A stretch of 64,000 nucleotides of DNA. Origin: Selaginella moellendorffii (Eukaryota; Plantae; Lycopodiophyta). The notes under the pieces were generated by a model. That model did not search any database and was not told where the DNA came from. It worked only from the letters and a program-made list of their open reading frames with translations. The position numbers and the translations under genes are program-made. This document shows, piece after piece, positions 1 through 64,000 of the stretch. Within the stretch, counting starts at the first letter, position 1. Each line of letters starts with the position of its first letter. The stretch spans positions 714,086 through 778,085 of the forward strand of contig NW_003314325.1 in the NCBI RefSeq assembly GCF_000143415.4. Direction: 5' to 3'.

Positions 1-299
1 TCCTTGAGAGATGGGATACTAATATAGGTGGTGTTAGACCACTAGTGTGACCAAGGTGAATGGGCATGGCCTTAACGTAATAGGTTAATATGTCGGTGGT
101 ACCTTAGGGTGTCAGTCATGGGATCGGACATGTGGAGCACTTGAACCAAGTGCAATGGTTAAGTGGCATGGATGCCATTCTTGGGGTTAGTAACTCCCTA
201 AGTCCAAAATAAGACTTACGGAAGTTGTGAGTGAGACTCCTCTAAGTGGTCAAAGGTGTAGTTAAGTGACCAAAGTAGAATGGAAAATTTAGTCGTTTA

Positions 300-565
300 C
301 TCCCCTTTGAGGAACACACACTTTAGGCTTTCACCCCAAGTCTCCCTTAGTATCAGGAGTTAGTCTCTGGGACAAGCTTGAAACTTACTAAATATGGAAT
401 GGCGCTAAATTGCAAATTTGGACACGGGACGAACACCATTGTGTTCAAGCTAATCTCTACATTCCATAAATATGCCAAATGAGCGAATCTAGACACTTTT
501 CATAAATAACATTTTGGACCGAAATGAGACTAACACAAAAGGCATGATAGCGAGGGCGTTTGGCA
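300..565. mobile_element. LTR fragment, same family as the 15970-23234 element
   Basis: gaggaacacac...cttagtatcaggagttagtctctgggacaagc...ggcatgatagcgaggg.gtttggca aligns with about 16563-16819. It stops abruptly where the tandem unit starts. Confidence 0.9.
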
Positions 566-567
566 AG

Positions 568-985
568 CTCATGGCTGCTTGGAGGAGGCTAAATGTTTGT
601 TTGAGAGGCACGTGGTGGCTTGGAACTCCATGCTTGGCACATATGCCTCGAATGGGCATTTGGACGAGGCACTAGATTCCTTCCTAAAGATGGCTCACAA
701 TGATCCATATGCTCACCTCTAGAAACCATCTTGAAAATGCAAAGTTTATTTATGATCGAATGCTTTACAAGAGCAAGATGGCGCGCACAGTGCTCCTCTC
801 GGCCTATCTCTGGAATTGGCCACCTCCAAGAAGCGATGAGCCTCTTCTGGGCACCAAACTCAAGTTTCCAAGAGGAGTCCCTTGTGAGCAAAAGCTGGCA
901 CCATTGCCATCCAGACGATTGCATTGCGCTCCTTGCTCATGAGAGAATGCCAGAGCAAGACTTAGTCTCACACACACAATGTTAA
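568..985 (+). pseudogene. PPR gene fragment
   Basis: HGCLEEAKCLFERHVVAWNSMLG.YASNGHLDEAL and NHLENAKFIYDRM are PPR-like motifs broken by frameshifts. Confidence 0.8.
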
Positions 986-1975
986 GAGTTAAATTCCAAG
1001 ACTGATGTAAAACACTTACCGAGGTGACAACACATGACTCGCCCCAGTATCGAGATAGGACTTCACGTTCCCCAAGTTCATACCACCATGGATCTGCAAG
1101 CCACTTGAAATGTAGCAGAAAACAGCGCTTCTCAACATCTGGAAATTGTATACGCTTCCAGTGCCACGAGCGCTGCCTTCAGGGTCAATGAACGTGTCCT
1201 CCGACTCGAAATTCACAACCAGTGAAGACTGTGACAAATCCAGCAGAGTAGACCCGGCCAGCAAGATCATCCATTTCTTGACCACTTTATTTTCTCGAGT
1301 CAAGCTTAACTTCAAAGAACAAAAAATGGCCTAGCCGTGTAAAGGAAGGCTAAGATCCACAGAAAAAACGTCATGGAAAACACACAGAGAGTTATACTAT
1401 TGAGCACTGTAGTTTGCTGATGGATTGCCATGGTCATCGCTGGTGTGGACACAGAAACTATCGAGATTTTGGAGAAAGAACTAAACAAAACTGCAGCAGC
1501 AAAAGCCGCAGCGATGACCAGGCATGAGAGGAGCGATGCAAGCACAAGCTTTCGAGTAGGAGCCACAATTTCTGGAGAGCCAAGAGAAAAGAGAATAGAT
1601 TGAGCAAACAAAGGGGGCAATCTCCCATATATAAAGATCCAAGAGCACGAACTCACACAAAAGCTCGCACAAACTTTTACTCCAGTGGCAGTAGTAGCAC
1701 CTTAACGTTGATAACCATGGTTTCACCACCATGGTTGGAATGATCTACAATGAAACACACGTTCTCAATGCTCAAGTCAGAATAGATATCAGCGAAAGAT
1801 GAACATCTTGAGGCGAGTTTAGATTGGAGCTAAAGGAAATTTGGAGCTGTTGGATTCTTTCTCAGCCGGCAAACTTCCGCCTTCAGTGACTCAAATCCGC
1901 TTTACATCCATGCTGGAGGTCAGAACCAAAGCTACTGAACTCTCTCTGCGTTCCAGAATATGCAATCGAACAAAT

Positions 1976-2095
1976 CTTCAGTTATGTCAAGGTTCGTTCC
2001 CAGTAAGTTCAGTTCACTAGTACTGCGCATACTCCTCTCAAACTGTGGATTGCCATTTAAGCGGGACAACGCTCCCACCTCCAAAACCAGCGAGC
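1976..2095 (-). pseudogene. Captured exon fragment of a GH47 alpha-mannosidase (MNS5/EDEM-like)
   Basis: GSLVLEVGALSRLNGNPQFERSMRSTSELNLLGTNLDIT resembles GH47 GSLILEMGALSRLTGDPRFE...MRSSLDLLGTTLDV and is preceded by the acceptor ttttttctctcag. Other copies: about 7115-7234 (-), 54791-54910 (+), 59795-59914 (+). Confidence 0.7.
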
Positions 2096-2225
2096 CTGAG
2101 AGAAAAAATCCATGAAATTTTCTACGGCCAGAATTATGGTATATTTAGTAAAGTGTATTTAATTTGATTTATAAAGATCCTTTACAATTAGGGCTTGTGT
2201 TCTTTCTTTCTTTTTTATCACAGCG

Positions 2226-2870
2226 ATGAAGAGGGCAAGAGAATATGGCGATTGGAGTTTTGCAACACTCAACATGGTGACCAAAGTAAAGAACAAAAAG
2301 GTAAAGGTGACATACAGTTCTCCACTACTACCGCCAGTTTTGGAGGAGAAACCCACTCTTGTGTTAGACATGGACAAGACACTAATCCATGCCCACAAGG
2401 CCACAGCGTCCCTCAAGCTCTTCAGTGGGAAGACTCTTCCATTGCAGCGCTACCTTGTCGCAAAGCGGTTGGGTGTGGATACATTTCTAAATGAGATGAG
2501 TCAGATATATGAGATTGTGGTTTTTACTCGAGCTGTGAAGCCTTATGCGGACAGGATATTGGATAGGCTCAACCCAGCTGGGAATCTCTTCACCCATCGC
2601 CTCTACAGAGATTCATGCTCGCCCAAGGAAGTGGGAGGGAGAAAGGTTGTGAAAGATTTTTCGAGATTAGGGCGGGACCTCAGACACACGGTGATCGTGG
2701 ACGACAAGCCAGAGTCCTTTTGCTTGCAGCCCAGCAATGGAATTGTCATCCGTGCATTCAAAAACAGGAAAGGGCATAAATATGATGAATTGAAGAAGAT
2801 AAGCAATCTGCTTAAGGAAATTGCAAGAGCTGAAGATGTAAGACAAGCGTTGGAGAAGCTTAAAAGTTAG
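2226..2870 (+). CDS. FCP1/SCP-like (NIF domain) HAD phosphatase, intronless, 214 aa
   Basis: LVLDMDKTLIH (DxDxT), YEIVVFT, YADRILDRL, HRLYRDSC, VKDFSRLGRDL, IVDD, QPSNGI. Confidence 0.88.
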   Translation: MKRAREYGDWSFATLNMVTKVKNKKVKVTYSSPLLPPVLEEKPTLVLDMDKTLIHAHKATASLKLFSGKTLPLQRYLVAKRLGVDTFLNEMSQIYEIVVFTRAVKPYADRILDRLNPAGNLFTHRLYRDSCSPKEVGGRKVVKDFSRLGRDLRHTVIVDDKPESFCLQPSNGIVIRAFKNRKGHKYDELKKISNLLKEIARAEDVRQALEKLKS

Positions 2871-3166
2871 ACAAAAGATCTTGTAAAGAGAAACTCATGT
2901 ATCCACTGTGTATGCTGTAACACTGCTCACTCTAAATTGATTGTGGCACTGTCTCCCTCACAAAAACAAATGTCCAATTTAGCTTTGGAAACAATGTTAT
3001 GGCAAATCATAATCAGAAAGACATCTCGAGTTTCAGTCTGATTCATTACTTGAGAGTCAATCGATAATTGTGATGCTTAAGCAGCGTCATCCTGTCTGTC
3101 CTGAAACGCAACGTAGAGCCTCCCAAAATCCCATGGCTCGATCACCTGGCCTATTAGTGTGGCTTG

Positions 3167-3409
3167 ACAAGAGTGGTATATAGTTTAGATACGATCTCAT
3201 TATGCTCACTATTTTGTTGTCCATCCCCACCTACAAATCAAACATGGACGAGAGTGGTATATAGCTTGGATACGATCTCATTATGCTCACTGTTTTGTTG
3301 TCCATCCCCACCTACAAATCAAACATGGACGAGAGTGGTATATAGCTTGGATACGATCTCATTATGCTCACTGTTTTGTTGTCCATCCCCACCTACAAAT
3401 CAAACATGG
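3167..3409 (+). repeat. 81-bp minisatellite, 3 copies
   Basis: Unit ac(a/g)agagtggtatatag...cctacaaatcaaacatgg starts at 3167, 3248 and 3329. Right-array units carry only 2 copies (about 53563-53725, 58567-58729, 63595-63755). Confidence 0.95.
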
Positions 3410-3459
3410 AGTGAGGAAAACAAAACGAAAACAAAGTTTGTAAACGACAGAAGTTTATA

Positions 3460-4035
3460 CCTGTAAGATATCTCCAGTGAATAAAACACCTCTCCCTTGA
3501 GCTCCATGAGACCAGTGGAGGATTTGTGCAACAGCAAAATGGCTAAAAGCGTGAGTCCCTCCCATAGTAGAACTTAACCTTTTCGTGCTGGTAAACCACT
3601 CTACAAAAGTATGGATACAGAAAGATCGAAATGAAAGAGAGAAACAAAGGTAGACAATACCATTCGTGGGTATAAACCAGGACGCCTCCAAAAGCCTCGC
3701 TCCATCGAGAGTTTGTGCTGTAGTAATGCGGGTGAGAGATGGCAATCGCTCTCAATCCACCTAGTGACTTGGTTATCTCCACTGTGGCATCGTCTAGAAA
3801 TGAGATGCAGTCCCACAGTATGTTTCCCTCTATCAAAAACATAAAAACCATAAAAAATGCACAACGGCCATAGCTCCAAACATACATACCTTGAGTCTGG
3901 ATGAGAAACGCACGCTGTCCAATGCCAAACTTTGGAAAGGTTATGATCTCGAAGACCTGCGGCTCATGCTTCTTGATACCATTGCGAAACTGCAATCTCA
4001 TCTTGCTCATGGACGTCCATACCTGACCTTCCCTA
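3460..4035 (-). pseudogene. Intron-containing fragment of a metallo-beta-lactamase-fold hydrolase
   Basis: GQVWTSM...FGIGQRAFLIQTQ | EGNILWDCISFLDDATV..IKSLGGLRAIAISHPHYYS...WSEAFGG, then GRGVLFTGDILQV, with GT-AG introns. Lacks start and C-terminus. Confidence 0.8.
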
Positions 4036-4303
4036 AAACTAAAAGTCAAGAAAACTCGAGACCTCCAGGATTTCTGACAAAACATCCCACCCAGACGTGT
4101 GCCTCCATAACTTTGAAATCCAAGAGTGTTAACGAGGATTCTCGTGGTGTCTTTGTAGAAAGCAATAACGCCGTGCATTGCTTAGAAACCTTAAGAGATA
4201 ACCAAGATCTCAGTAGAAGGACAAACTTGTTAAAACTCGAGGAGAAAGATTGACAGACCTTGAGATCCTCTGGAGATATCAGCTGCTGGATGTGGTGGAG
4301 GCG

Positions 4304-4357
4304 GAGCAGAACCTCAGGTCAGACCCTGCTTATCTTGCTTACTATCACTCGCATGTC
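4304..4357 (+). pseudogene. Pumilio (APUM1-6 type N-terminal region) micro-fragment
   Basis: [18 protein letters not shown] resembles the conserved plant Pumilio motif [16 protein letters not shown]. Confidence 0.6.
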
Positions 4358-4825
4358 CAAGCCTCCTGTTTGAGCGCTCCATTGAAGCAAGCGCATATAA
4401 CACGGTTAAACACGTTTCTTACTGGAAAGCCATCGGTATAGAGCAGCTGACGACTATCAGCTAGAACGCAGCGTATTTGGAGGGTTCCAGTCTCTATGGC
4501 CACCTATTTTTCACTCGTTTAGTTCTCTCCAAAATATAAATGAGTTTTCTTGTACCTGTAGATGGACTTAGGACAGACGTCCGAGATGTAGATCGTATAG
4601 TAGATGTGCATTTCATGTAGACGATGTTTCCATAAGTATGGATAGTGCTGTCCTTTTGGAAAGTGCTGGCTTGTCCGATCATCACAACCGTGTCAACATA
4701 ATCGGAAAACTCACAACTGGAAGAGAAGAAACAAGAAGAGAGCAAACGGAATAAGAGCTTACCGGATAGGATGGATCTTGCACTGCCGCTGAGACGCTCA
4801 ACCCAAACGTAAGTTGCGCAACACA

Positions 4826-4920
4826 CTAGGAGATGATATCCTTTTGATCCATCGCCCGGAAAACCAGCCTGCTCTCTTCCACTTGTGTCCAGGAAGTTAA
4901 TTGTGTCGTTGACGAGCGCG
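4826..4920 (-). pseudogene. PPR fragment on the opposite strand
   Basis: QVEESRLVFRAMDQKDIIS is PPR-like. Confidence 0.5.
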
Positions 4921-5089
4921 CCCGGCATTTGGAGTGCAGCTGAGCGATGGGGGATGAGTTCTCGCCGCGTGCCATGAAAAACATCGTGGCTGGACCATGG
5001 AAGCTAGAACCTGCCAGGACTTGAACCTCGGACGTCCCCATCATCCAACGGCCATGATGCGATGCGCATAAGAGCTTGCCGCATCTTGC

Positions 5090-6124
5090 GACAATGGCCG
5101 CCGGATCCATCGCCCACATCCTTCACAGCGACCACAACAACAGCGTCTTCCTGCGAAATGTCCTCGTCCAGATGTATGGCCGCTGCGGCTGCCTGGAGGA
5201 AGCGCGATCGGTCTTCGATTCTACCTCGGATCCCAATCTCTTCTCTTGGAATCTCACCCTCCAGGCCTACATTCGCAACCACGACCTGAAGCAGGCGCGA
5301 TCGGTCCTGGAAAGCATACCGCGGCAGGAGATTGTGTCCAGCAACGCCCATACGCCGCGGCCGGGGACGTGCAGCGCGCCAAGCAGCTCTTCGATCGCAT
5401 CCCTGCAAAGAATTCCATCACCTGGAACGCGATGATCGAGATGTACTCGCCCGAGGCGGAGGCGGTATTCCACTCCATGCCGGAGCAAACACTCGTTTCT
5501 AGCACGGCCATGATCGTGCCATATGCCCATAACGGGCATCTCTCACGCGCCGTGGACGGCCATGATCCAAGGCCACTGCCAGAACCGGCGGCTGGATGAA
5601 GCCAAAGATCTCTTTGAACGCCGGGCATATGGAGAAAGCAAAGGCCCCGGATCTTAATGAGGTGGCGTTTACGGCTATGATCGACGGCTATGCACCTCAT
5701 GGCTGCTTGGAGGAGGCTAAATGTTTGTTTGAGAGGCACGTGGTGGCTTGGAACTCCATGCTTGGCGCATATGCCTCGAATGGGCATTTGGACGAGGCAC
5801 TAGATTCCTTCCTAAAGATGGCTCATCTCTTGGGCAACAATGATCCATATGCTCACCTCTAGAAACCATCTTGAAAATGCAATGTTTATTTACGATCGAA
5901 TGCCTTACAAGAGCAAGATGGCGCGCACAGTGCTCCTCTCGGCCTATCTCTGGAATTGGCCACCTCCAAGAAGCGATGAGCCTCTTCCGGGCACCAAACT
6001 AAGTTTCCAAGAGTTGTCCCTTGTGAGCAAAAGCTGGCACCATTGCCATCCAGACGATTGCATCGCGCTCCTTGCTCACGAGAGAATGCCAGAGCAAGAC
6101 TTAGTCTCACACACACAATGTTAA
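5090..6124 (+). pseudogene. PLS-class PPR pseudogene fragment
   Basis: VFLRNVLVQMYGRCGCLEEARSVFD..PNLFSWN, GDVQRAKQLFDRIPAKNSITWNAMI and VAFTAMIDGYA occur across several frames. Confidence 0.85.
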
Positions 6125-7900
6125 GAGTTAAATTCCAAGACTGATGTAAAACACTTACCGAGGTGACAACACATGACTCGCCCCAGTATCGAGATAGGAC
6201 TTCACGTTCCCCAAGTTCATACCACCACGGATCTGCAAGCCACTTGAAATGTAGCAGAAAACAGTGCTTCTCAAAATCTAGAAATTGTATACGCTTCCAC
6301 TGCCGCAAGCGCTGCCTTCAGGGTCAATGAACGTGTCCTCCGACTCGAAATTCACAACCAGCGAAGACTGTGACAAATCCAGCAGAGTAGACCCGGCCAG
6401 CAAGATCATCCATTTCTTGACCACTTTATTTTCTCGAGTCAAGCTTAACTTCCAAAAACAAAACATGGCCTAGCCGTGTAAAGGAAGGCTAAGATCCACA
6501 GAAAAAACGCCATGGAAAACACACAGAGAGTTATACTATTGAGCACTGTAGTTTGCTGATGGATCGCCATGGTCGTCGCTGGTGTGGACACAGAAACTAT
6601 CGAGATTTTGGAGAAAGAACTAAACAAAACTGCAGCAGCAAAAGCCGCAGCGATGACCAGGCACGAGAGGAGCGATGCAAGCACAAGCTTTCGAGTAGGA
6701 GCCATAATTTCTGGAGAGCCAAGAGAAAAGAGAATAGATTGAGCAAACAAAGGGGGCAATGTCCCATAGATAAAGATCCAAGAGCCCGAACTCACACAAA
6801 AGCTCGCACAAACTTTTACTCCAGTGGCAGTAGTAGCACCTTAACGTTGATAACCATGGTTTCACCACCATGGTTGGAATGATCTACAATGAAACACACG
6901 TTCTCAATGCTCAAGTCAGAATAGATATCAGTGAAAGACGAACATCTTGAGGCGAGTTTAGATTGGAGCTAAAGGAAATTTGGAGCTGTTGGATTCTTTC
7001 TCAGCCGGCAAACTTCCGCCGTCAGTGACTGAAATCCGCTTTACATCCATGCTGGAGGTCAGAACCAAAGCTACTGAACTCTCTCTGCGTTCCAGAATAT
7101 GCAATCGAACAAATCTTCAGTTATGTCAAGGTTCGTTCCCAGTAAGTTCAGTTCACTAGTACTGCGCATACTCCTCTCAAATTGTGGATTGCCATTTAAG
7201 CGGGACAACACTCCCACCTCCAAAACCAGCGAGCCTGAGAGAAAAAATCCATGAAATTCTTTACGGCCAGAATTATGGTACTCTAAAGAGTATAGTCTCT
7301 CCAATTTAGAGATTCATTCGACCACTTGTGGTGGTTCTTTCCTTTTATTGATTCAGTTTTTGTTAAACCTATTAAAGACACCTTCTTTAACTCAATCCCA
7401 CTATTCATTATGGAGTAATCTCAGTTTTCATTGATATAAACTTTGCACTTTGGAATTTTTAATCTTGATTTCTTAAAGTCAATTTCCTGGGTATCTTTGA
7501 CACCTTGCATTGCACATATTATGCAATTCCACTTTCCCTTCTTAGGAAGTTCTATATTTGAGGGCACCATCATCTTCTCTTTTATTTCGTGTCAACTTTG
7601 ACATTAAGTTTCAGTTATCATAATATGTGCTAAGGTTATTCACGGCTTTATCATTTGGCTACCTTACCGCTCCTTCCTTTGAAATTTTCATTTTTGCTAA
7701 ATCAAAGTAATTGGAAATCCATCCTAGAAACCAAAGGCTTTAAAAAAAAATCTCTCATACTTGCTAAGGATTTAGTGATATGTTTGACAAGTCACTCTAA
7801 AGCGTCCACATAATACATGCTACAGCAAGGTAGGCTACTATTCTGTAAGTTGTTTGGAATTGCTTGAATTGTTTTCATCATGTTGGATTTTCATTTACAG

Positions 7901-8464
7901 CTGCAAATCCAACTCTGAATCTTGACTGGCCAACTTGATTTAGCATTGCAATTGGTGTTGCTGAAACATCCTCCTGGATATAAAGCTCAATGCAAAGATC
8001 TTGGACTTTGGAATTTCGAAACTCTTCAACTTAGAAAAAGGCTTCAATCACAAGAACATTGTAAGTTGCTACATTTTCCCTATAACTTATGTCCCATGCA
8101 GCGGATTTGCACCACAATATGCATTGCAAGGTCGACTAACATTCAAGGTTGATGTCTATAGCTATGGAGTACTTCTTTTGGAGATCATCTCTTATAACAA
8201 TCTCACGCTTCCAACTGATGAACAGCTGCTACTGCAGTGGGTATGTTCTTCACTCACATGTTTTTGTTAAAGCTGTACTGTGGCTGCATTCAAACTTGGA
8301 GCATGAAACAAAGGGGGAAACTGCTTGAATTCGTGGACAGGAAACTAAAGAGGGATTCTTCCGAGAGCTTAGAAGCAGAGTTCTCGAGGGTGATACAAGT
8401 GGCCCTCGTGTGCACGAATGCTGATGAAAAACTGAGGCCAGGTTTGAGCGACGTGGTAGGTTAG
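7901..8464 (+). pseudogene. Receptor-like kinase pseudogene (kinase C-lobe)
   Basis: LDWPT*FSIAIGVA, DFGISKLF, APQYALQGRLTFKVDVYSYGVLLLEIIS, LLEFVD and RVIQVALVCT..RP, with stops, frameshifts and no N-lobe. Confidence 0.85.
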
Positions 8465-9704
8465 AACAGAGCCTGAGAACCGAGCCTGAGAACAACAGTT
8501 CTCTGTTCTCGGGCCCGAGGACAGAGCCCGAGAATAACTGCTTGGTCTGAACAACTGCTTCAGGGGAATTTAAGGGAAAAAAACCTTGAATTTTCCTGTA
8601 CTGTACTATTTTCATTTTCCCCTTTCAATTTGGGGGAAATGTCTCCACAATTAATTCCCAAGCTATTCCCGAAATTCCTCTGTTTTCCTTTGTTTGCGGG
8701 AATTTGACCGCTCCAGTGGCTCATGGGTCGAGACAAGCAGCACCATCACCATAGCATGAGCTCAGCCAACGAAATAGCCCACTGATATCATCGATCGATC
8801 GATCGACCCAGCCTGCATGTTTGATAAGCTGATGGATCGATTGATCGACTTGTTTCCAAATTTTTACTTTTCGTTGGAATCGGTGAGGAGGGAGAAGAAG
8901 AAGACTCGGGCTCCGATTCGTCCGTTTCAAATGTTTTTTGTGCTTGACGACCCTAATGCAGCCCAGAGAAATGGAATTTTGGCTCAGAAGCTCTTGCAGT
9001 AGGCGTACCGATCCTGACTGCCCACCAAGAGCCGCATTGGATCGAAAGGGAAAAAAGAATCCAATCAGAAAGCAGAGCATTGTGTTGGTGATATGTCCGC
9101 TTGTGCTGAAAAGCTCGGCCACTTCCGTTCCTCTTTTGTTTCTTTTTTGGTTCAAGCACCGAAACATGAAGTCAGTCGCTCGCTTGCTCGCTCGCTCGAT
9201 TGATTGAAAGCTGGTGTGATGAAAGGGCAGCTGCTGTTCTTGTTGATCTGTGAACGTCACATCCGAGTTTGGTTTTGCGAAAGAGCGGAATCCAACAGGA
9301 ATATCAATGGCCCCGGAGAATGACGGATTAGGAAATTGCTCTAAATCTTTGACTCTGGGGATTCGAACCCGGGCTGGCGCTGAAATGCACGACGATGTTG
9401 GAGTTTGATATAGGGGAATCGGACGGGCTTAGGGTTCTTGGAGCTGCTTTCCGCGGTCAAGGTGGTATTCTTTTTACAAGGTGCGATGCAGTCAAGCCGG
9501 CATTCTGGATATTGCCGGTTCCACGCGCAAATGAACGCGGGGTTAGTACAACTCTTGAGCACTAAGCGATTCCCCCAGGTCAATAACCTGATCATGATCA
9601 AGGTTCTTGCTTTACAAGGTGCGATGACAACTGTAAAGCCGGAATTATCGCACTGTTGAAATGAAGGAGCGGCAGGATTTCAGGCACAGCAAGCGCCTCG
9701 GATC

Positions 9705-12275
9705 ATGAAGATGAAGATGCGAGTTCGAGGTATTTTGGTATACTGTTGTTTGGCGATCATACCATTTCTAGCAGCATCAGTGGACGTCCCTACAAGCCAG
9801 CCTCTAGTGTATATCAACAATGATCTTGGACGGTTCGGGGCTCCACTGGAGAAGCAAGACATATATGATTCTACCTTTTACAGGACTGCCTTCTTTGAAT
9901 CAGACCGCGGTCTGTACAATCTGGGTTTTGCGAATTCTACACCGGGTCGGTACACGCTTGCTTTGGTACTGAATGCGGATTTATCGTATTCAGGGCCTTC
10001 GTATACGAGTAGATTGATCTGGGAAGCCAACCGAGAGGATCCAGTTGGGTTCAATGCCAGTCTCACCCTTGGAGCTGATGGGAACCTTGTGCTCCGAGAC
10101 GCAGATGGAAGATCTGTGTGGTCAACTGATACGGCCAACAAAGGGGCTACCCATGCAGAAATTCTGCCAACAGGTAATTTTGTAGTCAGATCCAACAACA
10201 CCATCTTGTGGCAAAGTTTTGATCATCCAAGTGACACCCTCATGGTGAGCCAGATTTTCGAACCAGGAATGAAGCTGCAGAGTCGAACAACCCTGAGTAA
10301 TTCATCTTTGGGAGTTTACTCGCTGGTCATGGAACCTGGTGGACTGGTCCTGTATTCCAACTTTTCAGGCTCTCAACAACCGTACTGGGTCAGGAGCTAC
10401 TACGGACAGGATACACTCAGTGGTGCACTTCGTACCTGTGATTCACTGGTTGCTGCAGTTCTCGAAGGAGACGGACCTGGACTATTGCTCGACCTTAAGA
10501 CCAACGGTTCTGCGGCTGCCAACCTGAAGTCCCAGACTTTGTGCAGCTTAAATGCAACAGAGCCTTTGCAGTTGAAGAATTCCAACACTTGGCAGAATCA
10601 ATCCTTTATACGACTTGAACCTGATGGAAATCTGCGGGCTTACACGCTAGGGTCCATGAATCTGTGGGAGGATCCTTACCAGCTGTTCGATGACGTCGAC
10701 TCCTGCTGGCTACCTCAGAAGTGCCAGCCTTTTGGGATTTGTTCCAACGGGGGTTGCGTAGGATGTTTAAACCCAGACGGGACAACAGCAGCTTGGAGCA
10801 GCACATGCACTGCTCCTCGGGTTGACTCTTGCACAGACGTTCAATCTCTCGATTTTCTTCCTGTCCCAGGTGCAGAGTATTTTTCCAGCAGGTACTTGAA
10901 TTCTACAGTCACAAGTTTCGAGGATTGCAGGAGCCGGTGCTTGCAGAACTGCTCCTGTTCAGCTTTCTTCTATTGGAACGAGTCTAGCTCGTGCTTCATG
11001 ACCAATAATGTCACTCTCCAGATAGTTTCCAATCAAAGTCATGTTGCATACATCAAGGCAACAAAAGTTGAACAAGGCAGTGGTACTCCTCAGCCGGGTG
11101 TCACCGGTCTCTCAGCTGGTGCTATTGCTGGAATAGTGGTTGGCGGCTTGTTCCTGATGCTGGTATGTATTTTAGCGGTGATATTCTTCATCAAGAAGAG
11201 GAGACAGATTCAGGCTGTTCAATATGACAGTGACACCTTTCTTGAATCCATAGAGAACTTGAGGCCGATACGATTCACCCTTTCGGATCTGGAACGCATC
11301 ACAGATAACTTCTCGAAAGTCCTAGGTACCGGTGGTTTTGGTGGTGTGTACGAAGGTGTACTCCCAGATGGTAGGAAAGTTGCTGTGAAGAAGCTGGAAA
11401 GTACAGGACAGGGGAAGAAGGAATTCTATGCGGAAGTTGCCGTCCTAGGGACAATTCATCATTGGAATCTGGTAAAACTGCTTGGCTTCTGCTCAGAGGG
11501 TCTAAACAGGCTTCTGGTTTATGAACACATGGAGAATGGTTCCCTGGACAAGTGGATCTACCAAGATTTCCTCGAACAGAAGGTGCTGAACTGGCAACAG
11601 AGGATGGAAATTATGCTGGGGATGGCCAGGGGTCTGGCATATTTGCATGAGGAATGCGTAGAGAAGATTATCCACCTCGACATAAAGCCTCAGAATATCT
11701 TGCTGAACGAGGACTTGGTCGCGAAAGTGGCGGACTTCGGTCTCTCCAGGCTCATGTCTCGCGATCAGAGTTACGTTATGACAACAATGAGAGGTACTCC
11801 AGGGTACCTTGCACCAGAGTGGCTACTGGAGGCTGCTATAACAGAGAAGAGCGACGTTTACAGCTTTGGAGTCGTGCTGCTGGAGGTGATTAGCGGGCGG
11901 AGGAACTTCTCTCGAGTTTCTGAGAGAGAAAAGTTTTACCTCCCGGCTTACGCATTGGAGCTGGTGACACAAGAGAAGGAAATGGAGCTGGTCGATCCGC
12001 GGCTGAAAGGCGAGTGTGACGAAGCAGTCGTGCGAGCAGTTATCAGGATTGCGTTCCAGTGTCTGCAAGAGAACGGGAGCTCAAGGCCATCGATGGGGAA
12101 GGTTGTGCAGATGCTAGAAGGCTCCAGCCCAGTGGAGGACATTCCCCTGGATAGCCTTCCCTTCTCAACCAGGAACGAAGCTCGCATCCAGCATGCTGAT
12201 TTTCTCAGCGTGACAGGCTCTACATCTGCAGGAGGGTATTGGCCACAGTCGGACACAAGCTTGGGCGCTCGATGA
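9705..12275 (+). CDS. G-type lectin S-receptor-like Ser/Thr kinase (SD2-type), intronless, 856 aa
   Basis: Signal peptide, B-lectin (IWEANREDPV, LWQSFDHPSDTL), EGF and PAN cysteines, TM helix, kinase motifs GTGGFG, VAVKKL, HLDIKPQN, DFGL, RGTPGYLAPEW. Confidence 0.96.
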   Translation: MKMKMRVRGILVYCCLAIIPFLAASVDVPTSQPLVYINNDLGRFGAPLEKQDIYDSTFYRTAFFESDRGLYNLGFANSTPGRYTLALVLNADLSYSGPSYTSRLIWEANREDPVGFNASLTLGADGNLVLRDADGRSVWSTDTANKGATHAEILPTGNFVVRSNNTILWQSFDHPSDTLMVSQIFEPGMKLQSRTTLSNSSLGVYSLVMEPGGLVLYSNFSGSQQPYWVRSYYGQDTLSGALRTCDSLVAAVLEGDGPGLLLDLKTNGSAAANLKSQTLCSLNATEPLQLKNSNTWQNQSFIRLEPDGNLRAYTLGSMNLWEDPYQLFDDVDSCWLPQKCQPFGICSNGGCVGCLNPDGTTAAWSSTCTAPRVDSCTDVQSLDFLPVPGAEYFSSRYLNSTVTSFEDCRSRCLQNCSCSAFFYWNESSSCFMTNNVTLQIVSNQSHVAYIKATKVEQGSGTPQPGVTGLSAGAIAGIVVGGLFLMLVCILAVIFFIKKRRQIQAVQYDSDTFLESIENLRPIRFTLSDLERITDNFSKVLGTGGFGGVYEGVLPDGRKVAVKKLESTGQGKKEFYAEVAVLGTIHHWNLVKLLGFCSEGLNRLLVYEHMENGSLDKWIYQDFLEQKVLNWQQRMEIMLGMARGLAYLHEECVEKIIHLDIKPQNILLNEDLVAKVADFGLSRLMSRDQSYVMTTMRGTPGYLAPEWLLEAAITEKSDVYSFGVVLLEVISGRRNFSRVSEREKFYLPAYALELVTQEKEMELVDPRLKGECDEAVVRAVIRIAFQCLQENGSSRPSMGKVVQMLEGSSPVEDIPLDSLPFSTRNEARIQHADFLSVTGSTSAGGYWPQSDTSLGAR

Positions 12276-14334
12276 GGATCGAGCATTGTAATTACTGGAT
12301 GACTATTGGAGTCGTGAAAAAATTTTGGATTCTTTTACCAGTAAATAGGCACATAAATTAACTTTATGAACCAACTAAACACTCTGGTTTTAGGGCTTTG
12401 AGTGTTTACGGCAGTATTAGGGATAAGTTTCAATGCTGGAATACGCCAAGCGCTGCTTTCGATATTTCACTACGCTGCAGATGACAGTTCGTCCGTGTGT
12501 AGAGCCGCTTATGAGGAGATTAGTGCGGTGTGCCCAACCAATGAATGCGAATGTGTCATTTTCCAAGCAATTCAGGATGATCAGGTGAATTTTCCAGCAC
12601 ATCAAAATGGATTGAGCACTCAAGAAGCTGATTCTATCCAGTTCTGCAGGGCTGCCGAAGAAGGATGCCTGCCAATTGGGTTCGTTAATAGCAATCACAT
12701 GCCAGATCGACTTGCGCCAAGCTGGGTTAACAACGTTGATGCCGGGTGAATTTAGTGTTCTTGATGCTGGGTGACTTTAGTGTTCTTGACGCAGAATGAC
12801 CGATTAAGAAATTGGATCCGCTTGCCTTGACCTTGAGGACGGCACTCGATCATGGAATCGATGGACCCGATCGAGAGTCCCGCAAAAAGGAGCTTGTACT
12901 TGGGGCATAAACGCACCACACAATCCTTTCCTGCTTCGACTGCCACTGCTACTGCTACTTCCTGCCTTTCTTTCTCCTCGCACTCCTCGTCCCCGTGCAC
13001 ATACAAGGAATGCCACCGGTGGTTCATGCACACTGCAGCTCCAGCCCTGTTAAATCTGACCTGAATTTTCCAACCAGAGCTCTCATCACCCCAAGAGGAA
13101 GTCCGGCACCTTGCGGTAAAACGAGCCCCATGCAATAGTGCCAGTCACATCAGATAACCGTGTGAGTTTCCTGTCTTGAGAACAGGGTCTTCATTGCCTT
13201 CGAGAGGACTAGTTCCTCTAGAGCTGCCTTGTGCACTTCGTACCATATGTCTTGGGAAATCCTTCACAAAGTGGTTTTCGAGTGGAAAATGAAGAATGAA
13301 GAGTAGTAGCCATTTCTTTGTCAATATCAGCTGTGAGTAAACTGTAGACGGGAAAACTAACGAGCACCGAGCTCCGAAACTCAGCTTTGCTTGTAGCTTT
13401 ATGCCACTTCTCACTACCAAGAGCATATGTTGCAATCATCACGTGCAAAGTTACTATTTTAGACATTCTTATCTTGTGTAGTACTGTTGATTCCTTTTAT
13501 TAGTCTCTTTTATTTAAGTGTTAGGCTTAACATCTATTAGATAAGTATTTTTGTTAATTAAGCTTTTAATTATCTCTTGCTTTAATTTGCATTAACTTGG
13601 TAAAAACCTTCACATAATGATGATAACTTATATCCACTATACACTCTCATATTGTGCCTTATATTTTAATTCCTTTTCAACATCATTTTATAAAGTTTTG
13701 AGCTTGTCCCAAAAATTATTTTTTAGGACTAGGGTGAAAAGTGATCTTTCATATAGTCCAAATGTATAGTAAGGATAGTGAGGGTTGAAAGTTGACCACT
13801 TAAGACATTGTCTAGCTTCCTGGTTTCCATGCCTAGATCCTCCTCCAACAGGCGCCGGAAGCTAACCATCGTGAGTGACCTAGATCATCGCTTATTAGAT
13901 ATATTATGTCCAACCCCAAGCTCTATATTATATTAGTTAGCAAAATACTTACATCCTTATGTTAGGCTGCTTATATACTGAAATAATATAATGGTATGTT
14001 GGAATTTTAAATAATTTAAGAGTGTTTCAATGATGTTTATGATTTTGTCCCTTCACTCTTTATCTATAAGCTTTAGAGTTTAACTTTGTCTTTTCATTCA
14101 ATATTAAAGTGTATTATAAATATCAAAAGCTACTTATTAATGAGTCCTTTCAGATGTTCTTTCCTTAGTACCATGATGGCAAGATATCAATATTGTTGAA
14201 CCCTTTATCAATTTTTGCCTAAGCTAGTTGAAAAATTGGTTAACATATATGCACTTAAACCGAAAGGGCACCAAAGATAGAAATCCTTAAATGACATTTA
14301 GTTAAACATATTTGATATGGTGAAGAAAAATTCA

Positions 14335-14920
14335 TGTTCTTGACTTGCACTTGTTAGTATTGAGAACCCCTGAATTTAGTCCCTAAATACTTATTATATG
14401 ATACTTATTGTATTCGTTAAAACACTTTTGCTATCATGTTTCATGTGTTAGTTTTATTTGGTCTTATTAATTATTTATGAAAAGTGTCTAGATTTGCTAG
14501 TGAAGCATATTTATAGAATGTAAAGATTGTCATAAATATAATAGTGTTATTCCCATATTTAAATTTGCAATCTAACACCATTCTATATTTAATAAATTTT
14601 CACGATTAACCAAGACTAACTATTGGGACAGGGATGAAAGCCTAAAGCATGCCTTCATATAAGGAGGGATATGGGGGGTTTTAAATATGTAATAAGAATA
14701 ATGGGTAGGTTCTATTTTCTTGCTTGTGTGTTTGTCTTTCTTTGGCATTTGGCTCAAGCTCCATACCATATTAATTGATGGAGTATTGATATTCATGTGT
14801 TAAGCCACTGATATGCTAAAATAGTGCTAAACTTTGTTTGGCTTTATGTTAGTCATGGCATTGGGATGCTAAATACTCTAAGACTGTTCTAATGTTGCTC
14901 CATGCTTTTGTCCTTTTATT
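14335..14920. mobile_element. Highly decayed inverted LTR relics of the same family
   Basis: gctatcatgtttcatgtgttagt, aagtgtctagatttgct and catggcattgggatgct are reverse-complement matches to LTR segments, with many transitions. Confidence 0.6.
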
Positions 14921-15739
14921 CTTTGGGTTATATGTTTAATAATCTTTCTATGTTCTAATTCTTTCACTCTTCGGTTAAATATTTAGAAATTTGGCTCGAT
15001 CCTTTTATTTAATGGCTAATGCCTAATACTTGGATTCTATTCTATTGCCCTTGGCACATGTATCTAAAGATGGATTCCACTTTTTGATTATTTTATAATA
15101 AATTACTATAGGGTAAAAAGTGTAAATTATATATGTTACATAATGGCTCTAAAACTCAAGTCTAGCTTCATTACTCTTGGCACATATGTCTAAGGGTTAA
15201 ATTTTTCTATGTTATAGGGTATAGGGTTAAAAATATAAGTACTACAATGGTATATAAAAATAACAAACTTTAAAAATATGTTTTAGGAAATAATTTTGAG
15301 AATCTTAGTGTAAACTCTTAAATTTAAACTTATTGAAAAGTCATCCATTCCAGTAAAAGTATTCCAAAAACTTTAATTGATTAAAACATGGAGTGCACTT
15401 TTGTTTATAGGCCATTTCCCTTTATATATGAACCCTAATAGAGTGTCTTTTAAGTTGTTCTATTTTGTTACTTATATTCAAAAGAAAAAAATAATAAATA
15501 AAATAGAAAATTTTAATCTAATTACTTTTATCCACAAAATTCATAAAAAGGATGTGAATGGTATACTTCTAAGTATTCAATAAAACTTGATGCTTATTAG
15601 GCTCTACATAAAAATTACATTATTAAGGATATTATGATATGATTAGTATAGGTAATTAAGACCACTTTATCATATTATTGCAGTAAATGGTTTTAAAATC
15701 ACTTATTTTCATATATTTACAATAATAGTTTGCACGGGC

Positions 15740-15969
15740 TATGGGTGGTTCCAAATATATAGTAGAGATAGTGGGTAGGTCGGGCATGGCTGACCAACCT
15801 GAGGCATAATCTAGCTCCCACTTGCGTGCTTGTCTTTATTCTGCGTCCAGCTTGGGTCTAAGCCCAAGTTCCATTCCATGCTAGCTGGTGGAGTCACGTT
15901 AGGCCACTGGTATGCCGAAATAGCACTAGAATTCGTTTGGCTCCGTTTTGCGTGCTAGTCCTGGCATTG
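15740..15969. mobile_element. Older LTR, left part, inverted relative to the intact element
   Basis: Reverse complement of about 16284-16530. It continues at 23235 across the CATTG duplication. Confidence 0.88.
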
Positions 15970-17139
15970 TGTAGCACACGTGGTTTTGACCTTTTATCCT
16001 ATGGTGATTTACCATAGGATAACACCACGAAGCGGAACCTAAACCCTTTTTGTGCCACGTGACAGATGCCATGTGTCACATGCCACGTGTCTATGCCACG
16101 TGTCCATAGGAACCCAAGGTTCAGGGCCTTGGGCCACTGAACGAAGGAACGGTGCCAAACTCCCAAGCATGGAGCCAAGGAGTGATGGAACCGAACCACG
16201 GAGCAACTCTCGAGCATACAGCCTAAGGAGCGAAGGGACAGGGGCCCGGAGCGACTTGGAACAGTCCTGGAGAAACCAGCATCCCAATGCCAGGACCAGC
16301 ATGCAAAACGGAGCCAAACGGAGTCTGGCGCTATTTCGGCATACCGGTGGCCTAACGTGAGGAGTATGGGTACTCCACCAGCTAGCATGGAATGGAACTT
16401 GGGCTTAGACCCAAGACCGCGACGCAGAACAAGGACAGGCACGCAAGTGGGACGCTAGACTATGCCTCAGGCTTGGTCGGCCATGCCCGACCTACCCACT
16501 ATCTCCTACTATACAATTTGGGAAACCCCCCCATAGCCCCCCCCCCCACCTCTGCTTTTCTTGAGGAACACACGCTTTGGGCTTTCATCCCAAGCCTCCC
16601 TTAGTATCAGGAGTTAGTCTCTGGGACAAGCTCGAAACTTACTAAATATGGAATGTCCCTAGATTGTGAATTTGGACACGGGACAAACACCGTTGTGTTC
16701 AGGCCGATCTCTACATTCCGTAGATGTGCCAAATGAGCAAATCTGGACACTTTCCATAAATAGCATTTGGGACTGAAATGAGACTAACACAAAGGGCATG
16801 ATAGCGAGGGTGTTTGGCAGACACGGTAAGCTATCATGTAGCGATATTGAGGGACCAATCTCAATACGCGAGGGTTCTTGTCAAGCCAGTGCAAGACAGA
16901 GCAAAAGAGAACTAAAAAGCCAGGCCAAGTATGCTTGGCTGAATAGACACTTAGGAATTCCGTCCTTATGCTCATCCGGCCAAGTACAGATGCAAAGTCC
17001 AGTTTACTAACACTTGAACAAGAGGGGCTGATAAAGGGTCCAGCAATACCGACCTCCTGCCATCGTGGCAGTAAGGTAAGAGTGTTCGTAAGGACTGGTT
17101 GACAGGTAACTTTCGATACCTGAAGTCACATTCGCGACA
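15970..17139 (-). repeat. 3' LTR (1170 bp)
   Basis: tgtagcacac...cacattcgcgaca, highly similar to 22099-23234. Confidence 0.95.
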
Positions 17140-17152
17140 CTCTCCCCCCCTA
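17140..17152 (-). other. Polypurine tract
   Basis: Plus strand ctctcccccccta reads tagggggggagag on minus, immediately before the LTR TG. Confidence 0.85.
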
Positions 17153-18639
17153 GGGAAGATCGACGTCCTCGTCGATGCACACTCGAGTCTAGAATACCGC
17201 CAAGGAAACAACTCCAGAGAAAGTTCACGGTACTCACACTATGTGAGAAATGCACCAACTTAAATGAGTTAGGAGGCAACCTCTTTGTCTAACGCGGATG
17301 CGCTACCAGCTCAGACACCTTCCGGCCGTCACCGACAAGGAAATGACTAACGGAGTCAGCCACCCTTGCTGCTCTGGGTGTCACCCAGCTACAAAAGTGT
17401 GATATGCCCCTGCCCGCAAGGACATAGAGAGAGGAGCCAGAGGCCCCAACCCTCCTGAGAAAAGAAACCAAACCCGTCGGTAAGGTTTAGATAGACTACT
17501 GTAAACAGGCAGTTAGAGTTGTTTACACGGTCATGCCCTTTGAACGGAATAAGGAACATCGACAGAGAGGCGGGTTATGTAACCAGTCGATAGTAGCTAC
17601 CCCATGACTAGAGATTTCAACATGCACACGAAGTGCCGAAGCCAATCTGCCTATACTGGCCCAAACTCAAAGATCAAGATATAGGGACTATATCAAAGTC
17701 AAACAATGATATCTTAGAGATTTAATTATCAGTGAATAAAGCTTAGATTAGAACACAAATGTATTCCAAGTAAGTTATCATCCGATAAACTAGTATTATA
17801 GTATAGGAACCACCAAGATCACTATCTTTGGAAAACATAGAATTCACCATCCAACAAAATTCAATAGCAAGTATATCATCAAGTAAACTCAATGAGAAAA
17901 CTTAACTACTAAAGATTGTAGACAGTATGCTAAACAACTTACAAAAGATAACTCAAAGAACACAAAGCATCATTGACTGACAAGCACAATGCTCGCGAAT
18001 ATATAACCCGAAGGAAATAACATCCCAACCTACTAGAACTAACTTGAGCAAAAATCAACAGAACAGAATGAATGTGGTAGAACCAACAAACACTTAGTCA
18101 TGCTAACCATTGCACCAGCCAATCTGAATAGATCCCGGTCAATAATACAAAGGAACTCAAGTTACTTGAGCAAGTGTCAGCAATATCCTATCGATATCTC
18201 AAACCCAAGAGACCAATCCAGAGCAAACCACAAAGAACATGTGGTATTGCGAAAAGCCATAAGCCATCAAAGAGAACAACTAACCATCATGAAAGATCAT
18301 CAATCATCCTATCAATAAAGAGATGCATAATCGTCATTGAAGAAAGAATCCACCATCCCGAAGAATGGCAAATCATTCTAGATCAACGATAATCAAGCAA
18401 AACCTTCGACAAGGATAATCAACTTTCCTAGATGATAGTTAATCATCACCAATGATTGCTAGATGCAAAAACCAACTTCAACATCGAAGCTAATGAGCCA
18501 AAATGCCTTCCCCAACAACTTCAAACAAATGGAACAATGAGCATAAAAAACTCAAAGAACCAAAAGCTCGAAGAAGCTTATAGCTAAGTCTTGCCTAATA
18601 ATGATCATGAGTCTGTGCATGAACTAATTTCAATGCTAA

Positions 18640-21300
18640 AGAAGAAACCATGGTACAACCCATAATATCCTCCTCAACACATCCATAAGCTAAACTTCAT
18701 AATGCCAAAGTTAATGAAGAGCATTTCTGCATCAATCCAAAAGCTAAGCACAATAAAGTTATGCCCAACAAATGATCACTAAATGATCCTCCATGAATCC
18801 ATCTATAGCAAGATGTAACTCACTTCATAACAAGCACAAGAAGAATCATCAACGATTGATATATTCCAACTTAAATCCAATAAGGATTCAAATATTCTAA
18901 TATCGATCACTAACTCTTCCCTTGTAAAGTTAGCATTGTCCATGACTCAATCACTTTTCAAGGAAAAACTTAAAGCTCAACCTCTACTAAATAATCTCAT
19001 CTAGAACACAACTAACATAAACTTGCCACTCAGTTCATTTGAACGTCAACACAGTTGCTAACTAGTAAATGCATGAATGCCAACAACACAAAGCTAAAGC
19101 CAAATCATTAACACTATCTTCATCAAGACTAATGAAACTCAATATCAATCTTGTAGAGAGATATCTCATTTCACTCGAATCTCAATGTTAACGACAAAGC
19201 ATCACTTCAATGCCATCAACACCATAACAAAACTAGAAGAAAGCAAAAGTGAATCACCACCCAAAGCTTTCTAGCAACCAAGCTAACCAAAGTCGAAGAT
19301 ACTTTAGTCAGTATCCGAGATTAATCCTTCAGCAACACTCAGCTATAGAATACATATCATCAAGGAGTGATTCACCACATCCAAGCCTCAATGAAATCCA
19401 ACACTAGGGACTAAATGTAACCAAATGATATCAACAGAGGTAGAGTCGACATGCCAACATGAAAAACCCATGTGTAAGCTTAACGACACGATCCTCCGCA
19501 ACACTATCCACTAAAGTAAGCCCATCACTACTAAATCATCATCGAGCAAAGCAAGTGTCAACAGTCCTTGATGAAGTCTATAAGTAATCACTAGTCGCAA
19601 AGCAACTAACAATCACTCCTCAATTTGCCTTCACAAGACCCAAACACCAACTCTTGTCATCAAGTTATATACTTGTCCAACATGAACATAATACCCTAGG
19701 TACGAGATAAAAGTTCATTGACAAGCACAAACTAAATTACCACTCAAATCCAACTCAACCGCAATAAGCTCACTAAAACATTTAGCCAATAGCTCTGAGC
19801 ATGCCTTGAAGAGGCTAACTATGCATGATCAACACTCAGTCGAAACTAAAGTGAAGACCATGAGATGGACTCATATAGACAAAGCTATAATACGGGTACC
19901 AACATCTCAACCTCAAACAACTAAGTTGGACATCACCATCCTCAACCAAAGCGCAGGGCCACCAAGACCAAGTCAAGATCAGTGAGAGCTCACTACTCTC
20001 ATAGAGTCTTAACAAAATGCAAGGTGTAACTTGCCACCGAGCATAATGTTATAAAATTAAGGCACAAGAGTCACCCTTCTTAGAAAAGCACAATGGCCAC
20101 TTTTCTATACCAACTCTAGACTCTATCCAACTTAATTGCCTTAGCCTCAAAAGTTAGCATCCCTTTCGGGCCGCATCATACAAACTACCACTAAGATCTA
20201 AGCCAACCGAAGTCAACTCCAACCTCTTCACTAGTTTGTATTGGCTTACGAAAACGGAATGGTTTTCGGCAAAGTGATCAATAGATCAGCCATTGGAGAA
20301 GTCTAAGAAAATTTGTGGAAAATTTCCATCCTAGAGAAAGAATGACTCTCAGTCCAGGATTGCAAACTTTCAAAACTCAACCAACTTCCTCCTACCAACA
20401 ACTTCACATAGGCTCACCTCAACACAAATTCTCATGATCGAACAACATGCTTAAGCATCGAACATCTTTGCCCATATAACCGACATCCAACACTGACATC
20501 CGCAAAGTGCAAAATGAACATCTAAGGCTTGATCACGAAGACCACATCTTTGGATATCCACATTGCACTAACACTCTTCTTCAATCACCTTCAAGATCCA
20601 ATGTGAAGCCAAAACACTAACAAAAAAAATGACATGGAAAAATCAAGGTCCAAGGAAAATTCCTCATCACTTGAAATAACAATGCCACTTCCACTAACAC
20701 AAGTTGCTAGTGATGTCAATGCCCCAACTACACATCTTCTCCATCCAACAATCTACTCCAAGTGCTAACGGATCAACCAACAAGCTATAGCAAATGAATG
20801 CTACAACCCTTTCCAACACCTAACAGGCAAACTCAAGGAAACAAGGTACCAACTTAAGCTTAGCATAATGGACCACTATAGAGAATCCAGTCAAAGCTAC
20901 TACAATGCTACTTTGTGCAAGTAGACTAGCTTCTCCATCAACCACTTTGGGATTGATCATCATTTAACAAAGCAACTTCGTAAACACATTGCTCATTATC
21001 ACATGGATATGATATAAATCACAATGACTTGATCATCAATCAAGCAACACTATGAGCAATGCCCATGTCACTACTGCAAAGGTTTATGTGAATATCAAGT
21101 GCTAACTCGATTCGACAAAATGCAACATAAATGCCACACCCCATCGATAGAGATTTACAACACCAATACTACTAACTTTTGTTCACAACACGGACAAGCA
21201 CATGCCACTCTCTATCCGACCAATCTCAAAACTAATCCAACACCAAGCTACTCAAAGAGCAATAGCAAGGTTCCCTAGAAAAAAATCGAGCATTGCAACC
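18640..21300 (+). pseudogene. Heavily decayed pol relic (RT, RNase H, integrase)
   Basis: Plus-strand remnants read by eye: ISSSTHP*A...FCIN..KL (about 18665-18750), QSFL..AN..RRY (19262-19305), LGTR...QLNR...ALS (19696-19803), SYSKSN (about 21245). Confidence 0.5.
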
Positions 21301-22084
21301 CAAGTTTTCCAATAGCAAGCTTAGACAAAAAATGGTTTAGCGCTTCACCGCTATCCATCCCACAACTCACCATTGTAAGACCACCATCTCCAACATGCAT
21401 CAAGATAGGGACTCTTGATTGCATGATATGAACACAAGCAATGAGTTAACACCTCGTTGCAAATCATCTCTCCAAGAAGAGAAAATGATTTACGTATTTG
21501 ATCCTCCGTCCCCGATGACTCTCTTTTCGGTCTCATCTTTGACCAAACCTCAAGTTTGCTTTTGCACTGCCTTCAGTTCAATCGAAGAAAATTTTATGAG
21601 AGAGCACGGCCATGACTACTTGAACCAATAGACTAATCCCTATAGTCTTGATTGATCCACTTATAATCATGCCTAGGAAGGATCCACTAGTGCCGTGCTA
21701 AATAGCTACGGACCAGCCTATTTGCCACTCATAGCAAACTCAGGGAAAGTTTACTTTCACCCACGGTACATGGAACAACTCATGGAACCACCGATAGGCT
21801 AATATTAATCCTGCCAACTCAAAGTGTAACCTCGAGTTGCTAATGTGCCTCACTCACGAGCTCAAGCTTAAACTCGTGCTACCGGGACAACTCAAATCCA
21901 TCCTATGAGCCCAAGCGCAAGCTCACATCATAAGGTACAATAAGGTAACAATATCCATACCCAAGGAACCAATTGCGAAGCCTTTGCACCCAAACATGTA
22001 CCCACTCGGATCATCGTTTTCATCTCTGCGTATGCAACAAGACTAGTTGCCCAATCTCATTGAATAGTACTCGCTGAGACTCTT

Positions 22085-22096
22085 TCTCTGATACCA
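22085..22096 (-). other. Primer binding site (initiator tRNA-Met)
   Basis: Minus strand reads ...gctaCA tt TGGTATCAGAG. Confidence 0.9.
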
Positions 22097-22098
22097 AA

Positions 22099-23234
22099 TG
22101 TAGCACACATGGTTTTGACCTTTTATCCTATGGTGATTTACCATAGGATAACACCACGAAGCGGAACCTAAACCCTCTTTGTGCCACGTGACAGATGCCA
22201 CGTGTCACATGCCACGTGTCCATAGGAACCCAAGGTTCAGGGCCTTGGGCCACTGAACGAAGGAACGGTGCCAAACTCCCAAGCATGGAGCCAAGGAGTG
22301 ATGGAACCGAACCACGGAGCAACTCCCGAGCATACAGCCCAAGGAGCGAAGGGACAGGGGCCCGGAGCGACTTGGAACAGTTCTGGAGAAGCCAGCATCC
22401 CAATGCCAGGACCAGCATGCAAAACGGAGCCAAACGGAGTCTGGCGCTATTTCGGCATACCGGTGGCCTAACGTGAGAGTATGGGTACTCCACCAGCTAG
22501 CATGGAATGGAACTTGGGCTTAGACCCAAGCCGGACGCAAAACAAGGACAAGCACGCAAGCGGGAGCTAGACTATGCCTCAGGTTGGTTGGCCATGCCCA
22601 ACCTACCCACTATCCCTACTATACATTTGGAACCCCCCACAGTGCCCCCCCCCCCTTGAGGAACACACGCTTTGGGCTTTCACCCCAAGCCTCCCTTAGT
22701 ATCAGGAGTTAGTCTCTGGGACAAGCTCGAAACTTACTAAATATGGAATGTCCTTAGATTGTGAATTTGGACACGGGACAAACACCGTTGTGTTCAGGCC
22801 GATCTCTACATTCCGTAGATGTGCTAAATGAGCAAATCTGGACACTTTCCATAAATAGCATTTGGGACCGAAATGAGACTAACACAAAGGGCATGATAGC
22901 GAGGGTGTTTGGCAGACACGGTAAGCTATCATGTAGCGATATTGAGGGACCAATCTCAATACGCGAGGGTTCTTGTCAAGCCAGTGCAAGACAGAGCAAA
23001 AGAGAACTAAAAAGCCAGGCCAAGTATGCTTGGCTAAATAGACACTTAGGAATTCCGTCCTTATGCTCATTCGGCCAAGTACAGATGCAAAGTCCAGTTT
23101 ACTAACACTTGAACAAGAGGGGGTTATAAAGGGTCCAGCAATACCGACCTCCTGCCATCATGGCAGTAAGGTAAGAGTGTTCGTAAGGACTGGTCGACAG
23201 GTAACTTTCGATACCCGAAGTCACATTCGCGACA
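22099..23234 (-). repeat. 5' LTR (1136 bp)
   Basis: tgtagcacac...cacattcgcgaca, followed on + by the TSD cattg. Confidence 0.95.
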
Positions 23235-23551
23235 CATTGGGATGTTGGTTGCTCTAGGATTGTTCCAAGTCACTCTGGGCTCCTGTCCCTTCGCTCTTTG
23301 AGTTGTATGCTCGGGAGTTACTCCGTGGTTCGGTTCCGTCATTCCTTGGCTCTATGCTTGGGAGTTTGGCATTGTTCCTTTGTTCAGTGGCCCAAAGCCC
23401 TGAAACTCGAGTTCCACACCACTGTCCTTTGGACATGTGGCATGTGACACATGGCATCTATCATGTGGCACAAAGAGGGTTTAAGTTCTACTTTGTGGTT
23501 ATCCTATGGTAAATCACTATAGGATAAAGGGTCAAAACCACATACACTACA
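23235..23551. mobile_element. Older inverted LTR, right part
   Basis: Reverse complement of about 15970-16288, ending ggtcaaaaccacatacactaca (LTR terminus). Confidence 0.88.
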
Positions 23552-23574
23552 CTAAACCCTCTATATGCTATATA

Positions 23575-23983
23575 TCACATGCCACATTCTATATGCTACA
23601 TATTCTAAGGACAACAGAGTGGAACTTAAGTTTTAGGGCCTTGGGCCACTGAACGAAGGAATGGAGTTAAACTCCTAAGTATGGAGCCAAGGAACAAAGG
23701 TATTGGAGCATAGAGCAACTCCCGAACGTACAGCTCAAAAACCGAAAGGATAGGAGCACAAAATGATTTGGAATAGTCCTAGAGCATTTAGTATCCCAAT
23801 GCCAAAACTAACATGCAAAACAAAGCCAAACGAAATTTAATGCTATGTTAGCATACTAATAGCCTAACATGAGGATATGGGTACTCCACTAATTAGCATG
23901 GTATAGAATTTGGCTGTAAAGAAAGAATATCTAAAAGGACTAACCGATTGATAACTTTCAATACCCAAAGTCACATTTACAAT
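23575..23983. mobile_element. Decayed, internally deleted LTR copy
   Basis: gggccttgggccactgaacgaagga...ggagccaagg...gggtactccac, then taactttcaatacccaaagtcacattt matching the LTR end. Confidence 0.8.
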
Positions 23984-25599
23984 AAATTATCAACCTAATA
24001 GGATTTTAAGGATATTATCACACTACACCTTAGGTCCACCTACCATTGTCAGGCACACAAACTACAAGTGGAGCAAGTTGTGTATCCCTTGAGAACAATT
24101 GCTATGTTGCTAAGGCAATCTCAACCAGGTAAAAGATGTTTTCCACATCTTTTTTTAGTGCATTTAAAAACTTTGTGGCTTTATAGAGGGCAACATTATC
24201 TTCTTTGCCATTTTGGTTTTTTATTAAGAGTTATATATTCATTAACTTCTTCATGAAGACACCAGCACATGTGAGACTAGACCACTCTTCTATGGCATGA
24301 TAGGTAATAACTTCTACTTGCAAGAAGTCACAAAGACTGAGCACTTGCTGGATAAAGACCAACACTGGAAGAACAAGAGAGTGAACTACATGTGGGGTCC
24401 TATGCTTCATAGTTGGGCACACTTGGATTATAAATATTATGAACACCATTTTCAAGAATATTTATGTTGTAGATTAAAATTACTGGCAAGCTTCTTTATA
24501 AAGATTAGGTTTAAGAAGGAAAGATCTAGTTATCTTTAAATCTATTATAATATTTTAATTACAAAGTTCTAGTACTTAATAAAACATCAAATGCAATCAC
24601 TTGGTCCAATAAAAAACAACTATCACTTGTCTCAATTAATTTTGCAATACTACAATCAAAACACTATTGCACTCACAAAACATGTTAAGTATTACATCCA
24701 ATGATAATTGAGTGCAATGACACCCTTTATTGTCATAGGAAATAATAATTACTTTTATAAGAATAAAATAATAAAAAATAATTTTCTCTAGTTTTCTTCA
24801 CAAAAATCCAATATTCTCATTTTATTTTTTATATTTCCTCTTCAAAAAGAACTTTGAGTCAGACTCTTACATCAAAGATACCACAAGTAGAGGAAATTAT
24901 CAGCAGTTTATTAATATCATTCTTATCATAGACTCTAGTATGCAATAACATGCTTTATATAAGTATAAAATTAGTATTTATTAGTGTAAAAGATAATTTA
25001 GTTTTTAAATGTGAAAAATGCATGATTTAAAAAACTTAAAACAGCTCCATAATACTATAAAGATTTGAATAAAGAGAATGAAACTATATTGTTTTGATAG
25101 TTCAATAAAAATCCATGGTTGATCAAAAACTTTATTATAAACTAATTCTTCCTACTAGGCATCATTAAGAGTAGCTAAAAATAAATTCAGAGAGTAGTTT
25201 TTGTAAAATATTGTTTTCTATAAAAAATAAAAATAAAAATTCTCCTCAATTACCATTAGGTTTCAGCCCCATTCATTTACTTAGATCATAGGTGTCATAC
25301 TATAAATGTAGCCATAAAAAATTGTTAGCATCAAAAGTTTGATAGTGACCATAAAATATAATTCACACATATAAATTTCAAATTGTGAATGACAATAATA
25401 AGTGACTTTTGGTTAGGGCATGTCATATGGCAGATTTTGGCAATCATTTCCATGCAATCAACATAACCTTCTTAATATATCAATATAAAAATATTTCAAG
25501 TATAATTCTGAAATATATAAATATGAACGTTAAAGATAACAAGTATAGGAGTTTATTTCATCAGCAGAAGTTAGTTAGAGTTGAATGGCCAATGGAAAC

Positions 25600-25860
25600 C
25601 TTACTACCTCTTATCTCCTCAGCCTGCACAGCCACTTCCATATCCCTTCCATCTATGTGAATGCTGCAAGCTTGAGCATGGAGATTACCACTATGTCCTC
25701 ATCTAGTGCACATCAGGACTAATAGTGTTGATCTCACTGGAATAACAAGGCAGAATCCACCATGGCAGCGCTTCTAGCGCTGGAGCATGATCTCAACAAC
25801 AATGCCCTCTCAGGCAAGATCCCTCCACAAATCTTAGCCAAGATCAATCTGTTCCCCTAG
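25600..25860 (+). pseudogene. LRR gene relic
   Basis: DLNNNALSGKIPPQ at about 25789-25830 is a plant extracellular LRR motif. No intact ORF. Confidence 0.5.
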
Positions 25861-26958
25861 ATGTTGATAATTTTACACTCTTGGTCCATTATATATGAGG
25901 AAATTGGAGAAGCATTCATTTAATAGACTCCACCACCCAAAACAAGGCTGCACATTCGTTTTAGAGGCAATCTCAACTAGTGTGGGGTATCTAAAGAAAA
26001 TAATAGATGCCAACAACAGGTTTGAAATGTGAGTAAGGGTTTGTAGAGCTATTGTTGGAGGTTGCTGACTTGGTATATTATAACAACATTGTTCTTGTCA
26101 CTGGAGAACAGTGATTCCAATGTTGGCGGCTGGCAATGCGAGAGACAAATAGCACAATCTACAATCTCCACTCTTGAGCCACACTCAAGAGAATGTGATC
26201 ACTAAGCAAGCCCTTTCAGTCGAGCATGTTGATTGGAAATAATTAACAAAATAAATTTAAGTTTAAGTTTTATTAGTGATCAAATGATACACATTATGCA
26301 TCTAACCATTTGAGCATTGACTTGCTCTTATGAAAGCCAATATCATTATATGGGCAGAGAGATCAAGAGAAAACAACATTGATCCAAAACAGCAAACACT
26401 TCATTAGCCCCCCACCGGCTTAATAATCCAACAATGACCTATAAATGTCGTTTTACTATCTAGAGTAGCGAGCTAACAAAATATCCAGGTCCCCCTCGGC
26501 CGATGCCCTGAAGATCCGACACAAATCTTGGTTTTATTTACCCAGCCGACTATATACAGTTGGTTTAACGTGTATCGTGTTGAAGTTTGAGAAATTTGTT
26601 TGGGACAGTGGAATCAAATTCCAATCTAATAATAAAATGCATGTCCATGGGCCTCGCTACACGAAAGAATTGGAAAGTATCACGGCCAAGAGAGAAAATT
26701 ATCACTCCTCCTCGATCTTTAGTTGATACAAAGGGCCAGCCGTCGGATTGGCTCCTCCGCGAATCCAGGCCGACAGACACATCCCTGGCCCCTTGGCGCC
26801 AAGAGAAGGCCACCACATTGGAATGGAAGCCTTCGTTCTCTACGAAGAAAGCATGTGAGCGTTGGCAACGAATATTCTCTCGTGGTTTGTCCTGGGTATA
26901 TATTAGCTGTGAGGACCTCTCCCCCATTTTTCGTCTAGGGTTCTAGCTAGAAGCTCCA

Positions 26959-29171
26959 ATGGCGATGGCGGGCGCCGGCGCCGCCTCTTATTTCTGTGGG
27001 CAAGCTGCTGCTACATTCTCGTCCGGATCGGGATCGTGCCGCTCCGCAGCGGTAATCGGCCGCAGGAATTCGTTTCGCGAGGTGATTTTCAGCTCCGGGA
27101 ACAAGCATCGTATGGCATGCGCGGTTCTCGAGGCCAAGCGCGTACCGATCCCTTCAATTCCTTCGATCGAGGCCCCAAAGGAGGTTTCCAGCGGCGATGG
27201 AGCGATACCGGGTGTTCCAGAGCAAGGATCAACAGTGAGCATCACTGTTGTCGGTGCCTCCGGTGATCTAGCCAAGAAGAAAATTTTCCCCGCCCTGTTT
27301 GCACTTTTCTACGAAGGGTGCCTGCCACAGGTTTGTCCGTGTGTGGTTTCTTTTCCACATGACTGAAAGACCAATGTTTCTCAGCACTTCACGATTTTTG
27401 GATATGCTCGGAGCAAGATGAGCGATGCCGAGCTGAGAGCTATGATCAGTGCTACTTTGACATGCAGGATCGATAAAAGGTAATCACAGCTCTTTAGCGG
27501 CCATAACTTAGTAAGCTCTCTTTACAGGGAGAACTGCAGTGAAAAGATTAGCCAGTTTTTAAAGCGTTGTTTCTATCAGTCCGGGCAGTATAACTCGGAG
27601 GACAACTTCTCCGAGCTGGATAAGAAATTAAAAGATCATGAGGTATGTCAATGGTTTACTTGTTCATGGCTAAAGAACTTTGTGTACAGGGTGGAAAAGT
27701 CGCAAACAGAATGTTTTATCTCTCCGTTCCACCCAATGTTTTCATTGACGTCGCAAGGTGTGCCAGTCGCTCTGCATCGTCCTCCAAAGGTTGGACTCGT
27801 GTGATTGTCGAAAAACCATTTGGCCGGGATTCCGAGTCGTCTGGCGAGCTTACTAGCGGGCTCAAAGAGTTTCTCACTGAAGAGCAGATATACAGGTACC
27901 TCTAACTCAGTCGATGTAGATTATGTTCCAAACATTTTTATATTTCAGAATTGATCACTACCTGGGCAAGGAGCTCGTAGAGAACTTGTCGATTTTGAGA
28001 TTCTCGAATCTTGTTTTTGAACCTCTCTGGTCGAGGCAGTACATCAGAAATGTGCAGCTTATTTTCTCCGAGGACTTTGGAACAGAAGGAAGAGGCGGGT
28101 ACGTGAAAAGATTTACTTTTTTCCTTTTCGTTTCGTGAAAACAATTTGAATCTGTTTTGAAAATGTTCTAGGTACTTCGACAACTATGGTATCATCCGTG
28201 ATATCATGCAAAATCACCTCCTTCAGATCTTAGCTTTGTTTGCAATGGAGCCTCCTGTTAGCTTAGACGCCGAGGACATTAGGAACGAGAAGGTATTGGT
28301 ATACTAGGTACTGTCGAAGTGCGTGCTAACATGTTCGTGCAGGTGAAGGTGTTGCGATCAATGAGGAAATTGCAGCTGGAAGATGTTGTTGTTGGTCAAT
28401 ACAAGAGCCACATCAAAGGAGGCGTGCACTATCCTGGCTACACAGACGACAAGACCGTACCGAATAACAGTCTCACACCAACATTTGCAGCAGCGGCGCT
28501 TTTTGTAGACAATGCCCGGTGGGACGGCGTACCGTTTCTCATGAAGGCTGGCAAGGCCTTGCACAATAAGCTGTATGTTTCTTTATGCTTTTCGGTCTCT
28601 CTCTCGTGCTTGCATTATCTGGAGCTTACTGCTACTTAAATCTCGCCTTGCAGAGCGGAGATCAGGGTACAATTCAGGCACGTACCTGGAAACCTTTACA
28701 AAAGAAGCTTTGGCATGGATCTCGATCAAGCCACCAACGAACTTGTAATCCGGGTACAGCCGGACGAAGCAGTGTACCTCAAGATCAACAACAAAGTTCC
28801 CGGCTTGGGGATGCGGCTGGACCGAAGCAATCTCAACTTGCTTTACTCGGACAGGTGATATAGATTTCTATCTCTCTTTCCGAGCTCTCACCAATGCATT
28901 CTTCCACAGGTACTCGCGAGAGATCCCAGACGCGTACGAGAGACTGCTGCTCGACGCCATTGAAGGTGAGCGCAGGCTTTTCATACGCAGTGATGAGCTC
29001 GACGCAGCATGGGCCATCTTCACTCCACTCCTCAAAGAGCTTGAGGAGAGGAAGATCTCCCCGGAGCTCTATCCTTATGGGAGCCGGGGCCCGGTGGGAG
29101 CTCATTACTTAGCGGCCAAGTATAACGTAAGATGGGGAGATATGAGCTCGTCCGAGCACTCCAAGTCGTGA
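26959..29171 (+). CDS. G6PD: Plastidic glucose-6-phosphate 1-dehydrogenase, about 9 exons
   Basis: Transit peptide, [10 protein letters not shown], plastid redox cysteines [43 protein letters not shown]; ends [16 protein letters not shown]. Confidence 0.96.
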
Positions 29172-30970
29172 GTGCTCGATCGATCGAGCGCAAACCAAGG
29201 AAAGTTTTGTACAGGGTCTCCTTCGGCTACGAAATAACTTTGGAGTTCCAGAGCGATCGATTCAATCGGCTATCCGGGTTTGGAGAGGAAAGAGATGAGA
29301 CAATGGAAAGTTTCTTGACACAAAGAATGGTATTGGCTAAAGGACGAAGAAGAAGAACAAAAGAATTCCAATAAAAGAGAGATTTTTCTTTCTTTCTATG
29401 GTTTGGTTGCTTCCGCTATGAATGCAAATGTCCGCAGCAACATTATGATGTGCCAGGTGCTCAAATTCTTATTGGCCAGATCTACGGCTGGTCCAAAAAT
29501 ACTTGCGTACGGATAGACTATGTACGGCATGTAAACCTCAGTGGTTTTTGAGGAGCCCTAATCCCGGGGATTTTGTTCTTCTTCTTGAATCGGTGGGTTG
29601 CCGCGAGCGATCGGCTCGATTTCTCGCTCGCTTTCTCCTCTCTGTTAGGTAAGAGCTGCGCCGGATCGTAATGGACATTAATCGCGCGGGCGCTTGGAAA
29701 TTTATGGCCGCTCATGATTCAGGCAACCATTTCTTTCTGCGATCATGAATCTTTGATGAGCGGCGTTCCATCCGGCGGGCCGCATTCTCTTCTCTGGCTT
29801 CACAGGTTCGTAGCGATCTAGCTATCCCTAATCTAATCCGGTTTTCTCGCTGGAAATCTCGCCAGGATTTGATCGAGTCTTCGTCGATCGATCCGGCTGC
29901 AAGGCAGAAGAAATATTTGTTTGGCCGCTGCGTATGTAAGTCTGTCGCTTGCCTGCACATTCTTTGTTTGTTCTTGGCATTTTCTTTGATGCGTCATTGT
30001 CCCTGCCATCGTTTACGCGCTAAACTAACTCCTTTCCTTAACAATCCAGCCGATCGAGCATCGGCAGTGACGCTTTATCCCTGGCATTCTTTCTAGCACA
30101 CACTCTTGGGTGCGTTTTCACCATTCAGTCTCCAGCGAGGTTCTCCTCTTTTCCTTCCTTTTTTATCTTTTGAGACCTCCAGCAAGATTAATGTGTCCTG
30201 CCAGTCTAGCGTCTTTCCTCTGATCGATTCTGTGAACTTTTATTTTCATTCTCAATCCTTTAGGATTTTTTTTTTCTCTTCGAGAGAACAGTTTTTCCGA
30301 TTTGTGAGTTTTTCTTCTTCTTCATTTCCAGTCCTGTACTTAGCCGTGAGAAGCGCTTTGAGTCTTTCTCAAATCTTACCTTACTGCTTTGGATTCGATA
30401 CTATATTACTGTCGAAGGTCATGTGCGTATGAGTCGGGTTTGTGTGTGATTTTTTTTAAGTGTGTGAATAGTTTCTATTCCAATCGCTTTATTGACGGAG
30501 GAGCCAGTCGCTGTCGACCGACTCCTGCGGTGGCCCCTCGCTGTAGGGTGTAACATCTCTTTTCTTCACCTTACTTTCTCTCTCACTCGTTGTTTGGGTT
30601 GCCCTTGAGCGTCCCTTGTGGGCTCTTCTCCCTTACTGTGCTAGCATTCTAATCTGCATTGCTACTGTGCTTGGATCCCTGGAGCAGGACATGGACCGGC
30701 GACCCTCTACGCTCTGGAGCTCGCAGATTTTTCCCTGAGGTGAAGTTAGGCAGCAGGAAATCCGGGATCCATACTGGAGGCTCCTCGGTAAGAACAGTGA
30801 TCTGCTGTCCGGAGGTTTAAAATGCTGCCGCTGCTTATTTTTTATCTCAGGTGAAACTCAGGACTGGATAGGAGAGAGCTAGGCATTTGGATCTATGTGA
30901 GGATTATGGGAAAAGACCGGGCTTGGTAGATGCGGTGTTGGGTGCTCCGTGCATTGTTGTTCCCTTCGCC

Positions 30971-33900
30971 ATGGAGGAAGCACTTACGCAGGTGCAGGCA
31001 AAAGACACCAAGGAAAGGATGGCTGGAGTGGAGATGCTCCAGACTTTACTTGAGCAGCGTAGGAAAGGGCTTTCAGCTAGCGAAGTAGGGAGCATAGTGG
31101 ATGCAACCAGGGGACTGCTCACGGATAACAACTTCAGGGTTTGCCAAGGGGCTCTCCAGGTTCTTGCATCGGCGTCAGCACTAGCAGGCGAGCATCTTAA
31201 AGTTCACTTTAACGTTCTTGTCCCGGCCATCGTGGAGTGCCTCGGGGATGCCAAACAACCGGTCCGTGATGCGGCTAATCGGCTTATACTGGCACTCATG
31301 GAGGCAAGTTTCTTGTTCTCGCTTCGTTGGAAATGTGGATCTGATATGTATGGCTTCTTCACTCCGTGCAGATATCATCTCCAACTATTATAGTTGAGAG
31401 AGCGGGAAGCACGGCTTGGACTCACAGAAACTGGAGAGTTCGAGAAGAGTTTATGCGAACAATGGCATCAGCCGTGAGCCTCTTTTCGGCGAAGGAGATC
31501 ACATTGCAACGCTTCATTCTTCCTTCCGTAAGCGCACTTTGTTTTGTGCTACACCTGATGTTCGTATCAATCTTTGGCAGGCCTTGCAATTGTTGAGCGA
31601 TCCCAACAGCGCAGTGAGGGAAGCTTCTATGTTGTGTTTGGAGGTGCCAGTTTCTTTTCTGCATAATGGAGTGTAACTGAAGGTTTTGCCAGGAAATGCA
31701 TCGTCAGGTTGGATCACAGTTTCGCGACGAGCTCCAGCGTCAGCCTATACAGCCGGCACAGGTGTTGTCGCTATCGATGAAATTTCTGCGATGCTGACTT
31801 TGGATGCAGATGACAGAAATTATCTCGAAGCTTGAAAGGATGGATTCAAAGTCTCGTCCCTTCGAAAGCTTAGCCAGGCAAGGTGGCGCAGACAACAACA
31901 AACCAATGACTAGTCCGTCTGGAAGTTTTAAAAGGCAAAGTCCGAGAGGAAAGCCCGCACCTTTAGATGTTCCGTCATATTCAGGCAAGCATTCTTTTTC
32001 ATCTCTCGCGTATTTTAACTGTTATATCTATGAATGCAGGCGAGGTGGACTCTCCCGAACAACCCGTGGATCCTATTAAAGTGTATTCAGAAAGGGAGCT
32101 AGTGAGGGAGATGGAAAAGATCTGTTCCACGTTGACGCAGGACCAGGATTGGTCCGTAAGAATGGCTGCACTACAAAGGGTTGAAGGGCTTGTCTACGGA
32201 GGTACATACGTTTTCTTGTGGTTACTTCGCAAAAGTTTTAACGTTTTGTACATTTGTAGGGGCTACTGATTTCCAGTCTTTTCCTTCCTTGCTGAAGCAA
32301 TTAACTCCCCCTCTGAATGTCCAGCTTTCTGATCGGCGCTCTAGTATCGTCAAGCAGGTTGATTCCGAACTTTTTTCTTTTGTGCTTTACTGACCGAATG
32401 TAAAACTTCCAGGCTTGCCATCTCTTGAATATTTTGTCTAGAGAATTATTATCTGATTTCGAGGCATGCGCAGAGTCCTTCATACCTGTACGTGGTTTTG
32501 ATGTTCTGTATTCTTTGACTTATCTTCACGTTGTCAAACAGATGCTATTTAAGCTCGTTGTTATTACTGTTCAAGTTATTGCCGAGTCAGCCGATAATTG
32601 TATAAAAACGGTGTGTCATGCAATTACCTGTCCAAATTCTCATAACTCGCTTTTACAGATTCTGCGTAATTGTCGAGTTTCGCGAATGCTTCCGCGAATT
32701 GTTGATATTGCAAAAAATGACCGCAGTGGTGTCTTGAGAGCAAGGTACAGTTTAGCTCTTTGAACTAAATAATGAAGATAACAATGTATGATATTACTTA
32801 GGTGTTGTGAATACGCTCTTTTGATACTAGAACAGTGGCCGGATACTCCAGAAATCCAACGTTCAGCCGAACTTTATGAAGATCTTATCAAATGCTGTGT
32901 TGTAGATGCTATGAGCGAGGTAACTTTCGCTAATATGTGAAAGAAACAAATGAATCAAACTCGTTGTATCCAGGTACGCTCAACGGCAAGATCATGTTAT
33001 CGACTTTTTGCTAAGACGTGGCCTGAACGATCCCAAAAACTTTTCTTCTCTTTTGATCCGGCTATTCAGCGTGTAAGTAACTTACATGGTTTATTCTTCT
33101 AAATGGACGTTTTCATTTTGTTTCACAAGCTTATAAACGACGAAGAAAGAGGATTTCATAAACGATACTCGTCTCCAGCATCGCGCACCAGGGGTAACCC
33201 GTTGAGGGCTTCATTGACTGTCGTCTCGAAGTCAACCCCTGTTACTCCCCAGACAGTTCCTATTATCGCAATGGACAGACGTGCGAGTTTCTCGTCGGGT
33301 GGAGCTCATTCGAGAACGAGCGAGCAAGAGAGAAGCTTAGAAAGCATTTTACAAGCAAGCCAACAGCGGGTAAACGCAATAGAGACGATGCTGAGGGGCG
33401 TTGATATATCTGACGTGAAAGGTCCTCTATCTAAGGCTACCGCCAAAGGTACGATATCTTGCTTCTTTTACTTTGCACTGCATAACGTTCCTCTTTTCGC
33501 AACAGCAAGCCCCAAGGCTGTGGATTTACCATCCTCTCGTGATCCACCTTTTCCGGCTTCAGCGTCGTCCGCCGTGGGAGGCAGTACTACAGTTTCTAGC
33601 GCTTACACTGGCGATCTCTACGGTACTGCACCTGGAGCTTTGTTATCTCCTCAACGCATGCTTTCTGACACGAAGAGAGGCATGGTCTACAACGGTTTGA
33701 GTCAAGACAGTGATCGGGTTAATGCGAGGGTATCAGTCATGGACAGATTCAACTGGAGCAGCTCTAGCTTGATGGCTGAAGGCAGGGAAGGTAAGCGGAC
33801 TCCAAGGGGTGATAACCAAGGTGGAGTTCCAGGATTCCAGAGACCACTTCTTAGAAACAGCAGCTCGGGGAGGTCGCCGTCTGCCACTAGAAGCCATGGT

Positions 33901-36377
33901 GATACTATGCAGGGGTCCTACGAAGCGTTTAGCAGTAACGGGTCCACAATACAACTCCACGAAGCTCTTGGAGAAGGCCTTAGTCCCAATGCCGACTGGT
34001 CGGCACGGGTTGGCGCTTTTACTTTCATCAGGGATCTGCTTCAGAACGGCATAAAGGGACTACAGGAAATAACGCAGAGCTTTGAGAAGATTATGAAGCT
34101 CTTCTTTGCACACTTGGACGATCCACATCACAAAGTTGCGCAGGCAGCTCTGTCAACCTTGAATGAGCTCGTTCCAGTTTGCAGAAAACCGTTTGAGTCG
34201 TACTTGGAGCGCATTTTACCTCACGTCTTCTCCAGATTGGTCGACCCGAAGGAAATCATACGGCAGCTCAGTGCATCAGTTCTTGAGACGGTTGGCTCGA
34301 CTTACACCATTGAGTCGTTGCTCCCTGCTTTGTTGCGATCCCTCGACGAGCAGCGGTCACTTAAGGCCAAAGTCGCTATCATCGAATTTGCCAACAATGC
34401 ACTCAGTAAGCTCACGCTCTCAGGGGAAATACCAGGTGGTAGTGGACTGATGAGGTTGTGGCTGGCAAAGATTGCTCCTCTAGTGAACGATAAAAACCCG
34501 AAGCTTAAGGATATTGCTGTCAACAGTCTTATAGCAGTTTATACTCACTACGATTCCGGCGCAGTCCTGAACTTCATTCTCAACTTATCCATCGAAGAGC
34601 AAGCCAGCTTACGTCGTGCATTAAAACAGTACACTCCTCGCATAGAAGTGGACCTCGTCGCAGTTCTGCAGAGCAAGCATCAGCGAGGGAAGAAGTCAGG
34701 CAATGATCAAAATGACTACTCTACCATGTCCGTCGATGGTGGAGGTAGAGCCTACTCGACCTTGATGAGAAGCCAGCCGCCTGGAAGCTATTCTTCCGGA
34801 TCCATAAACAGCGACTCTGGTAGAAAGTGGAGCTCCATGCAGTCCGACTCAGTGCAGTATAACGCCAGAATGAACGGTCAGTCCAAAGAAAATGATGCGA
34901 GCGCCATCAGCTCAAACAACTTCAGGAGCGTGTCGAGTATCGAGGACGTTTCTCAGTCTAAGAAGGCCGGATTGCGAAGTTCTGGAGATAAGCTCGATAG
35001 AATGTCCCAAACACGCAGACTGAGCACCGAGGACCTGAGGAATATGGTCGACAGTATTGAACATAATAAGGCTGACGAGACTAGTTTGGAAAAGCGTCAA
35101 CAGAAAAATGAGGCAGACGAAGCATACAAACAGCTCTTTTCTCAGGAGTCTAGCAAGGTACCTCTAGCGGAAGAAGTCAAGCCTTCGGAGGCAAACGGAT
35201 CAAGTTTCGACGATCTTCCGAGTATTCCATCGCTGCTTATACAGGTATTGAGGCTGAAGATGTTTTCTAAACATGATGTTGATGATATTTCGTGCAGATG
35301 TCTAATGTGGAGGATTCAAGTAAACGATCAGGTGCTCTCGAAGATTTTCTCGCGATATTTCGTAAAGCCGATGCTAGCAGCTGGTCACAGGTGAGAAGGT
35401 TACTCTCTACCAAGCTGAATTCTGAAATATGGTTTTTGCAGTATTTTAACCAGATCCTCACGGCCGTTCTCGAAGCATTTGATGATCCGAATAATGCCAT
35501 TCGCGAGCTTGCTTTATCCGTTATCTTCGAAATGCTAAATAATCAGGTTTGTTTCCTCTGATTTTCTCGAGATTCCCATTCACTAGTTTCTTCAGAGAGC
35601 GATGATGGAAGAACCAACAGAGCTGCTGGTAGAGAAACTTCTGCATGCAAGCAAAGACCAGACGCCAAAGGTAGGCAAACCTTAATGGGAACGATTGCCA
35701 AGTTCGAGCTGTTCTCTTCTTTGGACAGGTTGCTGCTGGGGCAGACGCGTGCCTGACCGTTGTACTTAAAGAATTCGATGCCTATCGCTGCCTCTCGGTA
35801 AGCCCACAACACTTTTGGCAATGGATAACAAGCCTGCTGCTGCCGCAGGTTGTTGTTCCTCTTCTCGTGAACGAAGACGTGAGAACCTTGATTACTTGTA
35901 TAAGCTGCCTAACTAAGGTACGAAGGAGAAAACGAGCATTGGGATAACATGTTTTTTGTTTCTCTTTCAGCTTGTATCCCGTCTTCCACAACAAGAGCTC
36001 ATGGAGCAGCTACCGTCTTTCCTCCCGGCTCTCTTCGACGCGTTTGGCAACCAAAACGCCGACGTTCGCAAGGTCTGGATTTAAAGTTCCTCCCTTTCGG
36101 TGCTTCTTATGATTTCTTCCACAGACTGTTGTCTTTTGCTTGGTGGACATCTACATCGCACTCGGAAAAGCATTCGTCCCGTATCTGAGCAGCCTCAGCA
36201 GCAACCAGTTACGGCTGGTCACGATTTACGCGAACAGAATCGCACAGGTATACTCAAACGCGTTTGTTTCATCACGTCGTGGAATCTAAAAGTAAAACTC
36301 GTCAGGCTCGTACTGGGACCCCTGTCGAGCAGCAGCAGCAGCAGCAGCAAGCGGCAGCGGCAACACCCACACAGTAA
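30971..36377 (+). CDS. CLASP: CLIP-associated protein (TOG/HEAT repeats), multi-exon
   Basis: MEEAL..AKDTKERMAGVE, DNNFRVCQGALQ, LGDAKQPVRDAA, DWSVRMAALQRVE, LSDRRSSIVKQ, HLDDPHHKVAQAAL, FGNQNADVRK, QLRLVTIYANRI. A long intron-containing 5' leader probably lies in about 29600-30970. Confidence 0.95.
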
Positions 36378-36470
36378 CACACACAGGATTTTCGCGAGAG
36401 AAAGTTTACATAAATCCAGCAGAGTTTCTAGGTTCGTCGTTTTTCATTTTCTCTCGTTTAGGAAGTAGGC

Positions 36471-36791
36471 ATGGAGATCAGGAAGTTAATGGTGGTGGTG
36501 ATGGTGGCGCTACTGTTGCTCGCAGTAGAGCTAAAGGGAGTGGAAGAAGTGGGCGGGGAAAGAAGAGATCTTCGAAGCGGCGGAGGTGGATCAAGAGGTG
36601 GAGGATCCAGAGGAAGCGGTGGATCGAAAGGAGGAGAATCAAAAGGAGGATCGAGAGGAGGAAGGATTCCAAGGAGCCCAGTAATCGTAGCTGGTGGATC
36701 TCATCGCCACAGTGACTCTTCTCGGTGCTCCGCCAGCGCCACTGCCACCGCCGCCACCGCCGCCATCGCCGCCGCTTTGGCTTTCCTGTAA
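36471..36791 (+). CDS. Small Gly-rich secreted, possibly GPI-anchored protein, 106 aa
   Basis: Hydrophobic signal peptide, GGSRGG repeats, Ser-rich spacer and C-terminal Ala-rich hydrophobic tail. Confidence 0.7.
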   Translation: MEIRKLMVVVMVALLLLAVELKGVEEVGGERRDLRSGGGGSRGGGSRGSGGSKGGESKGGSRGGRIPRSPVIVAGGSHRHSDSSRCSASATATAATAAIAAALAFL

Positions 36792-36896
36792 GGACGTGGA
36801 ATATGCTTCTTGTACATTTGGCATCTACTGTTTTGAGTAAAAACCTTTTTTTTTTCGTGTTCTCCTTTATCTCCTTTAATTTAGGGTTCTTCGATA

Positions 36897-38811
36897 ATGG
36901 CGTCGCGCACCTGTGTGTTGGCGTGGTGCGTTTCGATCGTTTCTCTTGCCGCGCGCGGTACTGATTGATTGACGCTGGCTGTGATTTGCAGGGGAGCCGG
37001 CGAGGACGGGCAGCTCGGGCTCGGCAATCTCCAGGACAAGGATTCCGTGTGCGTTGTCGATGCGCTGCGCGATCACAATGTAGTCAGCGTCGTGGCCGGG
37101 AGCCGCAACTCCCTGGCGATCTGTGAGGACGGCCGGGTGAGCAGCGAATCGATCGGTATTTCGAAAGAGGTCGTAATATTTCTTGTCGCAGCTCTTTACT
37201 TGGGGATGGAACCAGCGCGGCACTCTGGGGCATCCTCCAGAGACCAAGACGGAGAGCACGCCAAGCCAGGTAGAGTGTGGTGTAGATTTTTGGTGCCTAA
37301 TCGCTCCCTGCAAGACATTTCCAGCAGGGATCTGAGATCTCGGACTTTGCAGGTCAAGGCTTTGGCAAATGTGAAAATTGTCCAGGTAAGATCGCTCATA
37401 CTTTTTCTTTTTGTAGTTAAAGACTGTCTATCACAGGCTGCGATTGGAGGCTGGCATTGCTTGGCTGTGGATGAAGAGGGAAGAACATATGCATGGGGTA
37501 AGAAAAGAATTGCTTTTGCGAGGAAATCCTTTGCATTTTCTTTCCAGGAGGTAACGAGTATGGTCAGTGCGCTGAAGAGCAGCAAACCAAAGAGCAGCAA
37601 AACAAAGGCGAGAGTAAAGTTCTCCACCGTGACATCACTATTCCTCAGAGATGTGCTCCTCGTCTATGCGTCCGGCAGTTGAGTAGGCTATTTGGAAATC
37701 TTTCTTGTCGTAGCTTGGTGGCCTTTCCTTGCTAAGATTCTCTTTTTTTCTTCTTTCAGGTAGCAGCGGGTGGCACACACTCGGTGGTCCTTACAGAGGA
37801 AGGACATGTTTGGACCTGGGGACAACCATGGCCTCCCGGCGACATGTAAGCTTTTTCTGGTGAGACTTTCTTTTTGGCTGATTGGTGGCTTTTTGCGTTC
37901 CAGCAAGCAAATATCTGTTCCAGTTCGCGTACAGGGATTGGAGAACGTAACCATGATTGCCGTCGGTGCTTTTCACAATCTTGCGCTGGTCCAACACGGA
38001 GAAGTTTGGGCGTGGGGCAACAACGAGTACGGGCAACTCGGCACTGGAGATACCCAGCCGCGTTCTTCTCCAGTTCCTGTGAAGGGTTTGACTGGACTTG
38101 TTCTGGTTTGTACATGATTCTCTTGACTCTCTCTTACGCTTCATAAGTTTTCTTTAATGTATGCTTTCTTTGTCTTGTAAGGTTGATATTGCAGCTGGTG
38201 GCTGGCATTCTATGGCATTGACACCTGATGGAGCGGTAAGTGTCTCTCTAAGATCTCAGCGAAACAAAGAGCATATGCTGAGTTTTGACAAAACGCACAG
38301 GTGTATGGATGGGGGAGAGGAGAGCATGGACGGCTGGGTTTCGGTGATGACAAGAGCAGCAAAATGCTTCCACAGAAAGTTCATCTTCTAGCTGGAGAGC
38401 CAGTTGTGCAGGTACAGAAACTCTCTTGTTTATATGTTTTCTCTTTTCCATCCTCGGAAGGATTTTGAGAATTGTACGCAAGTTTACAGGTTTCGTGTGG
38501 TGGCACGCATTCCGTGGCAGCAACAATCAGCGGTCGCATGTTCTCGGTAAGTTCGTGTAGTTTTGGATCACGTTTCAAGTCGTAGATTGATGGCTGCCTC
38601 TTACCTGGTCTAGTTTGGACGTGGTGACCACGGGCGTCTTGGCTATGGCGGAGCGGTCACGACCGGGCATCCCGTCGAAGTCCCCGTTTCTCTCCATCAC
38701 TACTCGCGGCACAACATCGTCAGTGAAGACGAGGCCAATGGTAGTACCCGGTGGGTGGTAAAACTCGTTGCCTGTGGTGGCAGGCATGCTCTCGCGGTTG
38801 CTTCATGCTAG
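36897..38811 (+). CDS. RCC1-repeat family protein, multi-exon
   Basis: MASRTCVLAW|GAGEDGQLG, VAGSRNSLA, WGWNQRGTLG, IGGWHCLA, AAGGTHS, WGNNEYGQLG, GRGEHGRLG, GRGDHGRLG; ends ACGGRHALAVASC*. Confidence 0.93.
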
Positions 38812-39959
38812 AAAACTTTTCTTCTTTCTCTTCTGCAAGCCTACGTAAGTCATTTCAGCCGGAGAAACTTCCCGAGCAGTGTTATCTTGTGAGTAAGTTT
38901 GCCAGTTTCTTACATTGTTCTGACAAATTCCTGGTGTTTTTTCCAGGGGGGATCTCTTCCAGAATGTTGTCAGCAATACGTAAATTCTTCCGTGGTTCCG
39001 GCACAAACAAACGCGAATCACATGTGGCTAGCGAGAACTCCGTATGATCTTTACTCGATTTTCTCGCTCGCTGCTACAAAAATTTCTCCAGGCATCATCG
39101 TTTTTGTTTCGATCTCCCGTGTTCCTTCCAGGAGGAACTATAGCTATTTTCGATCCTTCCAAGATCCTGCAATAGTAGCAAGAAGAACTACGTTTTACCT
39201 CCCGGATGGAACTAAATTGTTAGCCTCCAGCGTGGAACACATGGAACAAGGACAGTGGTCCCAAAGTACGCACGGACAAGTCACGCCTAGACACCACGTA
39301 AAACATCGCGAAAAGAAAATCACTCCAAGGAGATTTTACTTAGATTGTTGTGTTGGAGAATAGCATGCTACGTGGTTTGATAAGAGGCCATGTCGATTTT
39401 GTCACTTTCACCACCTTAGCATGAGAATTTTAACCATGACGAGAGTTATTTTGACATCACACAACACAAATTCAACCCACCTGTCATTACGAACAAATAA
39501 CGACAATGAGCCCACGGGACTCGAACCTGGGACCTCCTAATCGCATCTCGGGAAGATTCCATTTATAGGAGCTTCCCTTGCGTGCCCTCTCACTCTCTTT
39601 CATTCTCTCCTTGGCTCTGTCGAGTACATCGTCACTGGCGGAGGCGGCGCTACAAACATTGATCGGTTCTCCAAAGTCCAGGCTCTGCCGCTAGGCGGTG
39701 GCAGAGTTCGTCACGTCTCGCTCATCGATCCTGCGCCGATTTATGCCGCGCTCGATCGATCCAGGTTACTGTAAGTGAAGTGCTGCATTTCTCAGGGATC
39801 CTCCTCGATAGCGCTCCTCCATCGTTCCTTCTCCTCGAAATATCGCTCCTCCATCGATCTCTCCTCCTCCCCCACCAATGTTTCTTCCCGAAATTCTTTT
39901 CTTTTCTCGAAATATTTTCCCTACTTGTCGATCGATTCCACTCTCCAGCGACTCTCACC

Positions 39960-41183
39960 ATGGCGGAGCTCGAGAAATCCACGGCGGACAGGGAATACCG
40001 CACATCGGACACCCTGCTTGTGAGAATCGCCGAGCGGCCCATTGCTGTCGCCGCTATCTTCTTCCTCACTGCTATCTTCCCCTGGGTCGTCTACTTCTAC
40101 GCTCCAGCGCTTGCCGAGGCATTCCAGTCGACGAGCTACACGGATCTCATCCAGTGGCTGTCCTTGCCAGTGCTCTTCCTCCTCGTCAACTGTGTGGTGT
40201 TCTTCCTGTGGATCAATCACTCCAAGAGCAGCAGTGGCAGTGGCAGTGGCATCGCTAGAGCTCCTTCCTCCATCGCGGGGGAGAGCTTGATCGGCAACAG
40301 CGAAGATTGGGGCAGTGTTTTTGATGCTCATCGCCAGGTGAAGAAGGATGAGAGTAGCACTACTGTAGCTGACAGTCCCAAGGCTCGGGAATCGGACCCT
40401 TCGTTCTCATCGTCATCGGAATCCGAGAGAGAGGAAGAAGAAGAACGACGAGAAGTTGATGAACTTCGAAGAAAGCTAGAGCTTCCAGCAAGAGAAGAAC
40501 AAGAGCCCCAAGAAAAGAAGCGTCCGGCAAAGAAGATCTCCTCAAAGCTCGAGGAGGAACGCGATCATCAGCCTCCGGCAAAGAAGATCTCCTCAAAGCT
40601 CGAGGAGGAACGCGATCATCAGCCTCCGGCAAAGAAGATCTCCACAAAGCTCGAGGGGGAACGCGATCAACCGGCTCCATCTCCAACACCATCGAGGAAG
40701 AAGTCCGCCAGGAACGAGCAATTGGAGTCGATCGACGAGCAGAGAGTGTCCAGGCCGAGGCACAAGAAGACCCAATCGCTCAAGCTGGACGCCAAGATGC
40801 TGGAGGAGATCCACGCCGCGGCGGACAAGGAGCACCAGGAGCAGCAGCAGCAGAAGCAGACGCAGGCGCATCGGGTGACGAGGAGGAACTCGTCGCCCAA
40901 GTCGAGAACGCCCACGCCATCTTCCTTTGGGCTGGAGATCGATCCCAAGCACGTCACCCGGAGGAATTCGTCGCCAAAGACCATGACGCCCACGGCCTCG
41001 TCGTCGATATCAACACCCTCGCTCGCAAACACCGGCACTTACATCCCACCGTCGCGCCCGATCCCTCTCGACCGGGACGATCTCAACACCCGCATCGACA
41101 GCTTCCTCACCAAGTTTAAGATCGAGCGCCAGGAATCCAACTTGCGAGCCGCGCTCTTGAGCGACGACCAAAAGAACCGGTAA
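39960..41183 (+). CDS. DUF4408/DUF761 (cotton-fibre-expressed-like) membrane protein, intronless
   Basis: Two TM helices (second WLSLPVLFLLVNCVV), a low-complexity middle and C-terminal DDLNTRIDSFLTKFKIERQES. Confidence 0.78.
   Translation: MAELEKSTADREYRTSDTLLVRIAERPIAVAAIFFLTAIFPWVVYFYAPALAEAFQSTSYTDLIQWLSLPVLFLLVNCVVFFLWINHSKSSSGSGSGIARAPSSIAGESLIGNSEDWGSVFDAHRQVKKDESSTTVADSPKARESDPSFSSSSESEREEEEERREVDELRRKLELPAREEQEPQEKKRPAKKISSKLEEERDHQPPAKKISSKLEEERDHQPPAKKISTKLEGERDQPAPSPTPSRKKSARNEQLESIDEQRVSRPRHKKTQSLKLDAKMLEEIHAAADKEHQEQQQQKQTQAHRVTRRNSSPKSRTPTPSSFGLEIDPKHVTRRNSSPKTMTPTASSSISTPSLANTGTYIPPSRPIPLDRDDLNTRIDSFLTKFKIERQESNLRAALLSDDQKNR
40521..40675 (+). repeat. 51-bp coding tandem repeat, 3 copies (PAKKISSKLEEERDHQP)
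   Basis: ccggcaaagaagatctcc starts at 40524, 40575 and 40626. Confidence 0.93.
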
Positions 41184-41634
41184 CCTTCTGGAGCCCGTTC
41201 AGTTCCCGGACACCGTAAAGCTTGGCTGTTTCGTTACAAGGTGGCTAATCATGTGCTATCATGTGTGTGGTTCTTAGGTGAAAGGAGCTCTTCATCCGCC
41301 ATGACCCCACGAAGGAAAAGAAAGCGGGACCTTCACTGGATCTCGAGCGCGATCGATCAATCGCTTCTTTGAAGAACAAGAATGTCCACAGCTTTTTTTC
41401 TTGAAACACTGTGTAAGAAGTAAAAAAGGGAGGGATCGACCCATCGATCACGAGCGGCAGCGTCTACAGTCGATACTAGTTTTGTCAGAGCTTTCTTGTT
41501 CTTTCTCTTGGTTTTCTCCTTTTTTATTTGTTAAAATGTGTGGAAAAGGCTTTGGCCAAGATACATAGATAGATCCATTCCGGACTTTCGTGTTGCTTTT
41601 GAAAGAGACATATGGACACCACCATTGTCGGGCC

Positions 41635-42360
41635 TCATAATCCACAGCACGACCCACAACCTCTAGTGGGTGCACCTGCAAATGCAAAGCATCCATCCAA
41701 GAAGAGCATTAGAGAAAAAATCGAGAAAAAGGGGAAAAGAAGCTCCAACAAAAAGGAAAGAACTTCCTTCTTCCCTCCCTTTAAAGAATGTTACGTACTG
41801 TGATCAATGCCACGGATGTTGTCTAGTCCACCGCGTCTGCCTCCGCCACCACCACCGCCACCGCCGCCACCACCCCACCCTCCTCGACTTCCTCCGCTTG
41901 ATCTTCTCGTCCTGCCGTATTGATCTGATGCGTCCTTCTGCAATGCAACACGAGGACATCAGTCACGGGAAACCAGTGCGAATCTTTTCCGCTGGCGAGA
42001 AAACCCGGAGAGAACAGAGTTTTGTCACAAGGACTAACTTCTAAAGCTTCTAGCTTTGGGACCAGCGGGGCTCTCTATCAACAAGGTGAATCTTCAATCA
42101 ATCGTAGCTATCCTTGTCTATCTTAAAAAAAGACCAAGCGTTTTGACTGTGCCCAATCAGGCTGGACAAGACAAACACACTTACAGAGAACAAGGTGAGC
42201 AAGAAGGTGTGAATCAAGGCCAAAATCCCCCAAAAGTAGTCCGCGAGGAGGCTGAGGCTCCATGGGCGCTTGTTCTTCAATGACCCTGTTCCAATTCCAT
42301 CAGCAAGGAAGGGGAAATTGGAAACACTCGACCGATCTCACCTCCAGCAACGTACGCCAT
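41635..42360 (-). CDS. Selenoprotein K-like Gly-rich protein (plant Cys form), 4 exons
   Basis: Spliced MAYVAG|GSLKNKRPWSLSLLADYFWGILALIHTFLLTLFS|KDASDQYGR...polyG..RRGGLDNIRGIDH|SAPTRGCGSCCGL* matches the plant SelK/SelG pattern. Confidence 0.88.
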
Positions 42361-42519
42361 CGCGCGAGCTTGGAGCTCTTCCTTGCCCTAAGGCTTTTGT
42401 GTCCTTGACGCAACACGTGGCGATGCCTCATTGGACACATCGACGTCATTGTTTCAAAGGGCAACGGTTCGATTCCAGCTGGAACAAAAAAAAAGGACTT
42501 TTTTTGGAGCTCTCTTGTC

Positions 42520-44545
42520 TCAATGGCTAGTGGCCAAAGCCGTGACGAGAAGACCCAGAACAAAGAATGGTTGCGCACTAGCCTGCAAGACAAATGAGAG
42601 ATAGAATTGGTCAAAAAGAAACTTTGGGGAGTGGAAATCATGTGCTTGCCTGATACTTCACGTCGTATTTAAGTGGATCCTTTAAGAAGTACTGGAACTG
42701 GATGAGATTGGAAACAGGGAAAAGAGCGTAAGCTAGAAACTACGAGACAATCGAGCTCGCAACTTGGACAAAAGAATGCTAGCTCACCTGGAAAATTATT
42801 TGCGGAGTGATGAGTCCAAGTAATGCCAGTGCGTAGTAGAGCTTCCCAGTGGCGAATAAGTAGCCTGTGATCAAACGCGGAATAAGTGGAAGAAAAAGTC
42901 GTGTTTTCTTGTTTTCTTAAACTCGGGATTTTTAGCTGCTGACCTGCAACGGATAGCTGCGTGAGGTCGATGGAGCCAATGCATATCCACTTTGCAGTGT
43001 CGATTCCAAATGCGACTGGTAGAGACTGGGTAATCAAGCGAAAGCATTTGAACGAGTTTTGGCTAGATCCAAAGGAGAAATATAAAAGAATATCACCTGT
43101 AATCCCATGGCACGGTCTCCTTCTATGCTCTTAAAGTCGTTCACGATGGCGATTCCGAGCTGTGATGACACTGATTACAAGAGAAATGGAAAGGAAAAAC
43201 GCAAGGACGCTAACCCCTGCCGTGCTGTACAATAAAGTGAGGACGACAACGTCCCAGGAGAGCGTTCCAAAGAGAGCTTGCGAGGCCCACCTGTGTGGCG
43301 CAAAAGAGGAAATCAAAACGCGAGCGAGCGAAAGCAATGTCACGTACCAAGGCAAGGCAATGTAGCTTGAGCCGAGTGCGTAGTTTCCTATCCATCCGCT
43401 TTGCTTCAGCTGTAAAACGCAAGCTTAACTCGTACTCCTGGAGGAGTGGTCTGATACCTTTAAAGGAGGGGCAGAGTATATATATGAGAGCAAAGCGCCT
43501 CCAAGCGAAAGGCAGAATATTGTTGGAAATGAGTGACCAGCCTGTGTTTGCGAACATGTGTAAGCAAAGATTTAAAACCGAAGGACGAGATTGAAAAACA
43601 ACATACCCACACATCGAGCGTATACGCAAGACCAATGCCACCAAGAAGCAACACCCAAATTTGCGTGATTACCTGTAAAGTCGTCAGAACTCAACCAAAA
43701 ATTCATGACTTGTCGACTTACTTCGGGTTCGGATATGGCTCCTGACGGAATTGGTCTGTAAGGCTCGTTGATGGCGTCTATCTCGCGATCATACCAATCG
43801 TTGATGGTCTGAAACAGAAATATGGAAGATGAAGATAGAATCGAAAAAGGAAAATAACCTGAGTGTATCCAGTTAAGAATGGCCCGGCCATCAACATACA
43901 AGTGATGGACTTAGCAACATCCTCGATTGTCCAATGGAAATTTCCTGCAACATGCATTCTCGGTTTTTTGAGCGACCAACACGCACAAGCGTACCAGATG
44001 CCGCTGCACCACACAAGACTCCCCAGATCAATGGTGCCCATGTCACCGGTTTTGTCAACTGTAGACGGATTTTCCACTTGTCCTGCATTGAGATATCATG
44101 TGATTTAGAAATCTTCCTTTCGGTGGAAAAGTCGTTCGGCAGGCACCGTTTCTTTTCCAGCTCCTTTCATGCCAAGAAGTTGGTTCACGGCGGAAGATCT
44201 GGTATCACTGGGAGTAACTTCAGGAGCATTGGGCTTGGCTGAATCAGAGAAAAACAAATGTCAAAATTGGAAAGAAAGAAACCTTGACAAGTTCCTTACT
44301 TTTGTCTGTCTCAGTACCAGCTGCCCGAACGCTCAAACGCCCTGTTTCATGAGAATTGAGCACCTACAACAGCATGCAGCATGCCTACCTGTGTGCCGTT
44401 TCGATCGGACCCCGGCACTCCTGTGTTGAAATCTAATCCTGGCAGCCGGCATTTGAATGCAGCACCCATGAATTATTCGGCAATCAGAAACCCACAACGC
44501 TTCGGTGGTCGACGACTTTGAAAGATACAGAGATGAAAAGGCCAT
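42520..44545 (-). CDS. CHLG: Chlorophyll synthase, multi-exon
   Basis: KWKIRLQLTKPVTWAPLIWGVLCGAAASG, TINDWYDREIDAINEPYRPIPSG, YSAPPLK, GIAIVNDFKSIEGD, LPVAFG, KYQASAQPF; ends ALATSH*. Start codon is a best guess. Confidence 0.95.
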
Positions 44546-44906
44546 AGCCGCTCGCGGCACTGCTGCGGTCTGCAGAGACAAACCAAAAGATCAGAAATCC
44601 CTTGCTGTTTTGTACCTTAAGACGGACGAATATCCAATCAACATCGTGTGCGCTAGATCTAGCCACGTAAGTTTGATCTGCTCAAGTCGAGCTTACGATT
44701 AAATAGAAACTGCTCGACTTTGCATGAACGTACCTGGTCTGTTGCGGTGAGACACCGAATTCCTGGGAGGAAAAGAACACCCGCAGCTGCAAAACTATAA
44801 GGGACGGCGTGCATAGAATGAAACAAAAAACAATACCTGTCATGCCGGAACACCCGTTTTCATTTCGTGAAAAAGGATCGCTGCATTTTTATGAAGAAGG
44901 TTTGCC

Positions 44907-47603
44907 ATGGCTCCTCCATCAACAGTCACCTGTAAGTCCCGGTGCAATGTCAGTATCACGAAGGGATCTCAACCAAATGGAAAGGAACAAGGCAACCAGG
45001 ATGCAGGAAAATGTAAGCACTACTGTGGCAAAGGCACTCACGAGCTTCCTTCTTGCACAGGTCGCTCTTTCCACCCGTTGGATCCCTTGCAACCGTCGGA
45101 GATTGTAGCAGCAGCGCATGTTATCAAAACTGCACTTGCACCAACACTTGTGAGTTCTTTCTCTTTGCACGCAACCTCACGAAAATGGTTCTTACAGGCC
45201 AAAAGCGGCGTCATAAACTTCATCGAGGTGATCCTCGACGAGCCAGAGAAGACGCTGCTTGCTCTGTATCAATGTCAACTCCAAGTGAAACACAACCATC
45301 GACAGCTAGTACGTCCTCCAAGACAAGCAAGGCTGACCGTGTACAATGCACACAACAATGAAACAAGTCTCTGGGTTGTAGAATTACCAGCAGCGCCGAG
45401 AGCTCCCAAAGTCTTGTGGTGCCAGTACATTCCAGACGTCCAGCCTCCAGTGGTAAGTTTTCATAATTCCTTGCATGATAGACAAGAACGTGTAAGTGAC
45501 CAGCAGGGAACAGAGGAATACGTGCTCTGTGAAGCAATCGTAAAATCGCACAAGCCACTAATAGAGGCATTGAGAAAACGAGGAATCACTAACACTGACC
45601 TGATCATGGTGGACACCTGGTAAGCCTTGCGGAATTCGCTTGTCGGAAACATGAACTTTGTGCAGGTGCACTGGTTACCACGAAGAAAAGGATGCTCCAA
45701 GTCGTAGACTGGCGAGACCGCTTATGTTTTATAGAACTGAGAGCTCCTGTCCGATGGAAAACGGCTACGCGAGACCGATAGAAGGCCTGTCGCTGCTAGT
45801 TGATCTCCAGAACATGAATGTCGTCGAACTCGAGGAGAGAGAAGCTGCTCCGCTTCCGCCACCAGATCCAATGAGGAACTACACACCAGCTTGTGTTCCA
45901 GGAGGCCTCCGAACCGACGTCAGGCCGTTGCAGATTTTACAACCTGGAGGACCAAGTTTTGAAGTTAATGGATACGAAGTAACCTGGCAAAAGGTAAAGG
46001 TTTCTCGAGTGCTCTTGAGACTAACCTGCTCGTTTTTATCTCAGTGGTCCTTTCGCCTGGGATTTACTCCACGAGAAGGTCTAGTAATCCACAGTGTAGC
46101 GTATAGCGACGGTTCTCGAGGTCCGAGGTCTGTGGCTCACAGGTTGAGCTTCGTAGAGATGATAGTCCCTTACGGAGATCCTGCAGAACCACATTACAGA
46201 AAAAATGCTTTCGATGTAGGAGAAGACGGACTTGGGAGGAATGCTCACTCGCTGAAAAAGGTAGGATGACTAGCAGACATGTAAGCTCACGACCTGTTTG
46301 CTTTGGCAGGGATGCGATTGCTTAGGATACATTCACTACTTCGATGCGTATCTCACGGACCAAAAGGGAGACGTCGAAACACTCGAAAATGCAATATGCT
46401 TACACGAAGAAGACAATGGCATACTGTGGAAGCACAAGGATTGGAGGACAGGTCTTTCTGAAGTCCGAAGATCTAGACGGCTCACCGTTTCTTTCATATG
46501 CACTGTCGCAAACTACGACTATGGCTTCTACTGGCACTTCTACCAGGTAGATCAACAAGCATCCTAACAATCCAGACTATCACTAAAGCTCCCTACTTAG
46601 GATGGGAAAATAGAGGCTGAAGTGAAACTTACCGGCATTCTGAGCCTCGGAGCGATTCAGCCCGGCGAGCAAAGGAAAAACGGAACGGTCATAAGCACTG
46701 GATTATATGCTCCGATACACCAGCACTTTTTTGTAGCACGCATGAACATGGCAGTCGACAGCAAACCTGGAGAAGCAGAAAATCAGGTACTTGAAGCTCA
46801 ATATGAAACTATCACCTTTCCTTGCCTCGGCTCATTGTTTCTGAGTCCTTGTTTCTCAGGTTGTAGAGGTTAACGTTGTGCCAGAGCCACCGGGTCCAAA
46901 CAATCCTCATTGCAACGCATTCTACGCCAAGGAGACGCTGCTAAAATCCGAAATGCAAGCTCAGAGAGACTGCAATCCTTTATCTGCACGACACTGGATA
47001 GTAAGTAGACTCAACAACGAAGAAAAAACTTCATGCTCGACTTCTATGACAATGCAGGTAAGAAACACCAAAGTTGTGAATCGAGCTGGCGGAAACACAG
47101 GCTACAAGCTTGTTCCCGGAGCAAACTGCCTGGGATTCATCGGCAAGGACGCGATGATCCTGCGAAGAGCCGAGTTTCTCAAGCACAACCTCTGGGTAAC
47201 CAGCTATAGCAAAGACGAGCTCTACCCAGCCGGCGAGTTCCCCAAGCAAAACCCCCGCATTGGAGAAGGCCTGCCGACCTGGGTGAAAAAGGACCGCGAT
47301 CTCGAGAATGCCGACATCGTCCTGTGGTAATACTCTAGGATCGATCTCTCCTTCCTCTCTTCTCGCAAAATCTCCTAGTTCTCGATCGATGCAACGCAGG
47401 TACGTATTTGGAGTGACACACATACCTAGGCTCGAGGATTGGCCCGTGATGCCAGTGGAGCGCATCGGATTCACACTCACGGTAGGAATCCTCGATCGCT
47501 TGCTATGGCGCCGCTAACGAGTGATCGATGGATTGCGCAGCCGCATGGATTCTTCGACTGCTGCCCGGCGATCGACGTTCCCCCAAATCAGAATGGCGCT
47601 TAA
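44907..47603 (+). CDS. Copper amine oxidase (CuAO-zeta-like), multi-exon
   Basis: [43 protein letters not shown] (TPQ site), [34 protein letters not shown]. Confidence 0.95.
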
Positions 47604-47728
47604 ACCCTAAAGTTCAAAATAAATGCCCTTGCTCAAACCCTAAACTTCAAAATAAAAGCCCTTATAGAAGACCCTTAAAAAAATATTCTCACCAACATAT
47701 TCCTCTTCCTCTTCCAGTGTTGTATAGA

Positions 47729-48937
47729 TCAGATCTTCGTGGCTTCCTCCTCTTGCTTCTTCTGGGCATCGCGAGCGATCCCTCTCTTGCGAATGTTCAA
47801 GCTCGTCTTCAAGCGATTGGCATCGAGAGTGTGCTCCCGGAACAATCCCCTTATGAACCACAGCAGCGAGTGGAGGAAGTAGGGAGTGACGCGGGCCTCG
47901 TAGCCGATCCATCGCATCGCGCACTGCGCGTAAGTATCCGGCGAGGGACAGGCCAGAGAAGGCTTTCGCACTCGCGTCATTTTCGTGGCGACATATAGAG
48001 GAACCTGTGACAAAAAAGAAACAAAAAAGAACGAGCGATCACTTCCAAAGTTTGTGGAAATGGTCTACTGGTACCTGGCACTGGATGTCGATTCCTACAT
48101 CCCGGTACTCCACATTCAGTGACTTCGAGAATTGGTCGACGAATCTGTGCGAAAAAAAAAAGTGTTTTGCAGCTTAGAACAGCGAAACTTGAAGAAGAAG
48201 AAAGGAAGAACAATGAGAGGAGGAAGAAACCCTTTGGTCGCCGCGTAGAGCGAGTATAATGGATCCGAGGAGAGAATGGACGCTGCCCCGGAGCCCATAT
48301 TGATGATACATCCTTTCCTCCGTTTGAGCATCCCCGGGAGAACCATGTGAACCATTCTCGTCATCGCCTCCACGTTGATCCGGAGGAGATTGGTGAGGAG
48401 CTCGTCGTCCACCTCGTGAAAGAATCGCGCGTAAGGATACGACATACCCGCGTTGTTCACCAGCATTCCCACCTCGAGCCCCTCGATCGCCCGCTCGACC
48501 CTCGACACCTCGGCCCGGAGATCCGGCCCGCAGAGATCGACCACCACGGGGAGATAATCCACGCCCTTGTACAGCGCCTGGAATTCCTGGATCATGTCGC
48601 GGAGCTTGGATTCCGAGCGGCCGACGAGCACCAGATTGAGGCCGCGCTGCGCGAACTGGTGGCACAGCGCCTTGCCGATTCCATCCGTGCAGCCCGTGAC
48701 CAGCGCCCAGGCGCCGTAATCCCTGACATTCTTGGCAGGCCGGAGGAATGCGGCCCAAATCCAAATGGAAAGCGCGTAGAGGAGGCGAAATCCACAGAGC
48801 ATACCGAAGATCGCCAGCGCCTTGACAACGGGGATGTAGTGCTGGACGCATGCGAAGGCGAGAGCTGTGATTCCAATATTGCTCGCGTTCTCCATCAGGA
48901 ACTCGGACAGGATCTGCGCAGGCCCCGGTGTCGTCAT
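47729..48937 (-). CDS. KCR: Very-long-chain 3-oxoacyl-CoA reductase (SDR), 3 exons
   Basis: YGAWALVTGCTDGIGK, LVNNAGMSYPYARFFHEVD, YAATK, QVPLYVATKM. Confidence 0.94.
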
Positions 48938-49221
48938 TTCGATCGGATCGATGGAGCGAGCGAGCGAGCGCCAAGCAAAGCGCGCCGAGAATAACCTAAG
49001 CTAAAGACTCCACAAGACAATCCCCGCCGTTGGCTCCCAGACCATCGGAGCCGTCCACCGCCTTGAGCGCATTCATTGAGCGCCCAGAAGTTTGGTCTGT
49101 GACCTATTTAAAAGCGTCGGATATTCCTTTCAACGGCCAGCTTTTATTCCTTGCCAGCTCGGCACCACTCTCTCGAAATTTTGTAGGGTTCTTGCGAGTC
49201 TTCTTGGCAGATTGGGGAGAT

Positions 49222-50129
49222 ATGGGCAATCCGGTGGGGCTTCCTCTACTGCTGGCGATCACTAGCGTCATCGCGACGGCATTTAAGTGGCATTCCGCGC
49301 CTCACAAGGTGCCATTCTGGTGGAATCTGCAGGGTAAAATCCATAGATTTCTATCGGCATTGTCTGATATCTAGATCTTCTAGGGCATCCCGTGGCCTGG
49401 GTGCCGCGATGGATCGGTCTCTTCGCGCTCCCGGTGCTCCAGTTCCTGATTCCATATGTCATCTATCAATTCGCCGCGCGCGATAGGGATCTGGAGCGAC
49501 AGGGGTGAGTGATTTCTCCCAATTCTTCCAGATCTAGCACGGGAAATCTGATCGTCTGGGTGGATTTCCAGCGGAGAGTCAAAGCACGCGGCAGCACACG
49601 TGATATCCGTGCCGGCATTGTTCCTGTTCTTCGTTCACATTTTCGTGATCTTAGATGCGGCAACGAGTCCCAGCCATGACTTTCATCCTCGTCTCTTCGT
49701 TGCGAGCATAGCCTTGTGGCTACTCTTCTGGTTTGGATATAACATCCAGGTACCATCGAATTTTCATGCCTTGATCTTTCATGGTTTCATGCGATTTCTT
49801 CTTTGATTCTTCCAGTATGTGGAGTTTAATTCCACCATTGGCATTCTAACCCCATGGACAGTATCAAATTCTACTGTCTGGAAGCAAACCCAGAATCATG
49901 CAAGTACGTGACATTCTTTTGGTTCCTTTGGTTTTTTTTTAACAAAACTTTGTGTGTAGGTGTGATTCTTATGTTGTTTGGAATCATATTACTCATTATT
50001 TCGCTGGTGTGCCCCTTGGGAACTGGATTTTTAGTGACAACTCTAGTGCTTATATTTGCTCCTTTCTTTTATTTCCTGATTTATTCTTATTGTATCTTAT
50101 CAAACAGTGGCGAACGATTACTACCTTGA
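49222..50129 (+). CDS. SdpI/DUF1648-like integral membrane protein, 5 exons, 222 aa
   Basis: Exons 49222-49333, 49384-49504, 49572-49749, 49816-49903 and 49960-50129 have GT-AG introns and total 669 nt in frame. Motifs PHKVPFWWNLQG and NSTIGILTPWTVSNSTVWKQT, about 6 hydrophobic segments. Confidence 0.82.
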
Positions 50130-51619
50130 ATAATGCAATATATAAGTAACCATATTCTATCTTAACTAAGTAGCTCTTCTTAATGAGACATGTTTAGGTT
50201 GAAAGTTTATAAATATAAACATAAATATAAATATATATATAAATATAACTATTTTCTGCTAGTAATTATGAAAATTTTAAATATAATTTGTAAAACACAA
50301 ATCAACACTAAAATAGTTTATAGGTTATAAATATGTTTATAAATTTTATAATAACAACTGTTAAATGGTTGAATATTCCAGAATGTCCAAACATATATCA
50401 ACTGCTAACAATGGATTTGCTTAAGCAAAATAATCATTTATAAAAATAAGAAAAAATTTATTTGGCAAAAAAAAATTTACTACCAAATAATTGTGATCTA
50501 AATCACAATAATCACTCAAAGACACACCACACATCCCCAACTCTATTGTAAGATTGGATGAGAAATGTGAATGGATTCTCTAGGTTTAATCAAGCTCACT
50601 AAAGCCTTAAATTGGCTCAAAATCTAAAAGATTTGCTATTGAAATTTGTAATTCAGCATATAATGATCACTCTTCTCATCTTCCTCCTAATCACAATTCT
50701 AGAAAACTTTGTATTTACTAGTATACATAGCTTCATATATAGATTTCATTCCTTGTTAATTTCAATAGTTTAGATTTACAATATGAGCTTGGTGGCTGAT
50801 TTCCTGTATATCATAAGCCATTACTACCATTTTTGGTTTGCTTAAGCAAAACTGTAGGAAGACTGAAATGGTAGTGACTATACTTGAAATATGCTTGAAT
50901 ATTCTAGGATGTTTTACAATCTAATGGTTATTATTCATTTAAATTAATCTTGTATTTATAATTTATAAACATGTTTATAATTTATAAAATTTCATAAACA
51001 CTTTCTAGTATATTCTATTTTATTCTACCATCTATGCAATAAGATTGATCTTATGTTTATAATTATGAATTTCCATTTGATCAAATGGATTAATAAATAA
51101 GAATAACACAACTATTAAGAAAATCAAAAATTGTTACATAGAAAATTATTAATCACGTAGGCTAACATGGGACAATATCAAACTAAAAATATGAAGTATT
51201 AAGATGGTTTAATAAAACAAAACTGAACAATTAATCTAGTAATTTTGGTGTAAAATTGGAGCTACACAATGGAATTAGGCAAAGCTCTTAATTCCTGTTT
51301 AGGAACAATCTCTTGGAAGATAACTTTGAGCAAGGAAGCTTTTTGCTTGAATCCATACCCTCATATATGTTTGAGCAGGGTTATTATAAATTCAAGAATA
51401 AATAAAGGCTATAATAAAAAGTGGAGAAAAGAAATGTAAATGCATGGAATTTAAGTGTGAGTTTGTGTTCGTGCTCCTGGATCTTTATCTATGGGAGATT
51501 TCCCCCTTTTGTTTGCTCAATCTATTCTCTTTTCTCTTGGCTCTCCAGAAATTATGGCTCCTACTCGAAAGCCTGTGCTTGCATCGCTCCTCTCATGCCT
51601 GGTCATCACTGCGGCTTTT

Positions 51620-52480
51620 CTCTCCAAAATATAAATGAGTTTTCTTGTACCCGTAGATGGACTTAGGACAGTCGTCCGAGATGTAGATCGTATAGTAGAT
51701 GTGCATTTCACGTAGACGATGCTTCCATAAGTATGGATAGTGCTGTCCTTTTGGAAAGTGCTGGTTTGTCCGATCATCGCAACCGTGTCAACATAATCGA
51801 AAACGCACAACTGGATGTATGGCCGCTGCGGCTGCCTGGAGGAAGCGCGATCGGTCTTCGATTCTACGTCGGATCCCAATCTCTTCTCTTGGAATCTCAC
51901 CCTCCAGGCCTACATTCGCAACCACGACCTGGAGCAGGCGCGATCGGTCCTGGAAAGCATACCGCGGCAGGAGATTGTGTCCAGCAACGGCACGATCTCG
52001 GCATACGCCGTGGCCGGGGACGTGCAGCGCGCCAGCTCTTCGATCGCATCCCATTCCATCACCTGGAACCCGATGATCGAGATGTACTCGCAGGGTTATT
52101 CCAGCAGAAAACAGCGCTTCTCAAAATCTAGAAATTGTATACGCTTCCACTGCCGCGAGCGCTGCCTTCAGGGTCAATGAACGTGTCCTCCGACTCGAAA
52201 TTCACAACCAGCAAAGACTGTGACGAATCCAGCAGAGTAGACCCGGCGAGCAAGATCATCCATTTCTTGACCACTATATTTTCTCGAGTCAAGCTTAACT
52301 TCAAAGAGCAAAACATGGCCTAGAAACATGGCCTAGCCGTGTAAAGGAAGGCTAAGATCCACAGAAAAAACGTCATGGAAAACACACAGAGAGTTCTCCT
52401 ATGGAGCACTGTAGTTTGCCGATGGATCGCCATGGTCGTCGCTGGTGTGGACACAGAAACTATCGAGATTTTGCAGCAAC
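51620..52480 (+). repeat. Inverted and internally deleted segment of the first right-array unit
   Basis: Pieces match 4525-4720, 5170-5450 and 1115-1470 in + orientation, while both flanks are in - orientation. Confidence 0.88.
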
Positions 52481-52984
52481 CAAACGAGTGAAAAATAGGT
52501 GGCCATAGAGACTGGAAACCTCCAAATACGCTGCGTTCTAGCTGATAGTCGTCAGCTGCTCTATACCGATGGCTTTCCAGTAAGAAACGTGTTTAACCGT
52601 GTTATATGTGCTTGCTTCAATGGAGCGTCCAACACCGCTCAAACAGGAGGCTTGGACATGCGAGTGATAGTAAGCAAGATAAGCAGGGTCTGACCTGAGG
52701 TTCTGCTCCGCCTCCACCACATCCAGCAGCTGATGATATCTCCAGAGGATCTCAAGGTCTGTCAATCTTTCTCCTCGAGTTTTAACAAGTTTGTCCTTTT
52801 ACTGAGATCTTGATTATCTCTTAAGGTTTCTAAGCAATGCACGGCGTTATTGCTTTCTACAAAGACACAACGAGAGTCCTTGTTAACACTCTTGGATTTC
52901 AAAGTTATGGAGGCACACGCTCCATACGTCTGGGTGGGATGTTTTCTCAGAAATCCTGGAGGTCTCGAGTTTTCTTGACTTTTA

Positions 52985-53512
52985 GGGAAGGTCAGGTATG
53001 GACGTCCATGAGCAAGATGAGATAGCAGTTTCGCAATGGTTTCAAGAAGCATGAGCCGCAGGTCTTCGAGCTCATAACCTTTCCAAAGTTTGGCATTGGA
53101 CAGCGTGCGTTTCTCATCCAGACTCAAGGTATGTATATGGCCGTTGTGCATTTTTTATGGTTTTTATGTTTTTGATAGAGGGAAACATACTGTGGGACTG
53201 CATCTCATTTCTAGACGATGCCACAGTGGCGATAATCAAGTCACTAGGTGGATTGAGAGCGATTGCCATTTCTCACCCGTATTACTACAGCACAAGGCTT
53301 CCCGGTTTATACCCGCGAATGGTATTGTCTACCTTTGTTTCTCTCTTTCATTTCGATCTCTCTGTATCCATACTTTTGCAGAATGGTTTACCAGCACGAA
53401 AAGGTGAAGTTCTACTATGGGAGGGACTCACGCTTTTAGCCTTGCACAAATCCTCCACTGGTCTCATGGAGCTCAAGGAGAGGTGTTTTATTCACTGGAG
53501 ATATCTTACAGG
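52985..53512 (+). pseudogene. MBL-fold hydrolase fragment (copy)
   Basis: Same motifs as 3460-4035, with a TAG stop and deletions. Confidence 0.78.
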
Positions 53513-54015
53513 TATAAACTTCTGTCGTTTACAAACTTTGTTTTCGTTTTGTTTTCCTCACTCCATGTTTGATTTGTAGGTGGGGATAAACAACAAAACA
53601 GTGAGCATAATGAGATCGTACCCAAAGTATATACCACTCGTCCATGTTTGATTTGTAGGTGGGGATGGACAACAAAATAGTGATGATAGTGAGATCGTAT
53701 CTAAACTATGTACCACTCTTGTCAAGCCACACTAAAAGGATAGGCCAGGTGATCGAGCCATGGGATTTTGGGAGGCTCTACATTGCGTTTCAGGACAGAA
53801 AGGATGACGCTGCTTAAGCATCACAATTATTGATTGACTCTCAAGTAATGAATCAGACTGAAACTCGAGATGCTTTTCTGATTATGATTTGCCATAACAT
53901 TGTTTCCAAAGTTAAATTGGACATTTGTTTTTGTGAGGGAGAAAATAACTTAGAGTGAGCAGTGTTACAGCATACACAGTGGATACATGGAGTTTCTTTT
54001 TACAAGATCTTTTGT

Positions 54016-54660
54016 CTAACCTCTAAGCTTCTCCAATGCTTGTCTTACATCTTCAACTCTTGCAATTTCCTTAAGCAGATTGTTTATCTTCTTCAATTCA
54101 TCATATTTATGCCCTTTCCTGTTTTTGAATGCCCGGATGACAATTCCATTGCTGGGCTGCAAGCAAAAGGACTCTGGCTTGTCGTCCACGATCACCGTGT
54201 GTTTGAGGTCCCGCCCTAACCTTGAAAGATTTTTCACAACCTTTCTCCCTCCCACTTCCTTGGGCGAGCATAAATCTCTGTAGAGGCGATGGGTGAAGAG
54301 ATTCCCAGCTGGGTCGAGCCTATCCAATATCCTGTCCGCATAAGGCTTCACCGCTCGAGTAAAAACCACGATCTCATATATTTGACTCATCTCATTTAGA
54401 AATGTATCCACACCTGGTCGCTTTGCGACAAGGTAGCGCTGCAATGGAAGAGTCCTCCCACTGAAGAGCTTGAGGGACGCTGTGGCCTTGTGGGCATGAA
54501 TTAGTGTCTCGTCCATGTCTAACACAAGCGTGGGTTTCTCCTCCAAAGCTGGCGGTAATAGTGGAGAACTGTGTGTCACCTTTACCTTTTTGTTCTTTAC
54601 TTTGGTCACCATGTCGAGCGTTGCAAAACTCCAATCGCCATATTCTCTCACCCTCTTCAT
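54016..54660 (-). CDS. FCP1/SCP-like (NIF) phosphatase, copy 2, 214 aa
   Basis: LVLDMDETLIH, KRPGV, KNLSRLGRDL, IVDD. Confidence 0.9.
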   Translation of the reverse strand: MKRVREYGDWSFATLDMVTKVKNKKVKVTHSSPLLPPALEEKPTLVLDMDETLIHAHKATASLKLFSGRTLPLQRYLVAKRPGVDTFLNEMSQIYEIVVFTRAVKPYADRILDRLDPAGNLFTHRLYRDLCSPKEVGGRKVVKNLSRLGRDLKHTVIVDDKPESFCLQPSNGIVIRAFKNRKGHKYDELKKINNLLKEIARVEDVRQALEKLRG

Positions 54661-55894
54661 CGCTCTGATAAAAAAGAAAGAAAGAACGCAAGCCCTAATT
54701 GTAAAGGATCTTTATAAATCAAATTAAATACACTTTACTAAATATACCATAATTCTGGCCGTAGAAAATTTCATGGATTTTTTCTCTCAGGCTCGCTGGT
54801 TTTGGAGGTGGGAGCGTTGTCCCGCTTAAATGGCAATCCACAGTTTGAGAGGAGTATGCGCAGTACTAGTGAACTGAACTTACTGGGAACGAACCTTGAC
54901 ATAACTGAAGATTTGTTCGATTGCATATTCTGGAACGCAGAGAGAGTTCAGTAGCTTTGGTTCTGACCTCCAGCATGGATGTAAAGCGGATTTGAGTCAC
55001 TGAAGGCGGAAGTTTGCTGGCTGAGAAAGAATCCAACAGCTCCAAATTTCCTTTAGCTCCAATCTAAACTCGCCTCAAGATGTTCGTCTTTCGCTGATAT
55101 CTATTCTGACTTGAGCATTGAGAACGTGTGTTTCATTGTAGATCATTCCAACCATGGTGGTGAAACCATGGTTATCAACATTAAGGTGCTACTACTGCCA
55201 CTGGAGTAAAAGTTTGTGCGAGCTTTTGTGTGAGTTCGTGCTCTTGGATGTTTATCTATGGGAGATTGCCCCCTTTGTTTGCTCAATCTATTCTCTTTTC
55301 TCTTGGCTCTCCAGAAATTATGGCTCCTACTCGAAAGCTTGTGCTTGCATCGCTCCTCTCATGCCTGGTCATCACTGCGGCTTTTGCTGCTGCAGTTTTG
55401 TTTAGTTCTTTCTCCAAAATCTCGATAGTTTCTGTGTCCACACCAGCGACGACCATGGCGATCCATCAGCAAACTACAGTGCTCAATAGTATAACTCTCT
55501 GTGTGTTTTTCATGACGTTTTTTCTGTGGATCTTAGCCTTCCTTTACACGGCTAGGCCATGTTTTGTTCTTTGAAGTTAAGCTTGACTCGAGAAAATAAA
55601 GTGGTCAAGAAATGGATGATCTTGCTCGCCGGGTCTACTCTGCTGGATTTGTCACAGTCTTCGCTGGTTGTGAATTTCGAGTCGGAGGACACGTTCATTG
55701 ACCCTGAAGGCAGCGCTCGCGGCAGTGGAAGCGTATACAATTTCTAGATTTTGAAAAGCGCTGTTTTCTGCTAGATTCCAAGTGGCTTGCAGGTTGGTGG
55801 TGGTATAAACTCGGGGAACGCGAAGTCCTATCTCGATACTGGAGCAAGTCATGTGTTGTCACCTCGGTAAGTGTTTTATATCAGTCTTGGAATT

Positions 55895-56952
55895 TAACTC
55901 TTAACATTGTGTGTGTGTGAGATTAAGTTTTGCTCTGGCATTCTCTCGAGAGCGAGGAGTGCAATGCGATCGTCTGGATGGCAATGGTGCCGGATTTCGC
56001 TCACAAGGGACTCCTCTTGGAAACTCGAGTTTGGTGCCCGGAAGAGGCTCATTGCTTCTTGGAGGTGGCCAATTCCAGAGATAGGCCGAGAGGAGCACTG
56101 TGCGCGCCATCTTGCTCTTGTAAGGCATTCGATCGTAAATAAACTTTGCATTTTCAAGATGGTTTCTAGAGGTGAGCATATGGATCATTGTTGCCCAAGA
56201 GATGAGCCATCTTTAGGAAGGAATCTAGTGCCTCGTCCAAATGCCCATTCGAGGCATATGCGCCAAGCATGGAGTTCCAAGCCACCACGTGCCTCTCAAA
56301 CAAACATTTAGCCTCCTCCAAGCAGCCATGAGGTGCATAGCCGTCGATCATAGCCGTAAATGCCACCTCATTAAGATCCGGGGCATCTTCAAAGAGATTC
56401 TTTGCTTGCCCCATATGCCCGGCCTGGTGATCATGGTCGTCCATGTTACTAGGGCATTCTATCAAAGAGATCTTTAGCTTCATCCAGCCGCTGGTTCTGG
56501 CAGTGGCCTTGGATCATGGCCGTCCACGGCGCGTGAGAGATGCCCGTTATGGGCCATGGCCGTGCTAGAAACGGGGGTTTGCTCCGGCATGGAGTGGAAT
56601 ACCGCCTCCGCCTCGCCGAGATTGCCACTCGGCGAGTACATCTCGATCATCGCGTTCCAGGTGATGGAATTCTTTGCAGGGATGCGATCGAAGAGCTGCT
56701 TGGCGCGCTGCACGTCCCCGGCCGCGGCTTCAGGTCGTGGTTGCGAATGTAGGCCTGGAGGGTGAGATTCCAAGAGAAGAGATTGGGATCCGAGGTAGAA
56801 TCGAAGACCGATCGCGCTTCCTCCAGGCAGCCGCAGCGGCCATACATCTGGACGAGGAGATTTCGCAGGAAGACGCTGTTGTTGTGGTCGCTGTGAAGGA
56901 TCTGGGCGATGGATCCGGCGGCCATTGTCGCAAGATGTGACGAGGGCGGCAA
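55895..56952 (-). pseudogene. PPR pseudogene fragment (copy)
   Basis: QMYGRCGCLEEARSVFD, GNLGEAEAVFHSMP and AGHMGQAKNLFE across frames. Confidence 0.85.
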
Positions 56953-57988
56953 GCTCTTATGCGCATCGCATCATGGCCGTTGGATGATGGGGACGTCCGA
57001 GGTTCAAGTCCTGGCAGGTTCTAGCTTCCCGATGTTTTTCACGGCATCCCCCATCGCTCAGCTGCACTCCAAATGCCGGGCGCGCTCGTCAACGACAGAA
57101 TTAACTTCCTGGACACAAGTGGAAGAGAGCAGGCTGGTTTTCCGGGCGATGGATCAAAAGGATATCATCTCCTAATGTCTTGCGCAGCTTACGTTTGGGT
57201 TGAGCGTCTCAGCGGCAGTGCAAGATCTATCCTATCCGGTAAGCTCTTATTCCGTTTGCTCTCTTCTTGTTTCTTCTTTTCCAGTTGTGAGTTTTCGATT
57301 ATGTTGACACGGTTGTGATGATCGGACAAGCCAGCACTTTCCAAAAGGACAGCACTATCCATACTTATGGAAGCATCGTCTACGTGAAATGCACATCTAC
57401 TATACGATCTACATCTCGGACGACTGTCCTAAGTCCATCTACCGGTACAAGAAAACTCATTTATATTTTGGAGAGAACTAAACGAGTGAAAAAAAGGTGG
57501 CCATAGAGACTGGAACCCTCCAAATACGCTGCGTTCTAGCTGATAGTCGTCAGCTGCTCTATACCGATGGCTTTCCAGTAAGAAACGTGTTTAACCGTGT
57601 TATATGCGCTTGCTTCAATGGAGCGTTCAACACCGCTCAAACAGGAGGCTTGGACATGCGAGTGATAGTAAGCAAGATAAGCAGGGTCTGACCTGAGGTT
57701 CTGCTCCGCCTCCACCACATCCAGCAGCTGATGATATCTCCAGAGGATCTCAAGGTCTGTCAATCTTTCTCCTCGAGTTTTAACAAGTTTGTCCTTTTAC
57801 TGAAATCTTGGTTATCTCTTAAGGTTTCTAAGCAATGCACGGCGTTATTGCTTTCTACAAAGACACCACGAGAGTCCTTGTTAACACTCTTGGATTTCAA
57901 AGTTATGGAGGCACACGCTCCATACGTCTGGGTGGGATGTTTTCTCAGAAATCCTGGAGGTCTCGAGTTTTCTTGACTTTTAGTTTTA

Positions 57989-58516
57989 GGGAAGGTCAGG
58001 TATGGACGTCCATGAGCAAGATGAGATTGCAGTTTCGCAATGGTTTCAAGACGCATGAGCCGCAGGTCTTCGAGATCATAACCTTTCCAAAGTTTGGCAT
58101 TGGACAGCGTGCGTTTCTCATCCAGACTCAAGGTATGTATATGGCCGTTGTGCATTTTTTATGGTTTTTATGTTTTTGATAGAGGGAAACATACTGTGGG
58201 ACTGCATCTCATTTCTAGACGATGCCACAGTGGCGATAATCAAGTCACTAGGTGGATTGAGAGCGATTGCCATTTCTCACCCGTATTACTACAGCACAAG
58301 GCTTCCCGGTTTATACCCGCGAATGGTATTGTCTACCTTTGTTTCTCTCTTTCATTTCGATCTCTCTGTATCCATACTTTTGCAGAATGGTTTACCAGCA
58401 CGAAAAGGTGAAGTTCTACTATGGGAGGGACTCACGCTTTTAGCCTTGCACAAATCCTCCACTGGTCTCATGGAGCTCAAGGAGAGGTGTTTTATTCACT
58501 GGAGATATCTTACAGG
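57989..58516 (+). pseudogene. MBL-fold hydrolase fragment (copy)
   Basis: FGIGQRAFLIQT, GNILWDCISFLDD, AISHPYYYS. Confidence 0.78.
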
Positions 58517-59019
58517 TATAAACTTCTGTCGTTTACAAACTTTGTTTTCGTTTTGTTTTCCTCACTCCATGTTTGATTTGTAGGTGGGGATAAACAACAA
58601 AACAGTGAGCATAATGAGATCGTACCCAAAGTATATACCACTCGTCCATGTTTGATTTGTAGGTGGGGATGGACAACAAAATAGTGATGATAGTGAGATC
58701 GTATCTAAACTATGTACCACTCTTGTCAAGCCACACTAAAAGGATAGGCCAGGTGATCGAGCCATGGGATTTTGGGAGGCTCTACATTGCGTTTCAGGAC
58801 AGAAAGGATGACGCTGCTTAAGCATCACAATTATTGATTGACTCTCAAGTAATGAATCAGACTGAAACTCGAGATGCTTTTCTGATTATGATTTGCCATA
58901 ACATTGTTTCCAAAGTTAAATTGGACATTTGTTTTTGTGAGGGAGAAAATAACTTAGAGTGAGCAGTGTTACAGCATACACAGTGGATACATGGAGTTTC
59001 TTTTTACAAGATCTTTTGT

Positions 59020-59664
59020 CTAACCTCTAAGCTTCTCCAATGCTTGTCTTACATCTTCAACTCTTGCAATTTCCTTAAGCAGATTGTTTATCTTCTTCAA
59101 TTCATCATATTTATGCCCTTTCCTGTTTTTGAATGCCCGGATGACAATTCCATTGCTGGGCTGCAAGCAAAAGGACTCTGGCTTGTCGTCCACGATCACC
59201 GTGTGTTTGAGGTCCCGCCCTAACCTTGAAAGATCTTTCACAACCTTTCTCCCTCCCACTTCCTTGGGCGAGCATGAATCTCTGTAGAGGCGATGGGTGA
59301 AGAGATTCCCAGCTGGGTCGAGCCTATCCAATATCCTGTCCGCATAAAGCTTCACCGCCCGAGTAAAAACCACGATCTCGTATATTTGACTCATCTCATT
59401 TAGAAATGTATCCACACCTGGCCGCTTTGCGACAAGGTAGCGCTGCAATGGAAGAGTCTTCCCACTGAAGAGCTTGAGGGACGCTGTGGCCTTGTGGGCA
59501 TGAATTAGTGTCTCATCCATGTCTAACACAAGCGTGGGTTTCTCCTCCAAAGCTGGCGGTAGTAGTGGAGAACTGTGTGTCACCTTTACCTTTTTGTTCT
59601 TTACTTTGGTCACCATGTCGAGCGTTGCAAAACTCCAATCGCCATATTCTCTCGCCCTCTTCAT
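59020..59664 (-). CDS. FCP1/SCP-like (NIF) phosphatase, copy 3, 214 aa
   Basis: LVLDMDETLIH, KRPGV, RDSC, KDLSRLGRDL, IVDD; the copy closest to the family consensus. Confidence 0.9.
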   Translation of the reverse strand: MKRAREYGDWSFATLDMVTKVKNKKVKVTHSSPLLPPALEEKPTLVLDMDETLIHAHKATASLKLFSGKTLPLQRYLVAKRPGVDTFLNEMSQIYEIVVFTRAVKLYADRILDRLDPAGNLFTHRLYRDSCSPKEVGGRKVVKDLSRLGRDLKHTVIVDDKPESFCLQPSNGIVIRAFKNRKGHKYDELKKINNLLKEIARVEDVRQALEKLRG

Positions 59665-60899
59665 CGCTCTGATAAAAAAGAAAGAAAGAACGCAAGCCCT
59701 AATTGTAAAGGATCTTTATAAATCAAATTAAATACACTTTACTAAATATACCATAATTCTGGCCGTAGAAAATTTCATGGATTTTTTCTCTCAGGCTCGC
59801 TGGTTTTGGAGGTGGGAGCGTTGTCCCGCTTAAATGGCAATCCACAGTTTGAGAGGAGTATGCGCAGTACTAGTGAACTGAACTTACTGGGAACGAACCT
59901 TGACATAACTGAAGATTTGTTCGATCACATATTCTGGAACGCAGAGAGAGTTCAGTAGCTTTGGTTCTGACCTCCAGCATGGATGTGAAGCGGATTTGAG
60001 TCACTGAAGGCGGAATTTTGCCGGCTGAGAAAGAATCCAACAGCTCCAAATTTCCTTTAGCTCCAATCTAAACTCGCCTCAAGATGTTCGTCTTTTGCTG
60101 ATATCTATTCTGACTTGAGCATTGAGAACGTGTGTTTCATTGTAGATCATTCCAACCATGGTGGTGAAACCATGGTTATCAACGTTAAGGTGCTACTACA
60201 GCCACTGGAGGAAAAGTTTGTTCGAGCTTTTGTGTGAGTTCGTGCTCTTGGATCTTTATCTATGGGCGATTGCCCCCTTTGTTTGCTCAATCTATTCTCT
60301 TTTCTCTTGGCTCTCCAGAAATTATGGCTCCTACTCGAAAGCTTGTGCTTGCATCGCTCCTCTCATGCCTGGTCATCACTGCGGCTTTTGCTGCTGCAGT
60401 TTTGTTTAGTTCTTTCTCCAAAATCTCGATAGTTTCTGTGTCCACACCAGCGACGACCATGGCGATCCATCAGCAAACTACAGTGCTCAATAGTATAACT
60501 CTCTGTGTGTTTTTCATGACGTTTTTTCTGTGGATCTTAGCCTTCCTTTACACGGCTAGGCCATGTTTTGTTCTTTGAAGTTAAGCTTGACTCGAGAAAA
60601 TAAAGTGGTCAAGAAATGGATGATCTTGCTCGCCGGGTCTACTCTGCTGGATTTGTCACAGTCTTCGCTGGTTGTGAATTTCGAGTCGGAGGACACGTTC
60701 ATTGACCCTGAAGGCAGCGCTCGCGGCAGTGGAAGCGTATACAATTTCTAGATTTTGAAAAGCGCTGTTTTCTGCTAGATTCCAAGTGGCTTGCAGGTTG
60801 GTGGTGGTATAAACTCGGGGAACGCGAAGTCCTATCTCGATACTGGAGCAAGTCATGTGTTGTCACCTCGGTAAGTGTTTTATATCAGTCTTGGAATTT

Positions 60900-61951
60900 A
60901 ACTCTTAACATTGTGTGTGTGTGAGATTAAGTTTTTGCTCTGGCATTCTCTCGAGAGCGAGGAGTGCAATGCGATCGTCTGGATGGCAATGGTGCCGGAT
61001 TTCGCTCACAAGGGACTCCTCTTGGAAACTCGAGTTTGGTGCCCGGAAGAGGCTCATTGCTTCTTGGAGGTGGCCAATTCCAGAGATAGGCCGAGAGGAG
61101 CACTGTGCGCGCCATCTTGCTCTTGTAAGGCATTCGATCGTAAATAAACTTTGCATTTTCAAGATGGTTTCTAGAGGTGAGCATATGGATCATTGTTGCC
61201 CAAGAGATGAGCCATCTTTAGGAAGGAATCTAGTGCCAAATGCCCATTCGAGGCATATGCGCCAAGCATGGAGTTCCAAGCCACCACGTGCCTCTCAAAC
61301 AAACATTTAGCCTCCTCCAAGCAGCCATGAGGTGCATAGCCGTCGATCATAGCCGTAAATGCCACCTCATTAAGATCCGGGGCATCTTCAAAGAGATTCT
61401 TTGCTTGCTCCATATGCCCGGCCTGGTGATCATGGTCGTCCATGTTACTAGGGCATTCTATCAAAGAGATCTTTAGCTTCATCCAGCCGCTGGTTCTGGC
61501 AGTGGCCTTGGATCATGGCCGTCCACGGCGCGTGAGAGATGCCCGTTATGGGTCATGGCCGTGCTAGAAACGGGGGTTTGCTCCGGCATGGAGTGGAATA
61601 CCGCCTCCGCCTCGCCGAGATTGCCACTCGGCGAGTACATCTCGATCATCGCGTTCCAGGTGATGGAATTCTTTGCAGGGATGCGATCGAAGAGCTGCTT
61701 GGCGCGCTGCACGTCCCCGGCCGCGGCTTCAGGTCGTGGTTGCAAATGTAGGCCTGGAGGGTGAGATTCCAAGAGAAGAGATTGGGATCCGAGGTAGAAT
61801 CGAAGACCGATCGCGCTTCCTCCAGGCAGCCGCAGCGGCCATACATCTGGACGAGGAGATTTCGCAGGAAGACGCTGTTGTTGTGGTCGCTGTGAAGGAT
61901 CTGGGCGATGGATCCGGCGGCCATTGTCGCAAGATGTGACGAGGGCGGCAA
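60900..61951 (-). pseudogene. PPR pseudogene fragment (copy)
   Basis: Near-identical to 55895-56952. Confidence 0.85.
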
Positions 61952-62969
61952 GCTCTTATGCGCATCGCATCATGGCCGTTGGATGATGGGGACGTCCGAG
62001 GTTCAAGTCCTGGCAGGTTCTAGCTTCCCGATGTTTTTCATGGCATCCCCGATCGCTCAGCTGCACTCCAAATGCCGGGCGCGCTCGTCAACGACAGAAT
62101 TAACTTCCTGGACACAAGTGGAAGAGAGCAGGCTGGTTTTCCGGGCGATGGATCAAAAGGATATCATCTCCTAATGTCTTGCGCAGCTTACGTTTGGGTT
62201 GAGCGTCTCAGCGGCAGTGCAAGATCTATCCTATCCGGTAAGCTCTTATTCCGTTTGCTCTCTTCTTGTTTCTTCGTTTCCAGTTGTGAGTTTTCGATTA
62301 TGTTGACACGGTTGTGATGATCGGACAAACCAGCACTTTCCAAAAGGACAGCACTATCCATACTTATGGAAGCATCGTCTACGTGAAATGCACATCTACT
62401 ATACGATCTACATCTCGGACGACTGTCCTAAGTCCATCTACGGGTACAAGAAAACTCATTTATATTTTGGAGAGAACTAAACGAGTGAAAAATAGGTGGC
62501 CATAGAGACTGGAACCCTCCAAATACGCTGCGTTCTAGCTGATAGTCGTCAGCTGCTCTATACCGATGGCTTTCCAGTAAGAAACGTGTTTAACCGTGTT
62601 ATATGCGCTTGCTTCAATGGAGCGTCCAACACCGCTCAAACAGGAGGCTTGGACATGCGAGTGATAGTAAGCAAGATAAGCAGGGTCTGACCTGACCACA
62701 TCCAGCAGCTGATGATATCTCCAGAGGATCTCAAGGTCTGTCAATCTTTCTCCTCGAGTTTTAACAAGTTTGTCCTTTTACTGAGATCTTGGTTATCTCT
62801 TAAGGTTTCTAAGCAATGCACGGCGTTATTGCTTTCTACAAAGACACAACGAGAGTCCTTGTTAACACTCTTGGATTTCAAAGTTATGGAGGCACACGCT
62901 CCATACGTCTGGGTGGGATGTTTTCTCAGAAATCCTGGAGGTCTCGAGTTTTCTTGACTTTTAGTTTTA

Positions 62970-63543
62970 GGGAAGGTCAGGTATGGACGTCCATGAGCAA
63001 GATGAGATAGCAGTTTCGCAATGGTTTCAAGAAGCATGAGCCGCAGGTCTTCGAGATCATAACCTTTTTAAAGTTTGGCATTGGACAGCGTGCGTTTCTC
63101 ATCCAGACTCAAGGTATGTATGTTTGGAGCTATGGCCGTTGTGCATTATTTATGGTTTTTATGTTTTTGATGGAGGGAAACATACTGTGGGACTGCATCT
63201 CATTTCTAGACGATGCCACAGTGGCGATAATCAAGTCACTAGGTGGATTGAGAGCGATTGCCACCTCTCACCCGCATTACTACAGCACAAACTCTCGATG
63301 GAGCGAGGCTTTTGGAGGCGTCCCGGTTTATATCCACGGATGGTATTGTCTACCTTTGTTTCTCTCTTTCATTTCGATCTCTCTGTATCCATACTTTTGC
63401 AGAGTGGTTTACCAGCATGAAAAGGTTAAGTTCTACTATGGGAGGGACTCACGCTTTTAGCCATTTTTCTGTTGCACAAATCCTCCACTGGTCTCATGGA
63501 GCTCAAGGGAGAGGTGTTTTATTCACTGGAGATATCTTACAGG
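62970..63543 (+). pseudogene. MBL-fold hydrolase fragment (copy, left-array-like haplotype)
   Basis: Retains SHPHYYSTNSRWSEAFGGVPVYIH and GRGVLFTGDILQV. Confidence 0.8.
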
Positions 63544-64000
63544 TATAAACTTCCGTCGTTTACAAACTTTGTTTTCGTTTTGTTTTCCTCACTCCATGTT
63601 TGATTTGTAGGTGGGGATGGACAACAAAACAGTGAGCATAATGAGATCGTATCCAAGCTATATACCACTCTCGTCCATGTTTGATTTGTAGGTGGGGATG
63701 GACAACAAAATAGTGAGCATAATGAGATCGTATCTAAACTATATACCACTCTTGTCAAGCCACACTAAAAGGATAGGCCAGGTGATCGAGCCATGGGATT
63801 TTGGGAGGCTCTACGTTGTGTTTCAGGACAGAGAGGATGACGCTGCTTAAGCATCACAATTATCGATTGACTCTCAAGTAATGAATCAGACTGAAACTCG
63901 ATATGCTTTTCTGATTATGATTTGCCATAACATTGTTTCCAAAGTTAAATTGGACATTTGTTTCTGTGAGGGAGAAAATAACTTAGAGTGAGCAGTGTTA

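Follow-up and report, generated by a model that had tools for sequence, protein, structure and literature searches.

A transcribed, intron-bearing DUF1648-SdpI gene of Selaginella moellendorffii and its orthologues in non-seed land plants

LOC112351656 of Selaginella moellendorffii is a real, spliced, and transcribed plant gene, and its product has the full architecture of the prokaryotic DUF1648-SdpI proteins. Taken as a whole, the best explanation is that of a transcribed DUF1648-SdpI gene belonging to one orthologue group of non-seed land plants, with the origin and mechanism proposed here, and we give this reading a probability of roughly three in four, with clearly less than an even chance for the specific mechanism.

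Gene structure and expression

LOC112351656 is a nuclear gene with five exons on the (+) strand of the window, by which we mean the whole 64-kb stretch of DNA that was analyzed. Its features are as follows.

49130..49221, + strand: 5′ UTR (approximate start); the longest spliced contig (run X8) starts at 49130 and the ATG lies at 49222
49222..49333, + strand: coding part of exon 1; residues 1-37 plus base 1 of codon 38; membrane helix 1, followed by strand 1 of the hairpin in motif 1
49300..49332, + strand: first part of motif 1, residues 27-37; the rest lies in exon 2 at 49384-49406
49334..49383, + strand: intron 1, 50 nt, GT..AG, phase 1; position and phase the same in four other plant genes
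49384..49504, + strand: exon 2, 121 nt; residues 38-78 in part; second hairpin strand and helix 2
49505..49571, + strand: intron 2, 67 nt, GT..AG, phase 2; position and phase conserved
49572..49749, + strand: exon 3, 178 nt; residues 78-137; helices 3 and 4
49750..49815, + strand: intron 3, 66 nt, GT..AG, phase 0; position and phase conserved
49816..49903, + strand: exon 4, 88 nt; residues 138-166 and one base; loop between helices 4 and 5 with motif 2
49828..49893, + strand: motif 2, residues 142-163, as defined in PMC2910880
49904..49959, + strand: intron 4, 56 nt, GT..AG, phase 1; position and phase conserved
49960..50129, + strand: coding part of exon 5; residues 167-222, then the TGA stop (50127-50129); helix 5, helix 6, and a plant-specific tail at the C-terminus whose last residues are E-R-L-L-P
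50130..50152, + strand: 3′ UTR (approximate end); spliced contigs stop at 50146 (run X4) and 50152 (run X1)

The initial annotation had proposed five exons joined across short canonical introns into a product of 222 aa, and this model was borne out exactly. The introns measure 50, 67, 66, and 56 nt, every one of them GT..AG, and the exons contribute 37, 39, 59, 29, and 55 whole codons, which together with three split codons (GGG, GGC, and AGT, encoding G, G, and S) add up to 222 residues. The spliced product is identical, letter for letter and including the three split-codon residues, to RefSeq XP_024545680.1 ("uncharacterized protein"), of which the exon peptides are exact, ordered, and abutting substrings. 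Sequence queries were made with the single exons at first and then with XP_024545680.1. A second entry, XP_024515614.1, differs from it at four residues and represents an allele or the second haplotype. Both RefSeq and UniProt already list the gene as uncharacterized or DUF1648 domain-containing.

Evidence for splicing came from spliced contigs of four public runs, which belong to four studies and carry two organism labels. Each of the four runs showed removal of introns 2, 3, and 4, and two runs (X4 and X8) also showed removal of intron 1, so that all four GT..AG junctions were found in transcripts. Run X1 contained a minor alternative acceptor for intron 1 at 49374 and one contig keeping this intron. 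In one run, the contig depth of the gene was above that of the neighboring gene, which is a weak hint only.

Because the other members of the family are prokaryotic, contaminating bacterial DNA or a faulty annotation had to be considered in place of a plant gene. This explanation has a negligible probability and was ruled out by the spliced transcripts and by the introns common to other plant genomes: four spliceosomal introns are removed in transcripts, and identical introns occur in four other plant genomes. Furthermore, the full-length identity to prokaryotic homologues is just 18-24%, and intron-bearing plant genes lie on both sides on the same contig. The neighbors on the contig are of ordinary plant type, with a copper amine oxidase, a short-chain dehydrogenase that is KCR-like and has an intron of its own, PPR fragments, and a NIF phosphatase, and the immediate flanks consist of the KCR-like dehydrogenase and repeat units. 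The gene thus lies in the host genome, contains introns, and is expressed, as is expected of a transferred gene that has become integrated.

Family membership, predicted fold, and prokaryotic relatives

Pfam PF13630, like the SdpI family described by Povolotsky et al. (2010, PMC2910880), was founded on Bacillus subtilis SdpI and its paralogue YfhL. The likeness of the plant protein to DUF1648 and SdpI, first noticed from the letters of the sequence, held in a profile check, in which XP_024545680.1 passed both Pfam gathering scores. The match to PF13630 (SdpI/YfhL) reached 47.1 bits (E 2.7e-12; residues 141-209, profile positions 4-71 of 71; gathering score 28.2), and the match to PF07853 (DUF1648) reached 41.7 bits (E 8.8e-11; residues 10-57, profile positions 1-48 of 49; gathering score 28.7). 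Single exons gave collinear matches across the junctions: for DUF1648, exon 1 covered profile positions 1-27 (21.5 bits) and exon 2 positions 31-48 (14.2 bits), and for SdpI, exon 4 covered positions 4-29 (27.8 bits) and exon 5 positions 32-71 (7.8 bits). NCBIfam searches by exon returned nothing relevant.

The AlphaFold2 model of XP_024545680.1 (pLDDT 95.3, pTM 0.88) contains six membrane helices (6-21, 46-70, 80-109, 117-136, 156-183, and 188-215) and a beta-hairpin. In this model, motif 1 forms the hairpin (strands 29-34 and 40-45) between helices 1 and 2, and motif 2 (142-163) lies between helices 4 and 5. This is the standard layout of six transmembrane segments (TMS) described by Povolotsky et al. 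(2010), with motif 1 between TMS 1 and 2 and motif 2 between TMS 4 and 5. The earlier description of a multi-pass membrane protein of about the size of bacterial SdpI agrees with the six modeled helices and with a length of 222 aa, compared to 207 aa for B. subtilis SdpI (PMC2910880 table). The plant model superimposes on models of bacterial SdpI-family proteins with TM scores of 0.85-0.86 (rmsd 2.1-2.2 over 209-214 residues), and the closest Atlas clusters consist entirely of DUF1648/SdpI proteins from bacteria, 210-231 aa in length. Among solved structures, the best Foldseek matches (E 0.29; adiponectin receptor and TMEM175) and the best VIA-align score (Z 8.2) were within the noise stated for helical bundles, and a comparison of the sequence profile with the PDB gave a best E of 0.056 and no solved relative. 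The internal duplication of 3+3 helices proposed by Povolotsky et al. was not recovered by hhalign between the N-terminal and C-terminal halves (probability 1.7%).

Relatives are encoded at 474 prokaryotic loci. Two-domain DUF1648 and SdpI proteins of 205-235 aa are found in Anaerolineales, Gemmatimonadota, Bacillota, Patescibacteria, DPANN, and methanogenic archaea. The prokaryotic sample was chosen with a motif-2 pattern from a five-row alignment of C-terminal halves, so that the invariance of motif 2 within it is partly circular. Identity between plant and prokaryotic proteins is 26-42% over the C-terminal half. A profile built from plant sequences only matched all 77 prokaryotic ORFs tested, at 33-64 bits, with the top scores of 60-64 bits spread over Methanomicrobiales, Patescibacteria, Chloroflexota, Gemmatimonadota, and Bathyarchaeia. 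None of the prokaryotic groups is clearly closest to plants. These uncharacterized proteins resemble the plant protein in length, domain order, and predicted fold. They differ from it in being encoded by single ORFs, some of which stand behind an ArsR-type gene, and in having a strong positive-inside bias (10.6 Lys and Arg residues inside versus 1.5 outside).

Distribution in plants and origin of the gene

Orthologues were found in Riccia, Sphagnum, Diphasiastrum, Ceratopteris, Adiantum, and Pteridium, that is, in liverworts, mosses, clubmosses, and ferns. The five plant genes checked share four introns at identical positions with phases 1, 2, 0, and 1, and exon 2 measures 121 nt in each of the five. 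Since the introns agree in position and phase, the gene and its introns were already present in the common ancestor of land plants, and inheritance within land plants is vertical. The proposal that the gene is a feature of one early-diverging plant therefore did not stand.

For algae, hornworts, seed plants, and other eukaryotes, the searches covered proteins sharing 5-residue words with the query or matching one exon of 59 aa, and within this scope the eukaryotic matches came from non-seed land plants only. Algae, fungi, animals, and protists gave no match in the 5-residue-word searches of a collection including nr, UniRef, and EukProt, and the EukProt matches were confined to Selaginella and the fern Pteridium. 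An exhaustive phmmer search with exon 3 returned 11 matches, which were full-length plant proteins, read-through genomic fragments, and three long repetitive proteins; the last three were taken as chance matches. A genome scan with plant-only patterns yielded 17 pattern matches and no relatives. Plant-like genomic fragments with the same exon layout are present in public metagenome or SRA assemblies. From these sequence searches, the gene is apparently absent from seed plants and also, it appears, from some bryophyte models.

In the phylogeny, the plant sequences form one clade with a support of 100/100, recovered in 100% of the bootstrap trees. The stem of this clade, about 2.4 substitutions per site long, attaches deep between mixed bacterial and archaeal groups, in a tree that neither roots the family nor proves a transfer. 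The clade is not nested inside any identifiable donor group, and the tree did not resolve the deep nodes within it. No donor can be named; the stem is long, and the best prokaryotic scores form a flat mix of phyla.

The initial annotation had suggested a horizontal acquisition. What remains of this suggestion is the plausible part, an intron-bearing plant gene of a family that is otherwise prokaryotic in all collections searched, which makes transfer from a prokaryote plausible. A Selaginella-specific event does not agree with introns common to land plants, and any transfer predates the land-plant radiation. The phylogeny that had been called for separated one plant clade from the prokaryotes; it did not place the donor. 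The most parsimonious account is that the gene entered once, long ago, from a prokaryote: the land-plant ancestor or its stem lineage would have taken the gene once from a bacterium or archaeon no longer identifiable, and seed plants would have lost it later.

As an unlikely alternative to this acquisition, the gene could be older, either eukaryotic or derived from the plastid by endosymbiosis, and have disappeared from algae, seed plants, and other eukaryotes. The long stem and its unresolved attachment leave the timing open, the sampling of eukaryotes was based on word-limited searches, and the fragments with the same exon layout in public assemblies could be read in favor of this alternative. 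However, it would require many independent losses, and the word-limited searches gave no match in algae, fungi, animals, or protists, although the collection includes nr, UniRef, and EukProt. Furthermore, no cyanobacterium occurs among the best 80 of the 474 prokaryotic loci with relatives, and the plant proteins possess neither a transit peptide nor another N-terminal extension.

Compared to ancient prokaryote-to-land-plant transfers such as the MAG DNA glycosylase (PMC5570899) and the families described by Yue et al. (2012, PMC3493653), the proposed acquisition has several features in common: a prokaryotic family, one intron-bearing plant clade, and a date at the origin of land plants. It differs in that those genes were kept by seed plants, whereas the SdpI-family gene is apparently missing there. 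A literature search found nothing connecting SdpI, DUF1648, PF13630, PF07853, or the locus and protein identifiers with plants; SdpI in combination with plant horizontal transfer was not found either, and the mentions of DUF1648, in four papers, were unrelated, including one in a fungal paper.

Residue changes and possible function

Column counts were made for 38 prokaryotic and 14 plant sequences. In motif 1 (consensus P..[VI][PA][VI]H[WF][NG]..G), the Selaginella protein keeps P27, P31, W34, N35, and G38; the His of this motif is present in 37 of the 38 prokaryotic sequences and is Trp in all 14 plant sequences. In motif 2, it keeps N142, G146, T149, P150, W151, T152, W159, and T162, while Arg148 of GIRTPW is replaced by Leu and the usual His163 by Gln. 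The full motif-2 consensus, to which the GIRTPWT Arg and the T-H further downstream belong, is therefore not matched. As the protein still passes the SdpI family profile, these changes lower the case for functional equivalence and not that for homology. The replacement of Arg by Leu pointed out in the initial annotation is real, and the Arg is missing in every plant homologue (14 of 14). Bryophytes and lycophytes show strong conservation around both motifs; ferns have lost the TPWT of motif 2, and given this loss, the motif-2 loop may be non-essential.

Outside the motifs, the number of Lys and Arg residues in segments on the cytoplasmic side falls from 10.6 in prokaryotes to 4.0 in plants, and a C-terminal [EQ]PL[LV] motif, which sits in an extra acidic tail, is found in plant rows only. 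An NxS/T pattern occurs in the motif-2 loop of every plant row, compared to 11 of the 38 prokaryotes. An inverted topology with an N-glycosylated motif-2 loop was set aside, as the invariant Asn lies about six residues from helix 4 and the charge counts favor the bacterial orientation. Collectively, the change of His to Trp, the loss of the Arg, the loss of positive charge on the cytoplasmic side, the plant-only C-terminal motif, the lack of an N-terminal extension, and the lack of an ArsR-like sequence in the window argue, at the level of sequence, for a shift in function.

SdpI is the only characterized member of the family (PMC11995493). By its published description, B. subtilis SdpI resembles the plant protein in length, in its six helices, and in the placement of motif 1 between helices 1 and 2 and of motif 2 between helices 4 and 5. 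The plant counterpart differs in several respects. First, it is encoded by a eukaryotic nuclear gene with four introns and no sdpR or sdpC context. Second, it carries Trp for the motif-1 His, Leu for the GIRTPW Arg, and Gln for the motif-2 His. Third, it has lost most of its cytoplasmic Lys and Arg and gained the acidic [EQ]PL[LV] tail. The three-helix protein TrpP of Corynebacterium glutamicum is a family member in a genome without SdpC or SdpR, which indicates that the roles of the family exceed cannibalism immunity (PMC11995493). TrpP possesses only the C-terminal three-helix half with a C-terminal extension of its own, whereas the plant protein has both halves; its authors propose partner binding via the motif-2 half (PMC11995493).

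One alternative, the one favored in the initial annotation, is that the plant protein acts as Bacillus SdpI does, its hairpin neutralizing an SdpC-like toxin of soil bacteria and its motif-2 loop capturing a cytosolic regulator to signal inward. Consistent with such action, both motifs lie in the same loops as in the standard six-helix proteins of PMC2910880, the predicted fold agrees with that of bacterial family members, the motif regions are conserved in bryophytes and lycophytes, and non-seed plants are in close contact with soil Bacillota. However, every plant copy has other residues in place of the GIRTPW Arg and the motif-1 His and at most of the positively charged positions of the cytosolic loop, and TPWT is gone in ferns. 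The SdpC-SdpI-SdpR system also has an SdpR-type repressor encoded beside the membrane protein, and no such gene lies within the 64-kb window: a profile made from 17 SdpR-like neighbors of prokaryotic homologues and run against six-frame pieces of the window found no SdpR-like sequence at E values up to 10. A plant family of ArsR-type repressors is not known. In prokaryotes as well, an ArsR-type, SdpR-like repressor gene directly precedes the family gene, with an overlap of at most 37 nt or a gap of at most 2 nt, in just 17 of 81 related loci. Since SdpR-like neighbors are few and SdpI is the sole characterized member, toxin immunity may not be the general role of the family. These considerations make SdpI-like action in plants improbable.

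A housekeeping membrane role unrelated to toxins, such as the handling of small solutes or lipids or service as a membrane scaffold, could instead derive from the general function of the family in prokaryotes, and it has a substantial though less than even chance of being correct. The family is widespread in both prokaryotic domains, reaching even the reduced genomes of Patescibacteria and DPANN archaea, and mostly has no SdpR neighbor; the gene has been conserved throughout land-plant history; and the predicted six-helix bundle would carry conserved loops on opposite faces. The contig depth in one run adds a weak hint. Against this role, similarity to solved transporters or channels did not rise above helical-bundle noise, and the two halves have no detectable repeat relationship (hhalign probability 1.7%). 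Furthermore, its apparent absence from seed plants and from some bryophyte models speaks against an essential housekeeping role for the gene.

The mechanism that we propose is tentative, with clearly less than an even chance of being right, and starts from localization, topology, and ligand binding as inferred. Given the lack of a transit peptide, helix 1 probably acts as a signal anchor. The protein would then be oriented like its bacterial counterparts: the hairpin would face the exoplasmic side, and the cytosol would contain the motif-2 loop and the C-terminal tail. The protein is probably a non-enzymatic, membrane-embedded binder. On the hairpin side it would bind a ligand from outside the cell, which may be an amphipathic peptide, and its remodeled cytosolic face and acidic [EQ]PL[LV] tail would dock plant partners. 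The SdpR-sequestering signaling branch of Bacillus SdpI has most likely been lost.

The literature treats the SdpI/DUF1648 family as bacterial and archaeal, with one member of known function. The Selaginella gene reveals a branch of the family in land plants that is well conserved and has a constant intron pattern, and to the gene complement of the first land plants it adds another datable gene of probable prokaryotic origin. Nothing is overturned by this addition, as many such ancient transfers are known and databases had listed the gene before, as an uncharacterized protein. Why seed plants have apparently lost it is a further question. Ceratopteris, Sphagnum, or Riccia offer a tractable eukaryotic entry to the SdpI family, and the change of His to Trp, the loss of the GIRTPW Arg, the loss of positive charge in the cytoplasm-facing parts, and the new C-terminal motif provide concrete hypotheses of how a bacterial membrane protein may be refitted to a eukaryotic cell. 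In a bolder and improbable extension, the land-plant ancestor would have acquired from a prokaryote a protein conferring immunity to peptide toxins and would have retained it for over 450 million years as a membrane shield against, or a receptor for, SdpC-like antimicrobial peptides of soil bacteria, with the inward half rewired to plant partners through the de-charged motif-2 loop and the new [EQ]PL[LV] tail, until seed plants dropped it. If this were true, a bacterial anti-toxin device would have been reused in early plant-microbe interactions.

Gene model, transcripts and surroundings

The initial annotation proposed a five-exon gene encoding a 222-aa membrane protein, and the coordinates, splice borders and a RefSeq protein all agree with it. 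Reading of frames and splice sites in 48700-50700 gave the following exons.

Exons of the SdpI-like gene (window positions)
49222-49333, +, exon 1
49384-49504, +, exon 2
49572-49749, +, exon 3
49816-49903, +, exon 4
49960-50129, +, exon 5

Introns 1-4 are 50, 67, 66 and 56 nt long, each with GT..AG borders. The whole codons of exons 1-5 contribute 37, 39, 59, 29 and 55 residues, and the split codons GGG, GGC and AGT add G, G and S to give 222 residues. There is no second copy in the window. Exon GC content declines from 5′ to 3′ (0.58, 0.62, 0.51, 0.41 and 0.35 within 49222-51500), and a very AT-rich stretch follows the gene at about 50.2-51.5 kb.

Searches were begun exon by exon, with the exons kept as separate queries. 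The DUF1648 profile match continues across intron 1, with profile positions 1-27 encoded by exon 1 and 31-48 by exon 2; the SdpI match likewise continues across intron 4, with positions 4-29 coming from exon 4 and 32-71 from exon 5. Full-length relatives were recovered by an exhaustive phmmer search with exon 3, and a profile search with the alignment of these relatives and the five exons as separate rows led to proteins of Selaginella moellendorffii.

Selaginella moellendorffii records (cluster look-up)
XP_024545680.1, LOC112351656, 222 aa
XP_024515614.1, LOC9640772, 222 aa
EFJ13053.1 / D8SRH7, 525 aa, old fused model "DUF1648 domain-containing protein"

Each of the five exon peptides occurs unchanged in XP_024545680.1, end to end with the next, and the split-codon residues match as well. 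The identically spliced gene thus already has an annotation, as an uncharacterized protein, and stands in both RefSeq and UniProt without a function. XP_024515614.1 differs from it at 4 residues and is probably the second haplotype. The protein scores 47.1 bits against Pfam SdpI (cut-off 28.2) and 41.7 bits against Pfam DUF1648 (cut-off 28.7). Passing both cut-offs, together with the bacterial family fold of the structural model described below, confirms the suggested membership in the SdpI/DUF1648 family.

Splicing was checked on 48000-50600 with contigs from four public runs (four studies, two organism labels), whose RNA nature is a guess. Introns 2, 3 and 4 were removed at the exact predicted borders in all four runs and intron 1 in contigs of two of them; these intron-free contigs must derive from spliced RNA, and the four proposed junctions are supported to that extent. 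The transcript runs from about 49130 to 50152. One run contained a rare intron-1 acceptor at 49374; its use keeps the frame and inserts 9 nt, so that the turn of the motif-1 hairpin gains three residues. The same run has a contig retaining intron 1 (49334-49383), and both variants stand at about 1% of the contig depth of the main form.

Neighbouring genes on the upstream side
about 44.9-47.4 kb, +, copper amine oxidase gene of several exons (domains Cu_amine_oxidN3 and Cu_amine_oxid)
48073-49030, -, KCR-like short-chain dehydrogenase, head-to-head with the SdpI-like gene

The KCR-like gene (- strand) has an exon at 48231-48964, with the end of its first exon placed at 48937, and an 86-nt intron of its own (48145-48230), which is spliced out. 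Its transcript and that of the SdpI-like gene (+, 49130) have 5′ ends only about 100-170 nt apart, and the two genes therefore probably share a bidirectional promoter. In the KCR-like gene, contigs of several runs share SNPs relative to the window at 48111, 48763, 48875 and 48878 and a 3-nt insertion after 48931, consistent with two haplotypes or strains of one species. Beyond the AT-rich gap, a tandem repeat of about 5 kb with PPR and NIF-phosphatase pieces starts at about 52.1 kb and reaches the window end (52100-64000), its copies being 94-98% identical; inverted copies of the unit lie at 568-7280. Bacterial contamination was considered and excluded, as the SdpI-like gene is embedded in ordinary plant DNA.

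Distribution and origin of the plant copies

Profile searches and cluster look-up identified plant homologues of 222-247 aa carrying both Pfam domains.

Plant homologues
Liverwort: Riccia sorocarpa (two genes)
Moss: Sphagnum fallax, S. magellanicum
Lycophyte: Diphasiastrum complanatum (two genes)
Fern: Ceratopteris richardii (two), Adiantum capillus-veneris (two), A. nelumboides, Pteridium aquilinum

Genomic loci of four relatives were retrieved and each protein was fitted exactly to the DNA. Four introns at homologous positions, in phases 1, 2, 0 and 1, are present in all five genes mapped (Selaginella, Sphagnum, Riccia, Ceratopteris and Diphasiastrum); exon 2 always measures 121 nt, and intron length varies from 50 nt to 15.4 kb. 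The gene is thus no peculiarity of one early-diverging plant. Further plant-type copies with the same exon boundaries occur on metagenome and SRA contigs (L087:2076-4072 and L090:2463-4154), 45-57% identical to the named homologues.

The plant profile's top non-plant match, a metagenome protein of 211 aa, is encoded directly 3′ of an ArsR-type repressor gene, the classical sdpR-sdpI arrangement. A scan of prokaryotes (one genome per species, motif-2 pattern as query) gave at least 599 matches, 474 of which encode relatives. The best 80 of these 474 loci belong to Chloroflexota (mostly Anaerolineales), Bacillota, Gemmatimonadota, Patescibacteria, DPANN archaea, methanogens and others, with 24-42% identity across the C-terminal half; ORFs of the best relatives are mostly 205-235 aa. 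An ArsR/SdpR-like gene lies immediately upstream in 17 of 81 loci, which thus have the sdpR-sdpI operon layout: an ArsR-type HTH gene (90-124 aa) overlaps the SdpI-family start by up to 37 nt or precedes it by up to 2 nt (L001:594-1506 and 16 others). A plant-only profile matched all 77 usable prokaryotic ORFs at 33-64 bits, the highest scores being common to unrelated phyla. The Patescibacteria ORF L058:2126-2800 contains one in-frame stop under table 11, which may reflect the UGA-as-Gly code of that group, and was omitted from the structure alignment.

A maximum-likelihood tree was computed under LG+C20+F+G4 from 92 rows and 215 columns. It unites all 15 plant proteins in one clade with support 100/100, present in all bootstrap trees, on a stem of about 2.4 substitutions per site. 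Within this clade the ferns are monophyletic, as are Riccia, Sphagnum and Diphasiastrum, each by itself, and the deep nodes did not resolve. The common introns, in agreement with this clade, point to one origin before the land-plant radiation followed by vertical descent. The profile searches returned no homologue from a seed plant, alga, fungus or animal; they see only proteins sharing 5-residue words with the query, so absence from these groups is not proven. A history reaching back beyond the land-plant stem, requiring many losses, seems unlikely; one ancient transfer from a prokaryote is plausible and explains the distribution most economically. The horizontal acquisition proposed in the initial annotation accordingly stands as a plausible, ancient prokaryotic origin and not as an event confined to one early-diverging plant; the tree names no donor, the attachment point of their stem among prokaryotes being uninformative.

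Predicted structure and possible function

The AlphaFold2 model, computed from a 52-row alignment, reached pLDDT 95.3 and pTM 0.88.

Elements of the model (residues)
6-21, 46-70, 80-109, 117-136, 156-183, 188-215: helices
29-34/40-45: beta-hairpin made by motif 1
150-154: short helix within motif 2

This is the six-segment layout standard in the SdpI family (PMC2910880). The model matches predicted bacterial family proteins at TM 0.85-0.86 over 209-214 residues, and the closest Atlas clusters by sequence features are bacterial DUF1648/SdpI proteins throughout; the Protein Data Bank gave no resemblance above helical-bundle noise. The internal duplication of a three-helix unit proposed for the family was not recovered.

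Residue columns were counted in 38 prokaryotic and 14 plant sequences. Of the prokaryotic sequences, 37 of 38 carry the motif-1 His; each of the 14 plant sequences has Trp in its place. The loss of the GIRTPW Arg, a family consensus residue (PMC2910880), had been noted from the Selaginella gene and is real: every plant sequence lacks it, although its invariance in the prokaryotic sample is partly circular, being part of the search pattern. TPWT is wholly lost in ferns. Mean Lys+Arg on segments predicted cytoplasmic is 10.6 in prokaryotes and 4.0 in plants (1.5 and 2.1 on the outer side). Plant copies have no N-terminal extension and hence no transit peptide; their C-terminal tail is longer and acidic, with a conserved [EQ]PL[LV] motif missing from prokaryotes. 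At least one NxS/T occurs in the motif-2 loop of every plant sequence compared to 11 of 38 prokaryotes.

These features bear on function. The only characterised family member is B. subtilis SdpI, and the family includes bacterial members without SdpC and SdpR (PMC11995493). No ArsR-like sequence was found in the 64-kb window; together with the de-charged cytoplasmic face and the lack of SdpR beside most prokaryotic relatives, this suggests that the SdpR-sequestering branch is probably gone. An immunity function of the plant protein appears doubtful from its sequence, and retention of an SdpI-like immunity or sensor role is very unlikely. A housekeeping membrane role having nothing to do with toxins is a serious contender, if short of probable. 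We tentatively favor (probability about 0.3) a mechanism in which helix 1 would act as a signal anchor inserting the protein, in the bacterial orientation, into a secretory-pathway or plasma membrane. The protein would then be a non-enzymatic binder with its motif-1 hairpin facing outward, toward a ligand, while the loop remodelled on the cytosolic side, together with the added C-terminal tail, may bind plant partners.

Our literature search found no paper that treats this gene or any other plant representative of the family. The gene is expressed and conserved, and its product, a six-helix membrane protein, has the fold of the bacterial SdpI/DUF1648 family.
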